Shown: in pieces, positions 1 to 64,000 of the stretch
Numbering within the stretch: position 1 is the stretch's first letter
How the letters are laid out: the number at the start of each line of letters is the position of its first letter
Origin: Selaginella moellendorffii
Lineage: Eukaryota > Plantae > Lycopodiophyta
Reading direction: 5' to 3'
DNA: 64,000 nt
NCBI RefSeq assembly: GCF_000143415.4
Contig: NW_003314320.1
Coordinates: 662,183-726,182 of the forward strand
Translations under genes and position numbers: made by a program
Notes under the pieces: model-generated
What the model was told of the DNA's origin: nothing
Databases searched by the model: none
The model's input: only the letters and a program-made list of their open reading frames with translations

Positions 1-270
1 TTTGGAAAGAGTGGAAGAGCATGGAAGTTTTGTGCTTGCCGGTTGGATTTTTCTTTCGGAGATGCTAGCTTTGAAACTGGAACTTTGAAGCGTCCAGCAC
101 TTTCGGAAAGACTGGAAGAGCATTGCTCGTTTGGAAGTTTTGTGCATGCCTGCCAGTTTGGATTTTTCTTTCGGAGGTGCTAAAACTGGAACTTTGAAGC
201 TTCCAGCTCTTTTGGAAAGAGTTGAAGAGCATTGCTCGTTTGGAACTTTGGTGCTTGGCTGCCAGTTTTA
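1..270. repeat. Degenerate ~100-110 bp tandem repeat (about 2.5 units) inside the kinase intron
   Basis: Units begin TTTGGAAAGAGTGGAAGAGCAT (1), TTTCGGAAAGACTGGAAGAGCAT (101) and TTTGGAAAGAGTTGAAGAGCAT (211). GGATTTTTCTTTCGGAG and AAACTGGAACTTTGAAGC are shared by units 1 and 2. Confidence 0.85.
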
Positions 271-313
271 CTTCGTATCGGGTGACTGACAACTAGTTCG
301 TTTGATCACACAG

Positions 314-1226
314 ATTCTATGCCTCGGAAGTTCTTCTGGCACTGGAGTACCTCCATATGCTCGGGATCGTGTACAGGGACTTAAAGCCGGAGAACGTCCT
401 GGTGAGAGAAGACGGCCACATAATGCTGTCCGACTTCGACTTGTCACTCCGCTGCGTGGTGAGCCCGACTCTCGTCAAGTCTGCTGCCTTGGACGGCGAT
501 CCTCTCCGGCGGCTGCCACTCTACTGCGTCCAGCCATCCTGCGTCCAGCCGGCGTGCATCCAGCCAGTGTGCGCGCAGCCATCGTGTTTTCTCCCCAGGC
601 TCCTCCCGCAGATCTCCAAGAAAGGCCGGAAGTCGAAGAACGACGTCGGGAACCAAGTGAGCCCGCTGCCCGAGCTCGTAGCCGAGCCGACTGGAGCGAG
701 GTCCATGTCCTTCGTCGGCACTCACGAGTATCTGGCTCCGGAGATCATCAAAGGCGAGGGGCACGGGAGTGCTGTGGACTGGTGGACTTTCGGGATTTTT
801 CTCTACGAGCTTCTGCACGGAAAGACGCCGTTCAAAGGCACAGGCAACCGCGCGACGCTGTTCAACGTTGTTGGCCAGCCGCTCAAGTTTCCAGAGGCGT
901 CCGAGGTGGGATTCCCGGCGAGAGACTTGATCCGGGGGCTGCTCGTCAAGGACCCGCAGCACAGGCTGGGATCCAAGCGCGGTGCTACGGAGATCAAGCA
1001 GCATCCTTTCTTTGAAGGCGTCAACTGGGCCTTGATCCGATCGACCGCTCCTCCGGAAGTTCCCAGGCCGTTTGAGCCGGAAGTTGTGCGATCGACTTCC
1101 ACTGCTCAAGCTGTATCAGGGGAGAAATCTGGAGGAACAGGGACAGGGGCAGGGACAGGGACTGGAGGAGCAGCCAAAGGCGACTCGAATGGATCGAGCG
1201 CTTATCTCGACTTCGATTTTTTCTAG
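314..1226 (+). CDS. AGCVIII (AGC1) Ser/Thr kinase, D6PK-like; last exon only (5' part lies outside the window)
   Basis: Acceptor CAG at 311-313, then [27 protein letters not shown]. Contains the DFD motif, an activation-loop insertion with repeated CxxPxC ([21 protein letters not shown]), [14 protein letters not shown], and a C-terminal FxxF PIF motif (LDFDFF*). Confidence 0.95.
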
Positions 1227-2378
1227 CGGCATCATGCTGGAAAAGGTAGAAAAAACCACTTTTTTCTCTCTAGCAGCATCGGCAGTGGCAGCAGCAGCAG
1301 CAGCAGCAGCGATTTTTATTTATAGTTCTATAAATTTGGATCGATCGAAGAACAAGGAGACGATTGACGAAGCTGGTGTTGCTTGTAGGTGAAAAAAACG
1401 AAAGAAAAAAAATCCCAGGCGTGACACGGAAGTGACTTGCTCGTTGTCTCCTTTGTTCTTGCTTTCTCTTGATCTCTACGCTCTCTATTCAGGTGTATAT
1501 TATATAGTGATCTCTCCAAAGGCGGCAGTACTTCCATTTATACCAAGACGCCTCTTCCGGGAACTTGGGAAGAACAAGGAAAAAAAAAAATAATCAATCT
1601 TTGTCAAAAGCTTGGTGGTTTGTACCTTGGTGAAAATCAGATTTTTTTACTCGTGGTGTCGGTAGAAGTATACGGTGGGAGAGATCGAGATGTTTGCTGG
1701 TCCCTTTGTGTGCTTTGCAGGATCTTGTCCCGGCACTGTTTGCTAGCTGCGCGAATGGCAGACCATGTGGTGCGGGCGGAATATTCGACAGGCGGTGACG
1801 GAATATTTAGACGGGGATGGATATTCCGGTTACCTACGAGGAGGGACACTGTTCTTGATTATCGTCTCTCAAAGCACACGAGAAGATGGATGGAAGGCGC
1901 GATTTGCCAACAATGGGGGAGCTTCCAGGCGATGGTGCGTAGGGTTGCTTCTCGGCAGCGAGGCGGCGGAGCTAGCATCGATTGTCCGGTGAGCGCTGCG
2001 TCGGTCTAGGCTGGGAGCGATCGATATAGCGCCTTGCGCTTAGGGCTTTTGGACGAATTTGTGGGAATTCCTGGCGAATTCCTGGCAGCGGCTAGGCAGC
2101 GGCTTGTGGTTGGGAAATTTCGGTAGCGCAGCTCTTAGCTAGCAGGGATTTCCAGCACCGAGCGGGAGTTTTAGAACAGGTGATGAGAAATCTTGTGGCA
2201 GTGGCGCGATGTGGGATCGGGATAGAATCACCAGCGGCGGCTAGGCAGGAAAATCTCTGGGAAATATTGCATGGGATGGAGTGGCGGCTCGCGGCGCGTT
2301 TTATAATGCCTTGAGAAGAGCCGGGTTTAATTTTTCTTTCCTCTCTTCCTACGTCTATGGAGGTTTTGTCCACACGAC

Positions 2379-5300
2379 ATGGATGATATGGAAGCAAGCG
2401 AAGCATCTTCCACTCCAGGTAACAGCGAGCCGCCGGAGCAACGCTCGTTTCTTGCGCAGACCACTGAAGAAGTTGCCAGAGCCGCCGTAGCGGCCGCTGC
2501 CGCGATCAGGCCTCGACCATCCATTGTGGTTTCGTCCAGGCATCCGGTTGATAGCAGCAGTGCGTTCCAGAACAACAATAGCTTTAACAAATGGAGGCGC
2601 CAGCTTCAAAAGGTGTGGAAGTGGGGCTTGTACCCGCGTGAAGGTGGCAAGAAGAGCTCTTTCAATCCAGAGCTGCTGACCAAACAAAAGCGCCAGTGGA
2701 TCGAGCTGCAGCTTCAAGCGTTGGTAAAGCAAAAGCTCTTGGATTGTCTCTCTTTTTGACGCATTGCTGCAGGAGAAGAAGCAGAAGAAGGAACCAACCA
2801 GCATCTTTGAGCATTTTGTGGTGGTCGGCTTGCATCCCGAGACTAATGTGGAGGTTGTGGAGGCCGCGTTTGCGAAGAAGAAGGCCTGGGAGAGGAATGT
2901 GGAGAAAGCTGAGCGGCTGAGCGAGGCCGATCGGCAGTATCGCGGTGCTCCGGCTCCTACGTTGGAGCCTCAAGTAGGTGATTATTGTTTTCATGCATCT
3001 CGTTTGCTTACGTATCGATTTTGAGATTGCAGGTACTCTTCAAGTATCCTCCAGGGAAACGTCTACCTTTAAGAACCAAAGATCTCCCATCGTTTTGCTT
3101 CCCGAGTGGTGTCGAAGTACGTGCGTATAGTAAGCTTGCCTAGCTGTGACTGAACGAACTCTTTGATTGCCTGTAGGCCAAAGTCGTTGAGCGGACCCCT
3201 TCCATGAGCGATTTGAACGAGGTCGTTTATGGACAGGTACTGAGACTTTTTGTTCTTTCAGTTTTATTCACTTTTATCATTTGCAGGACCATCAGGTGCG
3301 AGATGATCTGTCTTTCGTTTTTGTTCTCAAGGTGTGTAAAAGCTCTCTCAATCATAAAAAGCTACATCGTATTAAGTTTGCAGGTAGCAGATAATGCAAC
3401 GCTTTATGGAATCTGCATTTTCGTTCGCGAGATTGTTCAAAGGGCGCCAGGATTTTTTTCAGTAAACACGCCCTTATCGTCGTCCAGGTTGACGCGAAGC
3501 CGGTTTCTGGTCTCCGCACCCCGATGCTACTGCATTCTCACGAAGCTTCCTTTTTTCCACCTACATTTTGAAGTATTGCAGAGGTACGTGCTAAAAGAGC
3601 GAGTGCTCTACGATTGCTAATGGTTTTTTCTTCTCTGGCAGTATTATTGCACAGGAGCGGCTTGATCGGATCAACCAATGTGTTAGCGAAATGAAGATAT
3701 CCGACTACGTGCCTCCACTTGTTAAGCTCGGAAGTAAGGCAAATGGGAAAGCCAATTCCCCAAGGGATGACGATGAGGACGGCTGGATGGAGAGTGCAAT
3801 TCCCGTCGAAGACGTTCTAGGGGCAACAGCAGCAGCTGCGGGCTTGATTTCCGAGAGCGAGATGAACTCATTTTCTTCTCTGAAGCACTCTAGCTTCTCC
3901 GAGAGAGACACTGAGTCGGGAGAAAGTGCTGAGATTTGTGCGACTGCCGAGAGTAGAGAATCAAACGGGCATATGGTGGAACAGAATGAGTCAGAGTTGC
4001 AAGCGTCTTCGCCAGATGATGTCCTTGCGAGCAGTACTGTGGATACGCCTCCGTCACACCGTGGCCATGAACGAGCTGAAAGCTCCGACTCCATTTACAG
4101 GTACGCCGTGCAAACACGTTCTAATGATGTACGTCTCACTCGTACTTTTACTGTGGCAGTGTTGTGGAAAGCTGTACTCAAAGCCTGGATTCTGACGAAG
4201 AAAATTGCGAGACAAGCGGTTTGGGTCAGGATGACATCGGTGTAGACTCTGTTTTCAAATGGGCCGAGGTGCTATCAGTTGTTTTCATTTATCTTATATT
4301 TTACATGTTCTTCTCTTTTCGCCTTCAGGAAAATAACTGTGACGCGTTGCGTATAATCTGTATGTATTACCACCTTCCAGTACCTCCCAGAGGCAGTCCG
4401 GTGTTTTTCCGGCCTCTCGACCATCTACAACCTTTGAACTTTGTCAGACCTCGGGAAGCAACCGACGATCCAGATGGATCGAAGAGCGGCCTGGAGCTAG
4501 CTGAGGTAACAGTGTTTTATAGTTTCATCTGATTCTAAACCTTGGACGCGTTCAATATAGGCCCACGAAACTGCAGCGGCGGAAGAAGAGGCCATTCTAC
4601 TGTCGCTGTGGACTGTGTCTACCGTGTGCAGATCACTCTCCCTTGATACCGTGGGTTTATTTGATACCCAGTGCTTGCAGTGCTATCTAACTGTTTTTCT
4701 TGGCAGATACTCTCTATGGTTGCTGGAGCTTTACTCGAGAGACAAATGGTGGTTGTTTGTCCGAACGTTGTAAGTGGCATGGATTTATTTGCAACAGTTT
4801 CTCAGGTTTTGTCTGCCGCAGGGCATTTTATGTGCAGTTGTACTCTCCATAATCCCCATGCTGAGACCATTTCAATGGCAGAGTCTACTGCTGCCGGTAA
4901 GTTTTAATTACGTCATGCCCGTTATCCCGAGCTTTGGCACAGGTACTTCCATATAAAATGCTGGACTTTCTCGACGCCCCGGTGCCTTTTGTAGTAAGTC
5001 ATTACCTCTGTTTACATCTATTGGTGGTAGTGACTATAACTTCTCCAGGTTGGCGTCCAACACAAAAGCTCTGAAGTGCGCTCCAAAATTTCCAACTTGA
5101 TGCGTGTGAATGTATATAAGAACCAGGTATAAGCTACTGCGTTTGATGCTCTCTTGGCTGAAAGCTTCCTTTCGTTCAGGTGACTGTGTCTTACTTGCCT
5201 CAGTTGCCGAGACAGAGAGAGCTGGTAGCGGCACTGGAAACGTATCACTCCGAGCTCGCGGCTGTGGACTTTAAAGCAAAGAGACATCCAGTCCACGAGT

Positions 5301-5717
5301 ACACGGAATCACAGGTAGTTTGCTCCGGTTGGTGCGACTGAACGAGAGATGGTTTCGGCATTGCAGGCACAGGCAGCGGATGGCTTTTTGAAGACTCTTA
5401 GAAGCTACTTAGAATCGCTATGCGCGGACGTGCGCGCTCACACGATCACAAACGTTCAATCTAATAACGACCGAGTAAGTCTCTCCGGCTTGTTGTATCA
5501 TCTAACGACGCATATCCCGTCCAGGTCTCGTTGCTTTTGAAGGAGAGTTTTATTGATTCCTTCCCCAGCCGAGATCGTCCTTTTATCAAGGTAACACAAG
5601 ATAGTACTTACTACAGTTTTCACAAGAAAACTAAAAGCTCGTTCTACTACTTCGCAGCTGTTCGCTGATACTCAACTCTTTTCGGTACATACTGACGCCG
5701 TTCTATCGAGCTTTTGA
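2379..5717 (+). CDS. DENN (AEX-3) domain protein, putative Rab GEF; multi-exon
   Basis: Spliced peptides EPTSIFEHFVVVGL, LEPQVLFKYPPGKRL, FCFPSGVE, LYGICIFVREIV, APRCYCILTKLPFF, LLERQMVVVCPN, LRPFQWQSLLLP, DFLDAPVPF, LFADTQLFSVHTD. ~50 nt GT-AG introns; TGA at 5715-5717. Confidence 0.9.
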
Positions 5718-5907
5718 TAAGTGTACACTGGCAGGCTTGTAATTTTTTTCTTTCTTTCTTGGTTCCCTCACACTTTTATCCAGCTGACGGGGTGTATCTA
5801 CATATAAAAGAGAAACTTTTGAGACAAAAATAGCCACTCATATAGTAAGTTAATAGTTTTACAAAACGGAGAAAAAAGAAGAAAAAATTCACCCAGTTTG
5901 GCGGAGT

Positions 5908-6925
<1,018 letters not shown>

Positions 6926-7112
6926 CGCTCGCGCCTCGCGCTCTTCTTTCTAGGGCTCCTGGCAAAAACCCGAGCAAAGAAATCGCCACCGTCGGTTCTC
7001 GTGCAATCCCAGCCGTCAATCGCCCAACGGTCGAGATTTTCTCAATCACAGCCGTCGGACACCAACAGCCACGATATCCCTTGTACAAAACAACGAGCGA
7101 GAAAATTTGTAT

Positions 7113-9300
7113 TTAGACCGCTTTCACAGTGAGGCCGCTGGGATGGTGGTGGTAGACTTCGTCCCTGGAAGGCATTTCCAAGCAACAATTAGCTCCCTGA
7201 AGCCCACCTTGGAGGACGCTACTGGAGCTATAGTCGACGTTCATGCTAAACGCTCCAACGCTTCCGTGCGATGAGCAGTCTGTCAATGCCGGCGAGAATG
7301 GCCTCGAGTTGTCTTGGACAGCAAGCTGCTGAAGCCTCGATCTCGCAAGCTTCGATGCCAATTCACCGTCCCCTACCTGTGGTTGTGTTTTTCGAGCACG
7401 GAGTGAGGAGGCAGTCGAGAAAAATGAGAGCTTTACCTTGTTGAGAGCTGCCATTTCCACGTCTCGAGCCGTCACTCCCCGCTTGACACGGTCCCGGACT
7501 TGCGTGCGTCTCAACGTCTTGAGCTCCTCCTCCAAGCCGACCTTTTCGCTCTTGAGCTTGTTGATCTCCATCAAGAGCTGGTTCACCGTGTTCATCAAAT
7601 CCATCTTTTCTGGTGGTATGCGGCCGTTGCGTGGTTGCCGGACCAAGAACTGGATATATAAAACACGAAGCTCGCTCAGAGAGATGGACAATCAAAAGAG
7701 AGAAAGAGAAAAAAGCTTTGTACCTTTTGGTTGAGCTTCAAAGTTTCGAGCTCTGTTCGGGCTTTCTCGTTATCCTGTGGTGCCAGAAAAGCAAATAAGA
7801 ACGCGATGAAAACCAAAGAGCAAATTCTGGAAATAAACAGCAAACCTTCCGCAGTTGGAAAACTTGAGAAACCAGCTGAGATCGCGCACTGGATTCCTCC
7901 TTGAGGCTGGCTTCTAGCATGGCCCTGGATGCCTCGACAGAATGGAGCTTGTCTTGCAAAGCTGTTAGCTCCTTCTGGACTTCCATAAGCCGTCCTTGAC
8001 CTTGTTGCTCTTCCGTTTCATACATTTTTAGCTTAGATTTTAATTGCTGCACTTCGGCATTGAAGAGTTTCTGTAGAGCACAACAACGTCACGTTCTCGT
8101 TGAATAAGAACAAAGAATGTTTCTGGTAGACAGATAGCAAATAGAAACAAAAACAGACAGTACGCACCTGCAAGGACTGTAACTCTTGGCGAAGTAAATG
8201 CTTCTCAAATCCAGCCTCGTCACCGCTAGGCACAGCTTGGCCCGTTGGCTGCTTCTTATCCCGCGTCAGCTGCATCTCGTTGCGCAACTCCTCATTCTCT
8301 TGTTTCAACTGCGATCCCCCATTAACGGCAACGTCAAAATCTATCAAGCACACAGGAAACAAAGCTATAAACTAAAGACCTTTCCGCGAATGAGAACGAG
8401 TGTGTCGTTCTTTGCGTCCACAATCACCCTTAATAAAGTCAAGCTGTTCTCCAATCTCGTCAGCTGCAAGGGAAAAAAAACAAGTCATACACAGTACGTG
8501 AGCATCAACCTGTGATCTTATCTATATCTCTCCTTTTGCTTGCACAAGAGAAAAAAAAAAATCAAAATTCTCGTACCTGTTGCATGATAAGTCTGCCCTC
8601 TCCAGAATCTGGTGCTACTTTTTGCGGCAACTTGCCGACTTCAAAACCGGAAGGCTTAAAAGTAGGAAGAACGTGTCGTTGGAAGCTGTCCACGGAATCC
8701 GCGAGGCTGCTGACAATCGCTGTGCTCTTGCACAGAGCCTCCTCCAAACTCCGGATGTGGTCGGCCATTCGAGACTCTTGAGAGCCGGCGTTGTGCCTGG
8801 CCTCCTCGAACGCACGCAGCGCCTCCTCCTTCTGTATGTGCAGTTCATCCCTCTCGTTGATCACCTCCCGCAGCTGCGCCGACGTGCCTTGCAACAGTGA
8901 CTTGAGCTGCTCCACCTCGCACTTGAGCTGCGAAGTTTGCGACTGGACGAGTGATGACACCTCCGCGTCACGGTGCTGTCGCAGCCTCTGGAGCTCAATC
9001 CTCTGAAATGAGAGAAAACGAATCACTCCTTAAAAGTAGCTACTTGAAAGAAGAAAAGCTCACAGCAAACTTGTAAAGTACCTGGTTTTTCTCCCTGGCG
9101 ATGACATCGTTAAGCTGGCACCTCAACAAATCGTTCTCGTTCCTCAGCGACTGGGACAACACGCTTTCGACGTCTGTTAACTTGGGCTGGACTTTCTTCT
9201 GCAAATCCAATCGTGTCACCAAAAAAATAAAAATCCAAAATGTGGCACTCACATCTGGTGTAGATGATCTGTCGCCAACAACACTCCGATTTCCATCCAT
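7113..9300 (-). CDS. Uncharacterised long coiled-coil protein, multi-exon (start codon uncertain)
   Basis: Several minus-strand E/Q/L/K heptad-rich exons (e.g. QLKCEVEQLKSLLQ, LMEINKLKSEKVGLEEELK) bounded by GT-AG introns. Stop TAA at 7113-7115; likely start MDGNRSVV at 9300. No domain recognised. Confidence 0.7.
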
Positions 9301-10251
9301 GTCTGCATCAAAACAATCGTCAGGATCCAGCACCACTCACGCTAAAATACATTTTTTCCTTCTCTCCTCGTGGATGGGAGCAAAGCAAACTAGGAGGAGG
9401 AATTACACATAGGCGACATGATCCGCCCACTGGGAAAAAAACCGAACTTACGCTGTGTGCCCTAAACCTATTTTACCGGTTAGGGCAAAAGTGGGCGCGC
9501 CGGAAGAGCGCCGCAACCTCATGGATCCACAATGCGCGGCGCCGAGGAGGAGGAGAATCGAGAAAAACTCTGCCCTGATTCATCGCGGTGATTGACCGAG
9601 CAATCGATCGCGCCGGCCACAGCGCGAAACTCTTTTTCTCCCGTTCTAGCCCTAAAATAAATTCGGACCCCCTTTCGCGCGCTAGAGCAAAGGGGTCGCT
9701 CGATCGAATCCTGCCACTGCCTGCCGTAAAAAGAATGAAAGTTACAGTTACGGTCGGGGCATAGTTGAAAGAATCTAGGTTAGCGTGTCACCGAATATGC
9801 CCTCCCCCGAGGAAGAGGAGAGAATCGCAGAGAGAGGGGGGCGGGGAGGGGGAAATTGTATCCTCGGGAACTCTGAATCGCGGCAATGGAATCCAAGGCG
9901 CGAGTAGTAATTCCATCCTCCTCTTCTCTCTCCCTCCTCCCCTCCTCTCTCTCGCTCGGCCGGAGGAATATATAGAGGGGATGAGGGCTTGGATTCGTTT
10001 CGCGATGCCCTACGGCAATTCCTCGCGCGCTTGTTCTTCCTGTTCTCCTTCGTGTTCTTGCGCTAGATCGGCGCTGCGATAGCAAGAATTGGGGTGACAA
10101 TCGGCAATGCGGGAAACAGAGTGGGGTGTTTGACCACCGCTCTCCTCTCTCTTTTTTATTCCTTGATTGATCCCCTCTCCTCTCGCTTTCTCACAATATC
10201 ACGGCAGCTGGGTCCGTGATCCACGGCGGCCTCCTCTAGCGCGTCGATTTC

Positions 10252-10473
10252 GTGTGGCCGGCCAGCGCAATTCTCCCTCTCCCCCTTCCAATCGCGCCAT
10301 TGGGGTTCTTGGTGGAATTTCTCGCCATTGCTGTTCTTGCGCTAATGGTTATCATCGAGCAACGCGTCTCTTCTATGTCACCGTGGAGGCCAGATCGTCG
10401 CGGCTCAAGAATTGGTAGCTTCAGATCTCCCAGGATCCAGGGATCATCGCCACAATTCCAGGTAAATCACTGA
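10252..10473 (+). other. Candidate upstream ORF (GTG start as called) in the Sec14 5' leader
   Basis: 73-codon frame with a hydrophobic stretch GFLVEFLAIAVLALMVII and a basic tail RRGSRIGSFRSPRIQGSSPQFQVNH*, ending 335 nt before the main ATG. Confidence 0.35.
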
Positions 10474-10808
10474 GACTTCTTGTTTAGAGAATCTACACGT
10501 ACCACCACTACTACTACTACTACTGCTACTGCTCCGGCTACTACTTCTCCGCCGAGAATTTTTTTCTTCGATCGACTGCATCATCCTTCTTCATCAGCCA
10601 TACATACAGTCTCGTCGGTTGAGTCGGCCCATCAGAAACTAGAAATTCTTCGCCAGCCATCGCAGATCTTCTCACCAGCCAGTCCAAAAATACTTCCTTA
10701 CGCCTCCCAAAAATTTAACGCGCAGAGAATCATTCAAGTCCGACCGCTACAGATCAAATTCTTCTTCTTCCCGAGAGTCAAGTTCTATAAAGAGCTCCCC
10801 TTGAAACG

Positions 10809-13014
10809 ATGGATTGTGAATCCATCAAGCAAATGGAAGCTCTCTTAGAACAAGGTAAAGTTTCTCCAGTCTCTCGCAGGCACAGTTCTCTCTTCTGGTT
10901 CCACGAGAGTTCTTCTTTCCTTTTTGTTCTTGATAGATTCTAAGTTTCTTAGGACAGTGCTTGGTGGTTGTTCTAATGGCTATTTTTTTTCTTGCTCTCC
11001 GTTTTGTTTATTAGATTCTCGTCAACTTAACTAACACTTTGCTTTGATCGCATGATACGTTTCCTGGGCGGTGTTTGTAGCCGATGAGCCTCTCCAGCGA
11101 TCTTTCCAGGTGACTTCAAACTTTTGCGAGATTGGCCCATGCAAGAGTTGTCTTTTTTGCTTCTTCTTCTTGCCTGAGCTTCGACTTCTCGTGTGGATGG
11201 ATTCGCGTGTTAAGTGTCTTTCCTTGGAGCACAGCGACTTTTTTCCTTTGAATCTAGAAACGTGTTGCTTCCCTTTCCTGTATGTTTGTGTTTGTTTCCT
11301 TTTTTTCCTCTCTTTCTAATTTGTGTACGCGTGGTGGGGACTGTTTGGAAGCTCTTATGGTGGAATCGATTTTTTTCCGAGTGATGGGATTCGTTTCTTG
11401 ACTGACTTCTTACAAAACCAAAAAGTTTCTGGGTGGACTTCTCACTCATGCTTTTACGTGTATCAGAATATGCATCAAGGATTCAAGGAAAATAATCTGG
11501 AGCGCTTTCTGCGAGCGCGGGAAGGCAATGTCGTCAAAGCCAACAAGATGGTAAACGTCATCGCTGTCAGTGAGTTCGATGCTAACTTGTTCGTGACAAT
11601 CCCAGCTTGTGGATTCCTTAAATTGGAGAGTAAGCAACGACATCGACGACATTCTCTCTGTAAGCATTCTGATTTCCATTCGTCCATTCATTTCTCGGTT
11701 AAGTAAGGTCGTTGTTTGAGCTTTTTTCTCCTTTTCCTAGAAACCGATTGAGCCGAAAGAATTGTACGATGCAATCCGAGAATCACAGCTTGTTGGCATG
11801 TCCGGATTCGACAAGCAGGTAACTTTCAATCGTGAAAGTTCTTTAGTTTTTTTCCCGGATCATGTGGATAATCCAGATCCCGAGATTCTTTTCAGGGTAG
11901 ACCTGTCTTTGCTATCGGAGTAGGACATAGTGGCTACGATAGAGCACCGGTGAGTTTTCTCTGAGCCAAAAAGCTGTCGAAAATTTCTCCTAAAGTTTTT
12001 AACTCCGGGATTTCTTGTCCAGCTTGACAAGTATGTACAATCGCACATTCAGATTAACGAATACCGTGACCGTGTTGTTCTTGTAAGTTTTTCAATGCTC
12101 CTCTTGTATTTTCCTTTTGTTTCTTCTCAAGTAGTTCTAAACCTTTTTTTCACTTTTGTCAACACATCCAGCCAGCTGCGTCAAGGCAATTGGGACGATA
12201 CGTAGGCTCGTGTTTGAAGATTCTTGACATGACTGGCCTCAAGCTATCAGCTTTGAACCGGATCAAGGTAGGTTTTCTAATTCTTTTTTTGCCTGATATC
12301 ATATACAATCCTTCTCCAGATCTTGACGGTCATTTCAACCATCGATGATCTAAACTATCCCGAGAAAACGGACGCGTACTACATTGTCAATGCTCCTTAC
12401 GTTTTCACTGCGTGCTGGAAGGTAAACAACTTAAATTCTCTTCTAAGTTAAGTTGTTCCCTTCATCGTCTGGTAGGCTGTCAAACCATTGCTGCAAGAAC
12501 GCACGAAGAAAAAGATCAAAGTTTTGCAAGGCTCGGGTAGAGAAGAGCTCCTTAAGGTGACGGTTTTCTCCATTAAGTTAAGGAGTTCTCCAAACGATAT
12601 TTACCATTTTTTTTTTTCTCGACTTTGCAGGTCATGGATGCGAGTGTCATTCCGGAGTTTTGCCGGCCATCCAAAGAATCGAGAGGGAAAACCACGCCGA
12701 TAGAGCCCAGCACTAGCTGCTTCTCATCGTCACATCCTTTCCACATAGAGCTATGGAGCTACATCAAGCAGCGAGCTCTCGAGTCCCAATCAAGGAAGTG
12801 TGGGCCAGCTCCAACTCTCTCTTTTCACGTGAAAGTCCCAGACAAAGCCTCGGAGGGGAGCTCGGAAGTCGTCCAGATCATCGAGTCGACGTTAGAGCAC
12901 TTAAATCTGGACGAGGATGGTAGCGTTAGTGGTAATGGTAGCACCAGCGGCAGTAACCATGGTAGCAGCCACCATGGTACCGACGACGAAGCAAGCAGCA
13001 AAGCTCGAGAGTGA
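10809..13014 (+). CDS. Sec14p-like CRAL-TRIO phosphatidylinositol transfer protein
   Basis: MDCESIKQMEALLEQ, NMHQGFKENNLERFLRAREGNV, YVQSHIQINEYRDRVVLP, CLKILDMTGLKLSAL, IDDLNYPEKTDAYYIVNAPYVFTACWKAVKPLLQERTKKKIKVLQG. Confidence 0.92.
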
Positions 13015-13416
13015 GCAAAAAATTTTCCCCATCTTTCTCAACTTCTTTTTCTTGCTTTTGACACCAACAATGGTGAAGAAAGCCTTTAGAGCAAACACAA
13101 AAATTTTCCAGCGTCTTGTTCGTCCTTTTTATTAGTGCAGTGTTCTCTCCATGTATCTATCTCCACGTTTTTTTTTTTTTTTTTCTCTTTCCTCTTGTTT
13201 GGAGCGTTCTGTTGTCAATAGAGAGATGGAAGGCAGTGGTTGGATTCGCATTTTTATATAGCGACAGTCCCGGGAATCGAACCCCCGACCGCCAAGAAGC
13301 GAAGGGAAGGAGAAGATGCAAGGCGCTGGTATTTCCTCGTTTGATCCGGCCGGGAGCGCCGAAGCGATGGAGTGAGGTTAGGGTTTTGTGTTGCGCGAGA
13401 GCTGGGATCGCCGAAT

Positions 13417-16120
13417 ATGGAGAAGCAGCCGGATTCTCCCGTCGCGCCTTCGTCTCCGCCGCCGGGCGAGGCGTTGCCAGATTCACAGGGCGAAAAATCG
13501 AAGAGCCTCGTGGCGCCGCAAGCGCAATCGATCCAGGTAAATTTTGATAATGTCGGTGAATCGCTACAGCGATTTCTTGTGGCGGCAGGCTGTGCAATCG
13601 CCGCAGCAGCAGCAAGCATGCAAGAGCGAGGATTATCGGAAGCTCTTCCATCTTCCCGTTGAAGAGGTGTGATCGAATTTTTCTTCGCGACGTCTCCTCC
13701 CGCTGAATTTTTGTTCTCTCTTTCCAGATTCTAGTCCAGGATTTTAACTGCGCCTTCCAGAAGAAGATACTCTTGCAGGTGCTCTTGTCTTTTTACTCAC
13801 CATTTCCAGTTCTTGTGTTGTCCGCATTGTAATAAACTAACAAGCAAACAAACGGTGGCAGGGACACATGTACCTCTTTGAGCAATACATATGTTTCTAC
13901 TCTAACATTTTTGGCTACGAGAAGAAGGTATCTATCCACATAGTTCTTCTACTTTCTTCAAGTTCTTTAATTTTTTTTTCAGAAAGTTTTGCCATTGAAA
14001 GACGTAGCGTTCGTGCGTAAGTCATGGACGGCTGGACTTTTTCCAAATGCTATTGAAATTGGCGCCTGGGGGAAGAAGGTAACTTTTGCAGATCGTTTCG
14101 ACGTTTCACTTGTCGGCTGATCGCTGCGTTGTTTCAGTATTTCTTTGCATCGTTTCTCTCACGCGACGAAGCGTACAGATTAATTGTAAGAGGATGGTCA
14201 CGTCACAGTGGTCATGCAAGAACATCAGAGTTGGTATGTCGCTTCTCTCTGAAGTAACTTTCCAGCAACTTGCCTTACGCTTTCTTTAATTCAACAGCTA
14301 GAGCAAATGATTCCTTCGCAGGCTTCACTGAGCCCGACAATCTGTAAAAACAGGTATAGTCTTACCCATTGGAGAGATCAATCGGTTTCATCTTTTTACT
14401 TCTAGCGAAATTCTCGAAATTCAAGAGGTGGGCTGCACGGAGGAAGGCGATGAAAAACAAGTTCTCCCAAAGTTGGAAGAGAGCACAGTTTCCAGCGCAG
14501 TAACGACTGAACCCGGTGTCAATGAATCGGTTATTTGGAAAATTGAAGACACCCCGCCTCCACCTTGTACGTGTCTATTCTCGAGGTAACATTCGGTCTG
14601 GAACATTAGCTTGCTAAGAAACAAATTTTGTGTTCTTGCAGTGCCTTTGGAGTTCAAGACAATTATGGAATCAGAATTTCCAGTATTTCTGTTACCTGGT
14701 TGCTTTTACTTCGAGCTCACCCCTGGCTGATAGGTTGACGTGCAAGACTTCTTTGAACTTTTCTTCTCTGATAATGCCACCAATTTTGCTGACGTTTTTC
14801 GTAAGAGATGTGGCGATGAAGGTGAGAACCGCACATTGGTTTCGGATCACACTGAAAATTATATTTTAGATTTTAGGTCCACCCTGTGGTCCTCGCATCC
14901 ACGCTTTGGCCATGTCCGTGACATCTCTTTTCGCCACCCGGTGAACTTGTACTTTGGTAAGTGTCTTAAGCTACTTTACTCTCACTGATGTTTGGAACTC
15001 CGGCAGGTCCTAAGTCAGCTGTATGTAGTGAAACACAACGTTTTCGAGTGTACCGTGACAGGTAAGAACTCTGGAATTTTATTAATAAGTTTACAGTTTC
15101 TGTGCAGCCATTTGGTCATTGAGACGTCGCAACAAATGTCGGAGATTCCATACGCTGATTATTTTCACGTAGAGGTATTGTGAACCGGAATATCAATTTT
15201 CTGCTGAACTTCTGGAATCAGGTGCGATGGGATGTTGAAAGAGTTCCTAAACCAGTCTCATTTCATTCATATGTTCGCGTTTCTATGAACGTTGACTTCT
15301 CCAAAAAGACCTTATGGAGAGGTACGCTATATTCGCAGCGTAAATGCGTGAGAACAATTTTTTTATTCTGGTTTAGGCAAGATCGAGCAAGCAACACTTG
15401 ACGAATGCAAAGAGACGTATTCACTTTGGGTGCAAGAGGTATGCTAGCTTTGTCCCAATCAAACTTTGTGACTAAAGATTAATTTTCTAGGCACACAACG
15501 TTCTCAATTCTAGAGCTGACCCGGGACGCGTGGAAGCTTCACTGGAAAATTCCCCCACAGGTGATCTCCTGGAATGCATAACTCGTTCTTTTTTTTACAA
15601 TAACGTTTGTGGCCAGAAGGGAGCAAGCCATCCGAAGACTTGAGCTTGATCGCTGACAGCAGAGAAAGCGAGCACGTACGAACGCGGAAGAAAATCGCGG
15701 CACTGCTCGGCGGCATTCGCAACTTCGTGCTGCGGTTCCTATCGGAGAATCCTGTAGCCTGTGGGATCCTCCTCATCGCTATCGTCATCGTGCTAGCGCA
15801 GGTAGGAAACAGAAGTTTTCCTTGGAAAGTTCTCTAACTTCGTGACGATGGATGCTCTCTCGCAGGCCTTTACGCTCCTCACAGTGTCAAGCGAGCATCA
15901 CCATCAATCTCCCGAGACGATTTACACCCCGGAAAGCATGAAACGATGTTATGGGGGATCGAGTGATGCTCTAGCGTGGCTAGAACAACGCGCTCGCACC
16001 GTGAAAGACGAGGTAGCATTGGCGGAAGCCCGTCTACAAAGCTTGCAACAGGACCTCTCGCTGCTAAAGCTCCACATGAATTTATTCGAGAGATTGAGAA
16101 CACAACATCAGAAGATTTGA
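13417..16120 (+). CDS. GRAM-VASt domain membrane protein, VAD1-like
   Basis: KSEDYRKLFHLPVEEILVQDFNCAFQKKILLQGHMYLF...CFYSNIFGYEKK, FPNAIEI, YFFASFLSRDEAY (GRAM); IPYADYFHVEVRW (VASt). Followed by a TM segment (GILLIAIVIVLAQ) and a C-terminal coiled coil. Confidence 0.9.
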
Positions 16121-16547
16121 TCGAGCTAATGGCGAATATTTTGGGTATATACATAGTTTTAAAGAGTAAAGGCAATGTGAAGCGTTGCGCCCGGTGCCAG
16201 ACCTAGATTTGCCGAACCAAACGGAGCCCCCGAGCCTGAGGAGATGCCCGAACCTGGCTCTCTCACCCACAAGCCTGGTGCGCAAGCCCTAGAACGCTTG
16301 AGACGCCATTTCATCACCGCCACGCTACGCCGGGCGCCCGGGGCCGCGCATCGGTGGTCCGTGCTAGGGATTTCCAGCGCTCTCGGCCTGCTACCTCGAG
16401 GAATTCGAGGTATGGAGTGAGATTTCCAGGCGCGGAGTGAGATTTCCAGGGGGCGGAGCTGTGCAGCCAGAAAGGGCAGGGTAGGATGGTGCGGCGATTC
16501 TAGCTCGCGAGTGTGGAGGAATTCCACCGGGAGGGGGGCGGTGCGGC

Positions 16548-19385
16548 ATGGATTCGGAAGATGACATGCACGACGCCTGCACCTCGGATGACTACGATAG
16601 GGATGAGGACGAGGACAGTGATATGATTCCAAGCGATGAGGACGGTGACGAGATCGGCGACGACGAGTCGGACTATGGCTTCGACGATCAGTCAGCTGAT
16701 ATCTTCCAGCCCAGCTCCAAATGCTCTCAGGTAAGCTCTAGCACTGGCTCCAGGGTTTGATTCCATTTGCTCTTCCTCTTTGCGCTACAGATCAACTTTG
16801 TCATTCTTAGTGAGGCTGAGATCCGGCAAAGGCAGGAGCAATCCATCACAAGTGTTGCGACCGTTTTGTCTGTACCACGGATAGACGCGGTTATTCTTTT
16901 GAGACATTTCAAGTGGTATGTATGCTAGTCGACTCGTCCTGGCCTTCTGTGGGACGCCAAATTGTTTCTTTCTCGTGACGCGTTGTTGCAGGAGTGTTAG
17001 CAGAGTAAACGAGGAATGGTTTGCGGACGAGCAGGGGGTACGGCGGTCTGTGGGTCTCCTCGAAAGGCCAACGTCCCAAAGCACTCCAATGGCTATAGAG
17101 GTAACTTTACGAACTCTTCTTCTTCGTCGTCTCTTCTTCTTTTGCGTTTGGAAAAAGTGCTGAGGGGATTTTGTTTTGCTTTGCAGCCGACATGCGGTAT
17201 CTGTTTTGAGTTGCGCTCTGTTGATAGAATGAAGGCGCCCGCGTTTTGTAACCATTCGTTTTGTGACATATGTTGGACTGGTGAGTTCACTCGTTTTGCT
17301 TTTCGCGCTGCTAACTTTGGTGTTTGTGTAGGATACATGCATACGGCAATCACGGATGGGCCAGGTTGCCTGACCCTTCGTTGCCCCGATCCACCTTGTG
17401 GCGCTGCCATTGGGGATGACATGATAATGTCGTTGGTCTCGGAAGAAGACCGTAACAAGTACATGCGATTTCTCCTTAGATCTTACGTTGAAGATAATAG
17501 AAAGGTCTTTCCTCTTTTTTTTTTTTCTTTTTGTTTCCACTGAGTGGATTATTCATAGGAAGAATACTGAAATTTTGTTTTTGTTTTCTTTTTTTTTTCT
17601 TCTCGTGCGCAGGCGAAGTGGTGTCCAGCTCCAGGTTGTGAATTTGCTGTCGAGTTTGTACCAGGCAGTGGATCCTACGACATCGTTTGCAAGTGCGGGC
17701 ATTATTTCTGCTGGAATGTAAATGTTTTTTTCTTCTTTTTGATGTCGCCTGGGGTTTCTGACGCTTGGTTTTCTTTAGTGCTTAGAGGAAGCGCACCGAC
17801 CGGTAGATTGTGAGACTGTTGCAAAGTGGATCCTCAAGAACAGCGCGGAGTCAGAAAACATGAACTGGTACTATATCCAGCCTTTGTATCAAGTCATTGT
17901 CACGTACGTAGCTGTTGTCAGGATCTTGGCGAACTCCAAACCATGCCCGAAATGCAAAAGACCGATAGAAAAGAACTTGGGGTGCATGCACATTACCTGT
18001 ACGCCACCGTGCAAGTTTGAATTTTGCTGGTAAGTTCACATTTCTATCGTTCTTGGCTAGATACATCATGTTTACCATCTATACAGGCTATGCCTTGGTC
18101 CGTGGTCGGAACACGGCGAACGAACCGGAGGGTTCTACGCTTGCAACCGATACGAAGCGGCTAAGCAGGAGGGAGTGGTACCAATTGATATTTACGTTTC
18201 CCTTCACGGACTCATCCTGTTTGTGTAACAGTACGATGAAGCTGAGAGGAGGAGAGAAATGGCTAAGAACTCGTTAGAGAGATATACACATTACTACGAG
18301 CGATGGGCCACGAACGAATCAGTTGAGTTTCCAATTTGAGTATCTGATAGGCCTTTCTAACTTCGTTCATGGTACAGTCCAAAACGAAAGCGATTTCAGA
18401 TCTACAACAGATGCAAACGGTTCAGGTAAATAACCCTGTCTTTGAAGTTCTTTTCCTCACTTCCAGGCTAATGCGTTGCTGTTGTGCAACGCAGATCGAA
18501 AAACTCAGTGACAAGCAATGCCAGCCAGTATCCCAGTTGAAGTTCGTTACGGAAGCGTGGATTCAGGTGAGAGCCGCGATGCCGAAACCAGGAGCATAGA
18601 TTTTCTTTACTGAGCTAATTCTGCTTGCAGATTGTAGAATGCCGCCGTGTTCTCAAGTGGACCTACGCATACGGCTACTATCTTCCTGAAATGGAGCAGG
18701 CCAAGGCTCAGTTTTTCGAATACTTGCAAGGTACTTCCGTAAGCAAGAAAGCAAAAAAAAATGCAAAAGAGAGACGCTTTTTCTCCGTGAAGAAGACAAA
18801 GCTTTAACACCTCGGTTGGCATGTCTTCAGGTGAAGCAGAGGCCGGATTGGAGCGCTTGCATCTGTGCGCTGAAAAGGACTTGCAGATATTTCTAGAGGG
18901 GGATTCACCCAACGCCGCGTTCAACGAGTTTCGAACCAGGCTTGCGGGCCTCACAAGGTAAGAGCGGAGCCTGTGTATGTATAGAGTATATAGTAAGCGT
19001 CCACTTGCATTTAGCTGCTTTCTTTCTCCCCTCTGGCATCACTCACGCCGCTTGTGTCTTGTCCCTATACAGTGTAACCAAGACGTACTTCGAGAACCTT
19101 GTAAGAGCCTTGGAGAACGGGCTCTCAGATGTGGAGAACTCGCGATCTGGGAAAGGGGCGAGCTCCAAAGCCTCTGGAAGTTCCAAAGGCAAGTCTGGGA
19201 AGATTAGGATTCTTGGTGGCGGTGGTGGTGGTGGTGCTGGCTCCAGGAATGGAAATGGTGGCTCCAGCCGCGGTGGCGGCGGAGGTGACGATCATTGGTC
19301 TTGCGATAACTGTACATTTGTGAACGTGAATGGGGCGACAGCGTGTTCCGTCTGCAACCGTGTGAGACCCACGGCCGCATTTTAG
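16548..19385 (+). CDS. ARI: ARIADNE-family RBR E3 ubiquitin ligase (ARI5/7/8-like) with a C-terminal RanBP2-type zinc finger
   Basis: Acidic N-terminus; RING1 CGICFE...[10 protein letters not shown]...RCPDPPC; [11 protein letters not shown]; RING2 [21 protein letters not shown]; Ariadne domain [13 protein letters not shown]; [10 protein letters not shown]...CSVC after a Gly-rich linker. Confidence 0.95.
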
Positions 19386-19751
19386 CGACGCAAGAATTCG
19401 AGGTGAGAAGTTCCGACTTTTCGTATTACAACCAACACAGGCACAGGTTCAACAGGAAGGACAAAAAAAAGTGAAAGAAAGCTGTAAATATGCTGGTTTA
19501 ACTTATTATGTGTGTACATATCATGCCATTTTAGATAAATCAAAAGGATCAAAGCCTTAGAATCAAAAAGAAGAAAGGAATAGAGAGGAAGACAAAAAAA
19601 AAATCTGATCTGATCTGACCAGATAGAATATGACGTTTTACAAAAGAGTTCTAAGATTAAAAGAAAGAAAAAAGGAGAAACAAAATCTACTCCTCTGATA
19701 CATCTCAGCTCTACAAAAAAAAAAAAAAAAAAAAGTGGCTTTTCTGTTGTG

Positions 19752-20380
19752 TCATGGATTGTAGAGCTTGTTGCCACACTTGCACTTCCACCCCTCAGGC
19801 TTGTAGTTGGAATATTCACTGCAGACTTGGCTTGGTGGGGAGGAAGATTCCCCCTGTGGGGAAGAAGAGGAAGAGGAAGAGGAAGAGGAAGGAGTGGAGG
19901 AAGAAGAGGGGCTCTGATGAGACAGTGGTGCTGGGACCTGGACTGCTTGGCAGGGGAGGCAGGAATTACACTTGTTGGAGCAGCTGGGAGGCCTGGATCC
20001 GATCTTGAAGCTCAGCTCGCCTCTCGCAGGCTGCACAAACGAGAATGGCGTGCGTGAATCCCAGCACTCCAATCCATAGCCCAAAAGCCCAAACGAGCGC
20101 GATGGATCTTACCTGCGCGGGGCTGACATCCAGATCGGTACTCGAGGATGGGTGTCCATGATATTCCAATGCTCCTCCTCCTCCTCCTCCTCCTCCTGGG
20201 AAAACAATCAAGACGAGCGATCAGCTAGAGGGAGTGGGAGCGTCGGGGGGAGCGATTACCGACTGGAGCGAGCAGGGATCGTGCGGCCGTGCAGCAGCAG
20301 ATCGAGATGACGCTCTGGATCAAGAGCAAGCAGCAGTAGCTAGAAGAGCACGACGGCGAAGAGGAGGAGGAGGCGATCAT
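19752..20380 (-). CDS. EPFL: EPF-like secreted cysteine-rich peptide, EPFL1/2-type; 3 exons
   Basis: Signal-like exon 1 (MIASSSSSPSCSSSYCCLLLIQSVISICCC). Mature domain IGSRPPSCSNKCNSCLPCQAVQVP...YSNYKPEGWKCKCGNKLYNP*. Confidence 0.9.
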
Positions 20381-20865
20381 CGCGAAGGACTTTGATCGAT
20401 CTAGGGAGAGGAGTTGGATCGTCCTGGCTAGCCCTGGGGGTGTCGATTGGATACCGCGGCGCGACTCCCAGATTTAAGAAGGGCGGCCGCCATTGGGATC
20501 GATGAATTCGATATTGCGGGGATTCCCAGGAAGATCGAATTTTTCGGCGCTGACCTATCCGATCGATTGGGAGGAGAGGAGAGGAGGGAGATCACGATTC
20601 ACGGCCGAGAGCTGGAAGAATGCCCTGGCGGCCGGGGAATTCCTGTTGCGTTTGTCTGTTGCGCTGCGCGCCCTTGTTCCTGTCTTGCATTAAAGGCACG
20701 CAACAGAAAGATTGTGTGTGGAAATCTGTGATGTGAGAGCGCGAGTGAGAGTGAGCGCGATTGAGAAGGAAAGACAGGACATGGATCGATCAATCCAAGT
20801 TTCGCATAAACCCTAAAACTCGGCAGGGAGAGTCTTTTCCCCTTTTATTCCCTGTCGCGTCATCT

Positions 20866-20968
20866 GCCACGTGGTCGACACGTCGGTGGGTTTTTGCCGA
20901 CGTGTCTTGCGGGCCGGGGGTTAAACAGGCTTTGCGGTGTTATATAAGCAGTGGGCCATTTTCACGTG
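20866..20968. promoter_or_regulatory. Cluster of G-box/ABRE-like and DRE-core motifs upstream of the EPFL1/2-type gene
   Basis: GCCACGTGG 20866-20874, GACACGTCGG 20877-20886, GCCGACGTGTC 20896-20906, CACGTG 20963-20968. Confidence 0.35.
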
Positions 20969-21488
20969 AGAGATGCTGCCAAAGATTTGCTCCTCAAAAG
21001 CTCTACACAAACATATGCCAAATCTCCCAAGTTGAGAGATTGGTGTGCTTGACTTTAAGAGATCACAAATAATATTAATCTAAAACAAATCTTAAACTCG
21101 CCCGTCTTCAAACGACAAGGCGGGTCAAAATTCTTGACGATCTTGTCAATCCCTCTCCATCACAAGGTAGAAAAAAGAAAGTTGCCATCCATAGATGGAG
21201 ATGGTCACTGTTTACTAGATTGTCCCAGGTCAAAAATCAAGCTTTCCACCGTCACTTTTACCCCATCACTCACTCAACCATGTGATCCACTTGAACAATC
21301 ACTGGCCTAGGTTTGACTTGTGAAGTGGTGGACTTTGAAGAGGCAACATTCATTTCTCAGAGCTTCTCCATCAAATCCATTTTCTTGTCTTGTTTTCCTA
21401 CTACTGAGCTTTCCAAAACTAGTTGTATTTCATTAATATAAACCTGTGCTAAGCTCTTCTCCTCTAAAGAGTTAGGTGTGTGTAAGTA

Positions 21489-21800
21489 TCATGGCATGTA
21501 GAGCTTGTTGCCACATTTGCACCTCCATGCCTCTGGGTAGTACTCTGTGGTTCTCACAAAGCCTGGCTGGATTGGAACATGCACAGCCCTGCATGGGGAG
21601 CAAAAGCCACACTTGGAATTGCACTGTGGTGGGGATGACCCCAGCCCACTCAAATCCCTCCTGGACTTGTCACCAGCAGATGGGCTCCTCCTGTTTGGGC
21701 TTGGGAAATCCAGCTTGGTCCTCTCCTGATGAGACAGAAACAACACACACAAACAAACAGATGATTCATGAGTAATTTGGTTGGTTTTGAAAAAATATAT

Positions 21801-21866
<66 letters not shown>

Positions 21867-22303
21867 CTGTGGGTGGAGGTGGAATTTACCTTGTGATCTT
21901 GGACTTCGGCACTTGCTGATACTGATGATGATGGTGCTAATCTCTTGTCATGGATTGGTTGCAACTTCCTGCTGCCTGTATTGCAAGTGCTAGTTAGCAA
22001 ATCTCAAAACTCCACCAAGAAAAGAAAGGAGAAAAGCTTCTCACCTCTTGACAATGTTGGGTCAGCCACTGCTGATCCCATGGAAGAAAGAGCAAGCAGC
22101 AAGAAGAGACAACAGACTGATGTCCATCTTCTTCTTCTGCTGCTGCTCCTGGTCATGATCATCCTGTGATGATCGAAACCAGGCTGAGACTCCTGCCGCT
22201 GCTGCGGTTGCATTTGATCATCAGGTGTGCAGCAACATGAGCAGCATGAGTGACGATCCGTCTCCACTTCCGCCTGCGCAGGCCGGCCTTGTCTGATGAT
22301 CAT
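21489..22303 (-). CDS. EPFL: EPF-like secreted peptide, EPFL4/5/6 (CHALLAH)-type; 3 exons
   Basis: Hydrophobic signal (WTSVCCLFLLLALSSMG). Mature domain LGSSPPQCNSKCGFCSPCRAVHVPIQPG...EYYPEAWRCKCGNKLYMP*. Confidence 0.92.
21803..21860. repeat. (CT)n microsatellite in an EPFL intron
   Basis: Uninterrupted CT dinucleotide run of ~58 bp. Confidence 0.95.
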
Positions 22304-25300
22304 GTCAAAGCTCCTTGAGAGGAGGTGATGATGATCACTTGCACAAGTGATGATCTCCCCCTCTTCTCCGCTACTCCTCCACGATCTTTAAATGCTGGGA
22401 ATTCCTACAACCAGGTTGCTGATCTCAGGAGGAGGGAGTGGAAGAGGAGGAGGAAGAAGGGGAGGAGGAGCTTGTACCTTGGCCTTTCCAACTGCAAACC
22501 ATTTATAACTCTGGGCCTGTTGCTGTGCTAGGAGGTGAGAGAGCACTGATTCTGCTGCTGCTATATACTGCTAGAATGCTGCTGGCCTGGCTGCTATGCT
22601 GTGCCTTTTGCCTGAATTCCTCCCTGCTTGAATTCAATGCAATTCAATTCCTTTGGTCGTCGAAAAGCTCTCTCTCCAGCTGATCTCCTCTCGAGCAGTT
22701 ACTCGTACCGCAAACGAGAAACTTGATGGCGAGCAAAGGGAAGTACTTTTGTTACTGCCGCCCCAAAGCAACGCAGATCGCGAGATCAGGAAGCGGTAAG
22801 AAGGAAGGGATACTCCCCCGGGAAGAAGCTCTCTTTCTCTTTCTCTCACTCCAGGAAGTTGAAGAACGTCCCTCACTCACAGACAGCTTTGACAAGAGCT
22901 CTCGCGATGCCTCGATGGTGGCGATGGATCAAATCACAAAGAAGAGATGGAGGAGGAGGAAATTCGTCGTGTCGCTGGCGAGAGAGAAAAGAAGTAGAAG
23001 AAAAAGAAAAGAAAAGCTGTGTGTGTGTGTGTGTGTGTGAGAAAGAGTCTACTCCTCAAAGTTGTCACTTGTCTATCTATTCCAAGTCCCTGCGGCTGCA
23101 CTTTGCTCGTTCATTAATTTTCCTCGCTGCTGCTACGCCCTGCGCCACACTGCTCGCCTCTGCTCCACGAATGCGACCTTGCAAACTCCCACACAAACAA
23201 AACCCTTGCTTTGCTTTGGCTTTGCCCACTCAGATGATCCTCAAATGCTCCCTCCCTGCTGCCTCCACACACACTACAGACACTCTTGAAATCTTCTCAA
23301 ACGCTCCTCTTGATAACAAGTGTGAGCCGCTCTCTGTGAGTCTGTCACTCTACAAATCGAATCTACTATCCACACACGCGCTGCTGGAAAAACGAGAAAG
23401 TTTCCTCCTTTCCTCACCTCTTTAGAGCAAACCTTACAGCGAGGGGGAGAGAGAGAGAGAGAGAGAGGTGGGGGATGCGGAACGAAACAAAACAGGGGAG
23501 ATTACAGTAAGTTTGTCGATCAAGCGCCGGGCGCATAAGAAAGGAAAAACAAAATGTCGATGATCCAGGGATCAGAAGGCAGGGAAAAAGAGATGACAGA
23601 CAGAGAGAGATGGATGGGACTGTCACAAATCGCGCTGCCGCTGCTACTGCTGCTGCTGCTACTCTCTCCTCTCTCTCTTTTTTAAGTGAAGAAAAAAATA
23701 AGAAAGCTCTCGTTTTCGCTTGTAATTGCTTTGACTGGATGGAAGCTGATGATCGATCGAGAACTGGGCGATCGCTGTCGAGTGCGAATCGAAGACCCAG
23801 AAGGCGAAAGCCCGAGAAGACCCAGATTGTGGAAAAAAGAGACAAGGAAAAACAGAGTGAGCCAAATTGGAGACCTTCTCTCTCGCCCAGCTATATAACT
23901 ATTTCGACCATAGCTATGGGACTCCCCGGTCGCCTCTGCGATTGCCACATTGGCCCCAAAATCTCGTCAATTGATTTGATCCATTCAAACAAACCCCGGA
24001 TTGATCGATCGAAGGAGAACTCCTTGCAGCCCATCACTCAGGGGGGACAAAAGAAAAAATACCGGAAGAAAAAAAGAATAGAAACACTCGTGCCTGAACT
24101 GCTAATTTCTAAAGATTTCAAACAAAGGTATGGAGCGTCGATCCATCGAAATTATTGCATTGTTGAGCGACGCAGGTTTGATCTGGTCTTCCACCTCGTC
24201 CTCTTGCGCAATTCTTACGGGAATTTCAATCGAGGTTTCTATAGACCTTTTTCTTCTTTTTTCTATCGTTTTTTATGCGGCCGCTGCTGCCGCGCCCGAG
24301 AAAAAAGAGTAGAAATTTAGGCAGTTATTAAGGAGATGGGATTAGTTTAGTGGGGGTGACGAATGCTTGTCTGGGGATCGGCCGACACAACGGCATTTCC
24401 TACGGATATTCGGCCATGCATTCACTTATTTGATTAGGGCGGTGGCTACTGACGTGTAACAGTCCGCCACCTTTCTGCTTTGACAGCAGCAGTCAATTTG
24501 CAAGCTTTTATCTTTTTCTAATCAAAAAGTTCTTAAACCCTAAACCAAAAGAATGTATGTCGTGTTTGTCAAAGTGATCGATTTTGCTGCTTTTGTAAAA
24601 GGCAGTCAAATGCCCACCAATGACCACCTTTCCTATGGGCTGATAGCAGTAGTTTACAAATTTTGATCATAATATATATACAACTCGCAGATGTGATCTG
24701 CTGGTCATGTGTTTGTATGCCGTGTTGTTTATTTACCATGCGTTGGTTGTAGTAGAGGTATACATTTGTTTATGGCTCCGAGCAATTGTTTAGGGGTTCT
24801 TGTATTTACCCTACAGTGGTATCTGCGTCACGCCGTCAATCCACCCGGAAATCTTTCCACACTGGCTTGATGTTCACAAATTTTATACACTTCCACCAAG
24901 TAGCCACTACATTGCGTGCTGCTGCTCTACTCGACCGAAAGAAGCGCATAAAATATGCCCCCAAGATAGATCATAGACATGATTTCTCGGGTGGCAGAAC
25001 ACGCTCGATTGAACAAACACTGAGACAGCGCTTGATATAGACAAATCCAGTTCTTTTCACTTTTCCAAACGCCTCGAACAAACCACGATTGATCCTGATC
25101 AGACGCAACCCAATAGTAATGTTTCACAGCTCAAAGGTGATGGGGACATTGTCTCCCGGGGATTCATACACGCAAGAATCTATCTTTCGCTTAAGCAGCT
25201 TGACTGAGAACGGAAAAATCTAGCATGGAAACATGCCACATACAGAATAGATTTTGTACTGATCGCGGCTACTACGTAGATACCACCAGGTCAAAATATT

Positions 25301-27699
25301 CCCCATCTCCCCATTTAACACAATCCACCACACCACACGTTCTCCGTAAAAGGTGAAAAAATCATGGCTTCTTTGCTTGAACTCCTGTCTGTCTTAATGG
25401 AAAATCTCGCAAAAGTACACACTGAACTGAAGTTAGTGTAACTTGAGAAGTCATAATTACCGCGTTTTTTTACCTGGGGCTCTGAGAGTCTGAGACACCC
25501 CACCTATTTCCTTAACCTTAGAATAGTACTGAAGTGTCTCAAGCACGAGATTTTGCGCTGACCGTACCAAATAATAACTATGAAAAGACGTGAACTATCA
25601 TCAAGAGAGTGGCTCGTCCTCTGCGTTTCTTGCGTGTTGGAAGAAGGAAAAAGAAGAAAATGAAAAGAATAAAAGGCTTTGTTACTATTTCAGATTAGCA
25701 TAATTATTAGTAAAAAAGGGATCTTCTGGCCTGTTTCATGTTCAGCAGTGGCAACATCAAGCTAACTTCAGGAAACTCATTCAATCCAACAACGAAAGCA
25801 ACGAATATAAATGCTTCTTCGGAGACGAATAATGCATGCAAGAGCAGGAATCTGCAAGAATCTCAGGACACTTGTTTTGTCTCGTGTCGTGGCCGCTTGG
25901 CGCTCAGATGCTCCGACTGAGAAAGAATTGCGTCAGTGCTTAAGCAAAGTCGCTACGTGATGCACTACGAATCACCGTCTCTCAGTGCGGGCATTCCAAA
26001 ACCATTGGAGGATCCACTGAGTTATCAACATATCGCACGGAATCGCTCGAGGAAGGCTCCAAAACAGCAAAGGGTTTTTCTTCGACGTCCGTGTTCCTGG
26101 GGAGGACAACTACAAAAGCTTGCGAGATCTCTCTCCAGCGCGATAAAACAACCCAAGACGCAGCCCAACACCAGACGCAGTGTTTGGAAGAAGCTCGTAT
26201 AGTAGCTGCCATGTTTGTCTCTGTCGCCGCAGCCGAGAATTTATAAACCCGCACTGCAGGGATGGACGAACGAACGATTCCTTCCTTGTCAAAACGACTT
26301 GAATGCTGCAGTGGCTTTGCATGGCGGCCACAAGGAAGAAAAAAACGACGCCATACGGAAAGAGCTCTCAAGAAACACTTCACACTTCAGTCGACCACCT
26401 TCAAATCAATCGGTCTTGTCTGCTCTGTCCGCTCTCTGTCGTTATTTATACATACACATATACATATTCTTTTTTCTATCTTTTTCTCTTATTATTTTGG
26501 GTTTTCTGATTTTTATCCTTTCATCCATTTTCTTTTGCAGAAACTGCCTCATTGTGCTGCACTACTGCTGCATTGGTCGGTGGAGTTACGTATGTGTCTC
26601 TTACGTACGCGCTTTTTCTTTTATAGTGTTTATTCTTGTTTTCTCTTTTCTTTAGGAATACTATGCTGATGGGATGATCTTCTCTCTGCTTCCTCTGAAG
26701 AGAGTACATGAAGAGATGTCCTCCAAGTATTTTGAATAATTATGAATGGCTTATATACCCTTTGCTAGCTGGCTGGCTCTTTGGATAGATAGTCTCTCGG
26801 TTCCGTCCAAGTGGGCAAACGAGTTTATGGCTTTTGTGCCCGTTTTCCATGAACCCATCCACAGATCGAGAAAGAGATTTGCTTCTTCTTGCAACCGATC
26901 GCAATGCCCCCCACGCTCTCGGTTTTGGGAGATCTTACGTTAATGCCACTCACGTTGCACTTAAAACCTTTCACCAACACGCTGAGAAAACTGAGGAGAA
27001 GATTGATCGTATTTTGGTTGACCCGGAAATCTTGGCATGAGTCGAGTTGGCAGTGTGTCAAGTACTAGTAGCCATAAAAAATATTGAATGCAACCCTGGT
27101 ATAGCACAAACTTCCGGCATATTTAAGTGAGATTGATGTGTGGTTTGCCAAGTGAAATCTCTTTAAAGATGCTGTATTAGTGTCTCATTCAGCGGCAGAG
27201 CGGTTTTGAGAACGAGCTGCATCAGCATCTCATATAGCTTTTACCACCAGGTCTTGAAGCTGACTGCCATATGTTTGGGCTTAATCTACGAGTTTCCAAA
27301 ACTTCCCCACTAACAGTGGGATGTATAGGAACTTGCTCCTGAGAAAACTGAGTTGCATTCTGTTACTAGATCATTTGGAGCAGAATATGACCCGGCGGCT
27401 GGGAGAACTAGCTTGAAATTCTGCTTTGTTTGGATGGCGTACCCTGTCACTACTACTATAGTAAATTTTCATGCTTCTGAGATGTGATGCATACGTAATA
27501 GGTTCATAAGTAATTGGTTTTGGTATTTTGGATGAAGCTTCATTATCCAACACTGGTTTGCTGAAACACCAGCAAAATAAGTAAGTTTAATTCTTCTTTT
27601 TCCCATTTTTCTTTTCTCTTTTGATTATGCGGCCACATCCAAGCCACCTTGGCCTCACATTTATACCTTCCTTGGCTGATTCTACAAATATTGATCCCA

Positions 27700-30480
27700 C
27701 CTCAACTAGAATAGCTCGAGATTATAGTGGTTGTGGTGGTCATGGCGGTCGTGAGTATTGGAAAATAAAAAGGCACAATGCCGTAACTTTCTTGCACACT
27801 ATGAGCAATCAAAATGGCATCATCAGGGGTGGTAGAGCCATTCTTGTTTGGAGGAGCGCAAACTGCAACACAATGTTATCATTGCCAGGAATGTGAGAAT
27901 GGTCATCAAGATGTTGTCTCTCAAAACAACAATAGTGATGCTAAAATACTTCTTGTAAATCATTTGGAAAACTAATGGATGTGTCTAAAGTCTTGGAGGG
28001 TTTATATACATATCTCATCCTTCTCTAACATGAACAGATAATAGGAGGTGTTTTGTTATTCTTAACCGTCTGTGGATGACATGAGGTCTCTTGTTATTTC
28101 TCGATTTATATTTGTCTTCTCCAGAGTTATTCATGATACTAAGGTGACGGTCTTAGGGCATTGTATCTCTGCAATCTCCAACATTCCATGGTCTCTAGTT
28201 TAAAATTACAAGAGGTCTCATGTTCTTAGATTTGTGAGGTGTTTCTGCTGATCATAACTCTTTACCCCAATTGTTATCTATGGCATATGTGCCCTTGTAA
28301 CTTGGGGAGTATAAACACACTCTTCTATTACATGTGAGCCCAACCAAGTTTACGATATGATCTTGGGTGTTAATTGGCTACATGCTACTAAGGTTTATTC
28401 TGACTTTGAGAAGAACTTCCTCACTATTCCAAGGCATCATTCCTTTGTTGCTATTCATTGTGTTTGCCAGGGCTCCATAGCTATTATTGAAGATCTTCCT
28501 CCTTCACTTCCTAGGCCCTCTCCTACAGAGCAGGCTCAAGATGTAAAGAAGTTTCTTACTCATTTCTTAAAGCTATTTGGTCCTTTTAATCAGACTAAGT
28601 CTATAATGCATACTCAACATAGTATTTCTACTCTAGATGTGAAGAAAGACTTTGTCAATAATCTTAAAAGAAGAAGCATATGAATAAGTGTATGAGAGAG
28701 AAGTCCATGGGTTGACTTTTGTTGTGAATATAATTGTAAGTATTGAAAGTTATCTGTTAGAAAGTCCTTTTAAATATTATTATTTTACTACCATGATAAT
28801 AAGAGATTGGTACTATCATGCTTCATGTGTTAGTCCCATTCACTATTTATGGAAAGTGTTATATCTACAGAATGTAAATACTGTTTAAAACACAATGGTA
28901 TTGTTCCCACCCATATCCAAATTAATAATTTAACACCATTCCATATTAAAAAAGAGGGGGGGGGGGGGGGGGTAAAAATATATATAGTAGAGACAATGGG
29001 TAAAATAGGGTAGGTATGGCTGACCAATTTAAAAAAAAATCCAAGTTTCCCCTTGGGGGCCATCTTTATTTTACATTTACCTTGGGTTTAATCCCAAGTT
29101 CTATACAATGTTAGTTCTTGGAGTACTCATATCCTCACATTAGGCCATTGATATGTTGAAATAACACTAAATTTTATTTGACTTTATTTTGCATGTTGAT
29201 CTTGGCATTGGGATGTTAAATGCTCTAAGATTGTTTTAAAATCACTTTGTGCTCCTATCCTTTCACTCCGTAAACTATACATTTGAAAGTAATTTAGTGC
29301 TTCAGTTCTTTTAGTTTTTAATTATATGCTTAGGAATTTAGCATTGTCCTTTTGTTTAATGGTTTATTTGAAACTCAAGTTCTACTCCACTACCCTTAGC
29401 CCACATGTCTAAGGTTTACATTCTGCTCTATGGTTATCTAATGGTAAATCACTATAAGGTAAAGGATGAAAACCACATGTTCTACAAAGTTAAATGAGAT
29501 TAAATATGCATTTTATAATTGACTATAGTTCTTTGAATGATATTATGGTGGTTAACTCTTGTTTGATAATTTGATAGATGCTTTTATGAACAATGAATAT
29601 TTCAGCATTAATGTATTTACAAATATCTATGGATTCTACTAATATGGCAAAGTTAGTTTTTTGAACTCTAAAGGGTTTATACAAGTTTATAATAATGCCT
29701 TTTGGAGCAATATAGGTACCTATAATATTTTAATTCAATTAAACTCACCACCACCTAAACACTATTTATTATATATTTCTCTTCTTTTCAATAAGAAGAA
29801 CAAACTAGACCACCACCACCATAAACACCATTCTTATCTAACCCATCCATTCCTACTCTATATAGGGTGAGATTATTGTTTTAGATAGTCAATTACTCTT
29901 ATAAATCCTTCTTTCTTTCTTTATATATATGATCCCACAAAAACAAGACATGGAAAATTGTTTAACCATATCCAGATCATTCATTAGTTTATTTGCTATA
30001 AAGTTTTTCAATCAATCTTTACAAATATTTGTAATTTTTTTGTAGAGAAGGAAGAGGCTATGCTCAAAAAATATTGAGGCTGTTTATGGTGCACTAAATG
30101 ATAATACTATTAATGCTATAAAGAATGAAGATTTATATTAAACATTAGAGAGTTTTGAATTTATTATGGATTTCCATCTTCAAATTTTACATCCTTTATT
30201 TAATTCTCTACTCAAGGCTTAATAAAAATGTTTTAAAGCTTCATAACCAAGCTTATTGCATATAATTAATAGTCAAGAGACTCAAGAATACAATATTGGT
30301 CCAAACAAACATCTATCCACTATTATACTAGTCTATTGAAAAAATTATACAAAGGTTTGAGGAAATAAAACTTGAATTGATCAAGCCAATGATAAAGAAA
30401 GGCATTAATATGGGTTTAAATTGAAATATGATAGCAAACACTTTTTTTGCTTTATAAGGCTTGTTAAGGCAATTCACATA
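27700..30480 (+). mobile_element. Highly decayed, AT-rich LTR-retrotransposon gag-pol remnant (boundaries approximate)
   Basis: Retropepsin-like YDMILGVNWL (~28350), RNase H-like YERE motif (~28690) and an APILSL RT-RH connection remnant (~29250). No long ORFs. Confidence 0.5.
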
Positions 30481-30656
30481 TGTGAGTGCTTGGGATATGA
30501 GAATAAATATATTAATTGGGATTTAGACCCTTGTTTATATATAAGAATGGATAGACTAGATTTAGTCTCAAATAAATGATCCATATACTATAGTACTATA
30601 ATTAATGCATTACCTAGGTAGAGTATACTTGTGTGTGTGTGTGTGTTTATATATAT

Positions 30657-30798
30657 AGCTCCAGATATTCCACCTAACTTATTATCATCACCTTTTTTAT
30701 CTTCTAAAGGAGAGAATGGTGAAAAGTATGTATGTGTCTATATATATGATAAAGATAAAAAAGGTGATGATAATAAGTTAGGTGGAATATCTGGAGCT
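30657..30798. repeat. Perfect 47-bp inverted repeat with a 48-nt spacer
   Basis: AGCTCCAGATATTCCACCTAACTTATTATCATCACCTTTTTTATCTT (30657-30703) is the exact reverse complement of 30752-30798. Confidence 0.95.
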
Positions 30799-31021
30799 TT
30801 TGCTAGATGATGTGAGACACAAAATCCCTAGGCCCCAAAGTGGCCGAAGCAAAAGCCAAATGAACGTAACACGTTTGGACTTTGGACTGAAAGCTTCGAC
30901 TTGAAAGGTTGAGAGCAGAAGTGGAACTCCCAACAAAGTGCTCAAGGAACAAGCACGAAACGAGCAATAAGCGAGGCTCCAAAAAGGGACCCAAAAGGAT
31001 CAGCACATGACATGTGGAAGT

Positions 31022-31520
31022 GTCCGAGATGGACCGAGACGGAGTTCTAGATGGAGTTCGGGATGGACCGAGACGGAGTCCGAGATGGAGTTCGAGATGG
31101 ACCCAAGATGGAGTCCGAGATGGACCAAGACGGAGTCCGAGATGGAGTTCGAGAGGGATCTGAGATGGAGTTCAAGATGGACCCGAGATGGAGTCCAAGA
31201 TGGATCCAAGATGGAGTCCGAGATGGACCAAGACGGAGTCTGAGATGGAGTCCGAGATGGACCCAAGATGGAGTTCGAGATGGACCGAGACGGAGTCCGA
31301 AATGGACCGAGACGGAGTTCGAGATGGACCCGAGATGGAATTTGAGATGGAGTCCGAGAAGGACCTAAGATGGAGTCCAAGGTTGAGACCGAGGCCGGGA
31401 CCGAGACTGGGATCGAGACCGAGACCAAGACCGAGATCAAGACCGAGACCGAGACCGAGGTCGAGGCCAAGTCTGAGTCCGAGTCCGAGTCCGAGTCCGA
31501 GTCCAAATTCGAGTCTGAGA
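31022..31520 (+). repeat. Short-unit tandem arrays (GAGATGGAGTCC/GAGATGGACC, then GAGACC/GAGTCC) inside the LTR of A
   Basis: Visible 6-12 bp periodicity. The same array with a different copy number is at ~51333-51900. Related hexamer arrays occur in the B LTRs (~35120-35390, ~48500-48780). Confidence 0.9.
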
Positions 31521-34500
31521 GGGTGAAAGCCCAAAGCGTTTGTCTCCTAGACCCTAGGGGGTTTAGTGAGCTCCAAATGTATAGTAAGGGGGAGGAATGC
31601 AGTGGAGCCAGTTTGGCCAGGAAAGGCCAGTTTGGCCCAGGAAGGCTATACCCAGTGTTAGGTGATGAGCTGCCCACTGGGAAGTCCAAGACTAGAGTGA
31701 ACACGGACGGACAAGCAGGGTAGTTTGGTGAAGTGTTCAAGAGCCGGTTCTAGTTCCCCCGGGAGATCGACTGGCCGATGCTCCCAGTCCAAGTGTGGGT
31801 GGCACTACCTACTTGGATACCTGGCATGGCTCAATGGAACTTTGCTCTAAGCCCATGGCTAGAGCACCCAAAGATGGAAGGCGGGGAGAGTACCCATGAG
31901 GCTCGCATAAGGCTGTGGTGTTCCGAAATGTTGCCCCAAAGTCCCAAACTGTGAAAAGGAGGAGGAACTGTCCTCTAGTGTAGAGACCAAGGATACAGTC
32001 ATGTGAGGAGGTAGTCCCAGAGGACCGAGGGACTTAATGGTCGGGCTTGTGGGCCTTGATCTAGTGGCAATGTTGGTGAACATAGCCATGGACAAAAAGG
32101 GACTTGGTGGGGACTGGAAAAGAGATATTGGGGAAGGCTAATCCCCATGTCTGTGGGCATCCTAAGGATGCTAAGGAGTGGATCAGGGATGATCATTCAT
32201 GGATGGATGACCCAGTCTTTGAGAGATGGGACTGTGATGCAGATGGTGTTAGACCACCGGTATGACCAAAGTGAAGGGGCATGGCCTTAGCGTAATAGGT
32301 TGATATGTCGATGGTACCTTGGGGTGTCGGTCATGGGATCAGACACGTGGAGCACTTGGACCAAGTGCAAAGGTTGAGTGGCATGGATGTCATTGTTAGG
32401 GTTAGCAAGTCCCTAAGTCCAGAATGGGACTTATGGAGGTTGTGAGTGAGACTCCTCCAAGTGGTTGAATGTATGGTTAAGTGACTAAAGTAGAATGGAA
32501 AAATTAATCTCTTACAATTTGGTATCAAAGCCGTTCCTTAGTCTGACTTTTATTGGTGCTTAAGTATATCACCACTTGTGTTGGCATCGGAAGGTCCTAG
32601 GAGTGGGCCTATCTTTGAGGAGTAGCAAGTCGGGAAGACATGGCTCTCCACTCAAGTTCATGCGTGAACTTGTGTGCAATGTGGTGGATGGAAAAGGGCT
32701 AATAAGGGAACAACTTTGGGATCTTGGGAATAGCATAAGGGTTTCCTCGGAGAGTTGAGGATGTGATCCAAATGAGCATTTGATGCAACAAATGGGCTAA
32801 TATAGTTATGGTAAACAATTATAGTTGGGATCACGGGAAAGATGCAGACTCCAAAACAATAAAGGAGTCACAAGAATACCCTCTTGACGTTGAGGCTAGT
32901 GCTCATGAATTTGAGACCAAAATTAATGACCGTGGAAGGTCAAATACGGAAAAGGACACAAGTCCTCGAAATGGTAGTCGGAGCTACCTCTAATAAATGC
33001 TGGAACAACCCAAGGAGTTTGGGGTGTACTCAGAGGATGAGATGGTATTCTCATCACATGGACAAGTGGTCCTAAGGGGCAAAAGGTTGCCCTAAGAGAA
33101 CAAATCAAGTGTCAGAGTAACACTTGCAAAGATGGTCTTTGTGAGTAGGATGCGAATACAAGAAGTTGTATTCCAATGAGTTAGCACCTCAGAGGTAGGA
33201 CCTCATGGGTTGTCGAATGACAAAGTTTAAAAAGCTGGATGACTCAAATAGAGTCAAGGAATAATCCTAAAGGATTGATGGAAGCATTTGGACTAAGGTG
33301 TGTTGTACCCTACGAAGGATGGGGGGGATCATAGGATCCAAAGATAAGAACAAAGGGTATTTCATCGATGGTAGAGTGGGCCATGCTAAAGTCATGGGAA
33401 AGGTGTTCCCAAAAAAAAAAAAAGCAACTTTGGCATAGAGTTGTGTGTGAACACTATGGTGTAGTGCTAATTGATAGTTGGCATGAAAAATGACTGTTTT
33501 GGTCTTGGCAAAGACCTAGACATAAGTAAGAAGTGTCATAGAGGTAAGCTCATGGAGCCATTAGTGTGGAGACACCAAATGTGCCAAAGTAAGATACCTT
33601 GAGGTTATGTTAATGGGTTCATAGGAACCTTTTGCCAAGGGAATGGCATAGCCTAAACTAGAAGGCATGTGGTTGGAGTGTGGTGACCCAGCACCAAGTA
33701 ATGAGTTGTAGGACTTGACAATTATGGGGCAATTAAGCGAGAGATGCAAGATAATTGGTTAAACGGGTAGAAAGTAGCTACCCAAGACTTCTTAATGGCA
33801 TAAGGAAGTTAGATATACCCTTACGAGGGATAAATTGCTTATGTTGCGATATAGTAAGTCAATGTCGAAAAACAAAATGCTCATTATCAAGGAGACTATC
33901 ATTAGGACACCCAAACGCTCTGGAACACTAGAAGGTGGTGTTTAATATTGCGAGGGCAATAGATAAGGCCCAAAGGACTAAGTCCTTAGCAAATGATGGA
34001 TAGGAGATGCTATCCAAATGTCCAAAGTTGTGGAGACGGGAGGAATCCGTCTACCCGATTTGGACAAAGCTAAAAATGGGATTTTGGCAAGACTAGTGAT
34101 GGGCATATGGAGGCCCATAAGTAGCAATAGTAATCCTAGTGTGTGGGATTATAAAGTGAGCATGCCCAGATTGAGGAACCACTCCCTAAGTTATTGGGTA
34201 GGTTCATCACTATAAACACTTGCTAAGGCATGGTAAAATGTGGAAAGTTATCCTTTTAGTATGGAGGAGAATAACCAAAGGAAACATATGGGGCCAAAAG
34301 GCAAATGTAAGCCACAAAATTTTTCCTTTCCAATTTGCCAGCTTACCTTGTCTATTTGACCAACACTGCCTTGGCTTGTGCTAAGTTCCCTCGCCAAGGT
34401 TCCACCTATTTTACCAGCTTCTACTTGGTCCTACTTGGTTTCAGCTACTTACTGTACGAGCAACGGAGCGTTAGCCATCCATCCACGGATTCCCAAATCT

Positions 34501-36251
34501 CTCCCAATCCCCCTCCCCGGGTTAGACTGGACTTAAGGTTTGGCTACACTCCCCACAGGCACAAGCAACCAAGCACACCAAGCCTCCAGGTTCCTAACAC
34601 CCCTTGGTACAACAAGACTTGATCATGGGACCCTCTAAATCCCAAGCCTTGGGTGCAACACTTGCTTCGGAACATCGGGGTGAAACACCGTGGCCTAACG
34701 GCCCGGCATGGGTACCTCTACCCCCCCACTTCCATCCCGAAGGGAAGGCCCAAGCCCCTAGGAAGGGCGAGGACCAATGAGCCACAAGGTACTCAAGTGG
34801 GGCACCACTCCACATGAGCCGGGAGCACCGCCGTCGGTTTCCTTTCGGGAGTGGGAGCTGCTCTTGAGCACTTCCCTAGGTGGCCCCTCCGGCACCACCC
34901 AAGCCCATGTTCACTCCCACCCAAGGCCCCTCGGCCCCAGTCTCAACCTCAAGTCAGTTTGGAAGCACCACTAAAGAGTTCCTTTAAGACTGATTCCTGG
35001 ACTTCACTATCCCTACTATACTTTTGGAACCCCCTACAGAACCCCCTACAGCCCCCCCCCCCCCCCCCCTGGGAGACGCACGCTTTGGGCTTTCACCCCT
35101 TGACCCGTATTAGTATTTGGACTTAGTCTCAAATTTGATCTCGGACTCGATCTCGGACCCGACTTCGGACTCGGTCTTGGACTCGATCTCAGACTCGATC
35201 TCGAACCCAGTCTCGGACTTGACTTCGGACTCGACCTCGGACTCGGTCTCGGACCTGATTTGGATCTTGGACTCTGTCTCGAACTCGGTCTCGAACTCGG
35301 TCTCCAATTCAGCCTCGGACTTGATCCCGGACTCTATCTCGAACTCGGTCTTAGAGTCGGTCTTGGACTTGATCTTCGACTTGGTCCCATCTGATGAACA
35401 CTTTATCATTTTGGTCATGCTTTCGGGGATCCTTTACCTATGACACCTCGGGGAGTCGGTTCCTTACAACTCCACCACCCATAGAAGAAGTTCGATGCCC
35501 ACATCGAACGTCTCTTTTTATCCTACAACTTGTTGACCATGTCTCCAGGGGCATCCCCCCACTTAGCGGTGTGCCTAAGTTAGCCTCCCCGGCCAAGAGC
35601 CCATGACAACAGAATATAGGTGTCCCTATACCCCTCACCTCACCAAGCCCTAGTATGGTGTCAGGACTTGAACCCAGCCTTGCTTTACTAGGGGGTTGGG
35701 ACTCGAACCCAACCTTCGTAGAATATGTCTACGGATTCGACATCCCCGCAAGGAGTTGGGCGTAGTGCCCTATGCCTGGTCGACCTAGCCAACCCATGCT
35801 AATTAGCTTACCTTCGGCACGCCTTCAGGTCCTAACATATGCCATTGCTCAACTTCACAAATTGATATTTTAATTGAACTTTGCATAAGTACATAGAGTT
35901 CTGCCTTGCAGAAATTCCTCCATTAGATCTCGCGCGTTCGCTAAGTTCTCCTCTGGTTCCCATATTGCTTTGTAGTGTGGAAATCCTTTCCACTTCACAT
36001 GAAACTCTCTCACCTCGCGCCCTCGTCGCTGGCTCTTGCGCGCATTGAGGATGGCCTCGACTTCGTATTCTTCCTCCCCTTGGATAACCTCAGGTAAAGG
36101 TCTTACTTAGTCCTTCCAAAGCGGATTCTGAAAGTACGGCTTGAGTAAGTTCACGTGGAACACTGGGTGCATCTTCCCTATCTCTCAGGGAAGTCGGAGA
36201 TGGTAAGCCACTTTACCGATTCGTGCCTCAATTTCGTAAGGCCCCGTGAAC

Positions 36252-36303
36252 CTGCTTAAGGAACTCAAGATCAATTCATTTACAGGAATACATGCATTTT
36301 TAC
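36252..36303 (-). other. Putative 52-nt spliceosomal intron just before the integrase GPY motif of element B
   Basis: CAA AG|GTAAAAATGCATGTATTCCTGTAAATGAATTGATCTTGAGTTCCTTAAGCAG|G TTC ACG GGG CCT TAC. Removal gives KLTQRFTGPYEI. Confidence 0.8.
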
Positions 36304-36721
36304 CTTTGGGTCAACTTTCGGGTTATCCCACTTGGTAGCCTGAGGTTCTTGGTGTTCAGCCACACCTTCTCCCCAGCTTGGAACTCTACGTCCCGACGCT
36401 TCTGGTTTGCGTACTTGGTTTGCCTTTGTTGAGCCCATTCCAAGGAATCCCTCACTAGATTCCAAATGCTGAGTCTTTCCGCCGTGAATGCCTCCACTGT
36501 AGGTAACTCTCCATGATACTCGGCCACGTCGAGTTCCACAGGACCTTCAATAGCTCGCCCATTGATGACTTCCTATGGACTCACCCCGATATTCGAATGT
36601 GGTGAGTTGTTATAACACATTTTCGCAAGTCCCAAATGACTTACCTAATCGGTCTGGTCTGCCGAAACATAGCATCGCAAATAATCCTCCAATTGCCTAT
36701 TCACCCTTTCCGTTTGTCCGT

Positions 36722-36762
36722 CTGTCAAGAAGTGTTATCAAACTTGACTTAATGCCCCATAC
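36722..36762 (-). other. Putative 41-nt spliceosomal intron in the integrase catalytic core of element B
   Basis: ACA A|GTATGGGGCATTAAGTCAAGTTTGATAACACTTCTTGACAG|AC GGA CAA ACG GAA. Removal gives YHPQTNGQTER and exact D-x35-E spacing. Confidence 0.75.
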
Positions 36763-39700
36763 TTGTCTGTGGGTGATAGGCTGTGCTGAATTTCAACTTG
36801 GTGCGATATTGTTCCAGGAGAGTTTTCCAGAACCTACTAGTGAAGATCTTATCTCGATCTGAGATAATCTCTTCTGGCCTTCCCCACACTTGAACCACTT
36901 GTTCGAAGAATAGCTTTGCCACACCTTCCGCATCCACTTCCATTGTGGTGGGTATGAAATGTGCCATCTTCGAAAATCGGTCCACCACCACGAATATCGC
37001 ATCAAACCCCTCGCTTGGGGGGAGTCCTGTGATAAAGTCCATCGTAAGACACTTCCACGGACAATCTGGAATTGGGATGCTTTGCAACAAGCCCCCACTA
37101 GCCTTAGTCATGGCTTTGACCTGCTGACGTGTTGGACATGTCTTTACATAGTCTTGGACGTCCTTAGCCATATCTGGCCAATGGTACTTCCTCTTGAGTA
37201 AGCCTATCATCTTGGGCACTCCGCCATGTCCCGCAAGAGGTCCGTCATGACACTCTTTTAAGGCTACCTTCCTTAGTTCCCCTTTTGGAACATACACCCT
37301 CATTTGCTTATAATAGATGAGTCTGTTGCATTCTGCATAGCCCGTTTTCTCTTCCGTTGGCAACTCACCTCTCTAGTGAGCTTCTCGTGCCTCTAGATTC
37401 CTTAGCAACACTTCTTGTGCTAGACCATCATTCTTATATGCTGTCCATACATCGTCCCAAAGGTTGTTGTCGCATTGGATCGCCAACTTCAAGCTCGCTT
37501 TTCGACTTAGCACATTTGCCACGATGTTGCTCTTCCCAGGCTTGTACAAAATCTCGCAATCAAACTCGGCCAAGGCATTGGCCCATCGACCCTATTTCCC
37601 TCTCAGGTCGGGCTGTGACAAGAAGTGTTTCGTTGCCACATTGTCCGTGTAAACCTTAAAGTGTCTCCTAAGGTAGTGTTGCCACTCCTTGAGTGCCTTG
37701 ACCACCACAAACAATTCTTTCTCGTGGGCAGGCCACTTCCTTTGAGCCTTGTCCAACTTCTTCGAGAAGAACGCTATTGGATGGTTGTCTTGCTTCAAAA
37801 CTGTGCCCAATGCAAAGTCTGAAGCATCTGTTTCAACCTCAAAGTCCTTACCAAAGTCTGGTAATGCCAACACGGGAGCCTTCCTCAACTTTCCTTTGAG
37901 GTGGACGAATGCCGCCTCGCATTCCGTTGTCCATACCATCTTCCCTTTTCCCGTTTGGTCCGTTAAGGGCAGGGCTACTCTCGAATAGTGTTTGATAAAC
38001 TTTTGGTAATAGTTGCATAGCCCCAAGAATGCCCTCAACTCATGTACATTTGATGGTCGCTCCCATTCCTAGATTGCTTGGACCTTCTCCGGGTCCACCT
38101 TGAGCTCGTCCTAGCCCACCACATGCCCGAGAAATTTTACCTCTTGTTGAGCAAAGTCACATTTGCTCTCTTTAGCATACAGTTTATGTTCCCTTAGTTT
38201 CTCAAACACCTTGGTCAAGTGTTCGACATGCTCCTCTAGAGTCTCACTATAGATCAGGATGTCATTGATATAAACAACCACGAAGTGATCCAAATAGGGT
38301 ACAAAGATATGGTTCATCAATGCCGAAAATGTTGCCGGCGCATTGCACAGCCCAAAGGGCATCACCAAAAACTAAAAGCTCCCACACCTCGTTCGACAGG
38401 TTGTCTTCTCGACATCTTCCTCTACTACCCTGATCTAGTAGTATCCTAACTTTAGGTCGATCCTCGAGAAGTATTTTGCCTTTCCCAACTGATCGAACAG
38501 GTCCTCAATCCTTGGCAAAGAATACTTGTTCTTCTTTGTATACTTGTTAAGCAACTGGTAGTCTATGCACATGCGCATAGATCCATCTTTCTTTTTCACA
38601 AAGAACACCGGCACCCCATACGGTGACTTGCTCAACCTAACATACCCTTTGTCCACCAACTCCTTTAGTTGGCACTTGAGCTCCTCGAGTTCTTTTTCGT
38701 TCAAACGATAGGGGGGATGAACCACCGCCTTAACACCCTCGACTAGCTCAATCTTATGTTCCAGTCGTGTGAGGGGCAACCCCGCCGGTAGCTCCTCTGG
38801 CATGGTATCTTGGAATTGGTCCAACACCCACTGGATCACTAAAGGTACTTCTTCCGTTCCTGTCTTTTTGTCACTCTTCACCGAGAGTAAGCACAAAATG
38901 CTGCCTTAGTTCCTTTAGTGAGTTGTCCTTCCATGGACACCAGATTTAAGCAAGAATCTTTGGCCTTGCTTTGCCCTACCTTCAGATCTTGGGCTTCCAC
39001 CCTAGATCTTTTTCCTTGGGCATTCGCTAGTACCACAAAGTTTCTACCTTGTCCATAAAGGGCTACCACGAACCGATTGAACCAATCCATTCCGAAGATC
39101 ACGTCAAATCCCGCCATGTCCAACACGGTGAAATCCATGTCCACTTTCCATGTCCCTACTTCAACTGTCGCTTGTCGAAGTACCTCATTGGTGCTTTGGC
39201 TACCTTGAATAAACTCTATAGTCCTTGGTTTGCCTAGCCGCTGCACCATTAGTGTGGCTTGCCGGACTATGTCTGGAGCCACAAAATTATCCGAAGCACC
39301 CGTGTCAATAAGGATCTTAACAAAGCTACCTCTGAGCTTGCCTTGGAGGGCTAGTAGATGTCGCGAATGACTCTCTACCAAAGTTGCTCGTGTAATGAGT
39401 AACTTTGAGTTAGGGACTGGATCACATACCTCAGTTTGGACTTCACCCGACTTGATGGCCATATTGGCTCTAGCCTTCTTTGGGTAGGGACATTCCCTCG
39501 AAAAGTGTCTCGCTTCACCGCAATTGTAACATATGTTGTTTCCCATGCTGCTATATGACTTGACTTTGTTATCCATGGGTTTGTCTCTTTTTGCTTAACT
39601 CCCCCATGTACTTGCTCACTGGCCATCGGACTTGCCTTTCCGGAACCCCGAGGACTCATTCTTAGAGAAACTCTTCTTGAATTTCCCTCTGCTATACGTT

Positions 39701-41230
39701 CCCCTTGGTTTGGTCCCTTTGCTAAGCGTGGACCCCGACCCCGTCATGTTCCCCTTTCGCAGTTTATCGTTGAAATGCACCTTGATGGCCGCATCCAACA
39801 CTTCCTTGCAGTTGGTTGGGCTCCAATGCATCACCTCACTGCGAGCCCAAGTTTGCAAACCTAATATGAAGGCATGGAACGCATCCATATCCCCCATGTC
39901 TGTGACAAGTATCCTCTTTGCCATAAACCCATTCACATACTCCTGAATGGTTCCGGTCTGCTTCAGCCTACTCAGCTCGTCCCTTAGATGCAGAGTAGCA
40001 TTTGGAGGAACGTAAGTCACGCGGATCCTCGCCTTCATCATTTCCCAAGTGGCCACTGATCCTTCGTTGGCCTCTGTCGTTCTCTACCAAGACTTGGCAT
40101 TATCTGCTAAGTATGGTTTTGCACATAAGACCTTCTCCGAGCTTGGTAACCACAACGCTCGGAAGTAGTCCTCCATATTGTAAAACCAATCCTCCACCAC
40201 CTTATAGTCGTTCACTCCCTTGAAGACCAGTGGGGGCTTTGGTTTGTACTAGGGAACTGCCTCACTGGAGTCCTCCTCATGCAAGGATTCCTCATCCATA
40301 ACCTCTTGTTTGGCCAGAGGCTCCAGCTCTGGCGGAGGTTCCGTCTCCGCCTGGGTTCGCTTATGCCCTGCCTTTGCCATCTCCCAGTAATCTGCCTCTA
40401 TCCTTTGCTAGAACTGAGGAAGAGGCTCCGATACCAAATTGTAAGCCACAAAAGTTTTCCTTTCCAATTTGCCAGCTTACCTCGTCTATCCGACCAACAC
40501 TGCCTTGGCTTGTGCTAAGTTCCCTCGCCAAGGTTCCCATCTATTGTATCAGCTCCTACTTAGTCCTACTTGGTTTCAGCTACTCACTGCACGAGCAACG
40601 GAGCGTTAGCTAAACCTTAGTAGCCGAACCTTAAATCCACGGATTCCCAAATCTCTCCCAATCCCCCTCCCTGGGTTAGACTGGATTTAAGGTTCGGCTA
40701 CACTCTCCACAGGCACAAGCAGCTAAGCACACCAAGCCTTCAGGTTCTTAACACCCCTTGGTACAACAAGACTTGATCATGGGACCCTCTAAATCCCAAG
40801 CCTTGGGTGCAACACTTGCTTCGGGACATCGAGGTGAAACACCGTGGCCTAACGGCCCGGTATGGGTACCTCTACCCCCCCACTTCCATCCCGAAGGGAA
40901 GGCCTAAGCCCCTAGGAAGGGTAAGGACCAATGAGCCACAAGGTACTCAAATGGGGCACCACTCCACATGAGCCAGGAGCACTGCTGTCAATTTCCCTTT
41001 TGGGAGTGGGAGTTGCTCTTGAGCACTTCCTTGGGTGGCCCCTCCGGCACCACCCAAGCCCATGCTCACTCCCACCCAAGGCCCCTCGGCCCCAGTCTTA
41101 ACCTCAAGTCAGTTTGGAAGCACCACTAGAGAGTTCCTTCAACACTGGTTCCTAGACCTCACTATCCCTACTATACTTTTGAAACCCCCTACATCCCCCC
41201 CTCTGGGAGATGCATGCTTTGGGCTTTCAC

Positions 41231-44200
41231 TGTAGCGCACGTGGTTTTGACCCTTTATCCTATGGTGATTTACCATAGGATAACACCACGAAGCGGAACC
41301 TAAACCCTCTTTGTGCCACGTGACAGATGCCACATGTCACATGCCACATGTCCATAGGAACCCGAGGTTCAGGGCCTTGGGCCACTGAACGAAGGAACGG
41401 TGCCAAACTCCCAAGCGTGGAGCCAAGGAGTGATGGAACCGGACCACGGAGCAACTCCCGAGCATATAGGCCAAGGAGCGAAGGGACAGGAGCCCGGAGC
41501 GACTTGGAACAGTCCTGAAGCAACCAGCATCCCAATGCCAGGACTAACACGCAAAACGGAGCCAAACGGAGTCTGGCGCTATTTCGGCATACCGATGGCC
41601 TAACGTGAGGATATGGGTACTCCACCAGCTAGCATGGAATGGAACTTGGGCTTAGACCCAAGCCGGACGCAGAACAAGGACAAGCACGCAAGCGGGAGCT
41701 AGACTATGCCTCAGGTTGGTCGGCCATGCCCGACCTACCCACTATCCCTACTATACATTTGGAACCCCCCACAGCTCCCCCCCCCTTGAGGAACACACGC
41801 TTTGGGCTTTCACCCCAAGCCTCCCTTAGTATCAGGAGTTAGTCTCTAGGACAAGCTCGAAACTTACTAAATATAGAATGTCCCTAGATTGCGAAATTGG
41901 ACACGGAACGAACACCATTGTGTTCAGGCCAACCTCTACATTCCGTAGATATGCCAAATGAGCAAATCTGGACACTTTCCATAATTAGCATTTAGGACCG
42001 AAATGAGACTAACACAAAGGGCATGATAGCGAGGGTGTTTGGCAGACACGGTAAGCTATCATGTAGCGATATTGAGGGACCAATCTCAATACGTGAGGGT
42101 TCTTGTCACTAGCCAGTGCAAGACATAACGAGACGGGAACTCCTTACCGGGCTAAGTATGCTTAGCTAATAACACGTAGGAATTCCGTCCTTATGCTCGT
42201 CCGGTCTAAGTACACTCGAAATGCCCAGTTAACTCCACTAGCACAAGAGGGACTGATAAAGGGTCCAGCAATACTGACCTCCTGCCGTCGTGGCAGTAAG
42301 GTAAGAGTGTCCGTAAGGACTGGTCGACAGGTAACTTTCGATACCCGAAGTCACATTCGCGACACTCTCCCCCCCTTGGGAAGATCGACATCCTCGTCGA
42401 TGCACACTTGAGTCTAGAATACCGCCAAGGAAACAACTCCAGAAAAAGTTCACGGTACTCACACTATGTGAGAAATGCACCGACTTAAATGAGTTAGGGG
42501 GAACCTCTTTGTCTAACGCTGATGCGCTACCAGCTCAGACACCTTTCGGCCGTCACCGACAAGGAAATGACCAACGGAGTCAGCCACCCTTGCTGCTCTG
42601 GGTGTCACCCAGCTACAAAAGTGTGATATGCCCTGCCCGCAGGAACATAGAGAGAGAAGCCAGAGGCCCCAACCCTCCTGAGTAAAGAAACCAAACCCGT
42701 CGGTAAGGTTTAGATAGACTACTGTAAACAGGTAGTGTAGAGTTGTTTACACGGTCACGCCCTTTCACAGAATAAGGAACATCGACAGAGAGGCAGGTTA
42801 TGTGACCAGTCGACAGTAGCTATCCCATGACTAGAGATTTCAACATGCACACGAAGTGCCGAAGCCAGTCTGCCTATACTGGCCCAAACTCAACGAGCAA
42901 TAGATGGACAATATCAAAGTCAGAGACAATGATATCTGAGAAGCTTAATTACTAGTGATTATATCTTAGAGTAGAACACAAAAGTATTCCACATAAGTTA
43001 TCATCCGATAACCTAGTATTTATAGTGTAGGAACCACCAAGATCATCAGTTCGGGAAATATAGGATTAACCATCCAACAAAATTCAATAGCAAGTAGATC
43101 ATCAAGAAAACTCAATGAGGAAACTTAACTACCAAAAATAATAGATAGTAAGCCAACAACTTACTAGAGAGAACTCAAAGAACACAAAGTATCATTGACT
43201 AACAAGCACAATGCTCGTGAATGTATCACCCAAAGGAAATAACATCCAAATCTATCAAAACTAACTCGAGCAACGATCAACAGAAGAGAATGAATGTGGT
43301 AAAACCAACAAACACTCATGCCTGCCAACTATCACAAAAGCTAATCTGAATAGATCCCAGCCAACAACACCAAGGAACTCAAGTTGCCTAAGCAAGTGTT
43401 AGCAACATCCTACTGATGTCTCAAGCCCAAGAGACCAAACCAAAGCAAACCACAAAGAACATGTGGTATTGCAAAAAGCCATAAGCTATCAAAGAGAATA
43501 ACTAACCATCATGAAAGATCATCAATCATTCCATCAATAAAGAGATGCATAATCATCGTCTAAGAAGGAATCCACCATCCCGAAGAACGGCAAACCATTC
43601 TATACCAACAATAATCAAACAAAACTTTTTGACATGGATAATCAATTATCCTAGATGATAGTCAATCATCACCAATGATTGCTAGATGCAAATACTAACT
43701 TCAACATTGAAGCTAATGAGCCAAAATGCCTTCCCCAACAACTTCTAACAAATGGAACAATGAGCATAAAACTCAAAGAACCAAAGCTCGAAGAAGCCTA
43801 TAGCCAAGTCTTGCTTAATAATGATCACAAGTCTCATAGAAGCTAACTTCAATGCTAAAGAAGTAATCATGGTGCAACCCACAATGTCTTCTTCAATACA
43901 TCCATAAGCCAAACTTCATAATGCCAAAGCTAATGAAGAGCATTTCTGCATCAATCCAAAAGCTAAGCACAATGGAGCTATGCTCAACAAGTGATCACTA
44001 AATGATCCTCCATGAATCCATTTATAGCAAGACGTAACTCACTTCATAGCAAGCACAAGAAGAATCATCAATGATAGATATTTCAACTAAAATCCCAAAA
44101 GGATTCAAAATATTCCAACATCAATCACTAACTCTCCCACTTGTAAAGTTAGCATAGTCCATGACTAAATCACTTTTCAAGGAAAAGCTCAAAGCTCAAC

Positions 44201-47200
44201 CCCTACTAAATAATCTCATCTAGAACACAACAAACTCAACTTGCCACTCAGTTCATTTGAACGTCAACACAGTTGCTAATTAGCAAATGCATGAATGCCA
44301 ACAACACAAAGCCATAGCCAAATCATCAACACTATCTTCATTAAGATTAATAAAACTCAATATCAATCCTAAGGAGAGACATCTCATTTCACTTTGAATC
44401 TCAACCTCAATAATGTCAACGACAAGGCATCACTTCAATGCCATCAACACCAAAACAAAGCTAGAAGAAAGCACGAGTGAATCACCACTCGGAGCTTTCC
44501 AGCAACCAAGCTAACCAAAGTCGAAGATACTATACGTAGTATCCGAGACCAATCCTTCAGCAAAACTTAGTTTCAGATAACACATCATCAAGGAGTGAAT
44601 CACCACGTCCAAGACTCAATGAAATCCAACACTACGGACTAGATGTAACCCAATGATATCGACAGAGGTAGAGTCGATATATCAACATGAAAAACTCATG
44701 TAAGTCTAACGACACAATCCTCCGCAACACCATTCGATAAAGCAAGCCCATCACTGCTGAATCATCATCGAGCAAAGCAAGTGTCAACAGTCCTTGACGA
44801 AGTCAACAAGCAATCACTAATTGCAAAGCAACTAACACTCACTCCTCAACTTGCCTTCACAAGACCTAAACACCAACTCTTGTCATCAAGTTATATACTT
44901 GTCCAACATGAACATAATACCGCAGGTACGAGATAAGAGTTCATAGACAAGCACAAACTAAATGACCACTCGAATCCAACTCAACCGCAATAAACTCACA
45001 AAAACATTTAGCCATTTAGCTCTGAGCATGCCTTGAAGAGGCTAGCTATACAATCAACACTCAGTCGAAACTAAAGTGAAGACCATGAGATGGACTCATA
45101 TTGGTACACAACTTCCTCATAGACAAAGCTATAGTACGGGTACCAACATCGCAACCTCAAACAACAAAATTGGATATCACCATCCTCAGCCAAGGCACAG
45201 GGCCACCAAGACCAAGTCAAGATTAGTGAGAGCTCACTACTCTCATAGAGTCTAACGTAATGCAAGGTACAACCTGCCACTAAGCACAACGCTACAAAAG
45301 AAAGGTACAAGGGTCACCTTTCTGAGAAAAGTGCAACGGCCACTTTTCTATATCAACTCTAGACTCTATCCAACTCAATTGTTTTAGCCCCAAAAGTTAA
45401 CATCCCTTTCGGGCCGCATTATACAAACTACTTACTAAGATCTAAGCCAACTGAAGTCAACTCCAACCTCTTCACTAGTTTGTATTGGCTTACGAAAACG
45501 GAATGGTTTTCGGTAAAGTGACCAACAGATCAGCCATTGGAGAAGTCTAAGAAAATTTGTGGAAAATTTCCCATCCTAGAGAAAGAATGACTCTCAGTCC
45601 AGGATTGCAAACTTTCAAGACTCAACCAACTTCCTCCTACCTACAACTTCACATAGGTTCACCTCAACACAAATTCTCATGATCCATCAATATGCTTAAG
45701 CATCAAACATCTTTGCCCATTTTCCCGATATCCAACTTCGACATCCGCAAAATGCAAAATGAACATCCAAGGCTTGATCACAAAGACCACATCTTCGGAT
45801 ATCCATATTGCACTAACACTCTTCTTCAATCACCTTCAAGATCCAATGTGAAGCCAAAACACTAACAAGAAAAATGACATGGAAAAAAATCAAGATCCAA
45901 GGAAAATTCCTCATCACTTGAAATAACAATGCCACTTCCACTAACACAAGTGCTAGCAATGTCAATGCCTCAACTACACACCTTCTCTATACAACAATCT
46001 ACTCCAAGTGCTAATGGACCAACCGACAAGTCATAGCAAGTGAATGCTATAACCCTTTTTCAACACCAATGGGCAAACTCAAGGAAACAAAGTACCAACT
46101 TAAGCTTAGCACAATGGATCACCTCCAAGAATCCAATTAAAGCTACTACAATGCTACTACGTGCAGGTAGACTAGCTTCACCATCAACCACTTTGGGGTT
46201 GATCATCATTTACCCAAGCAACTCTGTAAACACATTGCTCATTATCACATGGATATGATATAAATCACAATGACTTGATCATCAATTGAGTAACGCAATG
46301 AGCAATGCTTATGTCATTACTTCAAACGTTTATGTGAGTATCAAATGCCAACTCGATTCGACAAAATGCAACATAAATGCCACACTCCACCAATAGAGAT
46401 TTACGACACCCAACACCACTAACTTTTGTTCACAACACAGACAAGCTCATGCCACTCTCTTTCCGACCAATCTCAAAACTATTCCAACACCAAGCTACTC
46501 AAGGAGAAATAGCAAGGTTCCCCGGAAAAGAATTGAGCATTGCAACCCAAGCCTTTCAATAGCGAGCCTAGACAAAATGGTTTAGTGTTTCACCACTATC
46601 CATCCCATAACTCACCACTTGTAAGACCATCACTACCAACATGCATCAAGGTAGGGACTCTTGATTGCATAATGTGAACACAAGCAATGAGTTAACACCT
46701 CGTTGCAAATCATCTCTCCAAAAATAGAAAATGATTTACGTATTTGATCCTTCGTCCCCGATGACTCTCTTTTCAGTCTCATCTTTGACTAAACTTTAAG
46801 CTTGCTTTCGCACTACCTTCAGTTCAATCCAAGAAAAGTTTATGAGAGAGCACGGCCATGACTACTTGAACCAATAGACTAATCCCTATAGTCTTAATTG
46901 TTCCACTTATAATCATGCCTAGGAAGGATCCACTAGTGCCGTGCTAAATAGCTACAAACCAGCCTATTTGCCACTCATAGCAAACCCAGAGAGTTTGCTT
47001 TCACCCATGGCACAAGGAACAACTCATAGAACCACCGATAGGCTAACATTAATCCTGCCAACTCAAAGTGTAACCTCGAGTTGCTAATGCGCCTCACTCA
47101 CGAGCCCAAGCGCAAACTCCTGTAACAAAACAATTTAGTCCACCCTATGAGCCCAAGAGCAAGCTCACATATTATGAAACACAGAGGTAACCAAAACCTA

Positions 47201-48481
47201 TCCCAAGGAACTAATGTGAAGTTTTTGCACCAAAACGTGTACCCACTCGGATCATCGTTTTCATCTCTGCGTATGCAACGAGACTAGTTGCCCAATCTCA
47301 TTGGATAGTTCTCGCCGAGACTCTACCTCTGATACCAAATGTAGCGCACGTGGTTTTGACCCTTTATCCTATGGTGATTTACCATAGGATAACACCACGA
47401 AGCGGAACCTAAACCCTCTTTGTGCCATGTGACAGATGCCACGTGTCACATGCCACGTGTCCATAGGAACCCAAGGTTCAGGGCCTTGGGCCACTGAACG
47501 AAGGAACGGTGCCAAACTCCCAAGCGTGGAGCCAAGGAGTGATGGAACCGGACCACGGAGCAACTCCCGAGCATATAGCCCAAGGAGCGAAGGGACAGGA
47601 GCCCGGAGCGACTTGGAACAGTCCTGGAGCAACCAGCATCCCAATGCCAGGACCAACACGCAAAACGGAGCCAAACGAAGTCTGGCGCTATTTCGGCATA
47701 CCGGTGGCCTAACGTGAGGATATGGGTACTCCACCAGCTAGCATGGAATGGAACTTGGGCTTAGACCCAAGCCGGATGCAGAACAAGGACAGGCACGCAA
47801 GCGGGAGCTAGACTATGCCTTAGGTTGGTCGGCCATGCCCGACCTACCCACTATCCCTACTATACATTTGGAACCCCCTATAGGCCCCCCCCCCCCCCCC
47901 CCCCCTTGAGGAACACACGCTTTGGGCTTTCACCCCAAGCCTCCCTTAGTATCAGGAGTTAGTCTCTAGGACAAGCTCGAAACTTACTAAATATGGAATG
48001 TCCCTAGATTGCGAAATTGGACACGGAACGAACACCATTGTGTTCAGGCCAACCTCTACATTCCGTAGATATGCCAAATGAGCAAATCTGGACACTTTCC
48101 ATAATTAGCATTTAGGACCGAAATGAGACTAACACAAAGGGCATGATAGCGAGGGTGTTTGGCAGATACGGTAAGCTATCATGTAGCGATATTGAGGGAC
48201 CAATCTCAATACGTGAGGGTTCTTGTCACTAGCCAGTGCAAGACATAACGAGACGGGAACTCCTTACCGGGCTAAGTATGCTTAGCTAATAACACGTAGG
48301 AATTCCGTCCTTATGCTCGTCCGGTCTAAGTACACTCGAAATGCCCAGTTAACTCCACTAGCACAAGAGGGACTGATAAAGGGTCCAGCAATACTGACCT
48401 GCCGTCGTGGCAGTAAGGTAAGAGTGTCCGTAAGGACTGGTCGACAGGTAACTTTCGATACCCGAAGTCACATTCGCGACA
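41231..48481 (-). mobile_element. Non-autonomous LTR element C (LARD-like), inserted in the 5' LTR of B
   Basis: Near-identical LTRs 41231-42364 and 47340-48481. Perfect TSD TTCAC (41226-41230, 48482-48486). PBS TGGTATCAGAG 47327-47337 (minus); PPT 42365-42375. About 5 kb of internal sequence with no recognisable coding frame. Confidence 0.95.
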
Positions 48482-51400
48482 TTCACCCCTTGACTCGTAT
48501 TAGTATTTAGACTTAGTCTTGGATTCGATCTTGGACTCGATCTCGGACCTGACTTCGGACTCGGTTCTTGGACCCAATCTCGGACTTGACTTCAGACTCG
48601 ACTTCAGACTCGACCTTGGACTCGGTCTCGGACTCGGTCTCGGACCCAATTTGGATCTCGGACTCTGTCTCGAACTTGGTCTCAAACTCGGTCTCCGATT
48701 CGGCCTTGGACTCGATCCCGGACTCTATCTCGAACTCGGTCTCAGAGTCGGTCTTGGACTCGATCTTCGACTCGGTCCCATCCAATGAACTCTTTGTCAT
48801 TTCAGTCATGCTTCCGGGATCCTTTAGCCTACGACACCTCGGGGAGTCGGTTCTTTACATCAAGTAGTATTGGGATGGAATTGAACCATAGAAATCGAAG
48901 GGCATAACCAACAGTGGTTATGCAAGTTGAGAGTGGAGAATCAAGAGGGTGCTCGAGGATGTTGTTACTAGCAATTGCGATGCCATGGAGAGTCTAAAAT
49001 GTGGAATTATCCATGTTGGACCATATGGTGAGTAGGGAGCTTGCAAAGGAGAAGCCTTAGCAAGCTAAGGAACAAAGTTCCTTAAAAGTTCCCGAAGACA
49101 ATTCTAGGTAGATAAGTACCTAGAAAGCCAAGTGTAAATGGTTCCTAGAGTGCGCAAAATCAGAGTGGTGCAATAGAAGTGTGGTCTTGAAGCTGGCTAT
49201 GAGGTGAGGCTATCAAAATTGGGGAAGTAGTTCCCGAGTGTTCAAAGAGAGGGCTTTGAACAAAAGTCGATGGTTAAGGACTTTCACGCTTATGCATGAA
49301 CCATGTTACAGTGGCCGGATGACTTGCTACGCGAGATTGGCGAGTCAGAGGAACAAATCCCCTAGTTTAAGGTGCTAACTTCAAAAGGGGTGGCCCATAG
49401 GGCCGAGCATGGAGGAGTCCATGCATGATCACAGACTTGTCAAGTGAGAGGACTTAGTAGTGAGGAGGAACTAGGTTCCAAAGCTGTGATCTATAGTGCG
49501 CTTTAAGTACAGGTTGGTGCACCGGCATGGGGACTCACGCCAGGCATCCGGTGTGATGCCGTCCGTAGATGCATATATGGAGGTTGGGTTTGAGTCCCGA
49601 CCCTCTAGTGCTTGGGTTCGAGTCCCAAATCACTAGGGTGTGGTGATGGTTTGGAATATGAGGACACTCATATTTCGGTGGTCATGGACTCTCAGTGAGG
49701 AGACTAGCTTAGGCACACCGCCAAGCAGGGGATGCTCTAGAGTTGTGATGCACAATTAAATTGTTTAGAGTGAAAGCTCGACATATCTAACTTGAACACT
49801 TTGGTGCAAAAGGCACCAAGGATGTGGTGAATGAGATGGGGACACCTAGTCTTAGTTGCTATAGATCCTTGGCCAGAAGGGCTGGCTTGGGCACACTGCA
49901 AGTGTGGGGGATGCCCCTAGGGTCATAGCCAACAATCTAAAAGGGTCTAAAAAACCTAATTCCTATTGGTAGACCTGTTAAGGGGTCAAGATGAGATCAT
50001 TAGGTGATCTTGTGGCTAAACAAGGACAAAGTCCTTGTGAGGTTAAGGGATAAAGTTCCTAGTTCAAAGTGTTGGTTTGAACTATTGATGATGGTGTGGC
50101 TTGGTCAAGATGATCAAGTGGGAAGAACACCTAAAGGAAATGATTTGTGACTATGTGATGGCATAGTGAGTCCGAAAAAAGTAGTCTCTATAAGAGACCC
50201 ATGGGAAGGTCACAAAGTTGGGCCAGGGATAGAGCCTACAGTAGAAAATCCTAAAGAGACCTACTAGGGGTGAATAGCCTTTGAACTTGGCAAAACAAAG
50301 TCTTTGCTATGGAACCGAAAGGATACCTCAAGAATAGAGGTAGTGACCCAATGTTGTTGGGTGCAACAATCAAGGATAAGAGCAAAGGACTAATGGCTAA
50401 GAGAAGAGCCATGGGAATCATGGGAAAGAATCCAAATGGCAAACTTAGGCCGAGAACACTAATGTGTTGGGTGCTAACAAATTGTGGGAAAGGCAATGTT
50501 TTCCCAGGGATGGATTCCCAACCACTCCAATTTGGCAAAAGTGGAAGCTCCAAGAGGGGGAGCAGTAAGGTAGCCAAATAATAAGGCCATAGGTAGCCTT
50601 AGCACAAGTTATGATAACTGGAACTTAGTGCCAAATGTGGCATGATATCAAAGAGGGGATGATGGTGCCCTCAAGTAAGAACTTCCTAGGATGGAAAAGT
50701 GGAGTTGCACCATGGGCAACGTAAGGTGTTGGGGACATCTAGGAAATTGACTATGAGAAGTCAAAATTAAAAGTTCTAAAGTGCAAAGGATATCTCAATT
50801 GAATTTGAGACTACTCGAGAATGAGTAGTGGAACTGAGTTAGAGAGGGTGTCTCTAACGGGTTTAGCGAGAACTGACCCAATAAAAGGGAGCAAACCACC
50901 CTAGGTGGTCTAGTTAGTCTCTATGTTGAAGAGGCTATGCTCCTTAGAGGATAGACAAGCCATGGTGAGCCTTCGGAGTCAAACCATAAACAAATATTGG
51001 TTGGGTGCCAAGGATGGAAATGGTAATACAATGTGGGTGTTACTTTATAAAAGGGTTTATTGTTCGATGAGGACATCAAACTTCGTTTATGGGTGGTGGA
51101 GTTGTGAGACACAAAATCCCTAGGCACCAAAGTGGAGCTGAAAGGGTGCCACATGGTAGTGGCCGAAGCAAAAGTCAAACGAACGTAACACGTTTGGACT
51201 AAAAGCTTCAACTTGAAAGGTTGAGAGCGGGAGTGGAACTCCCAACAAAGTGCTCAAGGAACAAGCACGAAGCAAGCAATAAGCGAGGCTCCAAAAATAG
51301 ACCCAAAAGGACCAACACATGACACGTGGAAGTGTCCGAGATGGACCCGAGTTGGAGTCTGAGATGGACCGAGATAGAGTCCGAGATGGAGTCCAAGATG

Positions 51401-53790
51401 GACCCGAGATGGAGTCCGAGATGGACCCAAGATGGGGTCCGAGATGGACCGAGATGGAGTCCGAGATGGAGTTCGAGAGGGATCCGAGATGGAGTCCGAG
51501 ATGGACCTGAGATGGAGTCCAAGATGGATCCAAGATGGAGTCCGAGATGGAGTCCGAGATGGACCGAGACGGAGTCCAAGATGGAGTCCGAGATGGACCC
51601 GAGATGGAGTCCGAGATGGACCCAAGATGGAGTCCGAGATGGACCAAGACGGAGTCCGAGATGGAGTCCGAGATGGACCCGAGATAGAATCCAAGATGGA
51701 GTTTGAGAAGGACCCGAGATGGAGTCCAAGGTCGAAACCGAGACCGGGACCGAGACTGGGACCGAGACCGAGACCGAGGTTGAGACCGAGACCGGGATTG
51801 AGACCGAGACCAAGACCGAGATCAAGACCGAGACTGAGGCCAAGGCCAAGGCCGAGTCCGAGTCTGAGTCCGAGTTCGAGTCCAAGTTTGAGTCTGAGAA
51901 GGTGAAAGCCCAAAGTGTTCGTCTCCTAGACCCTAGGGGGTTTAGTGAGCTCCAAACGTATAGTAAGGGGGAGGATTGCAGTGGAGCTAGTTTGGCCAGG
52001 AAAGGCCAGTTTGGCCCAGGAAGGCTATACCTAGTGTTGGGTGATGAGCTGCCCACTGGGAAGTCCAAGATTAGAGTGAACACGGACGGACAAGCAGGGT
52101 AGTTTGGTGAAGTGTTCAAGAGCCAGTTCTAGTTCCCCCGGGAGATCGACTGGCCGATGCTCCCAGTCCAAGTGTGGGTGGCACTACCTACTTGGATACC
52201 TGGCATGGCTCAATGGAACCTTGCTCTAAGCCCATGGCTAGAGCACCCAAAAATGGAAGGCGGGGAGAGTACCCACGAGGCTCGCGTAAGGCCGTGGTGT
52301 TCTGAAATGTTGCCCCAAAATCCCAAACTGTGAAAAGGAGGAGGAACTGTCCTCTAGTGTAGAGACCAAGGATACAGTCATGTGAGGAGGTAGTCCCAGA
52401 GGACCGAGGGACTTAGTGGTCGGGCTTGTGGGCCTTGATCTAGTGGCAGTGTTGGTGAACACAGCCATGGACAAAAAGGGACTTGGTGGGGACTGGAAAA
52501 GAGATATTGGGGAAGGCTAATCCCCATGTCTGTGGGTATCCTAAGGATGCTAAGGAGTGGATCAGGGATGATCATTCATGGATGGATGGCCTAGTCTTTG
52601 AGAGATGGGACTGTGATGCAGATAGTGTTAGACCACCTGTGTGACCAAGGTGAAGGGGCATGGCCATAGCGTAATATGTTGATATGTCGATGGTACCTTG
52701 GGGTGTCGGTCATGGGATCGGACACGTGGAGCACTTGGACCAAGTGCAGAGGTTGAGTGGCGGGGATGCCATTCTCGGGGCTAGCAAGCCCAAGTCCAAA
52801 ATAGGATTTATGGAGGTTGTGAGTGAGACTCTTCCAAGTGGTCAGAGGTGTGGTTAAGTGACTAAAGTAGAATGGAAAAATTAGTTGCTTACAGATGATT
52901 ACAGACTACCAAAAGAACTTAAAGGTCTAATGAAACCATTAATGTAATTGCTAATAACCATGATAAATATAAAACCCAAAGTTATGGCAGAAGTATCAAT
53001 TGATTACAGAATCCTAATGAACCAACTACAACTGTGTGTGCAATAGCCAAATGCTAGAACCAACCTTGAAGGTATAACTTTGAACTGAAGCAAGGGACTT
53101 CAAGAGCTATTACAATCTATAAAACACCATTATAATAAATAATACATCTCATCTTTAAATTTGCCTACTATTTGAGCTCTAAGACCACTATTAACTCAAA
53201 CTATGACTATCAACAAAACTTGCCTTCACATCTTCCCTTTTATAAACCTTTAAGACCTGTGTTAACTTAGACTCATAACCTTTATCCTCGTCTAACACTA
53301 CATATAAAAGGTCAAACTTACTTTGTTCGTCCTCTACATCCTTTTTATCCTCTCTTTGAAAGAATTTTTTTATTAAACACTAGCTCTATTTAGACTTATT
53401 ACATTTATCTTCACTCTACTATCTATGTTTAATCTCACTTCACTATGGCATTCATTTAGTCTTACTACATGAAGGTTAGATATTTCATTCGAACTTGCTA
53501 TGTTTATCTTTATTCCACAATTCATTTTGTTCATCTTTACTCCACTATTGTACCTCATTTTATCATCAAGACAAGACTCCTATCCATCCCCTCTACCCCC
53601 TGTTTCAAAGAACAATAAGTTTGAAGTGTTAGGGTAAATAGGAGAATGTGAAAAAAATTGAAAAAAAACATTTTTATGGAAGAAGAAAAAGTGGATAAAG
53701 AAGCATCAAAAGAAGAATTTTTAGGAGCTGTCAAATCAAAAATGGAAAAATATAAAAAGGGTATATACTTAAAGTTTAGAAAATATAAGA

Positions 53791-54077
53791 ATGCTTTATT
53801 TCGTTAAAGTGGAACTTTTCATTATCCCACTTATGGTGTGTGGCCACATGCCATTTTTATAACAACAATAAAAAATTGAAGTTTTAGCTTTATAATTTAT
53901 AAATTAAAAACTTTTCATATGATTTTGTGTTATAATATTGTGAAATATAAAAAATAAATTAAAAAACTGATAGAAATATTAATAAATATTAATTAAGTAC
54001 TAGGAAATGGCATGTGGACACATGCTAATTAATGTCCCACTTTACTGAATAAGTTCCACTTTAACGAAATAAAGCAT
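53791..54077. mobile_element. MITE-like non-autonomous DNA element, 287 bp
   Basis: Perfect 27-bp TIR ATGCTTTATTTCGTTAAAGTGGAACTT (53791-53817 / 54051-54077), a subterminal IR (CCACATGCCATTT / AAATGGCATGTGG), an AT-rich core, and a flanking AAGA duplication. Confidence 0.75.
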
Positions 54078-54440
54078 AAGACCTCCTATTATAAAATACT
54101 TTGGCCACCACAACAAGAGATTCACACCACTTATTCTCATCAAAAAACAGCTTAGCACTTGATATATGAAAACTAATATATTCTCAGAGGAACACATAAA
54201 CTCCTTAGTAATAATAGTAAACAAAGACTCTCAATAGCACTCACAACTAGGGACATACACTCAATTTAGAACTTTAGCCTAAATGACTAAACCTTGGAAT
54301 AAGGGAATTATGAGAAAAAAATCCCTAAGCCCTAAAGTGGAGCCAAGAGGGTGCCATGTGGTAGTGGCCGAAGTGAAAGCTAAACAAGGGTAACACGTTT
54401 GGGCTAAAAACTCTGACTTGAAAAATCGAGAGTGGGAGTG

Positions 54441-57400
54441 TGTAGCACATGTGGTTTTTACCCTTTATCCTAAAGTGATTTACCATAGGATAACACCACG
54501 AAGCGGAACCTAAACCCTCTTTGTGCCACGTGACAGATGCCACGTGTCATATGCCACGTGTCCAAAGGACAGTGGTGCGGAACCCGAGGTTCAAGGCCTT
54601 GGGCCACTGAACGAAGGAACGGTGCTAAACTCCCAAGCATGGAGATAAGGAGTGATGGAACCGAATCACAGAGCAACTCCCGAGCATACAGCCCAAGGAG
54701 CGAAGGGACAGGAGCCCAGAGCGACTTGGAACAGTCTTGGAGCATCCAGCATCCTAATGCCAGGACCAGCACACAAAACAGAGCCAAACGGAGTCTGGTG
54801 CTATTTCGGCATACCGGTGGCCTAATGCGAGGCAATGGGTACCCCACCAACTAGCATGGTATGGAACTTGGGCTTCGACCCAAGCTGGATGCAGAACAAG
54901 GACAAGCACGCAAGCGGGAGCTAGACTATACCTCAAGTTGGTCGGCCATGCCTGACCTACCCACTATCCCTACTATACATTTGGAACCCCCCACAGTCCC
55001 CCCCCCCCCTTGAGGAACACACGCTTTGGGCTTTCACCCCAAGCCTCCCTTAGTATCATGAGTTAGTCTCTGGGACAAGCTCAAAACTTACTAAATATGG
55101 AATGTTCCTAGATTGCAAATTTGGACATGGGACGAACACCATTGTGTTCAGAACAATCTCTACATTCCGTAGATATGCCAAATGAGCAAATCTGGACACT
55201 TTCCATAAATAGCATTTGGGACCGAAATGAGACTAACACAAAAGGCATGATAACGAGGGTGTTTGGCAAACACGGTAAGCTATCATATAGCGATATTGAG
55301 GGACTAAGCTCAATATCGTGGGGGTTCCCAATACAAGCAAGTGCAAGTCAACGAATGAGTTTCTCTAACCAGGTCAAGTATGCTTGACTAATAGCACTTA
55401 GGAATTCCATCCTTATGCCCATTTGGTCAAGTGCACACGCGAGGACCAGTTTCTCAACTAGCTTAGGTGGAGACTGATAATGGGTCCAGCAATACTGACC
55501 TCCTGCCATCACGGCAGTAAAGTAAGAGTGTCCGTAAGGACTGGCCGACAGGTAACTTTCGATACCCGAAGTCACATTCACGACACTCTCCCCCCCTTGG
55601 AAAGATCGACGTCCTCGTCGATGCATACTTGAATCTAGAATACCGCCAAGGAAAAAACTCCAGATAAAGTTCACGGAATTCACACTATGTGAGAAATGCA
55701 CCAACTTAAATGAGTTAGAGGGCAACCTCTATGTCTAACGCGGATGCACTACCAGCTCAGACACCTTTCGGCCGTCGCCAACAAAGAAATGACCAACGGA
55801 GTTAACCACCCTTGCTGCTCTAGGTGTCACCCAGCGACAAAAGTGTGATACGCCCTGCCTGCAGGGACATAGAGAGAGAAGCCAGAGGCCCCAACCCTCC
55901 TGAGCAAAGAAACCAAACCCGTCGGTAAGGTTTAGATAGACTACTGTCAACAGGTAGTTAGAGTTGTTTACACGGTCACGCCCTTTAACGAAATAAGGAA
56001 CATCGACAGAGAGGCGGGTGATGTGACTAGTCGACAGTAGCTACCCCATGACTAGAGATTTCAACATGCACACGAAGTGCCGAAGCCAATCTGCCTATAC
56101 TGGCCCAAACTCAAAGATCAACATATAGGGACTATATCAAAGTCATAAAGAATGATATCTTAGAGATTTAATTATCAGTGAATAATGCTTAGATTAGAAC
56201 ACAAATGTATTCCAAGTAAGTTATCATCTGATAAACTAGTATTATAGTATAGGAACCACCAAGATCACTATAGTTTGGAAATATAGGATTGACTATCCAA
56301 CAAAATTCAATAGCAAGTATATCAGCAAGGAAACTCAATGATGAAACTTAACTACCAAAGATTGTAGACAGTATGCGAAACAACTTACGAAAGATAACTC
56401 AAAGAACACAAAGTATCCTTAACCAACAAGCACAATACTGCAAATGTATCACCCAAAGGAAATAACATCATAATCTATCAAAACTAACTCAAGCAACAAT
56501 CAACAGAATAGAATGAATGTGGTAAGACCAACAAACACCTATTCATGCCAATTACCACATAAGCCAATCTGAAGAGATCTCGGTCAACAATACAAAGGTA
56601 CTCAAGTTGCTTAAGCAAGTGTTAGCAACAACCTATCGATATCTCAAACCCAAGAAACCAATCTAGAGCAAACTATAAAGAATATGTGGTATTGCAAAAA
56701 GCCAAAAGCCATCAAAGAGAACAACTAATCATCATGAAAGATCATCAATCATCCCATCAATAAAGAGATGCAAAATCATCGTCTAAGAACGAATCCACCA
56801 TCCCGAAGAATAGCAAATTATTCTATACCAACAACAATTAAGCAAAACTTTTTGACAAGGATAATCAATTATCCTAGATGATAGTCGATCATCACCAATG
56901 ATTGCTAGATGCAAATACTAACTTCAACATTAAAGCTAATGAGCCAAAATGCCTTCCCCAACAACTTTTAACAAATGGAACAATGAGCACAAAACTCAAG
57001 GAACCAAAGCTCGAAGAAGCCTATAGCTAAATCTTGCCTAATAATGATCATAAGTCTCATAGAAGCTAACTTCAATGCAAAAGAAAAAATCGTGATGCAA
57101 CTCACAATATCTTCCTCAACACATCCATAAGCCAAACTTCATAATGCCAAAGCTAATGAAGAGCATGTCTGCATCAATCCAAAAGCTAAGCATAATGAAG
57201 CTATACTTAACAAGTGATCATTAAACGATCCTCCATGAATCCATCTATAGCAAGATATAACTCACTTCATAATAAGCCCAAAAAGAATCATTAATAATCG
57301 CTATATTCCAACTCAAATCCAATAAAGATTCAAACATTCTAACATCGATCACTAACTCCTCCGCTTGTAGAGTTAGCATAGTCCACGACTAAATCACTTT

Positions 57401-60400
57401 TCAAGGAAAAGCTAAAGCTCAACCTCTACTAAATAATCTCGTCTAGAACACAACTAACTCAAACTTGCTACTCAGTTCGTTTGAACGTCAACATAGTTGC
57501 TAATTAGCAAATGCACGAATGCCAACAACACAAAGCTATAGCCAAATCATCAACACTATATTCATCAAGACTAATGAAACTCAATATCAATCCTTGGAAG
57601 GATATCTTATTTCACTTGAATCTCAATATCAACAATGTCAATGACATGGTATCACTTCAATGCCATCAACTCCATAACAAAATTAGAAGAAAGCAAGAGT
57701 GAATCACCACTCAAAACTCTCTAGCAACTAAGCTAACCAGAGTCAAAGATACTTTACCTAGTATCCGAGACTAATCCTTCAACAACACTCAGCTATAGAT
57801 AACACATCATCAAGGAGTGATTCACCACATCCAAGACTCAATGAAATCCAACACCACGAACTAAATGCAACCAAATGATATCAACAGAGGTAGAGTTGAC
57901 ATGCCAATATGGAAAACCCATGTAAGTCTAACGACACGATCCTCCACAACATCATCCGGTAAAGCAAGCCCATCACTGCTAAATCATCATCGAACGAAGC
58001 AAGTATCAACAGTCTTTTTGACAAAGTCTACAAGTAATTACTTGTCGCAAAGCAACTAACAATCACCCTTCAACTTGTCTTTAGAAGACCCGAACACTAA
58101 CTCATGTCATCGAGTCACATACTTGTCCAACATGAACACAATACCCCAGGTACGAGATAAAAGTTCATAGACAAGCACAAGCTAAATGACCACTCGAATC
58201 CAACTCAACCGCAATAAACTTACTAATGCATTTAGTCAATAGCTCTGAGCATGCCTTGAAAAGGCTAGCTATGTGATCAACACTCAGTCAAAACTAAAGT
58301 GAAGACCATGAGATGGACTCATGTCGGTACACAACCTCCACTTAGACAAAGCTATAGAACGGGTACCAACATCTCAACCTCAAACAACTAAGCTGGACAT
58401 CACCATCCTTAGCCAAGACGCAGGGCCACCAAGACTAAATCAAGATCAGTGAGAGCTCACTACTCTCATAGAGTTTAACAAAATGCAAGGTGCAACCTGC
58501 CACCAAGCAAAACACTATAGAAGAAAGGCACAAGGATCACCCTTCTTAGAAAAGTGCAACAGCCACTTTTCTACACCAAGTCCAGACTCTATCCAACTCA
58601 ACCACCTTAGCCCCAAAAGTTAGTATCCCTTTCGGGCTGCATCATACAAATTATCTATTAAGGTCTAAGTTAACCGAAGTCAACTCCAACCCCTTCACTA
58701 GTTTGTACTGGCTTACAAAAATGGAAAGGTTTTCGAGCAAAGTGACCGATAGATCAGCCATTGGAAAAGCTTAAGAAAATTTGTGGAAAATTTTCCATCC
58801 TAGAGAAAGAATAACTCTCAGTCCAAGAATGCAAACTTTCAAGACTCAACCAACTTCCTCCTACCTACAACTTCACATAGGTTCACCTCAACACAATGTG
58901 AAACCAAAACACTAACAAGAAAAATGACATGGAAAATCAAGGTCCAAGGAAAATTCCTCATCACTTGAAATAACAATGCCACTTCTACTAACACAAGTGC
59001 TAGTGATGTCAATGCCCCAACTACACATCTTCTCCATCCAACAATCTACTCCAAGTGCTAATGAATCAACCGACAAGTCATAACAAGTGAATGCTATAAC
59101 CCTTTTCCAACACCTTATGGGTAAATTCAAGTAAGCAAGGTACCAACTTAAGCTTAGCATAATGGACCACTATTGAAAATCCAGTCAAAGCTACTACAAT
59201 ACTACTTCATGCAAGTAGACTAGCTTCTCCATCAACCACTTCGGGGTTGATCATCGTTTACCCAAGCAACTTCGTAAACACATTGCTCATTATCACATGG
59301 ATATGATATAAATCACAATGACTTGATCATCAATCAAACAACATTATGAGCAATGCCTATGTCACTACTGCAAAGGTTTATGTGAATATCAAGTGCCAAC
59401 TCGATTCGACAAAATGCAACATAAATGCCACACCCTATCAATAGAGATTTACAACACCTAACACCACTAACTTTTGTTCACAACACGAACAAGCTCATGC
59501 CACTCTTTTTCCGACCAAACTCAACACTAATCCAACACCAAGCTACTCAAGGAGCAATAGCAAGGTTCCCCGGAAAAGAATTGAGCATTGCAACCCAAGT
59601 CTTACAATAGCAAGCCTCGACGAAATGGTATAGCACTTCACTACTATCCATCCCACGACTCACCACTTGTAAGACTATCACGTCCAATATGCATCAAGAT
59701 AGGGACTCTTGATTGCATACCGTAAACATAAGCAATGAGTCACACCTCGTTGCAAATCATCTCTCCAAGAAGAGAAAATGATTTACATGTTTGATCCTTT
59801 GTCCCCGACAACTCTCTTTTCGGTCTTATCTTTGACCAAACCTCAAGCTTGCTTTCGCACTGCCTTCAATCCAATCCAAGAAAAGTTTATGAAAGAGCAT
59901 GGCAATGATTACTTGAATCAATAGACTAATCCCTATAGTCTTGATTGATCCACTTATATTCATGCCTAGGAAGGATCCACTAGTACCGTGCTAAATAGCT
60001 ACGGACCAGCCTATTTGCCACTCATAGCAAACCCAGGGAAGGTTTACTTTCACCCATGGTACATGGAACAACTCATGGAATCAACCGAACCATCGATAAG
60101 CTAACATTAATCTTGCCAACTCAAAGTGTAATCTTGAGTTGCTAATGTGCCTCTCTCACGAGCCCAAGCATAAACTCGCGCAAATGGAACATCTCACAAA
60201 CCATCCTATGAGCCCAAGCACAAGCTCACATCATAAGATACAAAAAGGTAACAAAAACCATACCCAAGGAATAAATGCGAAGTCTTAGCACCCAAATGTG
60301 TACCCACTTGGATCATCGTTTTCATCTCTGCATATGCAACGAGACTAGTTGCCCAATCTCATTGGATAGTACTCGCCAAGACTCATCCTTTGATACCAAA

Positions 60401-61543
60401 TGTAGCGCACATGGTTTTTACCCTTTATTCTATAGTGATTTACCATAGGATAACACCACAAAGCGGAACCTAAACCCTCTTTGTGCCACATGACAGATGC
60501 CATGTGTCACATGCCACGTATCCAAAGGATAGTGGTGCGGAACCCGAGGTTTAGGGCCTTGGGCCACTGAACGAAGGAACGGTGCCAAACTCCCAAGCAT
60601 GGAGACAAAGAGTGATGGAACGAACCACAAAGCAACTCTTGAGCATACAACCCAAGGAGCGAAGGGACAGGAGCCCAGAGTGACTTGGAACAGTCCTGGA
60701 GCATCCAGCATCCCAATGCCAGGACCAGCACGCAAAACGGAGCCAAACGGAGTCTGGTGCTATTTCGGCATACCGGTGGCCTAATGCGAGGCAATGGGTA
60801 CCCCACCAACTAGCATGGTATGGAACTTGGGCTTAGACCCAAGCTGGACGCAAAACAAGGACAGGCACGCAAGTGGGAGCTAGACTATACCTCAGGTTGG
60901 TCGGCCATGCCTGACCTACCCACTATCCCTACTATACATTTGGAACCCCCCACAGTTCCCCCCCCCCCTTGAGGAACACACGCTTTGGGCTTTCACCCCA
61001 AGCCTCCCTTAGTATCAGGAGTTAGTCTCTGGGACAAGCTCAAAACTTACTAAATATGGAATGTTCCTAGATTGCGAATTTGGACACGGGACGAACACCA
61101 TTGTGTTCAAAACAATCTCTATATTCCATAGATATGCCAAATGAGCAAATCTGGACACTTTCCATAAATAGCATTTGGGACCGAAATGAGACTAACACAA
61201 AAGGCATGATAACGAGGGTGTTTGGCAGACATGGTAAGCTATCATATAGCAATATTGAGGGACTAAGCTCAATATTGCGGGGTTCCCAACACTAGCAAGT
61301 GCAAGTCAATGAATGAGTTTCTCTAACTAGGTCAAGTATGCTTGACTAATAACACTTAGGAATTCCGTCCTTATGCCCATTTGGTCAAGTGCACACGTGA
61401 GGACCAGTTTCTCAACTAGCTTAGGCGGAGATTGATAATAGGTCCAGCAATACTGACCTCCTGCCATCGCGGCAGTAAGGTAAGAGTGTCCGTAAGGACT
61501 GGCCGACGGGTAACTTTCGATACCCGAAGTCACATTCACGACA
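54441..61543 (-). mobile_element. Non-autonomous LTR element D, second copy of the C family
   Basis: LTRs 54441-55585 and 60401-61543. Perfect TSD GAGTG (54436-54440, 61544-61548). PBS 60388-60398; PPT 55586-55596. Internal region colinear with C. Confidence 0.95.
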
Positions 61544-61570
61544 GAGTGGAACTCCTAATAAAGGGCTTGA

Positions 61571-61707
61571 NNNNNNNNNNNNNNNNNNNNNNNNNNNNNN
61601 NNNNNNNNNNNNNNNNNNNNNNNNNNNNNNNNNNNNNNNNNNNNNNNNNNNNNNNNNNNNNNNNNNNNNNNNNNNNNNNNNNNNNNNNNNNNNNNNNNNN
61701 NNNNNNN
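61571..61707. other. Assembly gap (137 N)
   Basis: Run of n characters. Confidence 1.
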
Positions 61708-63624
61708 AGTGGAACCAATTTGGCAAAGAAATGCTAGTGTGGCTCAAAAAGGCTATACCGATGTGTTAAGTGATGATATAACCACTGGGAAGTCCAAGGC
61801 TAGAGTGGATACAGACAGATAAGTGAGGTAATTTAGTGAACTGTTCAAAAGCTGGCTCTAGCTCATATGGGAGATCAAATGGTTGATGCTTTCAATCCAA
61901 GTATGGGTTTACTTGGATATCTAGTGTAGCTTAATAGAACCTCACTTTAGCCCCAAAACTAGAGCATCCAAAAGTGGAAGGTGGGAAAAGTACCCATGAG
62001 GCTCGTATAGGGCCATAGTGTTTCTAAATGTTGTCTCAAAATCCTAGACTGTGAAAAAGAAAAGGAGTAGTCCTTCGGTGTAGTGACCAAGGATACAGTC
62101 ACACGGTGAGGAAATCTCAAAGGACAGTAGAATTTAGTGGCCGGGCCTGTATGCCTTGACCTAGTGGATTGTGGGCAAAAAAAGACTATGGACAAAAAAG
62201 GACTTGGTGGAGACTGAAAAAGAGATATTAAGGAAGGTTGTCCCCCATATTTGCAGGCATTCTAAGAATGTTAAAGAGTGAATCTAGGATGACCACTCAT
62301 AAACAAATGGCCCAATTTTTGAGAGACAAGATTGTGCTGTAGGTAGTGTTAGATCACTGGTGTGACAAAAGTGAATAAGTGTGGTCTTAGTGTAATAGAT
62401 TGATATGTTGATGGTACTTTTATATAGCAATTATGAGATTGAATATGTGGAGCACTTGGACCAAATGCAAAGGTTAAATGGCATGGATGTTATTCTTGGG
62501 GCTAGCAAGCCCTAAGTCTGGAATAAGACTTATGGAGGCTGTGAGTGAGATTCCTTCAAGTGGTCGAAAGTGTGATTAAGTGACTAAAGTAAAATGGAAA
62601 ATTTAATCACTTACAAAAACACTCAAACACCAAAACTAATCAAAAACTTCATTAATAGAAGTAAAATTCTTAACTTCATGCATATGCTCAATATTTAAAT
62701 TAGTATGAGAATGACAAAAAACACTCAACTTAACATTGGGTTAAAAATGAGAATCATAAGAATTATAAATGATTGATGTACCAAAAGAAAGAAATATTGT
62801 AGATGGAAAAAAACACTAGAAACATGAGAAAGTGGTTTAGGCTGAGAAATAAGAAAAAGTTAGGAAAGAGTAGAGGTATATAGAGAAAGGATTATAATGG
62901 TAAATTGAAGGATTAACACCTACCCCATAAAATGTCCAACTTATGTCCAAAGCTATCTCTATAATAATTAAGCTCCTCATCATAATCCGAAATCCACTCA
63001 AGTTCATAAATATTTTTTCCCATAAACTTGATCTTTAAACATCCTCCAAAAATCAAATTACATCATATGTAACTCTTCAATTTACGTCACAATCACACTC
63101 AACATTAATAGGAAATGGTAGGACATTGAGAATAGGAGAAGTTGTATAATCACATCCTATAAAAATTGGAGATAGCAACTTACTAAGGATGGGCACAACA
63201 CCAATACAATCACCCCTTACAGCACCAAAAGTGCGATTGAATAAAGTAGCATCGGTAGCCTCAAGTGACATACCTTGTATGGCATGACAAAAAAAAGAAA
63301 ATGCAGTAAAAAGAAAAAAGAAAAAATAGATTAGATTGCTATAATCTTAGATTTGGTAAAAAACTATAATATATCTAGAGAAGAAAGGAAGAACAACAAA
63401 ACAAAAGTAATAGTAAATCTGGAACACTAAGCAAAGTATTGCAAAAAAGCTTTGCCCTCTAGGTATAAATTGCAATACCCCCTGAACACCAATATGACTA
63501 TTAGGGGTATGGGAATAAGTATATTAATTGGGGTTTAGACCCCTACTTATACTTATATCTTAAATGGACAATTTATATGTTATAGTATTATAATTAGCGT
63601 ATTACCTAGGCAAGGTAAAACATG

Positions 63625-63968
<344 letters not shown>

Positions 63969-64000
63969 AAATTGAGAGACATATAGGCTACAGCCGTGGA

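Follow-up and report, generated by a model that had tools for sequence, protein, structure and literature searches.

Two short GT..AG segments in the integrase region of a Selaginella chromovirus are candidate introns

Background

Retroelements are expected to shed spliced introns in their first replication cycle. In Ogre, a non-chromovirus of the Tat lineage of Ty3/gypsy, a single intron of ~274 bp is described between the Gag-PR and the RT-RH-IN open reading frames (ORFs) (PMC6317226, PMC12786077); it is reported to be spliced in a subset of the transcripts, from which the whole polyprotein, integrase included, is translated (PMC6317226). Because of Ogre, splicing-dependent expression of pol is not new as a principle. 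For BARE, separate pools of translated and packaged RNA are described, only unspliced transcripts carrying R and being packaged, and BARE2 is said to be parasitic on BARE1 (PMC3735527). Introns are also kept through retrotransposition by Penelope-like elements, among them one Selaginella family with an inferred intron, but according to the description these are not LTR elements, their introns lie mostly in the 5' UTR and their replication mechanism is a different one (PMC8557442).

The window analysed here, a 64,000-nucleotide stretch of Selaginella moellendorffii DNA, contains an LTR retrotransposon (element B) with two candidate introns of ~40-50 nt in the integrase domain, one of which cuts the catalytic core. 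As in Ogre, the putative introns lie in the polyprotein region, are retained in genomic copies and would have to be removed for a downstream integrase to be made (PMC6317226, PMC12786077); in contrast to Ogre, the RT and RNase H of element B would not depend on splicing. For the subgenomic gag RNAs of BARE1 and EVADE/Copia, too, the polyprotein ORF is described as holding a short intron, with distinct RNA pools that exclude spliced forms from the genome, but there the polarity is reversed: pol is spliced out, and the complete mRNA is the one left unspliced (PMC3735527, PMC12786077), whereas in element B it is the unspliced RNA that would be without a working integrase. The preliminary description of the locus had considered the arrangement new. 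Minimal introns inside an integrase core were indeed not found in the literature searched, but the claim goes too far in one respect, as splicing is already reported to enable integrase translation in Ogre (PMC6317226) and separate RNA pools are already described for BARE (PMC3735527).

Structure and family of the element

The features referred to in the text are the following.

16548..19385, plus strand: host gene ARI8, with 14 introns of 51-115 nt, used as intron yardstick
34306..35468, minus strand: 3' LTR, 1163 bp, TG...CA, with 12-bp tandem repeats and an 18-G tract at 35069-35052
35469..35480, minus strand: polypurine-tract-like stretch just ahead of the 3' LTR
35870..36251, minus strand: coding piece 3, with the (F)xGPY motif and the chromodomain (Pfam Chromo at ~36067-35909)
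36252..36303, minus strand: segment 2, 52-nt GT..AG intron candidate, AG/GT at both ends, in-frame TAA directly after the donor
36304..36721, minus strand: coding piece 2, 138 whole codons, including the Glu-bearing GQTERVN stretch
36722..36762, minus strand: segment 1, 41-nt GT..AG intron candidate within the integrase core, with an in-frame TAA
36763..40380, minus strand: coding piece 1, with gag, CCHC knuckle, protease, RT, RNase H, integrase zinc finger and the start of the integrase core
40425..40436, minus strand: primer-binding site (PBS), presumably of the tRNA-Met type, 3 nt past the 5' LTR
40440..41230, minus strand: inner part of the 5' LTR, 93.7% identical to the 3' LTR over 773 columns
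41231..48481, minus strand: non-coding LTR element A, nested in the 5' LTR of element B, with a 5-bp target duplication
48482..48859, minus strand: outer part of the 5' LTR, 88.0% identical to the 3' LTR over 375 columns

Element B belongs to a high-copy chromovirus of Selaginella, and the copy in the window is dead. The domain order gag-PR-RT-RH-IN between LTRs, together with a PBS and a polypurine tract, is that of a Ty3/gypsy chromovirus, and the element ends in a C-terminal chromodomain (Pfam Chromo, E 4e-14; atlas score 0.94). In the window copy, coding piece 1 is interrupted by ten in-frame stops and one frameshift, and coding pieces 2 and 3 by two in-frame stops each; the flanks of the element agree at just 3 of 5 bases, which leaves a target duplication of its own doubtful. 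The 3' LTR yielded neither a TATA-like nor an AATAA motif, a promoter scan of the LTR was empty (the scan model is bacterial and irrelevant to a plant host), and nothing in this analysis pointed to two promoters or two RNA pools for the element. None of nine ORFs of the window had an exact match in the protein collection.

Judged by the published description of the family, element B very likely belongs to SM1-Galahad. The ARI8 of the window is identical to P0243 in 608 of 608 residues, and the host, Selaginella moellendorffii, is also that of SM1-Galahad. The LTRs have the properties given for the family (longer than 1 kb, TG..CA ends, a poly-G of 11-25 nt, a tRNA-Met PBS), with a length of 1163 bp and 18 G, and the order of the ORFs is the same: ORF1 ends after the core integrase and is followed by two short ORFs, the last with the chromodomain. 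As far as SM1-Galahad is described (PMC3350952), the two also share a very high copy number, a group I chromodomain and an altered chromo box, and they are close in LTR length (1163/1164 in element B vs 1076/1146), whole length (~7.3 kb vs 7.5 kb) and the length of the short downstream ATG-to-stop ORFs (321/303 nt vs 316/309). ORF1 is shorter in element B (3632 nt vs 3885; PMC3350952), in agreement with the loose ends that other copies show at 40260, within gag.

The multi-copy reconstruction of SM1-Galahad published in 2012 has a long ORF to the end of the core integrase, followed by two further ORFs (316 and 309 bp), the second of which holds the chromodomain; the breaks are reported without explanation, and neither 'intron' nor 'splic' occurs in the main text of that paper (PMC3350952). 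The same report describes copies that are ~95% alike, none of them found intact, and a close relative in the same genome, SM2-Galahad, with an uninterrupted ORF, 99.7% LTR identity and hundreds of copies (PMC3350952).

With regard to the Galadriel clade, the best RNase H matches were seed-plant chromodomain polyproteins (55-56%), and in an integrase tree without labelled references the element grouped with unnamed rows. Two other memberships were rejected: the Tcn1 clade, described as self-priming and lacking a tRNA PBS (PMC6317226), on account of the tRNA-Met-type PBS of element B; and the Ogre type, whose intron lies between the Gag-PR and RT ORFs and whose Tat lineage has an extra RNase H and no chromodomain, as the stretch from 39000 to the integrase gave no flagged break of intron size, the breaks of element B lie in the integrase, the alignment with chromovirus relatives is continuous from RT to integrase, and a chromodomain is present.

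Position and frame of the two segments

Two junctions, 36763^36721 and 36304^36251, had been proposed in the preliminary description, and both were borne out. The segments of 41 and 52 nt start with GT, end with AG, have lengths not divisible by 3 and contain an in-frame TAA; the integrase frame breaks at both, and the flanking frames are colinear with intact relatives. Removal of the sequence from GT to AG leaves a colinear frame at both places, as expected for U2 introns. The other lesions of gag-pol were, as had been stated, of a different kind, namely 14 in-frame point stops and one frameshift near 38894.

In all 45 long relatives with the HPQ(T/S)DGQ motif, pieces 1 and 2 are separated by exactly one residue. 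At junction 2 the motif spacing is 138 codons, compared with 137-140 in 33 of 38 relatives. In a blind tblastn search, a 41-nt gap with GT..AG ends was obtained at segment 1 with four of four query proteins, and a 52-nt gap at segment 2 with three of the four, GT..AG ends being called with two. Windows with GT..AG ends were counted at 23 of 4466 places of the coding span for a length of 41 nt and at 105 of 4451 for 52 nt, which gives a joint chance of ~1e-4 for such ends at both segments. The codon split by junction 1 encodes Asn in the window copy and Asp in 45/45 relatives, and the Asp would be restored if the same 41 nt were cut in a register without GT-AG ends; this alternative register exists because segment 1 sits in a short direct repeat. 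Intron gain through small insertion is described for introners (PMC12130899), and short direct repeats likewise flank both inserts of element B, but segments 1 and 2 do not resemble each other and neither has a further copy within the window.

From the sequence, the polyprotein encoded by unspliced RNA stops just short of the third catalytic residue of the integrase; we take the Glu of the GQTERVN stretch in piece 2 to be this last member of the DDE triad. The identity ratios of piece 2 (0.74, vs 0.65-0.92 in seven intact-element controls) and piece 3 (0.78, vs 0.68-1.06), in a comparison that left out the chimeric-looking proteins P0144, P0183 and P0214, match those of intact elements, so the two pieces show no visible decay.

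An alignment scan yielded 80 related loci of 42-53% identity. Of the 73 loci testable at site 1 (7 were not), 72 had no interruption and the remaining one had a 13-nt deficit; at site 2, every one of the 43 testable loci (37 were not) differed in length by a multiple of 3, from -12 to +18; no segment-like insert was seen among the testable loci at either site. A 65-nt GT..AG gap in one locus (L006) was discounted, since its place is the variable PR-RT linker, where close relatives of the locus align gap-free. Metagenome and viral contigs scanned with single proteins gave 43 and 5 pattern matches, none of them confirmed, and no close relative. Of 266 representative protein hits, the 150 listed included none that spanned either junction and none that was near-identical, the best identities being 45-56%.

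Comparison with host introns

The two segments differ in how closely they match the host introns in length, donor, acceptor and branch site, as judged with a splice-site matrix built from only 14 introns, those of ARI8. Segment 2 matches: its donor ranks 2nd of 255 and its acceptor 3rd of 405 in the coding span, its 52 nt lie inside the host range of 51-115 nt, and it is more AT-rich than 99.7% of equal-length coding windows. Segment 1 is weak, with a donor ranking 41st of 255 and an acceptor ranking 25th of 405; at 41 nt (~47 in other copies) it is shorter than all 14 measured host introns, and its AT content is ordinary, being reached by 12% of coding windows.

Other copies and RNA reads

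In the DNA run X1, 48,131 contigs were placed on element B. At 36754, within segment 1, the base differed from the window copy in 99.6% of the depth (63 contigs), and other copies must therefore carry segment 1. Loose ends at 36737 (26 contigs) point to six extra bases in segment 1 of many other copies; the longer form keeps the stop and, by eye, adds a CTAAC branch-site-like motif. Three of the 14 stops fall on listed X1 rows, and at all three ~99% or more of the depth was another base. No intron-size deletion was present among the four indel rows listed at at least 5%, and none of the best 15 of 156 joints skipped 41, 47 or 52 nt. Depth at 36754 was less than half of the median over 40 listed places (40 of 563 variant rows). 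Because of this low depth, the restriction to the best 15 of 156 joints and the incomplete counts, a minority of intronless copies may exist.

Three RNA runs (~12% of each) gave 12, 3 and 0 reads, with no joint listed, which is too few for a splicing test. In RNA run X22 one read pair was placed ~300 bases on the element, yet zero reads were counted at 36754. A spliced mate would produce this pattern, but so would a contiguous mate ending ~12 nt on, provided that read ends go uncounted, and the pair was not taken as evidence for splicing.

Discussion

The two inserts are likely to be true spliceosomal introns. The intron reading of the preliminary description is well supported by the anatomy and by presence throughout the family, which for segment 2 is indicated indirectly by the published ORF layout and the absence of a listed deletion. 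By analogy with BARE, we consider it reasonably probable that they are real introns, spliced in the translated RNA and kept since only unspliced RNA is reverse-transcribed. The host spliceosome would take both inserts out of the translated RNA, a full Gag-Pol that includes the catalytic core and the chromodomain would be encoded by spliced RNA, and reverse transcription would act on the unspliced form; the introns would outlive replication since translated and replicated RNA would be different pools, as in barley BARE. Each intron may have been born as a small insertion in which a 4-5-bp duplication gave the AG, and both would be tolerated, not selected as a switch. A stronger version appears unlikely to us: SM1-Galahad would be autonomous, with integrase made only from double-spliced RNA and spliced RNA strictly barred from replication, so that hundreds of copies keep both introns, while the host spliceosome would set the time and place of integration and the truncated integrase would act as a brake.

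It is doubtful, though deserving of serious attention, that the family is instead integrase-dead, with inserts that are not usefully spliced, at most Gag-PR-RT-RH produced, and integrase borrowed from SM2-Galahad. The lack of any intact copy in the published account of SM1-Galahad, next to an intact and numerous SM2-Galahad (PMC3350952), would fit, as would the parasitic pair reported for BARE2 and BARE1 (PMC3735527), the shortness and weak splice sites of segment 1, and the zero junction reads among the few RNA reads. Against this, two independent inserts would have acquired GT..AG ends by chance, one of them with near-best splice sites, and decay is not elevated in pieces 2 and 3, which are open in the published reconstruction (PMC3350952).

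Less probable still is a single RNA pool with leaky splicing, in which both forms could be packaged, the introns would persist through rare splicing and an intronless minority would exist. Ogre is reported to be spliced in only a subset of transcripts (PMC6317226), and the reduced X1 depth in segment 1 and the restriction to the best joints leave room for such a minority; on the other hand, neither these joints nor the indel rows contained a skip of the expected size, and any copy without the introns would be autonomous, so that its spread would be expected.

It is very improbable that the inserts are private decay of the window copy or an artefact of its assembly. The copy is indeed old and no longer functional, with LTRs 88-94% alike and 14 stops, but segment 1 is not private decay because the DNA contigs show it in many other copies, which largely refutes this explanation there. 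Uniqueness to this copy, which would have spoken against the preliminary description, is also contradicted by the published multi-copy reconstruction, whose matching three-ORF layout breaks at the same places (PMC3350952). Ribosome bypass is hardly credible: matched codons at both ends of each segment and the stop right after the first in segment 2 recall the programmed hop of phage T4 gene 60, where a stop adjoins the take-off codon, but a short target duplication yields matched codons automatically, the take-off sites have no strong hairpin (-7.9 and -12.9 kcal/mol), and we know of no programmed bypass on eukaryotic cytosolic ribosomes.

If the preferred reading of spliced introns absent from the translated RNA and kept in the replicated RNA is correct, a family that keeps two very small introns in an essential enzyme through hundreds of copies would offer a natural read-out of the sorting of translated and packaged RNA, and the comparison of intronless copies with spliced reads would measure how tight this sorting is. 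It would account for the published, unexplained three-ORF layout of SM1-Galahad and represent recent intron gain within a retrotransposon, and pipelines that score 'no intact copy' may overlook autonomous families. The proposed link to the non-coding elements A, C and D is no more than suggestive: the polypurine tract of C has the same letters as that of element B, and A has no gag-pol similarity.

Frame breaks in the integrase of the chromovirus

The Pfam domains of the element (gag, CCHC knuckle, protease, RT, RNase H, integrase zinc finger and core, chromodomain) are arranged as in a Ty3/gypsy chromovirus. The features concerned are:

35468-34306, minus strand: 3' LTR, 1163 bp
split by the nested element, minus strand: 5' LTR, 1164 bp
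41231-48481, inside the chromovirus 5' LTR: nested non-coding LTR element (element A), perfect 5-bp target duplication
36762-36722, minus strand: segment 1, 41 nt, GT start, AG end, in-frame TAA, length not divisible by 3
36303-36252, minus strand: segment 2, 52 nt, GT start, AG end, in-frame TAA, length not divisible by 3

Without the nested element the chromovirus measures 7298 bp. Since its coding span contains 14 in-frame stops and one frameshift, and its LTRs are 93.7% and 88.0% identical in the two parts, this copy is dead. These counts agree with the preliminary description, which had reported point stops or small frameshifts as the other gag-pol lesions; the two GT...AG segments that it described were confirmed on the sequence. 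Judging by the loose ends of many other copies, the window copy seems to lack a gag stretch at 40260 (its ORF1 is 253 nt shorter than the published one) and to have a small indel at its PR-RT boundary (38894-38898). The LTR stretch 35005-35130 is 71-79% alike to the element A LTRs, possibly a common promoter or R region.

In tblastn comparisons with three full-length relatives, the frame changed only near 38894 and at segments 1 and 2, which are the two minus-strand breaks in the integrase frame. Blind measurement of the gaps returned 41 nt with GT...AG ends for segment 1 (four of four queries) and 52 nt for segment 2 (three of four). Such ends occur in 0.5% (41 nt) and 2.4% (52 nt) of random windows, jointly about 1e-4, which bears out the view that a splice-perfect pair is unlikely by chance. 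Exactly one residue, Asp, lies between the whole codons flanking segment 1 in 45 of 45 long relatives with HPQ(T/S)DGQ, a motif whose use in choosing them means that only uninterrupted proteins were taken. The segments are 138 codons apart, and 33 of 38 relatives have 137-140 residues there. The proposal that excision restores the integrase was thus upheld as to colinearity at both sites, with a single exception: in the window copy the codon split by segment 1 reads Asn, where the relatives have Asp.

Relation to SM1-Galahad and to other copies

SM1-Galahad, a published Selaginella family, has hundreds of copies of about 7.5 kb, with poly-G tracts (11-25 nt) in LTRs longer than 1 kb and with a PBS for tRNA-Met; behind a long ORF that stops after the core integrase come two short ones, of 316 and 309 bp, and the second of these encodes a group I chromodomain (PMC3350952). 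The window element likewise has poly-G in its LTR (an 18-G tract), and its corresponding spans from ATG to stop measure 321 and 303 nt. The chromovirus is very probably SM1-Galahad, an identification made from these described features. Because the SM1-Galahad reconstruction was built from several copies (PMC3350952), the frame breaks are a family trait. They are a real feature of a known element, unexplained by its describers: the main text of that paper contains neither 'intron' nor 'splic', and its one supplement (as text) none of 'SM1', 'Galahad' and 'intron'; the figures may show more. The name SM1-Galahad was not found in the other open-literature papers searched.

The DNA run X1, possibly the sample behind the window, gave 48,131 contigs on 35500-40400, with incomplete counts. 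At position 36754 of segment 1 the depth is 227,587 (63 contigs), and 99.6% of it has a base unlike the window copy, so other copies carry this segment; with the breaks in the published multi-copy layout, this tells against its being unique to the window copy. Loose ends at 36737 (26 contigs; among the 6 of 1361 places listed) and one joint row indicate six extra bases, which, read by eye, keep the stop and add a CTAAC motif that resembles a branch site, 13 nt from the 3' end; segment 1 is then about 47 nt long in such copies. Neither the 4 indel rows (threshold 5%) nor the 15 of 156 joints listed include a skip of intron size. As the counts are incomplete and depth at 36754 is below half the median of 40 listed places (7 of the 40 are as low), there may be a minority of intronless copies. 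No listed X1 row falls inside segment 2, whose family-wide presence rests on the published ORF layout and the absence of a listed deletion. Three of the 14 stops lie on listed X1 rows, where the window copy disagrees with about 99% or more of the depth in every case. Run X14, labelled as a second organism, contains 19% of the sampled words.

Intron-like properties of the segments

The host gene ARI8 of S. moellendorffii (608 of 608 residues) has 14 introns of 51-115 nt in the window; the intron-length distribution of this species is reportedly sharply unlike that of other land plants (PMC6157073). A splice-site matrix built from these 14 introns was applied to the 255 donors and 405 acceptors of the coding span. 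Segment 2, richer in AT than 99.7% of coding windows, ranked second as donor and third as acceptor, and by these sequence features looks like a host intron. Segment 1 is shorter than all 14 host introns, and its donor (rank 41) and acceptor (rank 25) score at the low end of the host range. The short direct repeats flanking both (AGGT at segment 2, GACA at segment 1) suggest insertion with target duplication. The segments resemble neither each other nor anything else in the window, and no insert of this kind was found at these sites or elsewhere in 80 related loci (67,690 aligned residues; 73 loci could be judged at site 1 and 43 at site 2). The RNA runs X22-X24, about 12% of each sampled, yielded 12, 3 and 0 reads with no listed joint, too few to judge. 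Judged from sequence, both segments are likely to be spliceosomal introns gained in the integrase.

Predicted roles of unspliced and spliced RNA

By the sequence, unspliced RNA encodes a polyprotein that terminates four codons into segment 1, so that it includes the two motifs with Asp but neither the one with Glu nor the chromodomain. These motifs we take to be the DDE catalytic triad. Since the family amplified through RNA with both inserts kept, the replicated RNA must be unspliced; to provide an integrase of its own, the family would also need a spliced mRNA. In barley BARE, capped, polyadenylated, partly spliced transcripts without R are translated and uncapped unspliced ones are packaged, and a spliced DNA copy could not be amplified (PMC3735527); such sorting shows how introns could persist in the window element. 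We rather favour a BARE-like sorting in which both inserts are real introns: spliced mRNA would be translated into full integrase, and unspliced RNA would be replicated, so that both introns survive. A new intron in pol would then be nearly costless and never lost. To see an adaptive switch in them is a further step, and an unlikely one.

The main rival, itself unlikely, holds that the family has a dead integrase and is helped by SM2-Galahad, a published family of the same genome with a single intact ORF. If the inserts had disabled the integrase for long, its pieces between the segments and downstream of segment 2 should have decayed. Relative to the piece upstream of segment 1, their identity to 29 seed-plant-type relatives was 0.74 and 0.78. 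With three chimeric-looking proteins excluded, the seven intact controls span 0.65-0.92 and 0.68-1.06, so both ratios fall within the control range, which fits selection and also recent insertion. Leaky splicing in one RNA pool, in place of sorted pools, is improbable. Private decay of the window copy, against which the other copies speak, is very improbable, and ribosome bypass of the inserts slightly more so.

The novelty claimed for this arrangement has to be narrowed. The principle of an integrase that depends on splicing is already known from Ogre: its intron lies between Gag-PR and RT-RH-IN, and its removal from part of the transcripts allows the whole polyprotein to be translated (PMC6317226). 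The plant cases named in a 2025 review are Ogre, EVADE and BARE1 (PMC12786077), and Penelope-like elements keep introns (PMC8557442). No report of introns inside an LTR-element integrase turned up in the open literature searched, including passages from PMC2864245, PMC12477816, PMC12130899, PMC13192763, PMC7175516 and PMC12810828; subscription papers, Repbase/Dfam and most supplements may annotate them. The chromovirus inserts would be a new form of splicing-dependent pol expression, after the Ogre and BARE precedents.

Other elements and genes in the window

The non-coding LTR element has copies at 41231-48481 (nested in the chromovirus 5' LTR, LTRs 98.5% alike) and 54441-61543, with PBS, PPT and 5-bp target duplications; neither shows gag-pol similarity. 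An inverted stretch at 28955-29269 resembles its LTR. LTRs of another family, C, lie at about 51104-52893, 30839-32516 and 61708-62616. Because that at 51104 has the same polypurine-tract letters upstream as the chromovirus 3' LTR, and the LTRs of both families contain similar 12-bp tandem repeats, family C is a candidate passenger of the chromovirus family. Presumed host genes are an AGC-type protein kinase exon (306-1226), a minus-strand coiled-coil gene (7113-9029) and, at 21489-21947, a small frame for an EPF-like peptide. The regions 61571-61707 and 63600-64000 comprise a run of Ns (assembly gap) and long AT/GT microsatellites. Weak similarity to a retrotransposon RNase H region (E 3e-4) at 29614-29781 probably marks an old fragment.

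Follow-up and report, generated by a model that had tools for sequence, protein, structure and literature searches.

A 41-nt insert that breaks the integrase frame of a Ty3/gypsy chromovirus in Selaginella moellendorffii is probably (we put the probability at roughly 0.6) one of two short spliceosomal introns present across a chromovirus family, likely SM1-Galahad, in which the integrase would need splicing while the unspliced RNA would be the form copied into DNA. The element lies on the minus strand of the 64,000-nt stretch of DNA analysed here, referred to below as the window. Both inserts resemble host introns in their splice signals, both seem to be shared across the family rather than confined to this copy, and a read in one RNA data set appears to skip the region of the first.

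Two inserts in the integrase of a decayed chromovirus

The LTR pair and the Pfam domains identify the element as a Ty3/gypsy chromovirus. Between the LTRs, gag, zinc knuckle, protease, RT, RNase H, integrase, an SH3-like domain and a C-terminal chromodomain follow one another in chromovirus order (gag-PR-RT-RH-IN, with the chromodomain last). The 3' LTR (34306..35468, minus strand) is about 1.16 kb long, has TG..CA ends and a poly-G tract, and is preceded by a purine-rich tract (35469..35480, minus). The 5' LTR is split into an inner part (40440..41230, minus) and an outer part (48487..48859, minus) by a nested element. The two LTRs are 91.3% identical (1043/1143 columns), and 91 of the 100 mismatches are transitions. 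The primer-binding site (40425..40436, minus), 3 nt from the LTR, is of a type that we take to be tRNA-Met. The region from gag to RNase H (37373..40380, minus) is decayed, with in-frame stops and one frameshift near 38895. With the nested element left out, and with a probable deletion in gag near 40260, the chromovirus measures about 7.3 kb. As it carries 14 in-frame stops and one frameshift in all, the window copy is a dead relic. An Rfam search over 34200-41300 gave 0 matches.

The integrase is divided into three predicted exons. Exon 1 (36763..37372, minus) encodes the H2C2 zinc domain and the part of the core with both catalytic aspartates (PF17921, PF00665), the second of them at codon 36857-36859. 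Its structural match is Ty3 Gag-Pol (7q5b, E 1.2e-31), and foamy virus integrase was also matched. Exon 2 (36304..36721, minus) holds the catalytic glutamate at codon 36708-36710, and exon 3 (35870..36251, minus) holds the remainder of the SH3-like domain and a group I chromodomain at about 35909-36067 (PF24626, PF00385); each of these two exons has two in-frame stops in the window copy.

Insert 1, the putative intron 1, occupies 36722..36762 on the minus strand. Reading that strand bears out the initial annotation on its main structural points: the insert is 41 nt long, begins with GT and ends with AG, and brings in a stop codon at 36749-36751, so that the unspliced frame ends ...STAYHPQTSMGH*. 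It lies in phase 1, has a branch-like TTGAT at -20, and breaks the frame four codons before the catalytic glutamate. Removing it also gives the D-35-E spacing that had been claimed, since 31 residues between the D of ISDRD and the break, the junction codon and G-Q-T add up to 35. Among 120 homologous integrases, the PQTxGQTx motif is unbroken in 113; the spacing is 35 in 97 of these 113, and in the remaining 16 the D-motif pattern found nothing. Because removal of any clean insertion would restore frame and spacing, their restoration does not by itself point to an intron. Nor need the position four codons before the glutamate be special, as any stop-carrying intron upstream of that residue acts alike.

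Insert 2, the putative intron 2, spans 52 nt (36252..36303, minus), again from GT to AG, with AG/GT at both ends and a branch-like TTGAT at -23. A stop codon lies directly inside its donor, so the integrase frame is broken a second time, here within the SH3-like region. Of 120 homologues compared at this site, 24 fell under the score cut, and 81 of the 96 scorable alignments are free of gaps.

Several other features of the window were recorded. The outer flanks of the chromovirus (34301-34305 and 48860-48864) match at only 3 of 5 positions, giving no clear target duplication, and SM1-Galahad is likewise reported without one in PMC3350952. The nested LTR element (41231..48481, strand unassigned) belongs to another family and has a perfect 5-bp target duplication, LTRs 97.1% identical and no pol match; with a relative at 54441-61543, it likely represents a large non-autonomous family. 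The LTRs of several elements contain short G+C-rich tandem units that create long low-complexity open reading frames (30839-32516, 51158-52893 and 35092-35468). A protease-like ORF fragment, seen by eye at 28315-29730, matches weakly (E 8e-4) part of a polyprotein (P0037) whose annotation includes a dUTPase domain, and is probably another old element. Two adjacent genes for small cysteine-rich peptides at 19752-22400 presumably resemble the EPF/EPFL family.

Intron-like signals and probable presence across the family

We compared the inserts with host introns using a splice-site model trained on the 14 introns of one host gene, ARI8, so the ranks that follow are rough; a host exon in the window is 100% identical to S. 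moellendorffii ARI8. The ARI8 introns measure 51-115 nt (n=14), and the host median is given as 59 nt in Table 3 of PMC3729371. The initial annotation had measured host introns at about 46-60 nt, and the lower bound of 46 nt was not reproduced. Against the ARI8 minimum of 51 nt, insert 2 falls inside the range at 52 nt, while insert 1 lies below it both at 41 nt in the window copy and at 47 nt in the family form described below. Among the 709 GT..AG pairs of 40-70 nt on the coding strand, insert 2 ranked 1st and insert 1 8th, and the donor of insert 1 rose from rank 48 to 7-12 of 255 once the family letters were used. Both inserts run from GT to CAG, and a branch-like motif similar to their TTGAT occurs between -16 and -34 in 9 of the 14 host introns. 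Judged by this 14-intron model, each insert shows the sequence signals of a U2-type intron, namely GT..AG ends, a host-like donor and acceptor and a branch-like motif, and insert 1 is most likely a spliceosomal intron.

These comparisons bear on whether the inserts could be non-intron filler that arose in an ancestral copy, acquired GT and AG ends by chance and was never spliced. Such filler would accommodate the clean restoration of frame, the shortness of insert 1, the short repeats flanking both inserts, as often in repair fillers, and the lack of a listed junction in the RNA runs. Yet in simulations only 0.8-3.9% of random 50-nt inserts could be read as GT..AG, and 0.015-0.19% could be so read and also scored at least as high as insert 1. 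The two inserts show no relationship in sequence (shuffle p 0.70). Combined, the per-insert values put the probability that both could be read as GT..AG at about 6e-5 to 2e-3, lower when scores are included. Together with the RNA read inferred to skip the insert-1 region, this makes filler a very improbable source of the inserts.

Presence beyond the window copy was assessed in run X11, whose kind is unrecorded; its depth extends to every one of the 30 bins, and the run resembles shallow DNA sequencing. All X11 contigs over insert 1 carry it, in a form with 6 additional bases inside that brings the length to 47 nt (depth 63.6 of 63.6, 2 contigs), and insert 2 is covered at 36297 with a depth of 61.4. 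Among 270 records, no joint skips either insert, and the three listed joints lie elsewhere. Since rare variants drop out of contigs, a small number of copies may lack the introns. From the high-depth contigs and the published SM1-Galahad consensus we conclude that neither insert is private to the window copy and that both are probably family-wide. By the same contigs, the 41-nt length claimed at the outset holds for the window copy and not for the family, being a shortened form particular to this copy. The contigs also have loose ends on both sides of 40258-40262, which suggests that other copies have some 250 nt of gag that are missing from the window copy.

The contigs also bear on the suggestion that a GACAG direct repeat flanks insert 1, a hint of origin by insertion with a short duplication. 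In the window copy the repeat matches at 4 of 5 positions; in the X11 contigs, where the donor-side exon ends in G (position 36763), all 5 match. With the family form the hint gains strength, yet it stays weak, because the acceptor requires AG and AG is common before donors. Taking this 5-nt repeat with the AG/GT at both ends of insert 2, the flanks of both inserts would fit insertion at proto-splice sites, most of the letters being demanded by splicing anyway. An origin by tandem duplication was considered from the flanks and not supported, the best of 4 flank tests giving p 0.034 uncorrected. Introner-type insertion found no support either: the inserts have short direct repeats at their ends, and they have no terminal inverted repeats, are unlike each other, and have no second copy within the window.

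In a wider set of 240 homologues, the motif was unbroken in 175, an early end or variation was seen in 33, and the D-motif pattern was missing in 32. The introns look family-specific, since none of the 240 has a tail hinting at an intron in the same place as insert 1. Protein searches returned no relative at the level of the family, identity reaching about 50-53% in the top matches over the full length; locus searches gave distant matches only (L001-L003), a junction pattern had 0 matches in viral contigs, and the other elements within the window had no pol match for comparison. Additionally, we examined the identity of each exon to homologues. Over the 102 homologues spanning all exons (206 tried), exons 1, 2 and 3 of the window copy are 48.6%, 35.5% and 38.5% identical, and intact homologue pairs at matched distance give 47.4%, 36.9% and 37.8% (1217 pairs). 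These values indicate no excess decay in exons 2-3, behind the introns, and are weak evidence if the inserts are young, as young inserts would give the same picture.

SM1-Galahad was described by Novikov et al. in 2012 (PMC3350952) as a Ty3/gypsy chromovirus family of hundreds of copies. In that paper the family consensus was reconstructed from multiple copies. Its ORF1, 3885 bp long, has no chromodomain and stops within the core integrase; two shorter ORFs come after it, one of 316 bp and a final one of 309 bp that encodes a group I chromodomain. The pieces are described there as three separate ORFs, and neither 'intron' nor 'splic' occurs in the main text. The window copy shares with this family the host, a size near its ~7.5 kb, LTRs of >1 kb with TG..CA ends and poly-G, and a Met primer-binding site, the last in agreement with our tRNA-Met assignment. 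It likewise has an ORF1 stopping within the core integrase, two short downstream ORFs, and a group I chromodomain on the last ORF, together with a chromo-box substitution. From ATG to stop, the two downstream pieces measure 321 and 303 nt, close to the published 316 and 309 bp and not exact. ORF1 spans 3632 in the window copy versus 3885 in SM1-Galahad, about 250 nt less, which fits the gag deletion. The element likely belongs to SM1-Galahad, an assignment made by published features and not by identity to the consensus; within the literature searched, the name occurs in a single paper.

RNA reads over the inserts

Splice-junction reads had been proposed as a check on the intron reading, and about 12% of each of three raw RNA runs yielded 9, 3 and 0 reads, with joints listed from a threshold of 3 reads. 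At that threshold and these depths, no run lists a splice joint at either insert. A search across runs also listed no holder of this sequence recorded as RNA, which counts neither for nor against splicing. The depth table of run X17 nevertheless holds information on insert 1. The table calls for no fewer than 9 reads (2+3+3+1), which leaves exactly two to account for the plus-direction depth over the integrase, about 300 letters. Of the contiguous placements, 9 fit the bins, and every one of them would cover 36736, 36754, 36758 or 36763, where X17 has no depth. The table therefore requires a read that passes over 28-94 positions including 36736-36763. By this arithmetic from the depth tables we infer that one X17 read, its ends unseen, jumps the insert-1 region over a span that allows a 41-position intron. 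A genomic copy that lacks the intron or carries a deletion could also have produced such a read. For intron 2, no spliced read was found in the three runs (9, 3 and 0 reads). The check thus gave no listed joint and one inferred skip, and the direct data support splicing itself weakly.

Read accounting also places at 36238-36393 three RNA reads that match the window over part of their length only (one in X17, two in X18). All three lie over 36297, where an A-run directly inside the donor of intron 2 ends, and the depth in exon 3 is zero. These could be chimeric transcripts, come from a truncated copy, or reflect polyadenylation inside intron 2.

A proposed division of roles between spliced and unspliced RNA

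When the spliced RNA of an LTR retrotransposon is the one copied, its intron disappears, as the Ty intron experiment summarised in PMC12786077 showed. Given introns across the family, the intron-retaining RNA would be the template for reverse transcription. Fully unspliced RNA would be translated to Gag-protease-RT-RNase H and an integrase stump without the glutamate, and would be packaged and reverse transcribed, so that the introns are passed on. The complete integrase, chromodomain included, would reach these particles from doubly spliced mRNA, and splicing of intron 1 alone is predicted to give an integrase that is catalytically complete without the chromodomain. The spliced RNA would have to be kept out of particles, for which the nearest model may be the separate RNA pools of barley BARE; it would retain the PBS, the PPT and parts of the LTRs, and nothing visible bars its packaging. 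Both introns lie in the last domain, so that particle assembly and reverse transcription from unspliced RNA stay intact; with no more than two introns, this is at most suggestive of such an arrangement. In a strict form, an autonomous family would have acquired two introns of host type within its integrase and made of them a firm split of RNA roles: the unspliced genome builds particles and cDNA without integrating, spliced mRNA alone gives integrase, and a partly spliced third form gives integrase without chromodomain. We hold this strict form only tentatively, at a little under even odds.

The initial annotation saw in intron retention a catalytically dead integrase and hence an on/off switch. 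The predicted retention product indeed lacks the catalytic glutamate, the C-terminal region and the chromodomain. A regulated switch, tuning integrase activity by tissue or stress, could draw on this truncation and on precedent: in Arabidopsis, Copia elements control the output of Gag to Pol through splicing (PMC5580714), and Ogre does likewise (summarised in PMC6317226). But retention is obligatory for RNA that is to be reverse transcribed, so it fits two RNAs with separate tasks better than a switch that may or may not be used. Inheritance of the introns requires it anyway and leaves no need for a regulatory purpose, and we regard tuned regulation as quite unlikely.

The main rival to autonomous use of spliced integrase is that the family, its inserts intron-like and their splicing incidental, spread as an integrase-defective parasite on the intact integrase of SM2-Galahad. 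According to PMC3350952, SM2-Galahad is closely related to SM1-Galahad, intact with a single ORF, and recent (LTRs 99.7% identical), and the 2012 authors found no intact copy of SM1-Galahad. BARE2 parasitises BARE1 (PMC3735527), and under parasitism it is no longer puzzling that spliced RNA has failed to take over. It leaves unexplained, however, the host-quality splice signals of two independent inserts and the missing excess decay in exons 2-3, and we consider it unlikely, if the most serious of the competing explanations.

Plant LTR elements are generally without introns, the exceptions named in the sources available to us being Ogre and the Copia gag introns (PMC12786077, PMC6317226, PMC5580714). 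In Ogre, a Ty3/gypsy element, summaries give an intron averaging 274 bp between gag-protease and RT (PMC6317226, PMC12786077). An intron of that type was considered for the window element and rejected, the break between gag-protease and RT being a one-base frameshift missing from the X11 contigs. As in Ogre, the whole polyprotein would need splicing of some transcripts and the intron is inherited; in contrast to its one intron, the family described here would have two host-sized introns of ~50 nt within integrase, one of them inside the catalytic core. With the gag splicing of Copia elements (EVD and relatives, PMC5580714; BARE1, PMC3735527) it would share different jobs for spliced and unspliced RNAs, and BARE is reported to package a separate RNA pool (PMC3735527). 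In EVD and BARE1, however, unspliced RNA gives full Gag-Pol and splicing gives Gag only, whereas here the relation would be reversed, integrase coming only from spliced RNA. Penelope-like elements also keep introns through retrotransposition, one intron being inferred in a Selaginella family, yet they use a non-LTR mechanism and have no DDE integrase (PMC8557442). Introns inside an LTR-retrotransposon integrase are not reported in the literature searched, which covers few subscription papers and no Repbase, and REXdb tables may annotate the family; the accessible parts of PMC13148404, PMC7175516, PMC5718144, PMC12477816, PMC6839031, PMC2864245 and PMC6157073 contain nothing on integrase introns. 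The element family is already known, and the intron reading of a high-copy family appears to be new.

Retrotransposition normally erases introns, and a family that keeps two of them within an indispensable enzyme offers a natural test of the choice between translation and packaging, as well as a datable case of intron gain. If the strict split of RNA roles is true, a spliced RNA otherwise fit for packaging must have been kept out of particles over hundreds of rounds of copying. A family published as lacking intact copies may also have been misread: ORF-based annotation scores intron-bearing elements as broken, and SM1-Galahad is possibly such a case.
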